A DNA stretch of 48,416 nucleotides, filler included, from Streblomastix strix (lineage: Eukaryota): the NCBI GenBank assembly GCA_008636045.1. It is 2 parts of 2 records of this genome, joined end to end, with 100 filler letters (N's around TTAATTAATTAA, not from the genome) between each part and the next. Parts side by side here need not be neighbours in the genome. Positions count along the whole stretch, not along the records: positions 24,265 to 48,416 come from SNRW01000246.1; 1 more part is not named here. One strand, written 5' to 3'. The translations under genes were made by a program, and so were the position numbers. The notes beneath the pieces are model-generated. The model searched no databases. It saw nothing but the letters and a program-made list of their open reading frames with translations, and had not been told where the DNA came from. Positions 1 through 48,416 of the stretch are shown here, piece after piece (the stretch's first letter is position 1; the number at the start of each line of letters is the position of its first letter).

Positions 1-2
1 TA

Positions 3-630
3 AAGAATGCGACTACCGCAGAAGAGAGGGCATAAGCAGAGAGAGAAATTCAGAAAGCTAGAGCTGCAGTCAAAGGATAAGGATGGAGAGGTTCAGTTCA
101 TAGGATTGAAACTAAGATTGAGAAGATAATTAATGAATAAAAGAATGAATAATAGAACAAGTTTGAATAGAATTTTGAGAATAATAATGATTAGAATCAG
201 ATCGAATAGAATATTAGTTTGGTTGATTAATTGAATAGCACTGAAGGAGAATTGAGTATTGATATTGAAAGTAGGAATGTTGGTAATAAAAACAAAAAAA
301 CTCGGATTCAAGTTGGATAAGATGTGTGCTTTCGATGTGGGAGAGCGGGGCATAAGTCAAAAGAATGCACATTTGAGGCATTTATTATATATTAATAATT
401 TATTTTAATTATAATAAAATTATTCTATTTATATGTTTTATTTTTATTATTTATTATTGTTCTTATTTAATTTAATTTTATTATCTATTATTGTTTTTTG
501 TTTGTTTGTTATTATATAGGACAATCGTATATGTTATATTTGCGGTCAATTTGGACATGTAGTAAAAAAATGTCCAACGAACCAGAAGTTGAGAGAAGAA
601 AAGAAAAAAATGCGATAAGCGAAAAAATGA
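3..630 (+). CDS. 3' part of a host gene with two CCHC zinc knuckles (exons <3-377 and 520-630)
   Basis: With TAR=Gln, frame 3 reads ...VCFRCGRAGHKSKECTFE. After an AT-rich intron (378-519, GC...TAG) it continues DNRICYICGQFGHVVKKCP to TGA at 628-630. Both match CX2CX4HX4C. Confidence 0.75.
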
Positions 631-2268
631 GATTCGTTCATTATCTTGAGTGACAGAGTGTAATATATTTAAGTTATATATTTATATATGCAATTCAGTC
701 CTTTTTGGAAATTGTTACTTTAACAGTTTAATTATGGGAATAACAATTTAATTATTGAAACAATTTAGAATTTTTTTCTGGATTTAATTTATTTTTAAAA
801 AACTGATATAATTTATTCATATCAATCTAATTAACAATGATTTTTTTTAAATTTATTTTTAAATTATCAATTGTAAGCTATTAATATATATAAACTAGGG
901 CTATTAAATTTCGTCAAATTCGTCCGCAGAGACCATCTTTCTGTGCAAAATTCGTAAAATTAAATTTATAAAAATTATAATTAAAAATTAATAAAAATTT
1001 CTTGAATGAAGATACAATACTTTTCAAATTCTGTTATAATTAATATATATTTATTATTTATAGAAATAAATTAAAGTTATATATAAATTATTTATTTGGG
1101 AATGATTTTTCATAAAAATGAAAGAAAATTGGAGTAATTAATTTACTATTTTTTCTCAAGAACTTCATTTTTATATTACTTATATATTATTCATCTGATT
1201 ATTGTAATTGATAAAATAATTATTAGTAACGATCAAAAAATTAGTTATATTCAGTGATTTCGCGATTTTCGCGGAAAATTTCCTCGCCGCGATCGCGGAT
1301 CAATTAAATTCTCGTGAATTCATAAAATTTCGATTCTTTCCATGAATTCTAAGTTTTTTTAAATGCTAGATTTCAGAATAATAAATATCATAAAATAATA
1401 TAGTAAAGATTGTATAATGGAAAATAAAATTTAAGTCAATTACAACGAAAAAAGTGATAAATCAAAAATCAAATAAGATCAAATATTATAATAAATGGTT
1501 ATATCTATCTTATTTATTTATTAACTATTAGTGAGTCGGTATCATTTATTGAAGATATTAGTTTAAATTAACGTATATATTTAAGGAGTAATCGGCTATT
1601 TCGCTTTTCCGCGAAGCAAGTAATTTCGCAGAAAACTTAAAATTTAAAACATAACTATGAATTTTACATTCATGCAATTTATTTTCTATTTTTACCCTCT
1701 CAACTCACAAAATTAAATATATTTGAAATTGTAAATCTTACATTTTACAATGAAATATTTCAAAATTAAATTTTGAGATGTTTTACATCATAAAATTATA
1801 TATTCTCTTATAAAACAGTTATTTTTTAATATTAATAGTATTTATTTATAATTTGTTAATTTTTAAATTAAATATAAACTTTCTCATTTAAAAAACATCA
1901 ATTTAATATAATATCTAAAATTTTGCATAAAATATGAGTTTATTTATCTAAAATATATCAGTTTGCATATAATTATTAAATTTAGATGATAGTTCACATA
2001 AATTTCATCAATAATTAAAAAAATTTAATTGATTTGATAATTTTATTTTTTTAAAAGTAATAATTTAATTTTGAACAAATATCAAATTTTATTTTGATAT
2101 TTTTTTAGTAAAATTTATTTTATATTATTGTTTGAATTACAACAATTAAGATTTACTCAAAAATTTATTATTATTTCAATTTAAAAAACCTAAACATATA
2201 AATATTTTATTTTATTTATTTTTCGAACATATTTTTATACAAAAATATAAATTTAACTATTTTTTAGA

Positions 2269-3582
2269 ATGAGAGTTAAAGTAAAATTGCAATTTAGTCA
2301 TTTATACAAATTTGATTTGGAATTAGATGCCATGATTAAAGAATTAAAACTAAGATAGCAAGACTAATATTGGTTGGACCCAGATAGAGTCACAATTTTG
2401 TTTTGAAGGTCAATTTGTTAAGATGAATCGAAATTAAATGAAATTGGAGTCGCAAATTAAAAGTTTTTATTCAATTAAATTATTTCTTTTTAATTTTATT
2501 TTGGAAATTATGCTTTTATAAAATCAGCCAAAAAAACAAAAATAATCAAATAAAGAGAAATTAGCGGAAAATGATAATCATAGAAAGATGATGAAGATGA
2601 AGAATAAGAAAAATAAATTAAAGCATATGAAACTTATGATATTGATTCTAATATAACATAAATTTTTATTTGTGAATATATTGCGCTGTTGTTATAATAG
2701 GAAAAATAGGAGGAAGAAGATAATATTAATTGCAAAAATTAGATTCAAAATATTGATTCTTAAGATTTTGATAAAGAGATTTATTAAATAGGGAAAATAG
2801 TTGAAAATGATACATAAAATATTAATTCTGAAGATGATGATGATGATGATGATGATGATGAAATTGAAATTAATGTGAAAGATAAAGTGGATATATATTT
2901 TAAAGGAAAAAATAAATTATACAGGTAGCGACAAGAGAAAGAAGTTGATCATGTAGATGATAGTCATTTGTATTTAAGAAATATAGTTTAAAGGGAAGTA
3001 TGCTAAAGATAAGTTGCAAAAATCAACTTATATCGTAATTATAATTTAGAATAATCTTCATTTCAAATAACTGAATCTTAACTATTTCCAAATATCCTGC
3101 TAATATAATCATAATTATTTTAAAAATAATTTTAATCAAGTTCGTTGGATATTATTGCTAAAATTTTCTGCCCGTCAGCACTTGAAAAATATCAAACAAT
3201 TCAATAAATCGATTGGAAGAAAGTGATATATGATTATTTATTAATATTTTCATCATAAATATATGGATTAAATTTAGATGACTAGATTATATAAAATTTG
3301 ATAATATAAACAAACGAATTTTGGTCCAAGAAGGATTATACATAAATTTATCACGCTTCTAGTATGAAAATAAATGCCGACTAATTTAGGAAAGATTACA
3401 AGAAAAGCGGCATAAATTAATCAAAAAAATAATCAACTATTGCTTTAATACTAATAAACACTATTGCATCTGAAACAGAATGCGAATGCGTATTTTCTTC
3501 TATCAAAAAGAAAATTGTCGATAGACGATTTTCATTATTGATTACTCGCCTTCTTTCTCATGTAAGAGCTTAGTATATATGA
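2269..3582 (+). pseudogene. hAT-superfamily transposase remnant (acidic insertion plus C-terminal dimerisation-like region)
   Basis: Long TAR=Gln frame with an internal TGA at 2404. C-terminus IASETECECVFSSIKKKIVDRRFSL resembles the hAT dimerisation motif (AS...ERxFS...RRxxL). Confidence 0.6.
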
Positions 3583-5239
3583 AAAAATTTTGTAATATAA
3601 TTAATTATATATAATAAATATTTAATCATTTTAATGTCTGTTTGTAGTTTAATTTCATTTTAAACATTTAAATATATAACACTTGCTAATTTAATTCAAA
3701 CTTGTTCTAGTGAATTAAGTTTTATTCAGTTTATTTATTCAACAATGCAATCCTATAATCATATTGAACCAAAATAAAACTAATTTATTGATTAAAAAAA
3801 TATAAGAATAAATTAAATTTTGAATAGAAATAATTGATAGGTAAATAGATAATTTAACGATCAACTACTAAATATTATTTCAGTGAAAATTCAATCCCTC
3901 AATCTGAGAAAAACACAAGATTTTTATTTTTTAAGAGAATTATATTTAATTATCAATCCTAAGTAGTTGAGAGTTAAAATATAAAAAGATTGCTTAAAAT
4001 TTATAATTACTCCTATCAAATAATTATATTCATTGAGGAATATTACATATATTACCATTTAGAAGTAATAATTTGAAATGAAAATAAATGGAAATTAAAG
4101 CAACAGGTATGATCTGTTTAATTTAATAATTACAAAAAAATAAAAGTAAATTTATCTATATTATTAAAAAATATTATTAATATAATAAAATTATTAATTA
4201 ACTATCATGCATAACTCTCTGGCTATTGTCGCATAGATGATATTTAATTATTCCCAGAAACATCATGCTTCTAGTTTTCAAGAATTCAATTGTCTCATAT
4301 TCTTTCATATAATTTAAATATGAATATTTATTATGTAAGTTGTTATATTTCTCTTTAATTATTGAACTAATCTTTTCTTGTTTTTATGTGATTAGATATT
4401 TATCTTTATTCATCTGTGGAACAAATGTAATTCCTGCTATATCACGGACATATTCTGAAATATCATCATGAGTGTTATATTATTTCGTATTTTAGTTTGA
4501 CAATCGAGCAGTTTGAATTATTTTAAGAAAAAGCGAGAGTTAGTAACAGTAATCGCTGCTTTTTAATTATGTTTCATATTGTACAAATTTTATAGAATAA
4601 AGGAGTTTATTAAAAAATATTAATTTAATATAGATAAATTCACAATAATAGTGGCTAAAACTCCAAAAAAAGACTTGCTGAATTAGTTATATTCTGATAG
4701 TTTAAAATTGAATTTCAAACGTAAATAGAATTTAATTTGAATTTTTTGATCTTGAATTTGGTGTCGGATACACACTATAACTTCAAGTTAATGATATTCA
4801 TATCTGTATGACCCGAAATAAAAATAAAATTGATATAAATTTTGAAAACATCATAGTTCACCAGTTGCGAACTAAAAATGAACCTTTTTTAATTAATAAT
4901 TTATTTTATGATAAATTTGTATATTTATTACATTATCTGTGAAATTCTGATATTTGTTAAATCCAGACATTTAAGAATGATTTTTCCGGAAGATGTCACT
5001 ACTAAATATGTTTATAATATACAAGTTTAAAATTAAAATGATATATGAATAATTTATAGACAAGCTAGTTATTGAGTAAAAAATGAAAAAAATTTTGAAT
5101 TTAGAATTTAGCATTTATTGTATTTTATAATAAAAAATATACTTTAATAAAATATTCTTTTTGTATATTAAAATTTAACTAAATTTTTGAACTTTATTTA
5201 GATTAATTAAAATTTTTGTTTTTAAAAATTAAGGGTAAA

Positions 5240-6062
5240 ATGGTAAAACATCTCTTAAGTGTCGAGAAAGGTATCGCTTTAGCAAAAGACATTTTAGAAT
5301 TAAAAGAGTCCTTTCCAAAAGATACTTTAATTATCAAAATAGTTCGATATTTCACATAAGAGCAGATAACTAGGTGATATTTTTTGGATTCGTTTCCAAC
5401 TCATTGTACCTCCATTGGTTCTGCAATAAGAGCTTTTAAGGCCACAAGAGATATAAGAGTGATATGCCGATTACCAATTTTAAATGTGAAGGAAACTAAG
5501 CATTTGTTAGCAAGAATTGAGGAGAAAAATAATGCAGGGGCAAATTTTGGCACAGATGGTATAGATAAAATGTGTAAAGATATTTTAATTAATAAAATTA
5601 AACAGGAAAATAAAAATGCAATATATGCAAATATCGAAATTCAAATTTCAATATTCCATAGTTGTAACTTTCGAAATAAATAAAAAAGATTAAAAAAGGA
5701 AATAATGTCGATAAGAAAACTAATAAGAATAAATGTATAGTGTTAGGAAGCAATTAAACCATAGCCTGATGCTCTATAAAAATTCCATAAAGATAATAAT
5801 TATGAAGCAGCTCTGATATTTAATCATGATGAAACTCCTATTTTATTAGCATCTAATTAGAGATAATTAATATATTTCATTGAAGGATATTTTCCTTCAC
5901 CTCTTCCAGATCATCCAAGAATTCCTAATGCGACTATTCATCCATGTGTATCATCCATAGATAGCTATCTCATCATATTTCTCATTTTGCTTTCTAAGAC
6001 AGTTCCTCAAGAATTAAAAGAACTCTAGACAAATATTATCTAAATTATTTATGAAAGAGTTG
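5240..6062 (+). pseudogene. degenerate pogo/Tigger-like (DDE_1) transposase, 3' truncated
   Basis: Frame from ATG 5240 with an internal TGA near 5375. Contains LIFNHDETP (cf. pogo IFNxDETG) followed by a T-hydrophobic-C segment. No later catalytic motifs visible. Confidence 0.5.
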
Positions 6063-8342
6063 GAATAAGACATTATAGATCTAAGAAATTACTGCTGATA
6101 CAAATAGGATGAAGTTTGAATTAATGGTTGCAGATAACTAGATAGAATTTTTAGATTTAAACTTACTGATTTATATTAAAATGAAATTAACCAAGAAAAA
6201 TAATTTCATTTTTTTTAATTATTATTAAATATTTTACATATTATATTTTAAAAATCCATTTAATGCTCATCGTCATATTTTTATTTTTTAATAAAATTTA
6301 AATTTAAGCAAAAAAATTTGAAATTGGGCATTAAAGACAAACAAGAACAATAACCTTTTGTTAATTTTGACATGAGTAATTAAATATTTTTGTTTTTTCA
6401 TTATTTCTTTAAATCTAGGTGTTACAAACTGACAAACGGATTTGATGGATCCGCTCGAAGCTATTTTGTCCTAAGACAGATTTTTTTTCTGTGAAAGAAT
6501 AAAAAAAAGTCAATAAAAATTATTTTTGCTAAATTTCAAAATTTTAATACTTATAATTATGACAAAAATTTATAATTAATAGACATTAAATATTAAATTT
6601 GTACAATTTATTATATAATAATTTAACAGATATGTCTTGGTATAAAAACTATCAAAAAAATTTCTCATAAAAATGGAAAGATTATTAACATTCAATTTAT
6701 AAAAAATGTGAATAAAATAATATAGTTGTTATTTTATTTTTATATATACAAAAAATTAATTAAATATTTACTAATCTCAATCAATTTTTATATTCAAAAA
6801 TCATGCTTAGGAGAATATTCCTCATATTTACAAAATTGAATATATATTATTAAAATAAATCAATTTGTACTAAAAAATTACGTAATTAATATTCATAATT
6901 AAATAAAATTAGACATTATAATGAATGAAAATGCGGAAAAAATTTTCAAAAATAAATATTCAAGCCCCTTCTTTCCATTGATATGCAAACATGATATATT
7001 CTAGTGTTACAGTCTAAAATTAATAAATATAATAAATTTAAATTAAAATAACTAAGTTTTAAATTATATAAATGATGAAATCGAGAAAATAAAGAAAAAA
7101 TCTGATATTTATCTTTCAGCCAATTAAAGATCTAAATTGTCATTTTTGGCTTATGAATAAATTATTAATGTATAACTTGATACTCGCAAGTTTTTGATGT
7201 GATTCATTTATATTATTTAAAAAATTATCTAGAAACAGAACATAATTTTTTTGCAAAAAAAAATTTCAAATTTAAGAAATAAAACAAGAATTCCGTATTA
7301 TTTGATTTATATTTGAATATATATATAAAATTTTTAAAAGTATAAGATTGAAGTTATACTTTTATCTAAGAAAGATGATATTTTCAATAGATACAATTTT
7401 TACGAGCAGTACTACCATCAGAATATTTGTAATTTGGTTTGGAAACTTATTTGTTTTCATTTTTTACTTATTTAAATCATATTTATTAAAAATTAACAAA
7501 TACTTATATTTCACTGCTTCAGAACATATGAGTTCAGCTAAAATTTTTCTGAAAAAAATAGACTTTTGTACACTTATAATATTTCATCCATAAAAATATA
7601 TTTAATGAATTAAATTATTCAAATTTTACTTAGATAGTTCATTGTTTTTCTAGCTTTTAACAGAGATAAATTTTTTTATAATATTTTTCAATCATAAAAT
7701 TGTTCTCAGTATTCAAGGTTTAAATTTTATTTTTTTTATTATTTTCATAATAACAAATTTATATTCATATATATTATATTCGAATTAAATATTTTAACTT
7801 AAGTTTGATCAACACATTTAGTTTTTAATTTTTTATATAATCACTCATAAAATATTAAATTATTATAATAATTTTATAAACATAAAATTATAATAATTTT
7901 AAATTTTTCAAAATATAGATATAAATTAACATTAATAGCTTGTAAACTTCTAGTTGAATTTTCAAATTTAAATTTTCAATTTATTTTTAAATGTAATCAT
8001 TCATACTTCAATTATTTACATTTTTCATCTGTAAGTATTTATTTTAAACCAAATAAATTTATTTTTTTAAGCACTATTTTTTCAATAATTGATTTTTTTA
8101 AGAAAAAATTATTAAATTATCTTTTTATCTTTATCTTTCTATTATTTTTTCAATTCATAAAGATATCATATATGTAGATATATACTTAATATTAAAGTTC
8201 TTACTTAAGAAGCTATGCCAGCTTAATATACTGCATTTTGTGACAAATTCACAAATGATATAAATGATTTTTTTGGAGATATTATAATATTTTATTTATT
8301 TACTTATTTATTTTATATCTTTATGTTTTTATTATGTAAGTC

Positions 8343-9790
8343 ATGAATGGTTAGTAGACGTAATAGCTGCAAATCTTGCTGTAATATTCATTCTATTATG
8401 GACAATAATATTTCAATGTTGTGGCATGATCTATATACGGATATTTATAATAGCAGCCATCATTCTTATATTCATTACTAGATTCTGATTTCTGATATAT
8501 GAATTTATCCATAAAGTAGATCATCTTCAAACATAGAAGACTTGCAGCATAGTTAATGTAGTTGTTGGAGATATTCTAACTATATCTGATATTATATTTA
8601 TTCTCATCATTATCTTCTTAAGATCTAGAATCAACTTAGCTTTTTCTTATCATTAGTGCTTAGAAATTCTTTAAAAAATTCAATATCATTCGTATTTGTA
8701 TCACTCAGCTAAATCCTTATATTGCTGATTGTAAGTTCTTTATTCAAAGTAATATTCATTTATTATTGTTCTATTGCCGAGATCGGTATTGAAGTAAGTT
8801 GCTATGATTTGACATTCAGTAAAGTTACAGATTTGTCCTTCTAATTACTTTCTTCTTATTGATCTTATAAGTTATATTCTCCCAAGTTGCAATGGATTAA
8901 GTAATAATTTCTAGAGTTGAAGCATCATTCGATTTCAGTTGAACAGCTGGTGATCGTCCTGGTTTCTTAATAGCTTTAACACTCAAAACTATTCCATTCC
9001 ATCATTTAGTATCATTAACTATCGATTCATGCATTATATATTTGTGATTACATGAATCAGAGCAATTTAAATGCTTCTTATTTTTACTATAATGCTGTTT
9101 GGGATGCCTTCAGAGGATGCATGAGTTTCTAACATCAAATATGTATGAATAATAATTTAGAATTAATATTATATTTAATAAATTTATATGTACCATTATA
9201 GTGTTGCATTGTAATGATGAATCATGGAAAAGGTTTCTTCCATTCAGCAATTGATGCATTGAAGTTACTTTTTCATAACCCATTGCGAACATTTATTATC
9301 ATTAAAATAGATGGATTCATCATAGTAATTGGAATATTTGCATCATCACTTCTCTCAATCTTATTTTCATTCATCACCATACATCTTGATTTCATTGGAG
9401 ATAAAGAATATTCATCTCCTGTTCATGTATTCTATTGGTAGTTGATTATATTAGTCTATTTCATTATTGCATTTGCTGTTAGTTACATGTTCTTGAATAT
9501 ACTCAACTACCTAGTTTATGTCATATTCATGTGTTTCTTATAAGGTTTAATAATAATATAATATAACTATATATTAAATAATTATTTATTATTAATTCAT
9601 TTTAATTCTAATTGATATCATATGTATATATTATTTAAATGAAGAAATGTCATCGTCAGGTAAACGTGAATACAGAACATTTGGTTCAAATGATTTAATA
9701 GCTAATATGAGTAGAGTAGTTGTAGATTATGAGATGAAAAAGAATGAAAGTTAATCAAAGAGAGTGGAACCAGTTATTGTTGATTAATGA
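8343..9790 (+). pseudogene. choline transporter-like (CTL/SLC44 family) gene, degenerate
   Basis: Segments CCLGCLQRMHEFLTSN, HGKGFFHSAIDALKLLFHNPLR and VIFMCFL parallel the CTL C-terminal motifs (CCLWCLEKFIKFLN; YGKNFC.SA.DAF.LL.RN; LFLCF). Internal TGAs and frameshifts; boundaries approximate. Confidence 0.6.
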
Positions 9791-10339
9791 ATAGAATGAT
9801 AAATATATGAAGAAATGAAACGATTGAATGAATGACTAAATGAGAAATATAACATATATTAAGAAAATTGTTAAGCTCTAATTTAAATTTTTGGAAATAT
9901 TTTATTTAAATGAGTTTAATGTCTATTTAAATTTTTTAATTCACTTAATTTTTATTTTATAATCCTTTATTAATTTCAATTTCAAACTTTTCTTGGATTA
10001 TACAATTAATCTTTCATAATCATAATTGTTTAGCTCATGCTACTTGTAAATCAAATATATTTATCCTATCTTAGAATTGGAAATTGCAGAAGTATTTAAT
10101 TTGTTTTAAATTAATTGAAAAAAAATATTCAATTGAAGTAATTTAACTAAAGAATTTTGTATGTAAGTTTATTAAACAATGAGATATATCAAAGAAGTAT
10201 TGATATGTATGACGTTTTAGAGATTTGAAATAGGTACTGTTTAAATGTTAAAATAAAATAAATTTAATTGTAAAATATCTCATATAAATAAATTTAAATT
10301 CTCATCATAATTGGTATAATTCTTTGATTCACTCTTCCA

Positions 10340-10694
10340 ATATCATCATTATTTCTCTAACATTTGAGTATTGATTAACATTTGATCAATACTCACTATA
10401 CTTACGAATGTAGTAAGTAAATAATTGCATTATTTGGATTTGCCATTAGATTCTTTGGTGAATTTAGCTTCAATAACTGACCATCGTATAATAACATGAT
10501 TCATTCAATGAAAACAATAGTGTTCAGTCTATATGGTAGCACAAATATAGTGTTATCTTCAAATTGTTCCTTCAATGACTTGCGGATCTTTGCACCTGTT
10601 CCAAACATTCACTTATACCATAGCTTCACCCATATCAACAATTCAATAATTATTCAAAATAGCTCTTCAAAAGCTTACTGGCTTTTCCAGTACT
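10340..10694 (-). pseudogene. C-terminal fragment of an ABCC/MRP-type ABC transporter
   Basis: Minus strand reads KIRKSLKEQFEDNTIFVLPYRLNTIVFIE*IMLLYDGQLLKLNSPKNLMANPN, similar to the ABCC NBD2 tail (IREEF.DCTVLTIAHRLNTI...VL..G....SP.NLL.NP), with stops. Confidence 0.55.
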
Positions 10695-12909
10695 GAGAAA
10701 AATGTAAAAATAAAAAAGAATCAAAATTTACTTTTAATGAAACTGAGAGATATAATTCTTTATAAATGTTATTCAAATTTATCAGAAATAATAATAATAA
10801 TAATAATTTAATAATAGTTCAAATAAGACGATTAAATTGCTTAGATCAAAAATATATGAAAACTTTCAAAAAAAATTATAATTCTTTTTATCTCTATATA
10901 TGTATAATAAAACATAAAGATTATAATGTAAATAAATTATAATACTTTAAATTTCAAAAAAAAGTAATAAAAATATAGATTATATAGATTGATATGTTAA
11001 TATTGAAATATTAGCTTTTACTGCATTGTTTGAATTTAATGTGTTATAGAAAATTATTCAATGGTAGATTTTGATGAATTGGTTGTAATTATATTATCAA
11101 ACAATCAAATTAGATAATATATAATTATTGTAAATTTATCAATTCTCAAAATGGAGTCATAATTTTTCATCTTTATTAGGAGCTCATAAAACAATATAGT
11201 TTCAATATAAATTTTAATTATTTTAAATTGTAGAATTGATTTTTATAGACGAAATATTATACGTATACAAGAGTCAGAGCAACTTTAGCTGAACCTATAT
11301 GCGAAAAATTAATGATGTTAAAAGCATATTTCTACTAAAGCTACATATCCATACACATTGAAAATAATAGAGGTTTTTTTTTGAATATTTTAAATTTCGA
11401 TTAAAAATTTAACTATTTATTTATAATTACAATCTATCATGAAATTAGATTTGCAAGAAAAAGTTGTAGCTATAATCGATTCATTTTTGCCAAATTATAA
11501 GTTTTTACATTTTTTTTTATTTAATCTTGTAAAACATTTCAAATAAACATAAATTTAATAAATTATTAATGTATTAAAAATTCTAGCAATATTTTCTAAT
11601 TTTCTGTTCTAATTTTGTTCCTGATAACATTTAAATGTAACCGTAAATATATTTTATTAAATTTTTTCAATAAAGTAAGTTTCGAAAAAATGAAACATAT
11701 TTAAACAATTAAATATGTTAAATAACATCAAATTTTTTTTTCGGATCCAGATATTATTGAATATTCAAATATCCTTAAATAGCTTAATTTGAACGGGGAA
11801 CCCCAAAATTTTTAACTCATTATAAATATTTAACCCTTTAAGGGTATTTCGCTTTTTCTTGAAATCTCTAACCGGACCAAAAAGGCGAAAACCCAGATTT
11901 TCTCTTAAAGTTTGTCATTTTTGTTATCATCACAAGAGCAAGTATGTAGAATATATTTTCACTGGTATGAAAAAGGCAAAAATTGTTTGATGTATGGTTC
12001 AAATGCACTTTTTAGACATAAAACTATATCAAAAGTGTTTTTTCAACGATTTATTTGTCGTCAGCTTTTCCCCGGCCTTAAATATATTATTTTAATTGTT
12101 AAAAAAATGTGCTCAATATTTCTTTAAATCTTTTAAAAATTTGGAAATTTAAATTAAATTATAATTTTCTGGTCTGTGGGAATGAGCAGTGTGAATCCAA
12201 CTTAGTTGGGAAGGATAATAGAAAATATTTAGGAATCATTTTTGTGAATCAATAGAACTAAGTTACAATTACTGAATTAGCATCTAATATTATCGTTTTT
12301 ACTGCTTTAGTCACAATTACTAGTCTAAATAAAAATGGAATAACCTATAAAATTGCAATTTATTTTTATTTGATCAATTTTTATTCCGCAAACCAATCAG
12401 AATAAAAATGTGTGCCTTATTATTCGACAACACCAAAACACTTCCAAAAGAAGAAGTATTATTTGGGCCCAAGTATGCTACATTACATTTTACAGATATT
12501 TTCTTGATTTTTGTATTTTTGCGATTTCTCTTTTAAAGGAGGTTAACAGTTGCTCTTTTTATTATTTTAGTTTTAGAACTGCTACTATGAGTGACATGAG
12601 CTAGATTAGTGCACATTCTTCCAGTGGGAAGGAGAGTTGACACGATTTTTCACAAATTCGTGTCAATCACATAACTCTGTAACAAATTTTAGATTAATTC
12701 TCAATATCATACTTTTTACATATATTATCTTACTTATTATTCCAAATAAAGACGAATAGCACATAAAATTTACTATTTTTTTATTTTTATTTATTTATGT
12801 TAAAGAACTGTAAATTTTTGTTGAATTTTTGTTTCAGTTTTGCTTGAATATTAATTATAATATAATAAATTTTATTACTAATTTGAAATTAGAGTTAATT
12901 TTCTTTAGC

Positions 12910-13620
12910 ATTCAACTGGATCATGAAGTATTACGAGATTGAAGAAGCGCAATTACACAATACTAATATCATATTTTAAATTTCTGATTTCATACGATCA
13001 GCAATTAATTATTCTACAATTACTTCAACATTGTTTACGGCGTATATGTCAGCGAAGTCTGTTTTAGATGATATATGTGTGTTTAATCCTATTGACCTTG
13101 TTCAAATCAATTTATATATTGCAAACATCTCCAGCATATATCCCAATGAAGATAGTTCTAGCACTACGACCATTATCACATCAGGTTTAGCATTTGATTC
13201 ATTACTTGATCCAGACTAAATAGTTCCAGATGCAGTAATATACTAACTATAAGGACAATTATAAGGTATCATCCTGTAAACAACGAAGTTGTTATGAAAG
13301 ATCCAATTATGGATATGTATTTTAATTAACTTCAATGATCTCTGTTTTAATATCTGTTTCCCATGATGATATTCCGTCTTTTAACCAAGAGGTAAATAAA
13401 GCAGCTTATTGAAGCACAGTTTTAGATCCACATAAAAATACACTGCTGAATTATGGATCTGTATTTTAATTAACTTCAATGATCATTGATATACTACCAA
13501 ACTTGTTCATATAGTATTAGCTTTCCATTACATACGAATACTTATCTGGTGGAGTACAGTCATATTAGTTGTGTATTTGTGAATGTGCCTTGAATGAAAT
13601 ATCAGTGGAGTCTTTGGTAA
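12910..13620 (-). pseudogene. possible papain-family (C1A) protease relic with an internal 36-bp duplication
   Basis: Weak: FSSVFLCGSKTVLQQAALFTSWLKDGISSW loosely recalls the C1A C-terminal region, but no intact catalytic motif. A 36-bp direct repeat occurs at 13305-13340 and 13449-13484 (1 mismatch). Confidence 0.25.
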
Positions 13621-14068
13621 TTGAAATAAATAATCTTTATATAACATTTTATATGTAAATAGAAAATAAATATTAAATAATCAAATCAATATAAACATTT
13701 GTTGTTGATAAAAATAAAAATCAATTAAACAAGGGAATTTTAAGCTCATTCAATTCAAAATTTGCCGAATTAGCAAAATATCAATTAATATTAACCAAAA
13801 TATTCAATTATTAAAGGATATATTATCGAAATACTCGAGTTTGCTAATTTTAAACAAATTGATGGTTATAAGTCATATAAACCTAAAATATAATGTCTAT
13901 TCACAATTTGAAACAACATTTTCTCAATAATTATAAATTAAAATTTGCGTAGCTAACTATAAATGAAAATGAAATAAAAATACGAAAATCCTCGTCTAAA
14001 TTTACTTTATGATGTTTATTATCTTATTATATATTTTATTTCTATTAACTGTCATAGATAATTGCGTT

Positions 14069-14614
14069 ATGGCATCAAGTTATTGCTCTGTTATTCAAGA
14101 AAAAAGCGATTAAAATTAATAAACAGAGTCTTCTGATTCTTGCAACATCGAAACCAAATCATCGAATATTGATTGCCAAACTAGTTAACAAGAATAGATT
14201 ATTATATAGAAACTTGTAACAATTGTTTGCGACGCTATTCCTGGAGCTAATGAATTCATATCGTATACTAGAATTAAACTATTCCTATAATAACTTTAAC
14301 AGAAAGCAGATTTGCATCTTGAAGAATGCATAACAGCAATGGCGCTTCTTCATAAATTCATTATAAAGGAATAGTAGAAGGATGCACAAGTTCTTCGAGT
14401 GAGTAATGTTGGAACATTGATCATAGTTTCATTTATCTTAGCAATGAAATTAAATAGAGACAGAATTCCCAATAATAGATTCTTTGCGAATTTATTTTGT
14501 GTTTCAATTGCTAATTTGAATCTATCAGAGATTAGTTTTCTTCAAATTATTGATTTTGAACTTGGATTAACTGAAATTTATTCATTGTATGAAGTTAATC
14601 CAAAATATTAATGA
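14069..14614 (+). CDS. cyclin of the PHO80/Pcl-like type (181 aa)
   Basis: Open with TAR=Gln from ATG 14069 to TGA 14612-14614. Cyclin-box pattern LIIVSFILAMKLNRDRIPNNRFFANLFCVSIANLNLSEISFLQIIDFEL. Confidence 0.75.
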
Positions 14615-15308
14615 TGCTATAATCATTCAATGATTTTTAAATTACTTTTTAAAGGATTATCTATCTGTGATAAATTTAATGTATTTATTCATTATTAAAC
14701 TGTTTTATTTACTTGTTTTATTTTTAATTGTTTACTTTTTTAATAAATTATTTTCATTTCCATTATCACTTTACTTGTTATTTTTAATGTTTTATTTGAT
14801 ATAAATTAAATTCCTTTAATATTACTTATTTTTTCAGTTTAATCAATTTGACTAGGTCAATAACTTAACAATTTAACTGTAATTCATTTACTCATAGATT
14901 TATTTTATTTTTTTTTGTAATTGTAAATGTATTTAATTTCTCATTATTTTATTTTCTTAAATTTTTTCTCACGAATATTCATTTGTATGATCTCGATATG
15001 AATATTTATGTACGTAATTCACAAACCACTTTTTTATTGTCTTCATTCAAAATATATTTTATTTTGTTGAATATTTCATTTAATTTTGAACTTTATTTAT
15101 TTTATGCGAAATTTCTCTTAATTTGATTTATTATTGTTTATTTTGTTGTTAATGAATTAATAAATATGAAAAATATATCAAATAGTATGAAAAAGTGAAA
15201 TATTATTATATATTAAACACAATCATTACAAATCAATAGCGAAAGAAAGTAAATTGAGAAGTTTCTTAGAAACTAGTTTTTATTTAAATTAAATTAATAA
15301 AAGAAAAA

Positions 15309-16379
15309 TCAATACATTTCATATTACTTGACCATTGCGCTTTATTGAGAACATATTAAGCTCATAATTGTCAACACGCAGTAAGGTCGCTGACTTTTGT
15401 TAATGGAATATAGTTTCTGATGTGAAAGTGAATATCCCCCATCGTAAGTCAATTACTAAGGATGAACCTGATCATATCTTTAATAATATGCTGAAGTACC
15501 ATTATTTCCAACTCCATTAACTACTGGTACAATTGAAGCATTAGTTTATACATTAATAGGATGAGAATGATCATTTCTCGCATATGATTCAACTGTACCA
15601 TAAGATCCTTCTGCTGAATAAGTATTAGGAATAGTACCTACAGTCTGAATTGGATGTTAATGATCAGATCTAGCATAAGAACTTACTTATCCAACAGTAC
15701 CAACAGAAGTATCTTTACTTGGTAAAACATCAGAAACTTATAGTGGATGCTTATGATCTCATCTAGAATACTCAGTTGAAGTTCCTGCAACTCAAGTTCC
15801 ACTATCAGCTAATGGAGTAGCATCACTTGCAGGAGTTACTTAATCAGGAACTATATCTCCACTGTTATACGAATTCTAATCACACATCCATACAGTTCCA
15901 CTTTCAGCTGAGAATGCAAAATCACCATTTGCAGAGTTTTCTAATTATTATATATCTGTGTTCAATAAGAAATATCCTATGAAATAAGTTTATCGATTAA
16001 GTTCATCATTAATTTCATTAATTTATTATTATAAACCACCACTATCTTATGTTATAGTTCCCATTGTTTATTACATCATTTTAACTTCTTATTCTAACGT
16101 AGTTATTTTTGCTAAAAAATCATTATTTAATAAATTTATATTTTTCAATGTCATAACACCGTTAGTTTCCAGTTTCATTGCATAACTCTAAGTATTATCT
16201 ATTGGTACATATATTAATGTGTTTTATTCATCAACTGTCAATGAATATTCACTTCCTGATAATTAACTTCTGGAACTTGATGATTTCCTTGAATATTGTA
16301 TCAAATATTGGAAATCTGATTAAATCAAAGAACGAATAACTTAGATCTATTATTAACTCAAGGTTTTAGCTAATGTCAT
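15309..16379 (-). pseudogene. long fibre-like protein with RxDHxHP repeats (element A), truncated
   Basis: Homologous to 32881-35106 (NSANGDFAFSAESGTVWM, VPDQVTPASD, YARSDHQHP, YARNDHSHP). Homology stops after QQLTYDG (~15438). Two internal TGAs. Confidence 0.8.
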
Positions 16380-16418
16380 GTTTGAATAAAGAAAAAATAA
16401 ATATAATCATACATATTA

Positions 16419-17450
16419 TCATTGATTCTTTAAGATCTCATAACGAGATTCCCATTTATTAAGTATTATGAATTCTTATTTATTAAGAGTTCCATACAGT
16501 AACATAAATTCATCAAAGTCAAGATTCTAAATAGAATTCTCTTCGTATGCTTGTTTTAAATCACTTTCAGATAAATTAACTCCTAAACACATAACATGAG
16601 ATAATATTCTTGCTGTTTTAAATAAGTAACTTGGACGTTAAGCAACAAAGAAAACTGTATTTTTACTGTGTCTACTGTCGGAAACTAAATGAGTTATTGT
16701 CTTAGCTAATCCAGAAGAGAATCTTTAAATATCAGCATTACTTCCTATGTCATCAAATATTAATAATGAATTTAACAGTAAACTATGAAATAATATAGGA
16801 ATTTTTATTACTTTTAATTCAGCATCGGCTGATGTATCTTATGGTACGATTTTTAATTTCTTTTCGAATTACACATTATGAATCATTGCTGGAATAGTAA
16901 ATCTCATTATTTTTGTTGGAACACTGTATTTTATAATTATATCGATACATTCTTTTTAAAATAAATCTGCAATTCGTTTTACATAGTCTTTTTAAGATTC
17001 TTTAAGCTTCTCTTTAATTGGATTAGTTATTAATATTCTTTCCTTCATTCGTTATATGAAATCTGATTTATAAGGTACGTTAACTTCTCTTAGTTTCCAG
17101 TACGTATAGATTTCTTTAACTTAATATTTAATTTCATCAAATTAAGGAAGGAAATACATAGCTTCATCGTATGTTATATTAGTTAAGACTATATTCTTAG
17201 AGTTTAGATTCAATGCCATAGTCTCATCAGCACCAAAATTAGAGAAATATAAAATGAATGGATTGATTTTTTATTTGTAGATTACTATCAGTTTACTTAA
17301 TAAAGTTGTTTTACCTGAACCAACTGCACCAACTATATAATGATTCCCATTGATTAAGAATAATGAATTCCTTGTCAATGGCTTGGTTTTATATTCATCT
17401 AACATAGAATTATCGGTGAAAGTCACAGATTATATCTCAGATAACGTCAT
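16419..17450 (-). CDS. A32/FtsK-HerA-type DNA packaging ATPase (343 aa, apparently intact)
   Basis: Walker A GAVGSGKTT, Walker B LLIFDD, SRH (Arg-finger position) and sensor VFFVAQ, with the Q encoded by TAA. Confidence 0.9.
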
Positions 17451-17473
17451 TATATTTATTATAAAACAAACAT

Positions 17474-17872
17474 ATGTTAAATGTTATAATAATAGTAATA
17501 AATTCTATATTTTATGGACTTAACTTCATTGTATCTATAATTTCTCTTTCAATTCCTAAGTAATTAACAGACATTATTGCATTAATAAAATAATTATGGA
17601 GTTATTTTGAAGTGATTCTAGTTCCTATTAATATAATTATATATATATTTCAGTTTGTTTATCGAAGGAGAAAGAAATTAAAAATGGAATCATAAGAGAA
17701 ACCAAATATTAATTAAATAACTTATTTCCATTGGTCTAAGTATTCGAATGAATAAATAGAGGAATTCATTAAAGAAGCAATAGAAAAATAAGACGAGGAA
17801 CTTGCTAAGATGTGGAGATATATATTGTATTTAAAGTTATTGAATCTTAAAACATATGATAATGCTAATTGA
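17474..17872 (+). CDS. membrane protein (hydrophobic N-half, HWS...WRYILYLK C-domain), 132 aa
   Basis: Open frame with TAR=Gln; homologous to 35804-36172. Confidence 0.7.
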
Positions 17873-17940
17873 AACGCTGAGCGTTACTGTAAAGTTTCAC
17901 TTTTCAGAAGTGTAATTAAATCAATTTATTTTTAAATTTA

Positions 17941-18711
17941 TCAATCTGCCGATTAGTTATGAATTGCATATGAATCACATACTTAAACAACAAAATCATC
18001 TGGTAAACTTAGTTAACACATTGTATTTATAATAACATTACCATTAGGATTAATAAAACAATCTAAAGCAATTGCACCAGTCCAATCTATTGGATAACCA
18101 ATAACTCTTTATGCAAACATAACTGCATTTAATTGTATGTTACTTGGTGTTCCAGTGAATTTTGGTTTAATAGCATTATCAACGATTGAGAATAAAGTAT
18201 ATCCTGATTACCATACTGTATTTGGATCTGAATGCTTCATTAACATTGAAAGATATACTCTACTATTTTATGTTGTTAAAGTACCCCATAATCGTGTTTC
18301 GTACATTCCATAAGCAATTGCTGAATAACGTGCATTTTCAATTGGTTCATAATCTAATTTATCTTTATCAATAGTATCTCCATTAGCTAATAATATTTAA
18401 TTACTTGTTCCACCTAATTTAATGATTCTATTAGCTGTAATAGGCTATGTAAATGACTTGATTCCTGTAATAACTTACGCTGTGTTTAATGTTACTAAGT
18501 CAGATAAAGATGTTTTCTTAAAGAATTAACTAAAATAAGTAAAATATTTTAATATTTCATTATCTATTTGTTAAGTTATTTATTTTTACAACTTCTGTAG
18601 TGATTCTATTTCTTATTATTATTTCTTCATCTTCTCATATTCTAATTACATTTCTCTTAATTCATCTTCTGTTGGATCCTCCAAATCACTTGTAATTTAT
18701 TACTCTTCCAT
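17941..18711 (-). CDS. short fibre-like protein (256 aa, intact)
   Basis: Coiled-coil N-terminus, VTLNTAQVITGIKSF and GGTSNQILLANGD phage-fibre-type motifs, beta-rich C-domain; homologous to 29654-30411. Confidence 0.7.
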
Positions 18712-18753
18712 TGGTTTTCAACAAAAATAAACAATTTCATAATGATGTTATAT

Positions 18754-19512
18754 TCAAAAATCATCAGGACCAATATCTGATTCTAGTTTGTCAGATAATC
18801 TAACGAAATCCTTATTAACTCGATACAACTTCTCGATACTATTCCATAACACATTATCTATGTTAGAAATTGAGACATTCTTGATGAGCACATCATCCAC
18901 TCTTATAATTTCTTTTTTCTTGTATTTTTTCGAAGTACAACTATTATATCTCATCAGTGGTTCTTCCATTACAACTTTAATATCTTTTTCTTCTTCTTAT
19001 GTTAGAAGTGATCAGAGTTTGATGTAATTATCACTGTTAAATATGAAATCCTCACCTTTCTTACGGGAATCAACACATCTCCAGATGCAATCTATGATGA
19101 ATTTCTGTACTTCTAAGTTAGGATGTGATAAGTATGTATCCTTTACAACTTATTCTGGTTCAACTTAAGCAGTTTCACGTGGAACTTCTTTACATTTGTG
19201 AATATTGTATGCATAACATCGTGGGCGATCTGTTTGTATTCCTCTTTAGAATTCCTCCTATTCATCGATTATTAAATCCCTGGATTAAACCTGTTCGGTC
19301 TCCATGTTGCTCAGTTTATGTGAAAATATAGGTTAGAGCTGGTTCCGTGGAATTTAAAGCTGCGGAATTTACACCGCTTTTCTAAAACCATTTGTAATCG
19401 CGTCATCAATTGCTTATAATCTCGTCTTATCTTCTTCTGAAAGTTCTTTCTTAACAGTACTCGCATGCTTACTTTTATGAACTCTAATCTGATTCGTTTG
19501 GATTGCTGTCAT
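18754..19512 (-). pseudogene. conserved orphan X (one internal TGA at a Trp position)
   Basis: Aligns with 28441-29163 (TYLSH.NLEV.KFIID, SDN.IKLWSL, EEPLMR, LYR.N.DF.RLSD). Confidence 0.75.
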
Positions 19513-19552
19513 AATTTTGAGTTTAAATAAAATCAAATCAGAGTCAGTAAAT

Positions 19553-20179
19553 ATGAATCAAGCATAAGCACTCAAGAATTTTATGGAAAACGGTACATCA
19601 ATCGAGTATTTCAATAACGGATATATTATATAAGTTAAAGATAAGATCAAAGTATATGAAGAAGGAAAGAAATCTGCAAGAATTTTAACATAAGCTTAGT
19701 AAACTAAATTGTTATTGGAAGCACGAGGCGGAGGTTAAGGAAAACCTAAACTAACATTAAAAAGACATGTTGAACAAAACAGCGATGATGCTGAAGAGCA
19801 AACATCATTAAATGATCGTAAATTCATTTAAGAAGACTAATTAATGAATGACTATGACGATGATGATTAAGATATTGTAGAATTGCCAAGACAAACACCA
19901 AAACCAACACCTAAGAAAATTATTAAGAAGCCATAGATTAACTACACTTCACCTTAAGTGGATTTAGAAGAATTAATACGATTACGTACTGAAAACTAGT
20001 TTATTAAGTAATAACATCAAGATTCAGTAAAGTAAATCGAAAAATATAAAGCAAAAATCAAATCTTACAAATCAAAGAAGTATTAAGAAGAATAAGAACC
20101 ACTTCCGCCTATTCCAGTTTAAGAATAGGAATAGGAGTAAGTTTAAGAAATGTAATTCAGAGATTGCGATTTAATTTGA
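19553..20179 (+). CDS. conserved orphan Y (208 aa), transcribed divergently from X
   Basis: Aligns with 27791-28417 (IEYF.NGY, EEGKK, ARGG, DLEELIRLRTEN). Confidence 0.75.
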
Positions 20180-20190
20180 TTTTTAGCAGC

Positions 20191-21672
20191 TCATTATGTC
20201 TAAATTTCTAATAGAAGGTTGTTATACATATCCATAAATTAATTAGGTATTTTTCTACCATAATTATCATACAATGTAAATATTACTGATTTATTTTATC
20301 CTATATTACATTACTGAGATAACATATTCTAACCCCATAATACAGGTGCAGCAATAAAATTTTACTTATAACATACGTTAGAGAATCCTTAACCACCAAT
20401 TCCTTACAGTGTAATACCCTGCAATTAATTTGAAACTGTTATGATAAGCATCTGAGGATATTACTGGAAATTTCCTATGAATGGACATTAAATTGGAGTA
20501 TCAGCGAGTAAACTCTAATTATTATATTGAGATTTATAGTACCAAGTTTCCAAATCAATGAATTTCACTGATGATGAATTATTAACAATAGAATTTGCAC
20601 CATTCTCAGATAATCCGTCATATAAATCTAATGCACCAGTTAATTACACGAATAAATTAGGTGATACAACAATTCTTTTAGGTTACCATAACAATTATTA
20701 ATTAGCAGTGTAATTCATAGATGAAAACTACGTTAATACATCAGGAATATACTAACTATAATACTAAAGTCTGTTAACAGCAGTGTATATTAAGTCCCAA
20801 TCATAAGAATTCTAACCAGGGAATGATGAAATTATCCTTATTGGGAATGTATTGATACTATTTATGATGGATTACATAGTTGGTTATTAAATATTCATTG
20901 GTAATGCAATTACTTCTTAGATAGTTTAAGCATCATTGATATTGTATTATTTCCCATGCAAATATCTTATTTTAACTGAATGAACTGAGGTTGTTGTCAA
21001 GAATGGTTCAATAGTTGTTATGAAATTATTGATTGTTGGACAATACAAACGAATTATACCAATTAATCTATAGAAACAGCCATTACTAAGCATAAAATAC
21101 TTATAAAGAAATGAATCTAATCTCAGATTTATATAATTAATTGCTGATGATACAATATCTTATCCATCATTAATATTCAATGAGAATTTTCCATCTGCTA
21201 ATTTCTATGTATGTTCATTAGCAGCATTATTAAAACAGATTGCACCACGATTACTTGTATTTGAAGTTCTGAAGTATTATTCTTATGTATCAACGAATTC
21301 ATCTTATTATGCTGTTGTAATACACATAACTAACGGTGCATATTAATATCCTTGATAATTCTATTCGTTTGTGAATCTATTATTGATTGTTGTATTGAAA
21401 TTTATTTTTATAACTGGAATTTCCGTTAATTCAATTAATTTGTAAGTTCCATTAGGATTCGATAATTATTCATAATATTTCTTATTTGCTGTTGATTTCA
21501 TATTATGTTATATCTCTAAATAATCTTGATTTAGGTAATAAGTAAGGTTTATTGGCATATTATTAAGAGAATTCACTTGAAACGAGTTTGAACCACTTGG
21601 AATAGAAGTTTTCCATTGAATGAATTCAGAATCTGAGTCAGAACATATAATTTATAAACCAAGTTACGACAT
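20191..21672 (-). CDS. putative minor capsid (penton) protein, 493 aa
   Basis: Homologous to 41863-43332. C-terminus SVIFTLYDNYGRKIPNQFM...LLLEI resembles the Polinton/virophage penton C-terminal hxLxDxxGxxh...LxF pattern. Confidence 0.6.
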
Positions 21673-21714
21673 CTTTGAACAATAATCAAAAATAAAAATT
21701 GAATCATACATTCG

Positions 21715-21936
21715 TCAGCGTTCGTTTAGGAATTAAATAAGCTTTAATTATGCTTCTTATCCGCTTGTTTCTTATGCAATCTTAATGATTTCATTGAGTT
21801 TTTCCATTTTAAGTCGTTTATTGTATTGACGTAAGATAAATCTTAATTCAATTTCAGGATCCGATTTTGTTGCAACACATAACAAAGAACTTAAAAAATT
21901 GTTATAAACAAGAAATTCTTCAACAGTAATAAGCAT
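21715..21936 (-). CDS. conserved orphan Z (73 aa)
   Basis: ATKSDPEIELRFILRQYNKRLKME aligns with 43384-43608. Confidence 0.75.
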
Positions 21937-21981
21937 TTGATTTAACCAAAATGAAAAATAATTTTATTACGCATTTTCCGA

Positions 21982-22107
21982 TCATTTTTGTTTAAGAAGA
22001 TTAACGATCTGTACTACGAGTAATATGCACGATGAAATACCTATCAATAAATCCCAGCTTGTTGCGACTGCGCCAGCTCGTCGCTAAATTGCTTGCAATT
22101 TTTTCAT
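21982..22107 (-). CDS. small single-TM peptide (41 aa)
   Basis: WDLLIGISSCILLVVQIVNLLKQK is similar to LDILIIISSILLIVTLLKQ encoded from ATG 43761. Confidence 0.5.
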
Positions 22108-22146
22108 ATTTGTTTTATACTCACTTTGTATTTAACTTAAAACAAA

Positions 22147-23116
22147 ATGTCAAAGAAAGGCAAAAAACGATTAATACCTGCAGATGCAATACCTAAAACA
22201 TATTAGGAAGACATGGCATAAAGAGGTACTATATTTATTGATGGTGAAGAAGTTGATCTTAATTAAGTGGCTAAAGTTCCATAAATATTGAAACATTAAA
22301 GAACCTTACTTAAAAAAACATATGGGCACAATATAAAAATAAAGAATTATAGATAAAATTAGAACTACAGATCCATCACTTACTCAGAAAGAAGCTACAA
22401 TAGGATTACTAGGTTTAACTAATAAAACAATGAATAGATAAACCTACGGTTAATACTTTGGTGAAGATTTAAGATCAGAATTTCTTGAGAATGCATTAAT
22501 GATAAATAATGAAGGGAAACTAGTTACAGAAAAATTTATAGAGAATTCATAACGATATGAATAAAATCCTAATGCAAGATTAGCTGAATCATCTATGTAA
22601 TTAGGACGTTTTTCGCCAGTTTTAAGCCCGGAACAATTAAATAATGAGATTATGTATTCGGGTTCATAGAAGTAAAAAGAAAAGGAAAATTAAAGAATTG
22701 ATGATATTTACGATATTCAATCTTAATAAGATCTTGGATAAAGTTCATCATTTGAAGATTAACCTCCAACAATGCCGTTAATGCAGGAGAAACTCTTAGA
22801 AAAGCAATAATAAGCAATTGAAAAAGATCTTGTATCATAGGAAAATCTTGCATAAATCTATGATATTGGTTCATTGGATTGGGGTAGAATGCCAGTTAAT
22901 GATTAATTTAACAGATAATAATTCAAAACTCAAAAGACTGGTTATTAAATGAATGCAGATGGTTCAATATCTGCAATTATCAAGAAAGAAATTACAAAAA
23001 TAACACCTGGGGAAAAGAAACCAAAAACAAAAAAGAATTATATTCTAACAAGTTAATTATTGTAATCTGCAAAGGAATAAAGTAGCTTTAAGAAAAAGAA
23101 ACGTGTTAAAAAATGA
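22147..23116 (+). pseudogene. orphan with basic termini (candidate core/DNA-binding protein), frameshift near 22312
   Basis: LNQVAKVPQIL and IYDIGSLDWG align with 43799-44833. Frame change falls in an A-run. Confidence 0.65.
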
Positions 23117-23120
23117 TAAA

Positions 23121-23809
23121 ACTCTTTAGAGCAGCAACGAAGTTACAATCAATTAAATTTTTCAAATTTTTTCCGATTCGCTTTATAACTCTTTAGAGCA
23201 GCAACGAAGTTGCAATTCCTCATGCTCATTGCATTCGTGCTCCAAAGAGTCATCATTTTTGTTTAAAAATTAATCAAATTTATTTATTATTTTATGCATT
23301 TTATCGATTTCTGCAGAATCTGTAATAATCATATTTTACAATCTTTTTATGAGAAGTTATTAGGAATCTGATTAATTCTGTTTAAAATATTATTTTTACT
23401 TTGCATACTTAATTGCACATAGTTTTCGTTATTACTTTGCAACTTATTAAGCTTGTTCTTTTGTTTGATATTTATATTATCTTCCACGTTATTTTTAAGT
23501 TTTAACAATGCTTTGTTCGGGGAATTTCTCCGGCAACGAGGTTACAGGCTCCGAATTGCTAGGAATTTTAGGTTTTATTTACGCCGCTTAAGCGGCTTAC
23601 TAACTAAAGTTAGCAGGCAACGAAGCGACACCAAATGTTGTCGAGCTTCGCTCGGTTGCTTAATCACTTCGTGAGCGACCCTTCGGGTTGTCGAACTCCG
23701 TTCGGTACGTTTTAGGTAGTTTTTTAACTGCTGCCAATGTTTCAAGTACAATTTATTAAATTTATTCCTTTTCCATTTTACTCTCTGAAAGATTAAGCAA
23801 CGAAGTTGC
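23121..23809. repeat. cluster of GC-rich mini-hairpins and a short direct repeat
   Basis: ACTCTTTAGAGCAGCAACGAAGTTRCAAT at 23121 and 23188; GCAAC-GAA-GTTGC at 23201 and 23797; GCCGC-TTAA-GCGGC at 23583; CGAGC-TTC-GCTCG at 23642; TCAC-TTC-GTGA at 23664; ACCC-TTC-GGGT at 23678; CGAAC-TCC-GTTCG at 23692. Confidence 0.85.
23162..23776 (-). CDS. AT-hook-like basic protein extended by in-frame palindromic DNA (204 aa)
   Basis: Core KQRGRQYKYQTKEQAQQVAK aligns with KVGRPKKYFTEQEAQEMAK (44842-45093). Open frame with TAR=Gln. Confidence 0.55.
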
Positions 23810-23868
23810 GTATTTGGAATTTTTCAAAAATAATTTTTTCACGGATGAATAAGTTTAATATAATTAAA

Positions 23869-24162
23869 TCAATTTAAAAATTAATCTTTAAATTTTTTAA
23901 ATTACGGTGAATTTAGTTATTATTCATTTTCACAGACAAATTTTGTATAATATATCGGTACAGTTATCCTATCCAAATCCGTAAATGGTTTTAATAATAA
24001 ACATTCAACATTTCCGTTATCATATTTAATAAATTTGGCTAATTCATTGAAATTTCTTCTTTATTTCATGTAACGATGCATTGTACGTAAATAATCAACA
24101 TGAATCATTAAAATATTTCCTGGTTTATATTTAGTAAATCCTTAATCTTATTAATCTTATTT
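23869..24162 (-). CDS. C-terminal part of the element A integrase (5' part lost at the gap)
   Basis: KPGNILMIHVD...KQRRNFNELAKFIKYDNGNVECLLLKPF...PIYYT aligns with the C-terminus of 45114-46271. Confidence 0.8.
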
Positions 24163-24164
24163 CA

Positions 24165-24264
24165 NNNNNNNNNNNNNNNNNNNNNNNNNNNNNNNNNNNN
24201 NNNNNNNNTTAATTAATTAANNNNNNNNNNNNNNNNNNNNNNNNNNNNNNNNNNNNNNNNNNNN
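24165..24264. other. artificial contig-joining spacer
   Basis: 44 N + TTAATTAATTAA + 44 N = exactly 100 bp, a six-frame-stop linker. Confidence 0.9.
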
Positions 24265-25212
24265 TTTGTTGGGAGTGAAACAGAGAAGAAAAGTATTTTG
24301 GATTAACAGGAAAATGTTTGCCAAAAGTAACATAAATGCAAAAATGATAAATAAATCATCAAAATTACCTAATGTTAGGAGTAACAAGCGAATTATTTTA
24401 ATAAATTTTTAATTAAGCGCATTTATTTAGAAAAATAATGATAAACTAGTAAATTGAAGGACAATCAAGAAGAAAAAAATAATTTAATAAATAAATAATA
24501 TTTATAATTACAAAGCGTGAATTGGTTGGTGGAAAAATCTAAATTTAACAAAAAAAAATTTTTTTCGGATAAAGATATATAACCGTTTGATAGTAAGGAC
24601 AAATTATAATAATAACGAAGATTTTATTAAGAATTATAGATTTATTTCTCTACTGAACTTATTTCCAGAGAGAAAACAGCGAGCCAAAATTAATAGTTAA
24701 TAAAGTTTACCATATAAATTTTATTGTTTATTTTGGATTTTATTTTACAAAATTAAATAGGTCTGTTTTTGTTTACAAGATACAAATGATTGAAATGCAC
24801 CTTTTACAGAGAGAAAAATTAAAAATGCTTGTTTCTTTTTTCTTCTATTATTATAATCACAATATATTAGACAATGCTATTGCACAGTAAAATTGCAAAT
24901 TTTTAACAACTAAATTAGCATAATTTTAAAAGATTTTCTAACTTTTATATTAAATTTATATTAATTATTCAAAATTAAAATCATCATTTATTTTTATTTA
25001 TTTTAATTTTCCATTTATTTTTAATTATCTTTTTATATAAATATTTATTTGTCATATTTTTTACATACTAGAAATTATTTTTTTCATAATTTTATTTGAT
25101 CTATTCATTGATTTCAATTACTTTTTTACTCGTTTTAAACTGCCTGGAAGATTTTAATAATTTACCTTAAATTCTTTTTTTAAAATTTTTTATAAAGAAA
25201 AAGTTAAGAAAT

Positions 25213-26394
25213 AAGTATATCGTTAGGAGAAAATGTCCGTACGAGTAAGGTAACATCGCCATCTTTAATCAACCAACAATTATCTAAATATACTTTATAT
25301 AAGAACGTTATTAAATAGAAAACGGGAGATTATTATAAATATTCAATCATCTAAAAAATAAAAAAACTTATAAGTCTTTATTTTTTCAATTATATAGACT
25401 TTTTTTTGTAGCAGTTCAATTTTTTCTAAATATCTTTCAGAAAAAATATGAAATAATTGAACATGTAACTCAAATAATCATCTCATTTGCCCAGAAATTT
25501 ACTAATCTAAATTAATAAATTGATTAGAAATTAAATAACTCTTTTAATTAATTCTAAACAATATAACAATTTCATCTATCTTAATCTATTGCATATGGAG
25601 CATTATATTTTCTATAATAATTGCTTGATAGTATTTAATCTGTTTGTAACCAATTCTCTCTAATTCCAGGAATTATTGAATCATTGATCTCTCTTTAGAA
25701 ATATAAAAGAGAAATTCATGAATATTAATAACCAGATTTATAATTAGTAAATATAAGAAATTGTAGTTTTGATTGCATCTCCTATATTTAAAACTATGGA
25801 TCATATGAATTAAAGAAAAGAGTTTATTTACAATATAGATTTAGCAGATAATGTATTGAAGGTATTGGAATTGGATAAGGATGTGAAGAATCGAATGATA
25901 TTTATGTTCTGAGAGTAACTATTCAATTCGGTATTATTTACAAGGATATTAATAAATAATAATTACAACTACTACTGCAACAATTACAACAATAATAATA
26001 TGAAGAATATTAATATAATGAATATGATGAATATGAAAAAGAAGATTAAATACAGATATAACAATAATTATAATAAAAACATTAATAATTATAAAAATTA
26101 AAATAATAATGTGAAATAATTCGTGAATTTAGATGTTAAATAGACGAGTAAATAGAAGATGAAGGAGGAATGGAAGAAATTTATTCATTCAAGGTGAAAA
26201 ACGAGACTAAAAATTCAGTTTACTGGGATGCACTTGCATTTGAACAAGAAATATATAAAGTAAAGATCTATTTGATAGATGAATAAAAACAGTCTTTTTT
26301 GTTTTTATAAGATATATTAAAAGATAATCTTTATGATTATAAAAATGATGAAGAAGATGAAGCGAATAATAACAATTAAATATATTATCACTGA
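25213..26394 (+). pseudogene. degenerate host hypothetical protein (Q/E-rich)
   Basis: Coding-like 3' frame (...CQIDEQIEDEGGMEEIYS...) ending at TGA 26392-26394. The 5' part is interrupted; no recognisable domain. Confidence 0.3.
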
Positions 26395-26436
26395 AAATAT
26401 TATTCCATTAAAAATGGTGTAAAATTATGCAGTATC

Positions 26437-27007
26437 AGTAGTATAGTAAGAAGAAGTTTGTGGCAACTTCAAAATCATATTAATTTATATCAATTTGCCC
26501 ACGATTATAGAATCGGTATGATAAATTGATTTTATTTAATATGATTTTAAACCTGCAACAACCAATCTTCTTCAAACCTATAGAATAAACATATTCGAAA
26601 GCATTAATCCACAACACTAATACAAAGTATGAATAAATAAGCGTTAATCTTAAAAATTAACGCAGCGATAAACGTTGTGGATTAATTATGTGTATTGTCA
26701 TATATATGAACGATAACGATTATTCAAGCGCATGTTCTTAATTTATTATTAAAAAATATAAAGAGTTAACCAATAAAGTTGGTCTTTTTAAAAAATTGTG
26801 TGGAGCAGCGAGTAGGATTGTTTGTTCGGTTTGATTTTTGGGTTAATATTTTATAAAAATGTGTATGAGTAATAATTCAAAGAATTACTGAATAAAAATT
26901 TACGTTTTTCGATTAGCGCAATTTTGCTGCGTTATGTGGGGTCGAGAAAAATCTGTTCGCTTATATGAATGATTTATTAATAAAATAAATGTAAAAATAA
27001 ATTATAT
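26437..27007 (+). repeat. left terminal inverted repeat (~570 bp)
   Basis: Reverse complement of 46253-46822, with about four isolated substitutions plus a short divergent patch near 26915-26940. Confidence 0.95.
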
Positions 27008-27032
27008 GTTATCTAATAAAAAATAATCAAAA

Positions 27033-27224
27033 TCATTTTTTATTAAGATAAACCTCAGCTATACGTATTGAAACTCGTGTATGATTAAGCAAAGAATATA
27101 GGTGGTTTACTTATTTTTTCTTAAGATCTATATCAAAATCAACAATTTCTTTGGTCTTTTATTTATATTCGTTTTATAGTTATACTTCTTGTTGTTTAAG
27201 AAAATCATATTGCGTCTAATCCAT
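27033..27224 (-). CDS. orphan, 63 aa (MDQTQYDFLKQQEV...)
   Basis: ATG after an A-rich leader to TGA, open with TAR=Gln; packed tightly with neighbours. Confidence 0.5.
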
Positions 27225-27249
27225 TTTAAAACGGGAACAAAAATAATAA

Positions 27250-27537
27250 TCAAAGATCATTATCACCTTCATATTATAGATATCTAGATTCTTCAGCATC
27301 TCTTGCTACTCTAGTATTATGTATCTTACATTATTCGTTACTAAGCTGTTTCATTTCTTTAATATATTTATTTTTGTCCCTAACTATTTTAATATTTGCT
27401 TTATAATCATAGATTTGATCATCTGATAAGAATAATTAACAACTATCTAACTAAAGCATTTCATAATTATCATATGGAATATTACTTGTCAATGTTACCT
27501 CACCTTAATCATTTGTATGTACTATTTTTTAAGCCAT
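27250..27537 (-). CDS. orphan, 95 aa (MAQKIVHTNDQGEV...)
   Basis: Open frame with TAR=Gln, AAAATG start context. Confidence 0.5.
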
Positions 27538-27554
27538 TTTAAATAGGGAATAAA

Positions 27555-27761
27555 TCAAATAAATTTTACTAAGATAATTATCATATGTAAATTTACTATC
27601 ATTTCAAATATTATGTCTAATTCATTTTACATTGATTAAGTAACAATACTATCTGTTTCAGCAATAAATTAACGATTGTCCAGTTATTCTTTCAATCTGT
27701 AATAATCATGTGTCATGATATCATAAATTCTTTCAATACTTCTGAGATTATATGGATTCAT
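27555..27761 (-). CDS. orphan, 68 aa (MNPYNLRSIERIYD...)
   Basis: Open frame with TAR=Gln, AAAATG start context. Confidence 0.45.
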
Positions 27762-27790
27762 TTTTAATATAGGAACAAAAAATTAATTGA

Positions 27791-28417
27791 TCAATATAAA
27801 TCAAAATTAATATCTTTATCCTATTCTTTATACTAAACAGGTTCCTCTTAATATTCCTGAGGAGCTTAAACTTATTCAATTACTTATTCTTTTTCAATAA
27901 TCTATTTAGGTTACTTATATCATTTAACTTTTTATTTATATTTCTTTAATTGATTAACAGAATCTTAGTGCTATTGTTTAATAAATGAATTTTCAGTTCT
28001 CAATCTGATTAGTTCTTCCAAATCAAGTTGAGGATTAACATAATTAATTTATGGAGTTTTAGATGTTTTTACAACTCTTTTTCTAACTAATTTCTTTAAC
28101 TGTTTTTCTCTTACTTCGCCTATTGATATTTCATCGCTTTCATTTTAATCCTCCTACGGTTCATAAGATATAAAATCTTCTTCATCATCAATCTATTTTT
28201 AAGGTTATTTTTATACTTTTTTCTTTGGGTCAATTCTTCCTCCACGAGCTTATAACAATAACTTATTTTGTTATGTTTATGTTAATTTTTTAAGTGTCTT
28301 CTTTCCTTCTTCGAACACTTTTATATCTTTATTAATTTGGATTACATATCCATTGTCAAAGTATTCAATATTTGTTCTATTCTCTTTAAAATTCTTTAAT
28401 ACATGTTGTAAGTCCAT
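27791..28417 (-). pseudogene. conserved orphan Y (one internal TGA)
   Basis: Homologue of 19553-20179, same length (209 codons). Confidence 0.75.
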
Positions 28418-28440
28418 TTGAATATTTTTAAATAAAGAAA

Positions 28441-29163
28441 ATGATAAAGAGCATAGAAAGAAACTCAATTCGAATGTCAAAAACCAAAAAATAGATGTCT
28501 GAGATTAAGCATAAAGAATTAACGGATGAAGATAAAATAAGATTGCAATTGATTGATGATGCAATAAGCAGGATCAAGTCAATGCCTGCCATTGACGAAA
28601 CGACAAAACCCAAAGAAAATCCCACTTAAATTGGGAATGAAATTATTCAAGTAACACCTGAATAATTGATCCTTACAGAATAAAAAATTACTAAGTATAA
28701 GAGCAAATATAATAAAAATAAATATAAACAAATTGATAAAACAACTGCATAAGTTGACCCTGAAGAAGTAGTTAAAAACACTTATCTTTCTCATCGAAAT
28801 CTTGAAGTAATGAAATTCATTATTGACAAATTATGGGCTACAGTTATTGTAAGAAAAAGAGGTGATGATTTTATACTTTCATCAGATAATTTTATTAAAC
28901 TTTGGTCATTAATCACTTAAGAGAATGAAGATGATATTGAAATTGTATTAGAAGAACCGTTAATGAGATCCCATTCGTGCATAGGTAAATCATATAAAAA
29001 GAAAGATTTGATAAAAGTAATGGATCTACTAATTAAAAATATTGGTATATCTGTCATAGATAATGTATTATTTAATTCTATTAGGAAACTGTATCGAATC
29101 AACTAGGATTTTGCACGTTTGTCTGATGCACCAACATCAGAGATTTCCAAAGATGATTTTTGA
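28441..29163 (+). CDS. conserved orphan X (240 aa)
   Basis: Open with TAR=Gln; homologue of 18754-19512. Confidence 0.75.
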
Positions 29164-29215
29164 AATAATTTAGCTGTCTATTTTTTACATTTAATTATTT
29201 TTATCGACAACAAAA

Positions 29216-29629
29216 ATGCTTTCACAATTAGAAATAGCCAAAGGTAAATTCCTTGTTCATCCTCAAATTATACCGAAGGAAATATACATTGAACCTATAT
29301 ATTAATGTAGTGATGATTTCTATTAACGAACATTAAATAAAAATAACAAACCTTACTATAAGTTACTAAAACGATACGGTACTAGCCCAAGTTATCCATA
29401 ATAAATTTACATAATGATTGAGAAGAGAAATAATGAACATATTGATGACACAATTAAATAGTATAACTAACAGATGAAAGTCTTACATGATAATATGGAT
29501 ATAGGTATAAAATATCGTGAATTGAAAGAAGCAGTTGAATAAATGTAAACTCAAACAAAATATATTTAATATAACTAATATGGAGTTAAATCCACAGTTA
29601 ATGGTATAGATTATTATGATAATGAATGA
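29216..29629 (+). CDS. orphan, 137 aa (MLSQLEIAKGKFLVHP...)
   Basis: Open frame with TAR=Gln, preceded by TTATTTTT...AAAAATG. Confidence 0.6.
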
Positions 29630-29653
29630 TCGTTGATTATTTTTGTAATAAAA

Positions 29654-30411
29654 ATGGAATAGTAATTAAGCGATTTAGATATGATTAATGAGGACGAATA
29701 GATTAATTAGTAAGAATAGGTAAGTAAAATAATATAGTAATAAGAGGAGTAATAAAAATAAAATAAAGAACATAACATATTATTATAAGTTATTGATAAT
29801 GAAATTATTAAGTATTTAATTTTTTGAGTTAGTTCTTTAGGAATTCTATCGATTTTGTTAATCTACATATTGACCAGATTATTCGTGGGGTTATGACATT
29901 TTTATCACCTATCATAGTTGGTAAAATTATTAAATAAGGTGGTACAAGCAACTAAATTCTATTAGCTAATGGAGATACTATTGATAAAGATAAGTTAGAC
30001 TATGAATCTATTGAAGATGCAACTTATTAATCAATTGCTTATGGAATGTATGAACGTTTAATTTAGGATACATTTACAACTTAAAACAGTAGAGTATATA
30101 TATCGTTGTAAGTAACTCATTCTGACCCTAATACATTAACGGAATCAGGATATACTATGTTTTCTATTATTAATAATGCTATAAAGTCAAAATTCACAGG
30201 ACCACCACATAACATTCCCATAAATGCTATGATGTTTGCATAAAAGGTAATAGGTTACCCTATATGTTGGAATTGCGCTATTCCTATAGATTGCTTCATT
30301 AATCCTAATGAAAATGTGGTAATAAATACATAGAGCCAGCTTCATTTACCTGATGATTTTTGTTTTCAATTTTGTGATTCTTATGTAATTCATAATTAAT
30401 CAGCTAATTGA
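29654..30411 (+). pseudogene. short fibre-like protein (frameshift in a T-run near 29821)
   Basis: GGTSNQILLANGDTIDKDKLDYE and the rest of the C-domain align closely with 17941-18711. Confidence 0.7.
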
Positions 30412-30430
30412 CAAATTTAAAAATAAACAA

Positions 30431-30577
30431 ATGGATCCCTTCGGTCTTGCAAGCTAAGGATTTAATGCGGCAATCATTTATGCTCTTGACTAATTGAACA
30501 TTTACTGGCATGCTATCTTAAAGACTATATGGGAAGCAGCTATTAAATATGCATGCTAATCAAAGATTTGCCGTTGA
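30431..30577 (+). CDS. orphan peptide, 48 aa (MDPFGLASQGFNAAIIYALDQL...)
   Basis: Fills the space between the short fibre and the capsid gene; open with TAR=Gln. Confidence 0.45.
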
Positions 30578-30597
30578 AAAATAAATTTATTTTTGTT

Positions 30598-32580
30598 TCA
30601 TTGAGGCTTAATAGCTCCACCAGCAAGCACACCAATTATATCGATATTTAGTACTTATGGCATTGAACTTTCATCAAATATAATTCTAACAAACGCATCA
30701 CACGAGTAGTGCAACATTGGTGTAATAGATACTTTAGTAGGTTCAGTATATGCTCTAGTTCCAATGAATTATATGAAATCATTTTAGTTCTATAATGGAT
30801 TTATATTAGTTGTGTCAGTTATTCCTTTAGTAAAATTTCCTTACAAAATAACTTATATATTAGTTCTTGATCCTATCTTTGAATTGTTATATCCTCGGAT
30901 AAATGAATTATCAGTAGCCAATTTCCATGCAAGCATATATTTGTTAGAATATAGTGTTTTAATAGCTTTACTTCCACTATACAATGTTGTTAAATAGAAT
31001 ATGTTAGCTGTTTTATATTAGTCGGTATTATTTATCAATCCGTAGTAATTTTTCTTATCATCAATATTCAAGTTCTCGAATGTAATTGAATGATATAGAT
31101 CTAAAGGAGCACTAACAACATCTTAATCAACGAAGAAATCAAACATTTATCCATTAGTTGCTTAATTTAATGATTTATATGGCTATGGGATAACATTATT
31201 CTAATCAATAACTAGATTAATTCTTGTGAATAATACAGGGAAAAACCATGTAGGATTTTAGGGCATAGCAAATGTCATAAATAGTGACTTTATATTAGAG
31301 AATGACATAATGCTTTACATTGATCCACTACCTTTATCAAATCCACTAAATGGGAAGTTCGATGATTATGTTCTAAATACTTAAGTAGGAAAATTAATTA
31401 TTTTTTGTTATTGAATCAGAATAATTATAGCTTCTTCATTTTCAATATTAAAGCATACGTTCTAAATCTCCAACACATCGAATTTAGCTGTCCCAATTTA
31501 ACTAATTGAATTTTGTGGTACTTTATCACCAATAGCCACATTTCACATATTTACAATTCTTACATTATTTCTAAGATATTCAAGTCCAGTGGAATCTTCT
31601 CCTGCTAAAAGATAAACAATATTAGGTTTTTCAGGAGGAATCATATGATAAGCTAAATGATTATTCATTATAGGGTCATTTTTATTAAGCCAAACAACCT
31701 TCAAATCTTATAGGAGATCTTAAATCTATAAAAATTGATGTAATATTGCATAATTACGTGTAAGAACAGGGAATGAATTAAATATAGGATTTAGTTAGTT
31801 ATGATCAAGTACTCCACTAAATGTAATATCACAAGGTATTCTATAATAGAAAGGTGTTCCAACTGTAGCAGCAATAGCTTATCTATCAATTTTTCAAAGT
31901 TGGATATCAATAAATACTCCACAATGACGTTTTCCTTCAATTATACTTTCAAGATGTGATACGCTAACACTATTTTTAGTACACAAATCACTAAGAGAAC
32001 TCCGACTAATTACAGCTTATTCTCGTGCATAGAATGCTGATCCCCAAAATGCTGTTGCATCTTTCAGTAATTAGAATTGGTAGAATGGTTCACATGCTGT
32101 TGAGAAACCGATCCAAAATTATAGAAGTTCTCATGATTCAATTCCGCCTGCTGTTTTACCATAATATCCTTATGACGCTTATGACATATTTGTAGTCCAA
32201 TCGGCTGTCGGATCTTCATTACCATTGAAATTAGTTCGTGCGACTAATTTACCTGCAGTATTGCATTCATTAAATGTTTTATTTAATTATATCGCTAATG
32301 TATTTGCTGGTATAGTAATTGTCCAATTTACCTAACAAGTTTATACCACTGAACATGCAGATTTACCTCCTGCTCCTAACAATACTCTAGTATATTTAAC
32401 TCCACTAGATATAAGTTCAGTAATAGGAGAATAGAAAAAATTTTATTTTGATATTTCAAATGATTGAGGATGGATAGATAATGTTTTTATAACTTCCCCA
32501 AGTTACATATATCCGCTAACGTAATCAGGATGTTGCATTTTTGCTAATCGTCCAAGATAATCATTGGATTTGAAAGACAT
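30598..32580 (-). pseudogene. putative major capsid protein (660 codons, three internal TGAs)
   Basis: Largest unassigned beta-rich ORF in an element that has a packaging ATPase. Shares an identical 23-nt leader with the penton-like gene. The jelly-roll fold is inferred, not shown. Confidence 0.6.
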
Positions 32581-32600
32581 TTCATTGAAACAAAAATAAA
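32578..32600 (-). promoter_or_regulatory. 23-nt leader TTTATTTTTGTTTCAATGAAATG of the MCP-like gene
   Basis: Identical to 43330-43352; ends in the start ATG. Confidence 0.65.
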
Positions 32601-32645
32601 TGAACTGATAAGATGTTTATGTTAAAAGTTTCTATAATAAATCAA

Positions 32646-32852
32646 ATGGGTTATTTCTCTGGAATAGCAAATTTTGGGTCGAAAATATTAGGTGGCGTTA
32701 AGAAAACAGCATAATGGGTTGTACCAGCATTACATAAAGTTTTATCCACAATATCAGGTCCTGTTGATATGATTCATCCTGCTATTGGAAGTGCATTAGG
32801 TGCATGAGCTAATCACGCAGGTGCTGTTGATCGACTTGTAAATAAACGCTGA
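32646..32852 (+). CDS. small amphipathic peptide resembling the adenovirus protein VI lytic helix (68 codons, one internal TGA)
   Basis: MGYFSGIANFGSKILGGVKKTAQWVVPALHKVLSTISGPV... versus adenovirus pVI WSGIKNFGS. Confidence 0.6.
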
Positions 32853-32880
32853 TCTTGTCATAATTTATTTATAAAGAAAT

Positions 32881-35106
32881 ATGAACAATTCACTATCCCA
32901 ACAATAAATCCGTACAGTTAGATAACTTATCACTAACGATATTGCTTACTATATTCAATATTAGAAACGAGGTAATTCTAGTGGTGGAATGATATCAATT
33001 GAAGAATACTAATTATTCATAGATAATAACAATGCATTAGTCTATGCAGCTAACAATTAAATCGTTGATGGAATGGCATCAGATTACGCATTAAAAAATT
33101 GAACCTAATGGGTTGCAAACAATAAAAAATTGAAAGTGATTAATTTTGATTTTGTTGCATAGATTAATTGGCTGATTAATTAAGTGAATTTACTATAACA
33201 ATCAATTTGAACAACTGAAAAGGATATCACTGATATAAAAAATGATATTGATAATATTAATCAAGAACTATCCCGATAAACACATTTCAGAGGTTATTAT
33301 TTATTGAATGCAGATATATAAAATTTACCTAATTCCGCTAATGGAGATTTTGCTTTTAATACAGAAAGTGGAACAGTTTGGATGTATGATTAAAATTGTT
33401 ATAATAGTGGAGATATAGTACCTGATCAAGTAACTCCTGCAAGTGATACATTACCATTAGTTGATGGTACAGCAGCTGCAGGAACTAGTACAGAATATTC
33501 ACGTGGGGATCATGTTCATCCACTAAATGTAACGACTACTATTCCACCCAGTGATAGAGCTAGTGGATCAGTTGGTACAACTAATTTTTATGCAAGAAAC
33601 GATCATTCTTATCCCCTCAATATAACAACTTCAATACCCCCACAAGATAGTTCTAGAGGATTAGTTGGAACAACTAATTATTATGCTAGAAACGATCATT
33701 CACATCCAATTAATGTAGAAACTAATGCTTCAAATATCCCAATTGTTAAGGGTGTTGGTACTAATGGAACATCAGCTTTTTATGCTAGACAAGATCACGT
33801 TCATCTTTAATAATTAACATAAGATGGAAATGTTACTGCAACAAAATTTATTAAGACATGTGGAACTGCTTCAGAAGTGTTATGAGCTAATGGTGATACA
33901 ACTACAATAGATAGTAAATTTTCAAGGACATATTCTAGTGAAGCAGGTGGATATATTCGATTATATGTATTTCCAACAGGAACTAGCACTGGAGCACCAT
34001 ATATATAATTCTAAATATAATGTGATACAAACGCTATGCAAACTATTGATTTGGTCCCTAATTATACCGTTAATGGAATTGTTGATCTTTATAGCAATAT
34101 TACTGCTCCAACTTATGTATTAACTGGATATAATATATACTATAGAGTTGATTAGCTATTATATACTCATATAGGATCATATTCTTCTGCTGTATATACT
34201 GCATGGATTCATACGATGACAGGTAGCGGAGGTGTAACTGTTACTGTTAGTAAATAAAGCACATACTGGGTTACTCGAGTTACTGATATATTAACATAAG
34301 ATATTGTCACATAAATCGCAGGATCATAAACATAGATTCTAATTTCATATGATTTAGGTAATGGTGGAATAATAAATAATATGCTATATGTTAACCCATT
34401 AAATCGATCTTATATTACTTATAATAATGGAATTAGAATAGGAAATTATAATAATTATTCAGCATTATATTTAGGTGGTTCAACTACAGCTATAAATACT
34501 ACACAAACTGGTTAATGGGAGATAAGTAAAACAAATGATAATGTTCTGTCAATTAACCAATCTACTCTACGATAGGCAGATCATAGTGTTGGATTAAGTA
34601 TTATCGGAGATTGTACATAATTAAAATTTAATAATGTTGACTTATCTGCAAGGGTATCGAATGCTGTATAAAAGACTGGATAAGAATTATAAGTAATTGA
34701 AGGAACAATTAGGAAAAAAGATGATGATGAAGAATCGATTGCCGGTGAATATTTGACCAGAAAAGAGATAAATGATAATTATGTTAGTATAACAGGTGAT
34801 TAAACAATTACAGGTAGAAAAGCATTTAATGGTGTATTCTAGGTAAATCCGACTGGTACAAATTATAATGAAAGAATCTGAATAGCAAAATCAACTAATA
34901 GATTAAGTTAAATATTCTTTGGTGTTGATCCAGCTTAATATAGTGGATAATTATATGTTTAATGGGCTGCTGGCATCATGATCAGATAAGATACTATGTC
35001 ATAAGAATTTGTAATTTGTTTGACATCAGATTTTGGAAACGATAATAGAGGATTACGTATCTCAGCTGATGGAAATACATTAACATTCAGTGGTCGAACC
35101 CTTTGA
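32881..35106 (+). pseudogene. long phage-like fibre protein (741 codons, at least three internal TGAs)
   Basis: Coiled coil, four YxRxDHx(H/Y)(P/L) repeats, GTASEVL.ANGD, QTITGRKAF, and two VNP....YN..I(R)I modules. Confidence 0.75.
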
Positions 35107-35126
35107 TTAATTTATTTTTGAAATAA

Positions 35127-35585
35127 ATGGAAAAAGCTATAACATAACCAATCAAACAATTATTCAATGAATTAGTTAAATATCATTTCTAAGACAATGA
35201 TACAATTAAAGTTACAATTGAAGCATTATAAAATTTGTTAAAGAATGATGTAAAAGAATCAATCCATCCATTACTCTAGGAATTAATGAGAATCAATAAA
35301 ATGTTCACTAATCAATTGCAATAATTATAAAATATAAAGAATATGGTTGATGAAGAAGATTATAAAAATAAGCTATTTAATGAATAGGATAAGTACTTTA
35401 AAAATAAATATCTACTATTCAAAAATTCATTAGATCTAAACAATTAACTACACAAAATAAAGAATTACATTATTTCTGAAGCTAGTGAAGAAGAAAAATA
35501 GATTTATAATTAGTTTGTGAATGATGAGTAATACAGTAACTTTGTCAATTACTATTAACTTAATTTAAAATAATAAGATTGTTGA
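35127..35585 (+). CDS. orphan, 152 aa, helical
   Basis: Open with TAR=Gln; leader TTTATTTTTGAAATAAATG. Confidence 0.6.
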
Positions 35586-35793
35586 TATATTATATGTATT
35601 TGATTATCTCTTCAATTTAATCTTGGATTGGTTCAATGAAAGTATAATGTTTTTTGAATTAGTAATACAATTATTTTTCTTATTAATCAAAGTCATTTGT
35701 CTCGATTAGGGCTTCGAATATTTTGAATATCTCATAATCTGTTGCACAATACTTTAAACTAATGTTTGTAGCCAACTAATACAATTATTCCAT
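35545..35793 (-). CDS. orphan, 82 aa (MEQLYQLATNISLKYC...)
   Basis: Open with TAR=Gln; 3' end overlaps the convergent neighbour. Confidence 0.45.
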
Positions 35794-35803
35794 TTAATTA
35801 ATT

Positions 35804-36172
35804 TCAAACAATTTATTTATTGGGTTAATTTAACATTTTAAGATATAGGATATATCTCCAATGAGTTACCTATTCCAAGTTTTTATTAGCTATTTCTTCG
35901 TTCAGAAATATTTCGATTTATTCTACAGATAGTTATGACCAATGAATGCGTGGTTAATTTTTATCCATTTTTCATTTACAAAAGAATTGTATAATGAAAA
36001 TCGTTATATTTAATGGGACCAATACTATATCGAAATAACTCCATAAGGTTTTTATTACATTAACTGTATCAATCAATTTATTAGGTATGGATACTGATAT
36101 GATTGATGTTATAAAATTAACGCCATAGAACATGTAATTCATTATACTTATGATCAAATTTAAATTGCTCAT
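35804..36172 (-). pseudogene. membrane protein, split by one TGA at 35972-35974
   Basis: Both halves are in frame and align with the uninterrupted 17474-17872. Confidence 0.7.
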
Positions 36173-36219
36173 TTAAACTTTTTCTAAAGTTTAGAATCTT
36201 CGATTATATTATTTTTAAA

Positions 36220-37235
36220 ATGACACTACAAAAATTATAAGATATAACATTTACTAATCAAGATCTATTGAACGAATATAATACTAAGCCATTAATGAAG
36301 AATTCACTGTTCCTTATTAATGGTAATGATTATATTGTTGGAGCTGTTGGAAGTGGCAAAACAACATTAATGTGTAAGCTAGTTGTGGCATATAAGAAAA
36401 TCATTGATCCATTCATATTATACTTCTCGAATTATGGTGCAGATGAAACTATGTCATTAATCCTTAATAGTAATAACATATAACTAATGAATGTAACTTA
36501 TGGAGAAGCAATGTTATTTCTACCTGAATTTGATGAGATAAAATAATCGACTAAGGAGATGTATACATGGTACAAAATGATTGAGTAAAAATAATCATAT
36601 ACTAGTGATTTCATTAAGAGAATGGAAGAATTAATAATATAAAATAATGAGATTAAAAAGAATGAAAAACTTAATGATTATCTTAATAAAATTGCTGAAC
36701 TATTCAAATAAAAAGTAATCGAAACCATTAATACATATAGCTAACCAACCAAAATATTGAGATTCGATCTCCCCGCGCTAATTCAAAACGTTAGTTACTA
36801 AAAGAAATTCAAAATAGTCGATAAAGATCAACTTTATGTAAAAATATTGAAAATACCTATATTAGAAAAAGCGTAATTATTAAATACATTAATGATATTC
36901 GATGATATTGGATCTAATGCAGATATACAACGATTCAGTTCATAATTATCTAAAACAATACCACATTTCGTTAGTGATTCGCTTTATTCAAAAAATACTA
37001 TTTTCTTTATAGCTTAACGTCCTACATATTTGTTCAAGACAGCGAGAATATAAACCCACGTAATTTGCTTAGGCGTGCACTTAGGTGAAACTGATCTAAG
37101 ATAAGTGTACGATGAAAATACCTATAAAATTTGGATTTTGATGAATTCCAATTACTATACAACACATTAAAGAAATATGAGTTTATTATTCTGAATAAGT
37201 GGCTCGGAAAATTTGAGATTCTCAAAAATAAATGA
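36220..37235 (+). pseudogene. A32-like packaging ATPase (frameshift near 37120)
   Basis: GAVGSGKTT, LMIFDDIG, FFIAQRP; aligns end to end with 16419-17450. The SRH motif is changed to SLY. Confidence 0.9.
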
Positions 37236-37239
37236 ATCT

Positions 37240-40200
37240 TCATTCATATGAATAATCATATGCAGTTAATCCAAATAAATAAGGACAGCATGATTCATTT
37301 TCTAGCACGATAGCTTTTGTATGAATTCCTGTGATTCCATTTTTCTCAATTGATAATTAGCTCATCTAATGATTCTTCTATCCCAATCTCATATTAGTGC
37401 ATTTTGTTATCTTGCCTTCATTAATGCAATCGACTATCTACTCTTTAGTTAACTTATTAGGTTTATAATTAACACCTTTCAATTTTATTTTTGAATTAGC
37501 ACAGTAGTTTGTTTCTATCATGTAATTTTTAGGAGCTAATGCAATCATTGATATTCCTTATCTTTCGATCACTAATCCTAATATCTTCTTCTCATCATAT
37601 ACGTCTCCTCTAATGCTTGAAAAGAAATAGTTAGCATTATCGTTATAAAAATCTGAGGTTTTAATAATAGCATTAAATTATTACGTAAAATCTTCATTAG
37701 GATTTCCGCTAATTGCCCAATAAGCTGAATTAGTATCTTCTTCAATAAAATGTATCCTATTCATATCTAAGCATTTATACATGAAGTTATATGTGAAGTT
37801 TGGATACCAATATTTAGCGTTATCTAATACAAAGAATGCTAATTATAAAGGAGTTTTACAACTACAATGCTCTGGGTTCATTTATACAATATAACTGTCT
37901 TCAGATATCTTTTACTCATCCATGAACGCATTAGATCTAATAGCTCTTTCTGTTTACTTTCTATTCATTATTTTAACTTTATGATATTTCTCTGTATTCA
38001 TTCCATCACTACCATATGAGCTATTCATAACTATCTTAAAGAATTATTCTTATCCCTTATTCTCATCTAATTTAACTTTAATCCTGTTTTTAGTAAATTC
38101 CTTAATAAATAAAATGATTTAATCATGTTTATTGAATAACACTATCTATTTCACATCATAAATAATAAAATGACAATCGTCGATTAAGAATCATAAATAG
38201 TATGAGCTAAATGCCATATATTTTCCCATAGTTGATGATAGATTAGTTAGTTTTCTTTATTTTTGATCAGTCTTAATCGTATTGTCTTTCATATGTTTAT
38301 ACATATAACTACCGATAGTTCTTTCATCAGTTGTGAATTCATAATTCCTTAGAATAAGTGGAAAATTAGTGTAATCGTTAAGGTAATTCTCTTAAATATG
38401 ACCTTTAACTTCTGCGATGAATAATTGACCATCAGCTGTAAATCTATTTGTGCTATTAATTATTCTTAATATTGTTTATTTTGAATGATCTCTATCTCCT
38501 TCAATCTTTGCTGTTTATGATCCACAAATATACATTTTTACTCCTGTATATTTAATAAATTTATGTGGCTCTGATGATATAACGCTAGGATATAAAGAAT
38601 TAAAATCAACACCAACTACATGAGTAATTCGATGATCAGTTGTTAGAACTGTTACTTTCTTGGCTTCCTTGTTATAATATAATCGTTTAATAAAATCAAT
38701 TCCTGATCTATTGACTCGTTGTATTACATTTGATTACCCTCCAGTTATTCCTGATCAGATTAAATGATATACATCAATATCTGTAAGGTTAATTAGCAAA
38801 CATTTTATCATGCAAAATTTACGTAATTATATGAACAATTTACTTATATTTTTATCTTTGTTAGAACAGAAGCAATTGCAATATAAACAGCAAGGCTAAA
38901 CGTTATCTTTTGAATGACCTTTTAAATTGTCGATTCTGTCTAATGTTGGCTTATTGGCAAAAGTGAATTTACATCCGCAAATGCAGCAATTAGAATCTTT
39001 GAATAATTGTTTGAAATAATCTAAATCCTTATCTAATACATTAACTATTGTGTCTCTTCTTTAATATTTATCTTAGATTTGATATCCCCACACTTTACTC
39101 TATCAATAGTTCTCAGTTAAGTAAAATTTCTATGATAAATCTTCAAAATTAGGATACACTCCATTAATATCAAAATCCTCATAGGCTTTAGCATATTTGA
39201 TAGCATTAGAGCATGCTGCCATACTCATGAAACTAAACATATCAATTTTATATTTAAATTGTAAGCTAATGAGAGTCATTAATGGTTTGATCATAATATA
39301 AGTATCTTATTCATTATAGAATTATAAGTTATCCCATCTATTTTTATATCGTTTTGCATCTTCTAGATAAATCTAATAATCCTTCTAACTAATTTTTGTT
39401 TTCTTTAATGATGAATTGAAATCTTCCATCGTAAATGGTTCTGATTTGCTAAGTGTATCATTAACGTTATCGGTGTTAAAAGTTTCATAAGGAAATAAGC
39501 CTTTTATATCATCATATCCATCCTCAAAATCTTTGGCTGCTTACTTTAATTCCATAGGTTAAAGATACGTTAACATATCAACAAATTTCACTTTCAAATT
39601 CAATTTCTTATGATGTACAATTACTTGCTTAGCTGTTGAAGCGCTACCTATATAATTACTAATTGTCCAATCTTTACATTACATATATGATATGATTAAT
39701 GATATATCAAATCTTGAGCTATTAAATCCAACAATTGGTACTTCCATTGAATAAGGAATTGTTTCATCAATGGTACAGGCTTCTGTTATGTATTAGTTGT
39801 CAGCATTAACTTACTCAGCTTCTTTAAACAATTAATTTAACCATTAGACTATAAAATCATCTCAATCCTATTAGCTAAAAAAGATTTTCTTAATACCATA
39901 TTTGATACGAATAGTTGAAGCAACTGATAAAGGAAATAGCTCATACATTTAATAACTTGATTTAATGAACTTTTTATTAACGATTTTAGGTACTGTTTCA
40001 AGATCATATATGATGAAATATTGTGTAGGTTTAAACTCATGTTATCTTCCATTTGCTAATAGATATTGCTTAGTTTTGTTCTGCATAATGTGTAGGACAA
40101 ATGGCTTTTAGATAAAGTCCAGTTTAACTTTCTTAACTATTTTTCTTTCGTTATTTTCACATTTAATAATGTGTTTCTCATAGTCTCTTGAATAATTTTT

Positions 40201-41828
40201 ATCTTTAGGATCAAATACTTTTGAGTTACAATGTGGACAAAATTTCAATCCTATTAATGCTTATTTATTAGCTATAGCGAAAGCATGTGATACCTTATTT
40301 CCTTCCCAAATCGATTCAACAACTAATATATCGATTGTCTTAATTTCTTATTTTCATTTTACTCTTCCTATTAATACATTACTTACAATCCTCTATAATA
40401 ATTCTTATGTTCATTATCTTTATAGTAAATGTCTTAGTTAATTTTTAATTTTTATGATACAATATTAGCGTATTTAGTTATATCTAATCCATCAAATGTC
40501 TTCAATAAATCTGTCATTTTTATATTCTTTGAATCGAATGGTAGCTCTAATACTTAACCTAATTGTTGCTTGCTAATGCTAATTATTTCATTATTAAAAT
40601 AACGTTTCTCCTTTGAATCAGGCTGTAATGCCTTTGCTACTACTTCCATATAACAATTATTATTATTATTCCCAGTATTTTTACATATAACATTTTTGCG
40701 ACCATTACAATGAAAATCGATTAATTTTTTCATGCAAGCTCCAACAATTTGAGGTGAAAGATTAAATGTTTTAATCATCATTGAATAGATAGCTATGTAA
40801 CATTACCTTATATTAACTAATGTATAATTCTACATATTTATTATCTCAGATTTAATGTATTAATAATACTCATTAATATCGTCTTCAGATTATATAAGTT
40901 TAGGAGCATGTTCTTATTTATGAGTATCTCTATGTAATATATATCCATAATCAACATAAACGAATTCATGTTAATCATATTTTAATTCTTCGTAGATTAC
41001 ACCGAAATTGAATTGAATCTTGAATGCTTTATGGCGCTATTACTCATAAACCTAATCAATAAACTATTTAATATCTGATAATGATTAGATAACATTATTA
41101 TAGTGTAATTCACTAAGTTACTCATTCGGTTCTGTTTTTTCTATTGTACGTTCACGAGCAAATCCTTATCTTGCATCATAAACTGTTGCAATAAATTGCT
41201 CCATATTCACAGGAAGAAAATATAATAGAGTACCTGCATCATTATCTATTTCTCTAACATTCTATCCATTAAACTACTTAATTCTATCATTAATCTCTTT
41301 ATTTTGTTTGATAATTATTTAATATTGTAGATTCGCATCATATTCTTCATCCATAATTTTTTTGGCTTATTCTTGTTCTCTGTTGATTAAATCAGTCCAA
41401 TAATCATCAGCATATTGTTAATCTTATTCTCTACGATATTCTTATAAATCTTATTCATATTAATTTGAATGATAATGAGTTAAATCTTAATGTAATTATC
41501 GATTCTATTCTTATAAATCATTATAGTAAATATCTGCTTATTGTTACAATTAATCCCTTCGATATTCTTATAAATCTTAATCATATTGATTCTATTTGAA
41601 ATGCTTAGTCATATCTTTTGATTTGATAATTTACTGATTGTATTAATGAATCTATTTAAGATGAGTTTTCAAATTATTGTTGTTATTTCTACATCGTTTC
41701 TTATAATTAATTTTGTCTAAATATTTTTTAAGTTAATCTTTAAGCTATTTTACTTTTAATTATTCATTGATGTTTTTGTTGTTGATTTTGATTAGTTTAA
41801 TTAGCTCCTCTTTCTTTGGGTAAGACAT
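37240..41828 (-). pseudogene. protein-primed family B DNA polymerase with long N-terminal region and HNH-like insert (~1530 codons)
   Basis: ExoI YDLET, ExoII GFNSSRFD, KGLFPYE, ITGG, motif A DFNSLYPS, motif B KIVMNSSYG, motif C degenerate (EDTNS), ALAPKNY and KLKGV. Several TGAs and a frameshift near 40350. Confidence 0.92.
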
Positions 41829-41862
41829 TTTGTTTAAAATAAAAATAATTTATTTAGACAGC

Positions 41863-43332
41863 TCATTAAAATTGTATTTCTAGAAGTAAATTATTATACA
41901 TATCCATATATTACATTGGTATCTTTCTTCCAAAATTATCATATAACGTAAATACTAACGATTTGTTCTGTCCCACAAGACATTACTGACTCATCATATT
42001 CTCTCCTCATAATACTGGAGCATCAACCAAATTCTATTTGAAACATACATTTGAGAATCCATTACCTCCTATTGATTGTAAAGTTATTCCTTGTAATTAG
42101 TTAGATACACAAATTATCAGCATTTATGGATACTCTAGAAAATTCGCTATATATGGACAGAATATTGGTAAATCAACTTCTAAACTTTAACTATCATGTT
42201 TAGTTTAATAGAACCATACTTTGAGATCAATTTGTTTAATAGTTGACGATAAATTAACTAATTAATTGACTCCATTCTCATTCTATTTATCGTAAAGATC
42301 TTACCCACCAACTAATTATACATATAGATTTGGAGATAAAAGTATACGATTAGCGAACCAGTAAGTATTGTTTTATTAACAATAATCAGTGACTACTTAT
42401 GGTATAAATTAACCATAATAATTAGTTCTTCCAACAGAAGTATAAATATCCTACCATTCAACTATACTAAAAGCTGATAATGAATTGATAATTCTAACAG
42501 GAAATGTGTTAATATTATTAATGACTTATTAAATTGTTAATTGTTATACATTAATTGGTTAAGCATCAGATGTAGTAAATGTACCATTAGCTTTTATATC
42601 TACTTACTTACCGAATAGGTACCTTATTGATAATCAGTTACCTTATGTAAAATATTTAGGTTCAATTGATGTTATGTAATTATTTGATGTAGTGCAATAT
42701 AATCGTATTAAACCTATCATTCGATACAACTCATTAACTGTGGAATCTAATATCCAGTAATGATAGAGAAATGCATCAATTCTAAGGTTATTGTAATTGA
42801 TTGCTGATTTCACTAAATCTTAACCATAATTCTAGTTTAATGAGAACATATTATTTTATAATTTTTAAACATGCTCGTTAATTGCATTATTAAAGCATAT
42901 TGCCCCACTATTCAAAGTCGATTATGATCTAAAATATTTCTCAATTGCATCAGTAAAATTATCATATTATGTTAGTGTTAGGAAAAATAATTATGGAGTA
43001 TATTTATAACCTTAAATTGTTTAATCTCTATTATAAGCATTATTTATTTCAGTATTCAAACTAATACGTATTGGAGGTGAACTATCTAGTAATTAACAAT
43101 GAAACTAATCCTCACCAATTTACTATTAGAAATAGATTTTCCTTGAATCAGTAGATACTATATTATGCTATATTTCTATATAATCATTGTTCAAATAATA
43201 TGTCAAATTAATTGGAATGTTATTGATACAATTAACTTGAAAGCTTTAACTTCCACAAGGATTAGTTGTTTACCATGTTACGTAATCCTTATCTGAATCT
43301 GAGTTGATAATTTGTAAGCCGATGCTAATCAT
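41863..43332 (-). pseudogene. putative minor capsid (penton) protein (489 codons, two internal TGAs)
   Basis: C-terminal SLVFTLYDNFGRKIPMQYM...LLLEIQF; homologue of 20191-21672. Confidence 0.6.
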
Positions 43333-43352
43333 TTCATTGAAACAAAAATAAA
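43330..43352 (-). promoter_or_regulatory. 23-nt leader of the penton-like gene, identical to the MCP leader
   Basis: CATTTCATTGAAACAAAAATAAA on the + strand at both loci. Confidence 0.65.
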
Positions 43353-43383
43353 CTCCAAACATGGCTTGGCAGATCGAAGATCT

Positions 43384-43608
43384 TCATGCTCTTTCATTTA
43401 AATACTATATCTATTTCATTACTGCTGATTAGCTGCTCTCTGAAGCTATTTATACAATTTCTTTTAATTGTTCCATCTTAAGACATTTATTGTATTATCT
43501 AAATATAAATCTCAATTCTATCTCAGGATCATTCTTTGTCGCTCCTGATATAAGTTAACTCAAAAACGTTGAATAAGTCATAAATTCTTCACAATTCATT
43601 TTTTGCAT
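43384..43608 (-). CDS. conserved orphan Z (74 aa); frame is open upstream to ATG 43761, adding a TM segment
   Basis: ATKNDPEIELRFIFRQYNKCLKME; homologue of 21715-21936. Confidence 0.75.
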
Positions 43609-43798
43609 ACTTTTAATCTAGAATCTCCGATTATTGCATACTTTTAATTTAGAAAAATAATTTTATTTTAACAAAGTTACTATTAGCAAAATGCTAGAAA
43701 TGATAATCAGAATGTCCAAACAAATTGGTTGTTATTTCTTAATCGGTTATTTTGTTTCCATTTGCTTATTACTAAAATATTAATTAACTCTAATTAAA

Positions 43799-44833
43799 AT
43801 GTCAAAACGTGAAATTAAAAAAGAAGAAACAAAACGACCCAAAGGACGACCGAATAATAAACCAACAGCAACTAATGCAAACGAATATATGTAATTAAAG
43901 AAACCTTTTACGCATTAAGGACAAACTGTTAATCCATTAAATATAGCAAAAGTTCCATAAATTTTGTGGGATTTAGGAAAATATGAGTAAGCATAAGGTA
44001 GAATGAAATAAATAGATTATTAAGCATTATTGAGGCAGATACATCAAGTAGATAAAAGTGTTTCGTTTTATGAAGCTGATGCTGGAATACAAGGATTAAA
44101 AGGCACTGTCAGAAGAGAAAGAATATATGGATCTTTTGATCCCACGGGATTAGTTGCTGATGCTATTTAAACGTAATAATTGGTGTAATAAATTTTGGCA
44201 CCATAATAGTTATAATCATAATAAGAAGCCAATTTCAATCATAATTTAAACATTAATGATCGATTAGATTAACCATCATAACGAGATCCAAGTAATATAG
44301 GACCATCAGCTCCTGATCATAGTATAAAAGATAATGATGATGAAAGAATGGAATTATTTGGAGGATATAATCGTTCCTAAATATAACCATAATAGGAACT
44401 AAATCCTTACTCTAAAAATACTGATTAATAAACTGATTTTGCTCAATAAGTTGATGCAACATAGGAAGATGCCGAAGATGAAAAGGAAGAGGCTATAGAA
44501 GAATAAGAACTTGAAGAAGATAATGAAGAAACTAATAGAGAATTATAATATATTGGAGGATTAAATTGGGGATAAGAACCAGTGCATCCTCACTATAATA
44601 AAAGACCAATTGGACAGATTAATGATTTTGGTTATAGAGTAATTGATTAAGGATTATCTGTATATGCAAAGAAAAAACCTATGTCCGAAGAGGAATAATT
44701 AAACTAACCAAAAAAATAGAAAAAATTCATCTCCAATAAAGAATTGAAGAGCACATTAAAAGCATAATCAAAACTCAAAAAATAAACAAGCCGATAATCA
44801 CGCAAGAAGCCATAGGATAAGAAATCAAAATGA
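43799..44833 (+). CDS. orphan, 344 aa, basic termini with RPKGRP AT-hook-like motif (candidate core protein)
   Basis: Open with TAR=Gln; homologue of 22147-23116. Confidence 0.7.
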
Positions 44834-44841
44834 AATTGCGC

Positions 44842-45093
44842 TCATAGGTTGGGATCTTCAATTAATCGAGAAATTTACTCTAAAATATCATCTGATAATA
44901 TTGTTTTATTAAATATATCAATTATTCTTGATTACTAAATAGAGAGTTATTCTTTAAATTATTTTTACTTTAAACGTTTTCTCTTCTTAGCTTCACCACG
45001 ATATTTCTTAGCCATTTCTTATGCTTCTTATTCGGTAAAATATTTCTTTGGTCTTCCGACTTTTTAAGTAAGTTTTAAGATTTCTGCGTCCAT
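44842..45093 (-). CDS. small AT-hook-like basic protein, 83 aa
   Basis: KVGRPKKYFTEQEAQEMAKKYRGEAKRRKR. Confidence 0.65.
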
Positions 45094-45113
45094 TTATTTA
45101 TCTAGTAAAAATA

Positions 45114-46271
45114 TCAAACCAGTTTAAAAGTTCTCTTATATTTATCTTTTAATGTTTCAGTATTATTTGCAACCTTATGAGTATAATAAATTGGTAAGTC
45201 AAAAATCATAATATCATTGTATGGTTTCAATAGCTCGCAAACAACATTTCCATGTTCATATTTTATAAATGTAGCTATTTCGTTAAACTATCTTCGTTAT
45301 TTCTCAAATAGATGTGCAGTCTTTTTCAAATCAAGATGTATAGTTATAATATTACCTTTCTTTAGAACATATAGATTATCCTTGTATTGTTATCCCTTTA
45401 CATCAGTTTATTCTTTCATTTTTTATCAAATGTATATTCCTTCTAAATTTTCATTCTCATTTACTTATTTAGGAGAGAATTTCTATTTAAAAGCTTAATG
45501 TTTTGTGTTATTATAATCATCTACAACTTATTTTAACTATTTATTATTATCCATTAGTTAAGGATCTTTTTCAAACGCATTCCTTATAGTTCTGACTATT
45601 GAATCAACTACTCTATTTTTATTAACGAAAGGAGATGAGTTATAGAAATAATTTATGTCGTTCTCTTTCAAATAATCCTTAACTTATTTACTTTCCAACG
45701 CTGATTCACCATCTGATCTTATATTGCTAACAAGTTAGTAAGATTTTAATTATTTTATACACTTTACTAGTTCTTTAGCTGATTTATCTTTAATTGGAAA
45801 CGCTACTAGAAAGTTAGTGTTGATATTAATACAAAATAGATATTATCGAATTACTTTTTTAATTGTTGGATGCATTATAAATATAATATCTATTTCCCAA
45901 CTCCTTAACTCAGGTGAGAAATAGGGACGTTAATACTTCTTTAATGGCTTCAATTTAATGTCTTACACTATATAGGTTTTATCTTTAACTTTACTCATTA
46001 ATGGATTCTTAATTTTTTATGGATCCTGTTAAACCTTTGGTTTTTAAGGTTTAACATTCTACTTTATTCGTTCAGCATGATACTTTTAAAAGTTATCAAG
46101 ATAAATCTTATACCATTAAGAAATAAATTTATCTTCAAATTATTCATCCAAAATATTTAGGTTGAATTACTTTTTAAATACAAAATTCTAATTCTTAATG
46201 AAATCGATTAATTTTATTTTATCGACTTTAAACGCTTTATCATCTATAAATTATATAATTTATTTTTACAT
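45114..46271 (-). pseudogene. retroviral-type (rve) integrase (385 codons, TGA at 45426-45428)
   Basis: WEIDII...YLFCININTNFLVAFPIKDKSA...IRSDGES...NRVVDSIVRTIR...YNNTKH...SP. Confidence 0.88.
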
Positions 46272-46822
46272 TTATTTTATTAATAAATCATTCATATAAG
46301 CGAACAGATTTTTCTCGACCCATAACGCTAACTAAAATTGCGTTAATCGAAAAACGTAAATTTTTATTCAGTAATTCTTTGAATTATTTCTCATACACAT
46401 TTTTATAAAATATTAACCCAAAAATCAAACCGAACAAACAATCCTACACGCTGCTCCACACAATTTTTTAAAAAGACCAACTTTATTGGTTAACTCTTTA
46501 TATTTTTTAATTATAAATTAAGAACATGCGCTTGAATAATCGTTATCGTTCATATATATGACAATACACATAATTAATCCATAACGTTTATCGCTGCGTT
46601 AATTTTTAAGATTAACGCTTATTTATTCATACTTTGTATTAGTGTTGTGGATTAATGCTTTCGAATATGTTTATTCTATAGGTTTGAAGAAGATTGGTTG
46701 TTGCAGGTTTAAAATCATATTAAATAAAATCAATTTATCATACCGATTCTATAATCGTGGGCAAATTGATATAAATTAATATGATTTTGAAGTTGCCACA
46801 AACTTCTTCTTACTATACTACT
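46253..46822 (-). repeat. right terminal inverted repeat (~570 bp)
   Basis: Inverted copy of 26437-27007, ending ...TACTATACTACT. Confidence 0.95.
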
Positions 46823-47097
46823 AATATCTACTTGAGATTATACTATTTCACTCTTTTATTCAATTAAAGATTTTCTTATTCAAATTAATCTTATCAATTT
46901 GATTATTTTTTTAATTTATTTCATGTATTCATCTACCAATATTGAAACAACTAATAGATTTAAAGTAATATATTCTATATTTTTCATACATTCGTATTGT
47001 ATTATTTAAAAAAAATAAAAGAAAAACTAGAAATGATTATTAATTTTGAAATGAATTGTATTGGTTCGAATGAGATGATAGAAAGAAAATAATATAG

Positions 47098-47627
47098 TCA
47101 ACTTCTTCGTTTATTCTTTTTCATTTGTTTCTTCTTCTTCTGCATTGCATTTCTTCTATTCAAATGGCGCCATCTTTTATAATGCTTTTCCATATTTGGC
47201 GAGCGTGTTGGAATTGCACGTTCTTATTGAGTCACAACTACTCCCTACTTACTTCTGCGGCTATTCATAGATACTTTCCCATTTTAAACTCCATCAATCA
47301 CTCGTGCGTTCCCACGGCCAGCTTTAAAGAATTTTTCGATATTTTCAACTGTCGCGTTTTCCATCGGTTTCATAAGAATATTTTCTTTTTCATATAAATT
47401 TTCTTACTGAAACAAATTAATTGTTGTATTGTCTATTTATTAATAATAAAAATAAATTGAATAAGAGGACAAATAAAGTAAACAACAAAAAAATATCGAA
47501 ATAGCAAAAATAAGTGTTAAACAAAATTTTGAATACCGATTTCATTTTCCAAGTTATATGTCGCATCATTTGCGTGAACCCGCAACAATAACACAGATGC
47601 GACGATTAGATAAATTGCTGTTAACAT
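47098..47627 (-). CDS. small secreted-type host protein, 141 aa (exons 47627-47537 and 47432-47098)
   Basis: Signal-peptide-like MLTAIYLIVASVLLLRVHA; GT-AG intron 47536-47433 keeps the frame; very basic C-terminus ...HYKRWRHLNRRNAMQKKKKQMKKNKRRS*. Confidence 0.65.
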
Positions 47628-48123
47628 TTTGAAGGGTGAAATTCATCAGCTTAATACATTCATATTTAAATATCTGATTGTTTGTTTAAAAAATATTTAT
47701 AATATTCAAATACTAGGTAGAGAATAAAATCTTAACTTTCTGTACAGAAATATGTTTCTGAATAGATTTGATACGTAATAAATTTCAATTTTTATTGAGT
47801 TTGGCTTATAATTCCAATATCTATCATTATAATAAATAATTATCTATTTCTCACCTAGAAAATCAAAAATAATTTATTTAACTAACACAAGAACTAAATA
47901 TGTTATTCTATTGTTATTATTCGAATTAATACCTTTATATACTTCCATTATTTTACTTTTATATAAATTTCTAAAATAAGTTGTCGCTAAAAACAGCAAA
48001 TTAATGTTTTTTTTTTTAATCAAGGACTGTACCCATTATAGCATTACTATTTTCATTCATTCTTTTTTTTTGTTAAAGATTCCGTTTTACATCTTTTTAA
48101 TTTATTTTCATATAGAAAAAAGG

Positions 48124-48416
48124 ATGGAACAAACCGATTTCGAGACGCACGGCGATGTGTAAATTGTCCATTCTTTCAACGAGGTCTACATTTATTTCTA
48201 TTCATACCCTATTTTTCAATTATATTTTTTTTATTCATTACTTATTTTTACAGATGGGCCTCTCAGAAGACCTTCTTCGTGGCATAGTTGGCTATGGATT
48301 TGAGAAACCATCAGCAATCCAACAACGAGCGATTGCACCAGTTCTTCGAGGTCGAGATGTAATTGCACAAGCTCAATCAGGAACTGGAAAGACAGCTACA
48401 TTCAGTATTGCTGCAC
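48124..48416 (+). CDS. EIF4A3: DEAD-box helicase of the eIF4A family, most like eIF4A-III; 5' part (intron 48184-48253)
   Basis: [42 protein letters not shown]...[20 protein letters not shown] (Q motif and motif I). Confidence 0.85.

Follow-up and report, generated by a model that had tools for sequence, protein, structure and literature searches.

The 48,416-nt stretch of Streblomastix strix assembly GCA_008636045.1 analysed here (the window) very probably holds a full-length integrated genome of the Maverick/Polinton type, in which TAA and TAG encode glutamine and the genes are broken, likely an old copy from a high-copy family of S. strix or a relative. Its host is likely this termite-gut protist, an oxymonad, or a close relative. 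The features of the element, and of a second element in the window, are as follows:

26431..26436, no strand: left target-site duplication, AGTATC (flank comparison)
26437..27007, plus: left terminal inverted repeat, AGTAGT end (repeat comparison)
27033..27537, minus: two small ORFs (27250-27537, 27033-27299), likely accessory (table 6 ORFs)
27790..28417, minus: conserved ORF with one in-frame TGA (49% identical to 19553-20176)
28495..29163, plus: conserved ORF (51% identical to 18760-19512)
29216..29629, plus: ORF, likely accessory (contigs of three runs skip 29163-29636)
29650..30411, plus: fibre candidate 2 (65% identical to open copy 17944-18711)
30431..30577, plus: small ORF, ~48 aa (table 6 frame)
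30598..32580, minus: major capsid protein, MCP (S. strix protein P0297, which is uninterrupted, is 87% identical along 654 aa without gaps)
32646..32852, plus: amphipathic peptide, pVI-like or cupiennin-like candidate (hydrophobic moment; pieces in S. strix P0006/P0007)
32881..35106, plus: fibre candidate 1, 31-residue repeats (93-nt repeat; 51-56% identical to 15312-16379)
35127..35585, plus: helical ORF (no significant family match)
35545..36140, minus: broken conserved gene, pieces in several frames (51% identical to ~17500-17850)
36220..37235, plus: A32-like packaging ATPase (Walker motifs; open copy 16419-17450)
37240..41828, minus: pPolB with inserted endonuclease VII, predicted terminal-protein and vOTU N-terminus (PHROG matches, motifs)
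41863..43332, minus: penton (minor capsid) candidate, 489 codons (56% identical to open copy 20191-21672)
43384..43761, minus: conserved ORF, hydrophobic N-terminal stretch (63% identical to 21718-22059 over 71 aa)
43799..44833, plus: low-complexity acidic/basic ORF, possible core protein (37% identical to S. strix P0129)
44842..45093, minus: small basic ORF (weak HTH matches only)
45114..46295, minus: rve-type integrase (Pfam rve; motifs by eye)
46253..46822, minus: right terminal inverted repeat (repeat comparison)
46823..46828, no strand: right target-site duplication, AATATC (flank comparison)
15309..24162, no strand: partial relative with a different gene order (ends at scaffold gap)

Mavericks and Polintons have terminal inverted repeats (TIRs) with (AGT)2 ends and a 6-bp target-site duplication (TSD). 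Both had been proposed by the initial annotation, and both held up: the ~570-bp TIRs begin and finish with AGTAGT and are 99% identical (568 aligned columns contain 6 substitutions, and there is one short indel patch besides), and the TSD copies agree at 5/6 positions (chance 0.018, from flank composition). Together with the polymerase, rve integrase, A32-like ATPase and double jelly-roll (DJR) capsid family found between them, these ends support the Polinton/Maverick-type identity. An Rfam search returned 0 matches.

Is the code truly reassigned? Under table 1, a single ATG-initiated ORF of at least 80 aa is found in the whole window and none inside the element; re-translated with table 6, 19 assigned genes span 18,272 of the 19,245 nt between the TIRs, in agreement with the earlier claim of about 20 packed ORFs visible only when TAA/TAG are read as Gln. 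There are 34 stretches of 200 or more codons free of TGA, against a mean of 19 (maximum 26) in 20 shuffles; since long frames are little proof here, the code was tested with TAA, TAG and TGA masked. In the alignment with the neighbouring relative, which covers 1,526 codons, CAA/CAG were 9.9-fold enriched opposite TAR (next, 1.9), and Gln was the top residue opposite TAR in nine standard-code capsid relatives (46/243, 3.8-fold), with Arg near it at 3.5-fold. Both comparisons bear out the reassignment. Across five core genes, 162 of 197 Gln codons (about 82%) are TAA or TAG, so the virus lineage has likely long evolved in a host with a reassigned code. The element is not, as had been claimed, hidden by this code: S. 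strix is already annotated in table 6, and UniRef lists several of its paralogs under the name 'Major capsid protein'. Could TGA be read through as well, as Trp or another residue, leaving the genes whole? Many breaks are indeed a lone in-frame TGA beyond which the frame goes on, but differing residues align opposite TGA (on which ground TGA=Trp was rejected), TGG is normally used, TGA is the sole remaining stop in table 6 and terminates genes, and frameshifts and missense damage are present too. We give this reading next to no credence and take TGA as a stop throughout.

Of the genes expected of a Maverick/Polinton, the family B DNA polymerase is present in broken form. It matches a PHROG DNA polymerase weakly (E 1.2e-5) and endonuclease VII (E 1.6e-11), and retains Exo I-III and Pol A-C motifs; its lesions comprise four in-frame TGA codons and one frameshift at ~40,350, and motif C reads DTNS. 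Polinton polymerases are protein-primed and carry terminal-protein, vOTU and TPR1/2 domains; here an N-terminal vOTU domain is predicted, with a candidate Cys (40652) and His (40287) identified from context by eye and bioRxiv 2024.03.18.585575. We found no literature on a polinton with endonuclease VII and pPolB. The integrase is likewise broken, by one in-frame TGA at 45428; its Pfam rve match is weak (E 5.5e-4, under the gathering cut-off), and by eye it has two acidic motifs and an Asp where the third (Glu) position is expected. In the ATPase, which has a frameshift at ~37,125, we find Walker A GAVGSGKT, Walker B IFDD and a conserved Gln encoded by TAA; its A32/FtsK-like identity comes via the 62%-identical open copy (Pox_A32, 25.7 bits versus a cut-off of 22.8). 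No RNA polymerase was found among the element's genes. Among the ORFs scanned there was no Pfam, PHROG or NCBIfam match to an adenain/Ulp1-type protease, and no catalytic His/Cys context is kept in both elements; this is a weak test, and several ORFs have no assignment.

The large MCP candidate was predicted to be a double jelly-roll, and this is supported by way of a paralog. The gene in the window (660 aa in a family of 630-700 aa) has three in-frame TGA codons, and its product has no sequence match among Pfam, PDB or the animal Polinton capsids tested. A first AlphaFold2 model, built from the window MCP and 75 close paralogs, was of low confidence (pLDDT 52) and matched nothing in Foldseek or VIA; it was superseded by one from a more diverse alignment. 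The structure model of P0005, a 67%-identical paralog, matches DJR capsids and supports the same predicted fold for the window's family. For the relative P0157, the nearest ESM Atlas cluster (522 members, unnamed, commonest taxon Parabasalia) scores 0.96, a tie with NCLDV capsid clusters. Searching with a profile of nine distant capsids yielded no more than five proteins, none of them named. In the capsid tree, a quick search with long branches meeting, the 22 S. strix-type rows are monophyletic; we use the tree only for this result and for terminal branch lengths. It is plausible that the capsid belongs to a distinct lineage, as yet uncatalogued.

The penton candidate, a putative single jelly-roll interrupted by two in-frame TGA codons, shares an identical 23-nt leader with the MCP; its 11 homologs come from S. 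strix only, and searches of Pfam, PHROG, NCBIfam and PDB sequences gave nothing. Its assignment as an aspartic protease was rejected, the Atlas score of 0.76 being at chance level. Fibre candidate 1 (four in-frame TGA) has a sub-cut-off Pfam match to BppL_N (E 1.6e-3) and one short gut-phage match; fibre candidate 2 is frameshifted at ~29,820, and a weak match links its open copy to gut phage cr112_1 (E 4e-3). The amphipathic peptide, with an in-frame TGA at 32805, has pieces 80-89% identical within P0006 and P0007; its hydrophobic moment, a measure chosen post hoc, was reached in 32 of 5,000 shuffles, and against the PDB it gave chance matches only, none of them to pVI. From the TM proteins of the initial annotation one conserved ORF is left (43384-43761, by eye), while other hydrophobic frames, e.g. 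29222-29899 on the minus strand, are antisense shadows. The two small ORFs beside the left TIR have no family match, and related contigs leave them out, joining 27004/27008 directly to 27790. The possible core protein has a counterpart near 22.2-23.1 kb in the second element.

That second element, arranged as fibre 1, ATPase, fibre 2, penton candidate and integrase C-terminus, is 64-76% identical to the main element in nucleotides. Pooled over 7 genes, dN/dS between the two is 0.19, and the virion genes are, judged by this ratio, under purifying selection. Such selection argues against a family that persists as a capsid-carrying transposon, moving only within genomes and no longer forming infectious particles, as do the retention of fibre candidates and amphipathic peptide and the 20-22-kb metagenomic contigs that bear capsid relatives, contigs that may be free or integrated. 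For it speak the fact that Maverick-Polinton virions have never been observed (10.64898/2026.06.19.733378) and six scans of viral_contigs without a relative; these used exact peptide patterns at low sensitivity, so that absence means little, as it does for two such scans of metagenome_contigs that found no locus. On balance we consider the transposon reading improbable.

The copy in the window is a pseudogenised fossil, unable alone to make virions or replicate: MCP, pPolB, integrase, ATPase, penton candidate and both fibres are all interrupted. Its earlier description as 'complete' thus stands for length, from TIR to TIR, but not for integrity, stops and frameshifts lying in many genes. Are these lesions real? 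The window's letter is absent from every X1 contig at 19 of the 40 positions listed, and in 35 of these 40 rows X1 carries another letter at ≥98%. According to Bellas et al. (PMC10120064), stops in elements of this kind often arise as artefacts of the assembly, and polishing cleared premature stops from a similar element (section 7). An intact, potentially active element, disfigured by the collapse of many related copies, would also fit a very repetitive family, window letters without contig support and the near-identity of the TIRs. However, the lesions are mostly substitutions, about 5%, scattered over 19 kb, whereas the TIRs and the neighbour element's ATPase, penton-candidate and fibre 2 genes are almost clean; a mosaic would show letters found in other contigs, not unsupported ones; and Logan contigs drop rare variants, so a private copy is expected to lack support. 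An artefact of assembly is therefore, in our view, quite improbable, and we treat the copy as decayed.

Its decay has more than one clock. The TIRs imply a divergence per branch of 0.5% (CI 0.2-1.2%) and the stops 4.8% (CI 2.3-8.9%, equal-rate model), a nine-fold gap that a single insertion with uniform decay does not explain. One solution is that the genes were already dead when proteins of an intact relative copied the genome and re-inserted it in trans, resetting the TIRs; besides the gap itself, the existence of uninterrupted capsid genes in the same subfamily (P0297) is in line with this. Yet the TSD mismatch slightly favours an older insertion, the window's variants are, in the rows listed, not common to other contigs, which argues against amplification after decay, and an old insertion whose two TIRs underwent gene conversion would account for these data too and seems a little more probable. 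Re-insertion in trans thus appears unlikely, if less so than the preceding alternatives; it is compatible with the best explanation, an old broken copy, and would account for the gap between TIRs and genes. Near-identical TIRs beside decayed genes advise caution against dating such elements by TIR identity.

What might the active ancestor have done? From known Polinton biology, its linear DNA would have been copied by its own polymerase starting at the AGTAGT ends, primed by the fused terminal-protein domain, which the vOTU domain would free. The ATPase would package the genome into an icosahedral capsid, its shell built from the 660-aa MCP and its vertices formed by the co-regulated 489-aa protein as putative penton; the two fibres would serve attachment, the amphipathic peptide may lead to membrane crossing, and the rve integrase would insert the genome, leaving the 6-bp duplication. 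With no RNA polymerase among its genes, it would rely on host nuclear or helper-virus transcription.

Polinton-type viruses in this protist's reassigned code are not new: PMC10120064 already describes code-6 endogenous viruses of S. strix, and it was the only paper on such elements returned by literature searches combining Streblomastix with polinton/maverick or with endogenous virus/genetic code. Taken alone, this copy is dead and nothing out of the ordinary. What it offers is a complete gene map, from one TIR to the other, of a group left unplaced by the 2026 framework, in which Metamonada elements are ungrouped (10.64898/2026.06.19.733378), and a pointer to a capsid family with standard-code relatives; the accessible part of PMC10120064 holds no whole-element anatomy of any S. 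strix copy. The endogenous MMN (Metamonada-group) viruses of S. strix and the Trichomonas Mavericks described there come closest to our element: likely host and TAA/TAG=Gln code are those of the S. strix viruses, and a divergent double jelly-roll MCP is present in both. Motifs common, by eye, to the element's MCP and the T. gallinae/S. strix MCPs of Table S3, together with Atlas proximity, suggest distant kinship. In that paper every one of the 820 S. strix hits belongs to a single cluster, MMPC_40 (BLASTP network, 25% identity over 30% length); the folded S. strix MCP, EZS28_010462 (562 aa), and three S. strix references of Table S5 lie outside the best 120 homologs of the element's MCP, and 0 of 12 locus tags of its capsid family occur in the supplement as available. 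Our profile search considered the best 150 of 211 matches, below which weaker Trichomonas-type matches could fall.

Tentatively, and at slightly less than even odds, S. strix may host a second, uncounted Polinton-type lineage. It would have a 630-700-aa DJR capsid of its own, along with a large penton, a pair of phage-like fibres and a membrane-lytic peptide, and would lack a maturation protease; its unnamed metagenomic relatives on 20-kb contigs use the standard code, and it would have rewritten roughly four-fifths of its Gln codons to former stops after entering its host. If true, this rewriting would lock a virus family into a reassigned-code host. Should the published set not contain this capsid family, the figure of about 11% given in PMC10120064 for the viral part of the S. 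strix genome would be an underestimate, and the family would offer a paired system for DNA-virus adaptation to a host genetic code.

With Mavericks/Polintons (Polintoviricetes; adintoviruses, groups 1/2) the element shares PolB, rve integrase, A32-like ATPase, DJR MCP and the probable N-terminal vOTU on PolB. It differs from them in the endonuclease VII insert of its PolB, in an MCP without sequence match to the animal Polinton capsids tested and, compared with groups 1/2, in having no detected adenain/Ulp1-type protease. In the last respect it may resemble the Polinton-like (PLV) and MELD viruses of protists, usually devoid of a core protease (10.64898/2026.06.19.733378); no sequence link to any named PLV capsid group was found. 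Phage-tail-like fibres and pVI-like and cupiennin-like peptides, for which the element has candidates, are already reported for some PLV/MELD viruses and adintoviruses (PMC8502044). Most PLVs, in contrast, lack the pair of pPolB and rve integrase, and the element has both.

What kind of element spans positions 26437 to 46822? It is a real, full-length and decayed endogenous virus of the Maverick/Polinton type, in a host that reads TAA and TAG as glutamine, and its genes predict that it functions in the Polinton manner. The enzymes, end structure and major capsid of that class are all present; an intact gene set is not. The features discussed are:

26437..46822, main element
27790..28417 (-), 27.9-kb ORF
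29650..30411 (+), fibre candidate 2
30598..32580 (-), major capsid gene (MCP)
32646..32852 (+), peptide
32881..35106 (+), fibre candidate 1
35127..35585 (+), 35.1-kb ORF
36220..37235 (+), ATPase
37240..41828 (-), polymerase
41863..43332 (-), penton candidate
45114..46295 (-), integrase
15309..24162, second element

The ends are as the initial annotation had described them, with TIRs of ~570 bp bearing (AGT)2 ends and a 6-bp TSD at five of six positions. Both TIRs start with AGTAGT; an alignment of 568 columns shows 6 substitutions between them, plus one short indel patch. The six bases just outside, AGTATC and AATATC, match at 5/6, for which flank-derived pairs give a chance expectation of 1.8%. 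Each TIR also contains an imperfect inverted repeat (39 nt, 82%, 26-nt spacer; 26458-26561 and 46698-46801), possibly a hairpin close to the terminus. GC content is 26.8% within the element; the flanks have 20.9% (left) and 27.2% (right), and the right one contains the start of a host eIF4A-like gene (48251-48416, identified by eye) whose five Gln codons are all CAA or CAG.

The claim that the ORFs become visible only with TAA/TAG read as Gln was confirmed: with the standard code, a single ATG ORF reaches 80 aa in the entire window and none does so within the element, and under table 6 (TAA/TAG as Gln) 19 assigned genes cover 95% of its interior. Long frames numbered 34, and 20 shuffles averaged 19; since AT-rich DNA with a single stop codon yields long frames by chance, the code was tested instead after masking TAA, TAG and TGA in the alignments. 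Between the main and second elements (1,526 codons, 7 genes; dN/dS 0.19 under table 6), CAA/CAG was enriched 9.9-fold opposite TAA/TAG (18 cases), and the next residue 1.9-fold. In nine capsid relatives that are open under the standard code, the residue most often found opposite TAA/TAG was Gln (46/243, 3.8-fold), with Arg near (33, 3.5-fold). The conserved Gln following the ATPase Walker B motif is coded TAA in both elements, and TAA/TAG account for 162 of the 197 Gln codons in five core genes. As a host cyclin-like ORF (13973 to about 14614; Pfam E 1.8e-7) has 11 TAA/TAG codons inside its Pfam match, host and element use a common code.

The polymerase region carries exonuclease and polymerase motifs and matches PHROG DNA polymerase (E 1.2e-5) and endonuclease VII (E 1.6e-11), with no match by Pfam or PDB sequence search. 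Upstream of the exonuclease, one Cys and one His lie at the positions that bioRxiv 2024.03.18.585575 gives for vOTU in Polinton polymerases, marking a putative vOTU domain. The integrase has a weak rve match (E 5.5e-4). In the second element, the open copy of the ATPase scores above the Pox_A32 cut-off.

For the penton candidate, database searches gave no assignment and only 11 homologs, from S. strix. The best support for this candidate is a 23-nt leader through the ATG that is identical to that of the MCP (32578-32600 and 43330-43352); block-shuffled interiors held 0.07 repeated 20-mers on average. The leader core, TTTATTTTTG, also lies upstream of the 35.1-kb ORF and, in the second element, of penton and fibre 2, and is likely a structural-gene promoter or initiation signal. 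An inverted repeat (18/19 nt; 30586-30604 and 32582-32600) flanks the MCP gene exactly. Matches of the fibre candidates to gut phages and Pfam BppL_N are short and weak. The peptide is amphipathic (equalled by 32 of 5,000 shuffles) and its sequence is conserved in other copies; a search for an adenovirus pVI match found none. Peptide and MCP are divergently oriented here and joined on the same strand in the S. strix gene models P0006 and P0007, a difference pointing to variants in gene order. A search for an adenain-like protease gave none, in a weak test.

In the sense of intact, "complete" had to be dropped. The core genes contain 10 in-frame TGA in 3,389 codons, and further TGA codons interrupt fibre 1, the 27.9-kb ORF and the peptide. 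Frame changes affect the polymerase, the ATPase and fibre 2, and polymerase motif C reads DTNS. Reassignment of TGA was ruled out, as the residues aligned with it vary. The MCP departs from consensus at 24 of 221 conserved columns (median over 75 paralogs 4.4%, range 0-14.8%), and its terminal branch in the capsid tree is 0.12 versus 0.011 for its sister. The main rival is that stops and frame changes are assembly artefacts, so ranked because polishing removed such stops in Bellas et al. 2023 (PMC10120064) and because at 19 of 40 listed variant positions no contig of sequencing run X1 carries the window letter. However, rare variants are dropped from contigs, and both the TIRs and, in the neighbouring element, several genes are clean. 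Across 20,000 positions, X1 has a different letter at 30% or more of contig depth in 1,697. The stops imply ~4.8% decay per site (CI 2.3-8.9%) versus a TIR divergence of 0.5% per branch (CI 0.2-1.2%). Either conversion of one TIR by the other or a final transposition in trans, once the genome was dead, would reconcile the two.

In four runs from three studies, related DNA spans all 30 bins; three of these runs are labelled termite gut metagenome, and X1 may be the source sample. Homolog names, code and habitat indicate that the host is likely S. strix or a near relation. The second element is a partial member of this family, 64-76% identical to the main element and different in gene order; its genes are mostly open (ATPase 343 aa, penton candidate 493 aa), and it is interrupted by the scaffold gap at 24165-24264, with no MCP or polymerase inside the window. 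The ORFs at 27005-27790 and 29164-29635 are family-variable cargo, since contigs of relatives skip both stretches. Mobile DNA is plentiful in the surrounding sequence; ORFs at 3-653, 2575-3582 and 5378-6112 comprise one zinc-knuckle (Pfam zf-CCHC E 9.6e-5) and two that resemble transposase remnants by eye.

A quick-search capsid tree placed 22 S. strix-type and 12 metagenomic capsids on opposite sides of a fully supported branch, with the deeper order unsure because long branches meet there. Three standard-code metagenomic relatives (P0217, P0229, P0230) sit on contigs of 20.6-21.8 kb that match the main element in size and are possibly complete genomes, free or integrated. For P0157, another relative, the Atlas neighbour is a cluster that is mostly parabasalid, with NCLDV capsid clusters scoring equally. 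In the sections of Bellas et al. 2023 (PMC10120064) covered here, the MMN capsid group is defined from Trichomonas, S. strix and Evosea, TAA/TAG is stated to encode Gln in the S. strix elements, and all 820 S. strix hits fall in MMPC_40; by eye, those MMN capsids share motifs with the window MCP family. The S. strix references in these sections are absent among the best 120 homologs of the window MCP listed, and 12 locus tags of its family had no match in the searched part of the supplement, outside which lie Table S5's S. strix rows as well as the Figshare database, leaving absence unproven. In the consulted text of a 2026 preprint (10.64898/2026.06.19.733378), Metamonada elements are left without a group and most PLV groups lack the core protease. 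Whether the main element represents an uncatalogued capsid lineage is about evenly balanced. According to Starrett et al. (PMC8502044), related viruses carry phage-like fibres, pVI-like and cupiennin-like genes.

Follow-up and report, generated by a model that had tools for sequence, protein, structure and literature searches.

A small gene in a Streblomastix strix Polinton-like element as a probable free-standing homologue of the virophage capsid fragment C1

Introduction

A small gene beside a capsid candidate in an endogenous virus of Streblomastix strix, a termite-gut flagellate, raises the question of whether its product is a membrane-lytic entry peptide and, if so, whether its nearest relative is adenovirus protein VI (pVI), as a preliminary description of the locus had proposed. 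The gene lies in a window of 48,416 nucleotides, the whole stretch of DNA that was analysed (assembly GCA_008636045.1), and all coordinates count along that window.

Membrane crossing by virophages and Polinton-like viruses has so far been inferred, not shown, according to the relevant portions of two accounts (PMC6048507, PMC12220804). Predicted membrane-active small proteins are already known there as a loose class in Polinton-like viruses, and a helix in the virophage capsid fragment C1 was proposed in 2018. The adintovirus/MELD 'Macc' class (Cupiennin, PLA2X, GasderminX and 'VI') likewise comprises small, predicted membrane-active virion proteins of the capsid module; it was defined from loose predicted properties and called polyphyletic (PMC8502044, PMC11071296, Welch 2020 bioRxiv 341131). 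In the available portions of those accounts, with which the comparison made here is by description, the class is linked neither to the tails of virophage major capsid proteins (MCPs) nor to oxymonads. Protein VI has so far been treated as a canonical example of this loose, polyphyletic class. Full-text searches of open-access PMC and bioRxiv found no report that joins C1, pVI and a separate gene at the sequence level; Figure S2 of Born et al., which aligns MCP tails, or the annotated Starrett/Buck maps may show such a link.

Endogenous viruses of S. strix that use code 6 have been described by Bellas et al., with 820 MCP genes of the Metamonada (MMN) group (Bellas 2023, PMC10120064). The small gene is unmentioned in the accessible portions of that paper, and the MCP candidate in the window is, by eye, a distant family in comparison with that group.

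The Polinton-like element

Across the AT-rich window, no reading frame of at least 150 codons is open in the standard code, compared with 127 in code 6. The small gene belongs to a 20.4-kb element (26437-46822) that has AGTAGT at the ends of its terminal inverted repeats and is bordered by a target duplication. The left repeat (26437..27007, +) begins AGTAGT and directly follows the 6-bp target sequence AGTATC (26431-26436). The right repeat (46253..46822, -), which has 99% complementarity across 493 nt and a further arm of 69 nt, is followed by AATATC (46823-46828), which matches AGTATC at 5/6 bases. The Maverick-Polinton trait of AG...CT repeat ends with a 6-bp target duplication is thus present, with the duplication at 5/6 bases.

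The Maverick-Polinton gene set of protein-primed DNA polymerase B, rve integrase and A32-like ATPase is also present, the integrase below the Pfam cut-off and the Pox_A32 match by way of a paralogue. The polymerase gene is fragmented (37240..40353, -; upper end approximate) and matches DNA_pol_B_2 within 37243-38190 (E 2e-7), and the rve-type integrase (45426..46295, -) scores E 5.5e-4. The P-loop packaging ATPase (36220..37194, +) has a paralogue at 16419-17450 that matches Pox_A32 (E 1e-5). A fibre-like gene with tandem repeats (32881..35106, +; end approximate) lies directly 3' of the small gene; it is interrupted by TGA stops and matches BppL_N with E 0.005, under the cut-off. Its termini and gene content mark the element as a Polinton-like endogenous virus in decay.

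Positions about 15400-24300 of the window hold another element, which is related to the 20.4-kb element and rearranged. The two have in common, at 64-75% DNA identity, the fibre gene, the ATPase gene (Pox_A32), several small genes and a 506-aa ORF (20191-21711, -, and about 41850-43362, -). In a DNA comparison, neither the polymerase nor the small gene nor the capsid candidate had a match in the second element, and a search of it for an AGTAGT terminus found none; it is possibly a non-autonomous derivative. A penton profile built from 73 virophage sequences had no match in the window, the 506-aa ORF included. A host gene of the cyclin family (14009-14614, +; Pfam Cyclin, E 2e-7) lies beside this left element.

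The small gene and its conservation

The small gene (32646..32852, +) spans 68 codons in code 6, is interrupted by a stop and likely encodes a membrane-lytic capsid peptide related to virophage C1. The locus had been described as a 68-codon ORF starting MGYFSGIANFGSKILGGVKK; the start is as described, but the frame is not an open one. At codon 23 it has TAA, which is Gln in code 6, and codon 54 (32805..32807, +) is TGA, a stop in both the standard code and code 6, so the product of the window copy would be 53 aa long. This TGA is nearly private to the decayed copy: position 32805 is G in 32, 14 and 3 contigs from three sequencing runs, and the homologues listed have a sense residue at codon 54, mostly Gly. 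Because other copies have G at 32805, the TGA is a lesion of the window copy, which is a pseudogene. Read-through with TGA as Trp or Cys was considered and ruled out, since the other copies carry another base at this site and TGA itself ends the gene at codon 69. P0064, a gene model of S. strix, terminates at this stop too and shares the unusual residues of window positions 32646-32807; it is either this very locus as represented in a different assembly or a copy that arose by duplication once the gene had decayed.

All 41 clusters of close homologues derive from Streblomastix strix (65-88% identity), which, together with the genetic code, points to S. strix or a close relative as the likely host. 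A family profile was built from 38 of 74 sequences, after the removal of 7 outliers or chimeric gene models and an 85% identity filter; median pairwise identity among these 38 representatives is 53%. Searched against 1.8 billion representative sequences, a family profile returned 82 matches, nearly all of them to the small-gene family itself. Selection was estimated from differences between contigs of the three sequencing runs, using the best-supported 40 of 49 differences. Those segregating among the other copies are synonymous at 29 of 35 positions, against 25% expected (p 8e-13), while those private to the window copy are all non-synonymous (5/5). The other genomic copies, whose conservation the preliminary description had proposed as a check, are under strong purifying selection, and the small gene is a genuine coding gene that can be read only in code 6 (TAA=Gln).

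Synteny of the small gene with the capsid-candidate and fibre genes is conserved. In many S. strix database proteins (P0046-P0123) the small gene is spliced either to capsid sequence in antisense or to fibre sequence: the former, from the neighbouring capsid candidate, is found inside 16 of the 82 gene models and the latter in 22. These chimeric models are either annotation artefacts or splice forms.

The N-terminal helix

Residues 2-22 (32649..32711, +) are predicted to form a cationic amphipathic helix with a charge of +3, and net charge across the small-gene family has a median of +4. The hydrophobic moment of this segment is 0.42 (shuffle p 0.005) and exceeds that of pVI residues 34-54 (0.33), which bears out the amphipathicity proposed for the peptide. 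The AF2 model is helical throughout (pLDDT 74), and a Foldseek search with this helix model returned 0 matches. The motif common to virophage C1 and adenovirus pVI corresponds to residues 3-13 of the small-gene product.

The PROSITE-type consensus for N-myristoyltransferase calls for Gly at position 2, no aromatic residue at position 3 and a small one at position 6. Among full starts in the family, Gly2 occurs in 56/66, Gly6 in 51/66 and Phe3 in 64/66, the pattern used to select full starts itself favouring F, L or Y at residue 3; residue 3 of the window copy is Tyr. A distant homologue, P0194, is without Gly2. Myristoylation at Gly2, as once suggested for this peptide, is thus unsupported and, going by the consensus, unlikely, because residue 3 is aromatic.

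Comparison with adenovirus protein VI

The motif that had linked the peptide to pVI is correctly read: the reference pVI (Pfam MCPVI, E 6e-99) contains SGIKNFGS, and SGIxNFGS matches at 7/8 positions. The specificity of this 8-mer is weak, however. Scanned in one codon form against IMG/VR, it gave 34 matches, of which 8 are pVI and 26 lie elsewhere, many in spurious frames. Divergent subfamilies come closer to pVI, the longer core WSG[LI]KNFGS occurring in 10/131 family sequences and 55/69 pVI sequences. Residues 3 and 11 of the family align with pVI residues 40 and 48, which are needed for lysis according to the consulted part of a review (PMC4113798); residue 40 is given there as lysine and is Leu in the pVI sequence compared here.

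Profile comparisons are less favourable to kinship. An HMM search against pVI had been proposed as a check, and Pfam MCPVI (PF02993) has no match in the window peptide, in 33 family members or in 10 divergent sequences, with controls at E 6e-99 and 2e-60. A pVI profile gives the window ORF only 7.3 bits (rank 2 of 2412 window tiles), and family profiles found no pVI in PDB, Pfam or the 1.8 billion representatives. In the converse direction, the family profile scores a median of 11.2 bits on mature pVI N-termini (59 of 65 sequences), compared with a shuffle maximum of 8.4. Alignment of the family with pVI covers 15 columns (hhalign 29%, E 6e-4). The pVI sample is of mastadenovirus type only, and its members are 55-99% identical.

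The two proteins also differ in architecture. Mastadenovirus pVI is about 250 aa long, compared with 68 aa here, and has a 33-aa propeptide whose cleavage site, (M/L/I)xGG|x, is present in 59/65 pVI; the small gene, by contrast, starts two codons before the motif. In the mature chain the motif begins at residue 7-8 in pVI and at residue 2-3 here. A PPxY motif and a C-terminal protease cofactor, both found in pVI, are absent from the 68-69 aa family sequences. Features in common are the WSG[LI]KNFGS core, the matched residues 40/48, a gene adjoining the capsid gene and, close to the N terminus left by processing, a cationic amphipathic helix (from residue 34 in pVI).

It is highly improbable that the small gene is a direct pVI orthologue that retains only the lytic helix and carries a myristoyl group on Gly2. 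The common core, the Gly2 found in most family starts and the excess of the family profile over shuffles on mature pVI N-termini would fit such an origin. They are countered by an alignment limited to 15 columns, the missing MCPVI match, the aromatic residue 3 and the lack of propeptide, PPxY and cofactor segment, and the idea is weakened further by the better match to C1 described below. On these comparisons the small-gene product falls outside the pVI family.

Comparison with virophage fragment C1

Born et al. reported that the mavirus cysteine protease cuts C1, the first of the fragments removed, from the MCP at GG|X, and proposed an amphipathic, endosome-rupturing helix in C1 (Born 2018, PMC6048507, relevant sections). 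A codon scan of IMG/VR for W-[ST]-G-[LI]-K-N-F-G-[ST] gave 44 matches: 36 pVI, 5 long phage ORFs and 3 tails of virophage MCPs, a virophage clade that was thus found by scanning for the motif itself. The three motif-bearing MCPs match Sputnik V20 (E 2e-77), and the mature end of V20 aligns just before the motif. Among 120 MCPs, those listed of 303 matches to the whole protein, [DN][FI][WFLM][SDT] stands at the start of C1 in 119, directly after GG in 115. More distant MCPs mostly keep this start, with exceptions that include L105 and L157. In a distant virophage tail (L156:2974-3123), six residues separate GG from WSGIK, compared with seven in adenovirus pVI.

The small-gene family aligns with virophage tails over 52 columns (hhalign 97.5%, E 7e-12). 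The tail alignment holds 39 of 61 distinct tails, after removal of near-duplicates, one incomplete tail, four whose anchor lacks GG, any in which GG is followed by additional residues, and the motif-less L105 and L157. When the family was compared with the whole 594-column MCP profile, the match fell on C1 (49 columns, 92.8%, E 4e-7). The sequence FWSGLKNFGSK is identical in one subfamily, with 9/131 family sequences, and in 4 of the 120 listed MCPs (of 303), and is found in 0/69 pVI. In the window itself, a C1 profile ranks the small ORF first of 2412 tiles (26.9 vs 10.7 bits). The window peptide scores 25-27 bits on C1 profiles, equivalent to E 2e-4 to 3e-5 at the scale of PDB, where the best of 177,635 sequences reaches 14.9 bits, a value that 35 of the 38 family members exceed. 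For a database of 1.8 billion sequences, E would be about 0.3-2 for the window peptide and about 0.002-0.02 for the best member, and significance would be borderline in the best members only.

The likeness extends to layout. The N-terminal F-[FW]-S-G-[IL]-K-N-F-G-S-K of the family occurs in the same register in C1 of virophages (Maveriviricetes, with Sputnik and mavirus), the two are colinear as helix-Pro-helix over about 50 residues, and endosome rupture has been proposed for C1. Median C1 length is 54 aa, compared with 68 aa for the small-gene product. Unlike C1, which is the MCP C terminus released at GG|X, the small gene has its own ATG, is divergent from the capsid gene, needs no cleavage and lacks the Arg-rich distal fragments. 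The element also differs from virophages in being an integrase/pPolB Polinton-like virus, with an MCP candidate that has no match to virophage cores.

pVI too falls on C1 when compared with the whole virophage MCP profile (16 columns, 84%). Residues 23-80 of pVI show no similarity to C1. Eight PDB entries match the C1 profile with E<=10, including four adenovirus pre-VI chains and a nodavirus gamma peptide; individually these matches are non-significant (E 0.3-3.3). The proposal that pVI is the nearest relative therefore gives way to a better match, the cleaved C-terminal tail of virophage MCPs, none of pVI's other features having been found. On sequence grounds, the small-gene product is probably a free-standing, likely membrane-lytic homologue of virophage C1.

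In virophage L058, a gene at 865-2298 lies tail-to-tail with the MCP, with similar frames in L070 and L074; its match to the nucleotidyltransferase domain of mimivirus L544 is weak (E 2e-4, under the cut-off).

The neighbouring capsid candidate

The head-to-head arrangement with an MCP candidate holds: a 660-codon minus-strand frame runs from 32580, with 65 nt between the two ATGs. This frame (30598..32580, -), which has 3 TGA stops, is likely an MCP gene of the metamonad group, identified by a by-eye motif only. The motif was derived from four rows of MMN-type MCPs by an eye already acquainted with the window ORF, and it matches only the 660-codon ORF (0/200 shuffles). Pfam and PDB searches with the candidate gave nothing, a single-sequence AF2 model reached pLDDT 29, and no relatives were found on viral contigs. 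The AT-rich spacer (32581..32645), bounded by the divergent start codons, is a possible shared promoter.

Profiles detected no C1 match, no C1-like tail and no similarity to virophage MCP cores in the capsid candidate. In the one copy compared, it ends in L-A-G-G plus five residues (30601-30630, -), which resembles an adenain/virophage-type cleavage site immediately ahead of the stop and is possibly a vestige of a lost tail. A virophage-type protease was sought in the window with a profile from 2 sequences; the best score was 11.5 bits, compared with 70-109 for the top controls. The 506-aa ORF gave the best scores within the element (10-11 bits, non-significant), and a protease motif scan of the element found none. 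Pfam Peptidase_C5 is unusable as a test, because it has no match even in 5 complete virophages. That the peptide is made without a propeptide, as had been suggested, is in keeping with these results, since its start matches the protease-made start of C1 and the window yielded no protease of virophage type.

The MCP tail is basic and needed for assembly competence, and tail fragments were undetected in mavirus virions, as reported in the portions consulted of Born et al. (Born 2018, PMC6048507). The small-gene product could then be an internal scaffold, cement or DNA-tethering protein, non-lytic, that replaces the assembly role of the MCP tail. The absence of such a tail from the MCP candidate and the positive charge of the family suit this reading, which is nevertheless very unlikely, given that the match is to amphipathic C1 and not to the Arg-rich distal fragments, and that the conserved core coincides with the pVI lytic helix. 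Scaffold and lytic roles can coexist.

Likenesses to other membrane-active peptides

The similarity between the family and C1 is concentrated at the N terminus. Once the first 16-17 residues are taken away, only a weak signal remains (median 2.4 bits, a level that 6% of shuffles reach). Proteins outside the family also score. On C1 profiles the apparently unrelated P0122 (261 aa) equals the window peptide, with 23-29 bits, and the DNA pilot protein of a microvirus shows a weak match (E 2) to residues 1-23; amphipathic helices of this kind evidently recur. The nearest named Atlas cluster is Cecropin (0.78, a lead only), and a frog antimicrobial family in Pfam gives E 0.34. Single-sequence PDB searches returned chance matches only (complement factor D, Ig domain), a broad family profile returned three unrelated matches, and PHROGs gave weak matches only, mostly to tape-measure proteins.

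The nodavirus gamma peptide (PDB 1nov_D, 1f8v_D; Pfam Peptidase_A6) is likewise lytic and capsid-derived, but belongs to an RNA virus. Its release is autocatalytic. The Nodamura gamma peptide matches the central I-x-G-P-V-G of the family weakly and non-significantly (E 0.86). Virophage tails match Pariacoto (E 0.32) and Pfam Peptidase_A6 (best E 6e-4, in two of 39 tails of the A6 alignment), and in PDB the tail profile weakly matches the gamma peptide of 1f8v and the coat protein of 9rch. The gamma match would be explained most simply by convergence.

Convergence could also account for the link to C1 and pVI, the product then being an entry peptide that acquired its motif with no link of descent to either. 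The possibility arises because the signal is concentrated in about 15 residues and is weak beyond the motif, and the RNA-virus gamma peptides, the Cecropin cluster, the frog family and the 5 phage ORFs that hold the 9-mer are all in line with it. It is unlikely all the same, in view of the 11-residue identity with C1 in both the family and the listed MCPs, the common N-terminal register, the colinearity over about 50 columns and the occurrence of both partners in related double-jelly-roll viruses. The generic likeness to antimicrobial peptides might further suggest a peptide that serves outside the virion in host killing, egress or defence against bacteria. That role is scarcely credible: no signal peptide or propeptide is visible, linkage to the capsid and fibre genes is tight, and the best match is a capsid fragment. 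Taken across the lytic readings, the small-gene product is very likely an entry peptide.

Proposed mechanism and origin

What stands of the earlier proposal is a conserved, amphipathic, capsid-linked entry peptide, made without a propeptide, which is supported; pVI as the nearest relative and the myristoyl group are not. As a homologue of C1, the peptide would be co-expressed with the capsid gene from the common 65-nt spacer and packed inside a non-enveloped capsid. Removal of Met would yield a Gly-Phe N terminus in the register of released C1 (Asp/Asn-Phe), and cleavage would be unneeded because Met removal yields the register that the protease gives to C1. On uptake, the peptide may be freed and lie flat in the membrane of an endosome or food vacuole, which it would break as pVI does, and the genome would thereby reach the cytoplasm.

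That adenovirus pVI descends from the same module has slightly less than an even chance of being true. Somewhat more tentatively, a single ancestral lytic module in small double-jelly-roll viruses may exist in three states, pVI among them: fused to the MCP and cut at GG, as in virophages; a separate precursor cut at GG, as in pVI; and a free-standing, ready-made peptide. Simple fission in place fails as the origin of the last, because the small gene is divergent from the capsid gene and not downstream of it.

A near-identical lytic motif at the processed N terminus in three groups provides a concrete candidate for entry and a cheap test. If the relationship is true, pVI descends from a detached capsid-protein tail, and short synthetic peptides would suffice to test how virophages and Polinton-like viruses enter cells. 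The relationship would also suggest where pVI originated and how a virus manages without a maturation protease.

The free-standing state would comprise the small gene and the metagenomic L079 and P0120, in Polinton-like viruses without a detected protease. A metagenome scan yielded 1 relative among 257 pattern matches. L079 and the P0120 cluster are possible free-standing relatives outside Streblomastix: L079:811-1014 and P0120/P0193-P0195 are small free-standing ORFs with similar N-terminal helices, on metagenome contigs that use the standard code. The L079 ORF lies downstream of a fibre-like frame.

Follow-up and report, generated by a model that had tools for sequence, protein, structure and literature searches.

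Analysis of a 48,416-nucleotide stretch of DNA (here called the window) from Streblomastix strix, an oxymonad of termite guts, revealed a broken copy of a multicopy Polinton gene, the product of which has a shaft block in common with phages of the gut and is likely a trimeric attachment fibre of the virion, a reading that we hold at a probability of about 70%.

A fibre gene on the plus strand at 32881–35106 had been proposed from the sequence alone and this was borne out, with the gene being readable in NCBI code 6 only. When the window was scanned for ORFs, code 1 gave none of at least 100 aa anywhere and code 4 just 2; codes 1, 11 and 4 were all tried and were rejected, as leaving the window without long ORFs. 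Under code 6, with TAA and TAG read as Gln, long genes emerged, and the fibre gene was translated into 741 residues, with TAA or TAG used for 38 of its 49 Gln codons. Endogenous viruses of S. strix use code 6 and have capsid proteins that group with those of Trichomonas Mavericks, according to the accessible text of an earlier study (PMC10120064). The parts of the gene were as follows.

32881..35106, plus strand: fibre gene, 741 codons in code 6, broken (translation, alignment to relatives)
32881..33144, plus strand: N-terminal region, aa 1–88, of two types in the family, with relatives found in S. strix only
33145..33279, plus strand: predicted coiled coil, aa 89–133 (heptads, helix in a model)
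33262..33525, plus strand: block common to phage proteins, 88 residues, 44–61% identical to proteins outside S. strix
33427..33816, plus strand: four R.DH.H repeats, period 31/31/33 aa (protein and DNA repeats)
33817..33915, plus strand: ATKF..ANGD anchor, matched in 117 of 120 proteins searched, the point at which outer halves switch
33916..34365, plus strand: beta-sandwich domain, aa 346–495, predicted lectin-like head (fold model, pLDDT 77)
34381..34644, plus strand: first VNP..YN..IRI module (motif, module comparison)
34801..34827, plus strand: QTITGRKAF linker (Pfam BppL_N at E 0.0047 and 16.9 bits, below the cut-off of 25.8)
34834..35103, plus strand: second VNP..YN..IRI module, C-terminal, with a relative in one Bacteroidales genome (E 7e-11)

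The motifs from which a fibre had been suggested were all found in the translated protein, with corrections. The N-terminal coiled coil agreed with heptads at aa 89–133, having hydrophobic residues at 10 of the 12 a/d positions in the relative P0005, as well as with a helix at 89–132 in the model of P0006. Four HxH repeats were present with the ends that the sequence-only reading had quoted (R.DH at aa 208, 239, 270 and 303), but they were spaced by 31, 31 and 33 aa and not by 26–28 aa; at the DNA level they formed a 93-nt unit with 76% identity. The second His was absent from the second repeat of the window copy, and both His were retained in 339 of 358 repeat matches from 120 relatives. The ANGD motif was present within an ATKF..ANGD stretch at aa 319–339, QTITGRKAF at aa 641, and the duplicated VNP..YN..I(R)I modules at aa 504 and 655, being 28% identical to each other. 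A protein search in which 7995 candidates were scored gave 285 relatives of the fibre protein at E ≤ 0.001, of which the best 120, those listed, all carried the label Streblomastix strix; this number of relatives, together with the retention of the His residues, shows that the motifs are not due to chance. None of the S. strix proteins gave a Pfam or PHROG match above cut-off, with any PHROG match at E ≤ 0.01 seen in 1 of 48 members, and the first matches in an atlas search were S. strix clusters at 0.8, with Phage_head_fibr as a low-scoring lead at 0.76. An acidic insert at aa 591–632 (34651–34800, plus strand) was found at that position in 2 of the 120 proteins searched, and a related acidic piece was located directly after the anchor in another class of copies.

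The reading frame of the window copy was not open, with TGA codons at 33100, 33208, 33883 and 34879 ahead of the final stop at 35104 and with a short compensated frameshift near codons 73–84. The possibility of TGA as a sense codon was rejected, since the residues of the relatives differed at the four sites and other contigs differed at 33208. Contigs of four public termite-gut or coded runs (three studies) were aligned to the gene at 85% likeness, giving 4262, 582, 256 and 267 contig pieces on the gene, none of which, among the matches listed, spanned it. At the 33208 stop the listed depth differed from the window entirely in three of the runs and almost entirely in the remaining one, indicating that the gene is multicopy and that this lesion is private to the window copy. 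The database model P0007 corresponded to the window copy with the stop-bearing stretches skipped, and other database relatives, being gene models, may thus hide lesions as well; as gene models, P0005, P0006 and P0008 aligned over the whole length and looked intact.

The proposal that the fibre gene lies in a Polinton was upheld, as it was found in an element bounded by terminal inverted repeats and having polymerase, ATPase and integrase genes. Polintons, or Mavericks, are 15–25 kb in size and have long terminal inverted repeats and a 6-bp target-site duplication. The element and its other features were the following.

26437..46822, no strand: Polinton/Maverick-type integrated element, 20.4 kb, decayed (inverted arms, ends, gene content)
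26437..27007, plus strand: left terminal inverted repeat (inverted-repeat search, ends)
46253..46822, minus strand: right terminal inverted repeat (inverted-repeat search, ends)
29761..30411, plus strand: second, short fibre-like gene with the same anchor motif, 62% identical to a copy at 17941–18711
30598..32580, minus strand: putative major capsid protein gene, 660 codons, 3 internal stops (presumptive identity)
32646..32852, plus strand: small Gly/Ala-rich ORF, 68 codons, one internal stop, directly upstream of the fibre gene
36220..37232, plus strand: A32-like packaging ATPase, frameshifted near its end, 62% identical to a copy at 16419–17450
37240..41942, minus strand: family B DNA polymerase gene with endonuclease VII-like insert, broken (PHROG)
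41866..43362, minus strand: beta-rich gene of about 500 aa, possible minor capsid protein, 55% identical to 20191–21711
45426..46295, minus strand: retroviral-type integrase (Pfam rve as best match, E 5.5e-4, below the curated cut-off)

The inverted arms comprised 493 nt at 99% and 69 nt at 100% identity, the ends began with AGTAGT, and the 6-bp flanks agreed at 5 of 6 bases, so that size, terminal repeats and, within those 5 of 6 bases, target site of the 20.4-kb element were those of a Polinton. Within each terminal repeat there was also a 39-nt hairpin (82% complementary, 26-nt loop; 26458–26561 and 46698–46801). With regards to gene content, the retroviral-type integrase was counted as such on the rve match below cut-off, and the ATPase as A32-like on its 62% identity to the paralogue at 16419–17450, which passed Pfam Pox_A32 (E 1e-5, 25.7 bits against a cut-off of 22.8). 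The polymerase gene was assigned to family B on its match to PHROG 1907, DNA polymerase (E 1.2e-5); it gave no Pfam match, and what we take to be the polymerase motifs A, B and C were visible in it. An endonuclease VII/HNH-like insert was seen inside this gene at about 38870–39230 (minus strand; PHROG 1035, E 1.6e-11). The two beta-rich genes of 660 and about 500 codons, candidates for the double jelly-roll major and the single jelly-roll minor capsid protein of a Polinton, had no match in Pfam, PHROG, PDB or viral contigs; for the gene of about 500 aa the capsid assignment is a guess. No adenovirus-like cysteine protease was seen among the ORFs scanned, which covered part of the small ORFs. 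Stops or frameshifts were found in the polymerase, the ATPase, both capsid candidates and the fibre, with the integrase frame being the sole larger gene of the element without interruption.

The small ORF upstream of the fibre gene starts with Met-Gly and has an amphipathic look. Of 175 gene models in the database, 37 have it fused to the fibre, and it had no family match in Pfam or PHROG; in look it recalls protein VI of adenovirus, a membrane-active small virion protein. The short fibre-like genes at 29761–30411 (plus strand) and 17941–18711 (minus strand) each showed a coiled coil, a QVITG-type linker, the anchor and a C-terminal domain of their own, and there may be two fibres per element.

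The remainder of the window was separated from this element by an N-spacer at 24165–24264, in which TTAATTAATTAA is flanked on each side by 44 N and which links two pieces; elements on either side are thus not true neighbours. Beyond the spacer a further copy of the fibre gene was found adjoining the ATPase gene of that side.

15430..16379, minus strand: second fibre copy, ending after the repeats, 57% identical to P0005 over 317 aa

This copy belongs to a partial second element (about 15400–24160), in which the genes are ordered differently, the fibre immediately following the ATPase, and the N-terminus of the fibre is of the other type. The ATPase and the gene of about 500 aa in this element were open, whereas its fibre was broken and truncated.

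Comparison of the repeats with phage databases, as the sequence-only reading had called for, gave clear phage homologues. When residues 128–215 were searched against 1.84 billion representatives, 2157 proteins were found at E ≤ 0.001, the best 150 of which comprised 62 of S. strix type and 88 others. Sequences from which the block could be obtained in full numbered 98 of S. strix type and 59 others, with the best identities between the two sets being 44–61% (60% for the window copy), reaching up to 61% over 87 residues. Among 20 proteins looked up, 3 were from Bacteroides/Tannerellaceae, 3 were named 'hypothetical' and 14 had no name. Pattern matches in locus scans were confirmed for 10 of 35 viral, 14 of 20 genome and 25 of 34 metagenome loci, and the genome matches were labelled as gut Bacteroidales, Clostridia and one Melainabacterium. 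Selected neighbouring genes were scanned at 11 of the 49 confirmed loci, revealing portal, tape-measure, baseplate or head-protease neighbours at 6 of the 11 and a tail-fibre neighbour at 1, with hallmark neighbours absent among the genes scanned at 4; genes for terminase, portal, head, sheath or baseplate were found at all 3 of L036, L045 and MT835552. The carriers were located in tail modules (L010, L021, MT835552) as well as among head genes (L024, L026, L031 ahead of the portal gene, L036 flanked by terminase and portal, and L045), and are thus tail or head fibres. They matched PHROGs of tail-fibre or virion proteins, including 'minor head' and 'virion structural'. The loci L024, L026 and L031 were Bacteroides prophage-like with an unusual order of tape measure, head protease, long fibre and portal, the fibre there repeating the shared block 3–4 times.

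The block was repeated up to 8 times within one phage-type protein. Taken singly, the repeat is a unit common in phage fibres (7 of 22 matches); of 7 long proteins containing it, 5 also matched tail-fibre PHROGs in their other parts, at E < 1e-8. Among 50,697 annotated phages, tblastn gave one repeat in MT835552 (E 1e-4) and a weak match to a Cylindrospermopsis phage tail fibre (E 0.6). When profiles A1 and A2 were run against the PDB, nothing was found below E 0.18, and the matches included no T4 fibre, whether the solved gp37 or gp12. Homology to phage virion fibres was thus found in aa 128–215 and in the repeats. The earlier description of a phage-style tail fibre therefore held with regards to the phage homologues of block and repeats, but the word 'tail' was too narrow, as several carriers lie among head genes.

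A tree was built from 88 columns with midpoint rooting, keeping after removal of near-copies 20 of the 98 S. strix rows and 49 of the 59 others, with the metagenome loci L033–L057 left out. All 20 S. strix rows formed one side of a branch (99/92; 200 of 200 bootstrap trees), and the neighbouring branch (90/54) held one Tannerellaceae row on a long branch together with two unnamed rows. A single origin of the S. strix block is thereby supported by the sequence tree, and the block likely came once from the tailed-phage pool of anaerobic guts, either directly or through another virus. With the neighbouring branch at 90/54, a donor among phages of co-occurring bacteria, as supposed by the sequence-only reading, is a conjecture. 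A detour of the block into the Polinton by way of other eukaryotic viruses, or its origin in an old shared pool of fibre parts, in place of direct acquisition from a termite-gut phage, is possible but rather doubtful. Many Polinton-like viruses, those of Trichomonas among them, have phage-like fibre parts (PMC12220804, accessible text), the S. strix versions differed mutually about as much as from phages, the remainder of the fibre protein had no close phage relative, and by record title none of the labelled relatives was a termite-gut symbiont. Against this detour stand the identity to phage proteins of up to 61% over 87 residues and the finding that no carrier besides S. strix was labelled as a eukaryote among the 20 proteins looked up, 14 of which had no name. 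The question concerns the route only, and either answer is compatible with an attachment fibre.

Modular swapping of the C-termini across copies, a further check proposed by the sequence-only reading, was clearly seen, with outer halves exchanged at the fixed anchor. Of 175 S. strix-type proteins, 102 having repeats, anchor and 100 further residues were used, a sample biased to the head of the window copy. The sequence after the anchor fell into 9 classes of 74, 11, 6, 4, 2, 2, 1, 1 and 1 proteins, of which one singleton may be a gene-model error. Five proteins were chosen as examples for comparison with P0005, their first 345–380 residues being identical to it at 94% (P0038), 93% (P0063), 92% (P0034), 88% (P0052) and 82% (P0033), and beyond these residues the five shared with P0005 the terminal modules alone, at 30–57%. 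Phage receptor-binding fibres are known to exchange what lies C-terminal of a conserved junction, and a variable, exchangeable C-terminal part is what was found here. Such clean swaps between copies that are 94% identical in the shaft suggest, at the level of sequence comparison, recent selection on the tip.

The searches made with the outer half and the N-terminus found few relatives. Module profiles for N-terminus, anchor, head and first VNP module gave 0 matches in 438 frames or proteins, residues 313–697 of P0006 matched none of 7987 long proteins, and scans of viral contigs by head or C-terminal alignments confirmed 0 of 94, 0 of 40 and 0 of 55, with two of these scans being weak tests, as their patterns were drawn partly from elsewhere; in the searches made, these four parts thus had no significant sequence relative outside S. 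strix. The anchor region of the short second fibre gene was 40% identical over 67 aa to a crAss-like phage protein (E 0.004), and as the profile probability of the anchor against the crAss-like phage protein YP_010111417 was 3.7%, this is a hint only. For the C-terminal modules, which the sequence-only reading had wished compared with databases, the last one was matched but the first VNP module was not. The match was to the end of a beta-helix protein in one Bacteroidales genome (E 7e-11; genomes matched in the last-module search, 2 of 401), the protein matching Pfam Beta_helix below cut-off. This lone, tailspike-like gene (L061, 10098–11858, minus strand) ends in the last module of the S. strix fibre; it was located between housekeeping-looking genes of the Bacteroidales chromosome, in a region that by its ORF list was not prophage-like. 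In the Bacteroidota sample the shared block was found in 1 of 401 genomes, that one being the centre genome.

A monomer model of P0006 had a mean pLDDT of 56, showing the helix at 89–132, a confident small beta domain at 136–179, unfolded repeats (pLDDT < 50) and beta domains after 346, and fold searches with the whole chain hence rest on a weak model. The domain at 346–495 folded alone reached a pLDDT of 77. It gave 38 viral fold matches at E ≤ 0.001, with a best TM of about 0.6 at 6–16% identity, the best being tail fibres of Vibrio phage VP3, Shigella phage JK38 (gp37) and Klebsiella phages. Among 48,161 PDB chains the best match was the C-terminal domain of the tailspike-like WceF (Z 9.7, rmsd 4.8, 134 aligned), and matches 2–8 were phage tailspike, fibre and baseplate chains at Z 5.8–6.5, a range deemed common. 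The head is accordingly predicted to be a beta-sandwich of phage fibre or tailspike type, and fibre-type folds were found, in models, for the coiled coil, the beta domains and the head (TM about 0.6). A shared fold shows no function, and glycan binding by the head is suggested by analogy with the modelled fold.

We propose that three fibre chains would wind together as a homotrimer, in which an HxH pair from each of the three would bind one metal ion per repeat and thereby stiffen the shaft. The N-terminus (aa 1–88) would dock on a capsid vertex, with the beta-sandwich and the C-terminal modules presumably binding a surface glycan, and a swap of the outer half would change the receptor. Either the protist itself or the Bacteroidales ectosymbionts on it may carry this receptor.

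Several known systems resemble such a fibre in part. The fibre of T4 gp12 has an HxH metal-binding tip. In T4 gp37, HxH motifs of three chains bind a metal ion (PMC11705849, accessible part). The S. strix protein resembles gp37 and gp12 in having spaced HxH motifs in a fibre shaft, and the best fold matches for its head include a gp37-labelled protein, but in S. strix the HxH repeats are located along the inner part of the shaft and not at the tip, and there was no sequence match to solved T4 fibres. The gut Bacteroidales and Clostridia phage fibres (L010, L021, L024, L026, L036, MT835552) have the coiled-coil end, small beta domain and DH.HP repeat in the same order, but mostly one HxH repeat per block, other N- and C-termini and code 11. 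Phage-like fibres with BppL_N and phage tail repeats have been described for Polinton-like viruses, with independent entry inferred in the available text (PMC12220804), where the general idea of such a fibre in these viruses is thus already published. One such protein, Ltf of Gezel-14T, was found in purified virions (10.1101/2022.07.28.501842, available text), and Tetraselmis Polinton-like viruses and MELD viruses have annotated fibres in the literature as far as accessible. With these the S. strix proteins share a long modular build, phage fibre parts, a weak BppL_N-type motif and the proposed role in host attachment. They differ in having no Pfam matches to Peptidase_S74 (PF13884; no match in P0001, P0005, P0006, P0008, P0033 and P0038), collagen, laminin G or PTR, and in combining R.DH.H repeats with a gut-phage knob that, in the S. 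strix proteins, is recognised by neither Pfam nor PHROG models; the host, moreover, is an oxymonad and the fibre is known from genes alone. The tripartite tail of virophage DSLV2 (PMC12724248, accessible text) likewise is a phage-related fibre in a small eukaryotic dsDNA virus living among bacteria, but is formed by three genes with a gp37-like collar (PF07484), whereas S. strix has one gene, no collar match and an integrated Polinton-type element. The Metamonada-group endogenous viruses of S. strix (PMC10120064) agree with ours in host label, code 6 and high copy number, but that study classifies capsid genes, and the word 'fiber' was absent from its main text and supplements in the parts accessible. 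In the literature outside subscription journals we found no description of the S. strix fibre.

Two other roles for the protein were considered. It is unlikely that the protein is a capsid decoration of the head-fibre type, or a leftover, in an element that spreads as a transposon and forms no infectious particles today. The interruption of all larger genes of the element except the integrase frame fits this, as do the several phage carriers among head genes with their 'minor head' and 'virion structural' PHROGs and the low-scoring atlas lead to Phage_head_fibr (0.76), but the apparently full-length relatives P0005, P0006 and P0008, both His kept in 339 of 358 repeats, and the clean exchange of outer halves between copies with 94% shaft identity argue otherwise. 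An extracellular stage, which had been taken to follow from the gene, is one that a fibre gene fits but does not imply, with both the window copy and its element being decayed.

The other role, quite unlikely in our view, is that the fibre binds a polysaccharide of the Bacteroidales rods coating Streblomastix, so that particles ride on the symbionts and the swaps track their strains. Many filamentous Bacteroidales ectosymbionts are present on Streblomastix (PMC2717939, accessible part), the head resembles C-terminal domains of tailspikes acting on bacterial capsules, the last module has its sole relative at the end of a beta-helix protein from a Bacteroidales genome, the labelled rows nearest to the S. 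strix clade are Bacteroidota, and the tail proteins of virophage DSLV2 bind Synechococcus LPS (PMC12724248, in the text available). However, the nearest-neighbour branch has 90/54 with most rows lacking a label, such beta-sandwiches bind many glycans, and among the 401 Bacteroidales genomes sampled the block was in the centre genome only. Extended to active gut-virus Polintons, in which a phage-derived, metal-stapled shaft with swappable glycan heads would dock on Bacteroidales symbionts and the virus would be carried between protist cells and termites, the idea is a speculation of low probability.

Finally, a phage or bacterial contaminant in the single-cell assembly, for which it speaks that gut protist assemblies generally contain bacterial DNA, has a practically negligible probability and is refuted by the Gln usage of TAA/TAG under code 6 and by the position of the gene inside an element with terminal inverted repeats and target-site duplication, with related copies numbering in the hundreds.

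With the window copy being dead and the concept published, the interest of this particular gene is limited. Most published cases of gene transfer from phages to eukaryotic viruses rest on remote profile matches, and the attachment fibre proposed here has a block up to 61% identical to phage proteins, making such gene flow traceable by sequence. To our knowledge, Polinton particles have rarely or never been seen. Selection on a receptor-binding protein would be expected to leave just such a family, with many copies in which the shaft is conserved and the tips are freely exchanged, and this supports a viral life cycle for the Polintons of oxymonads.
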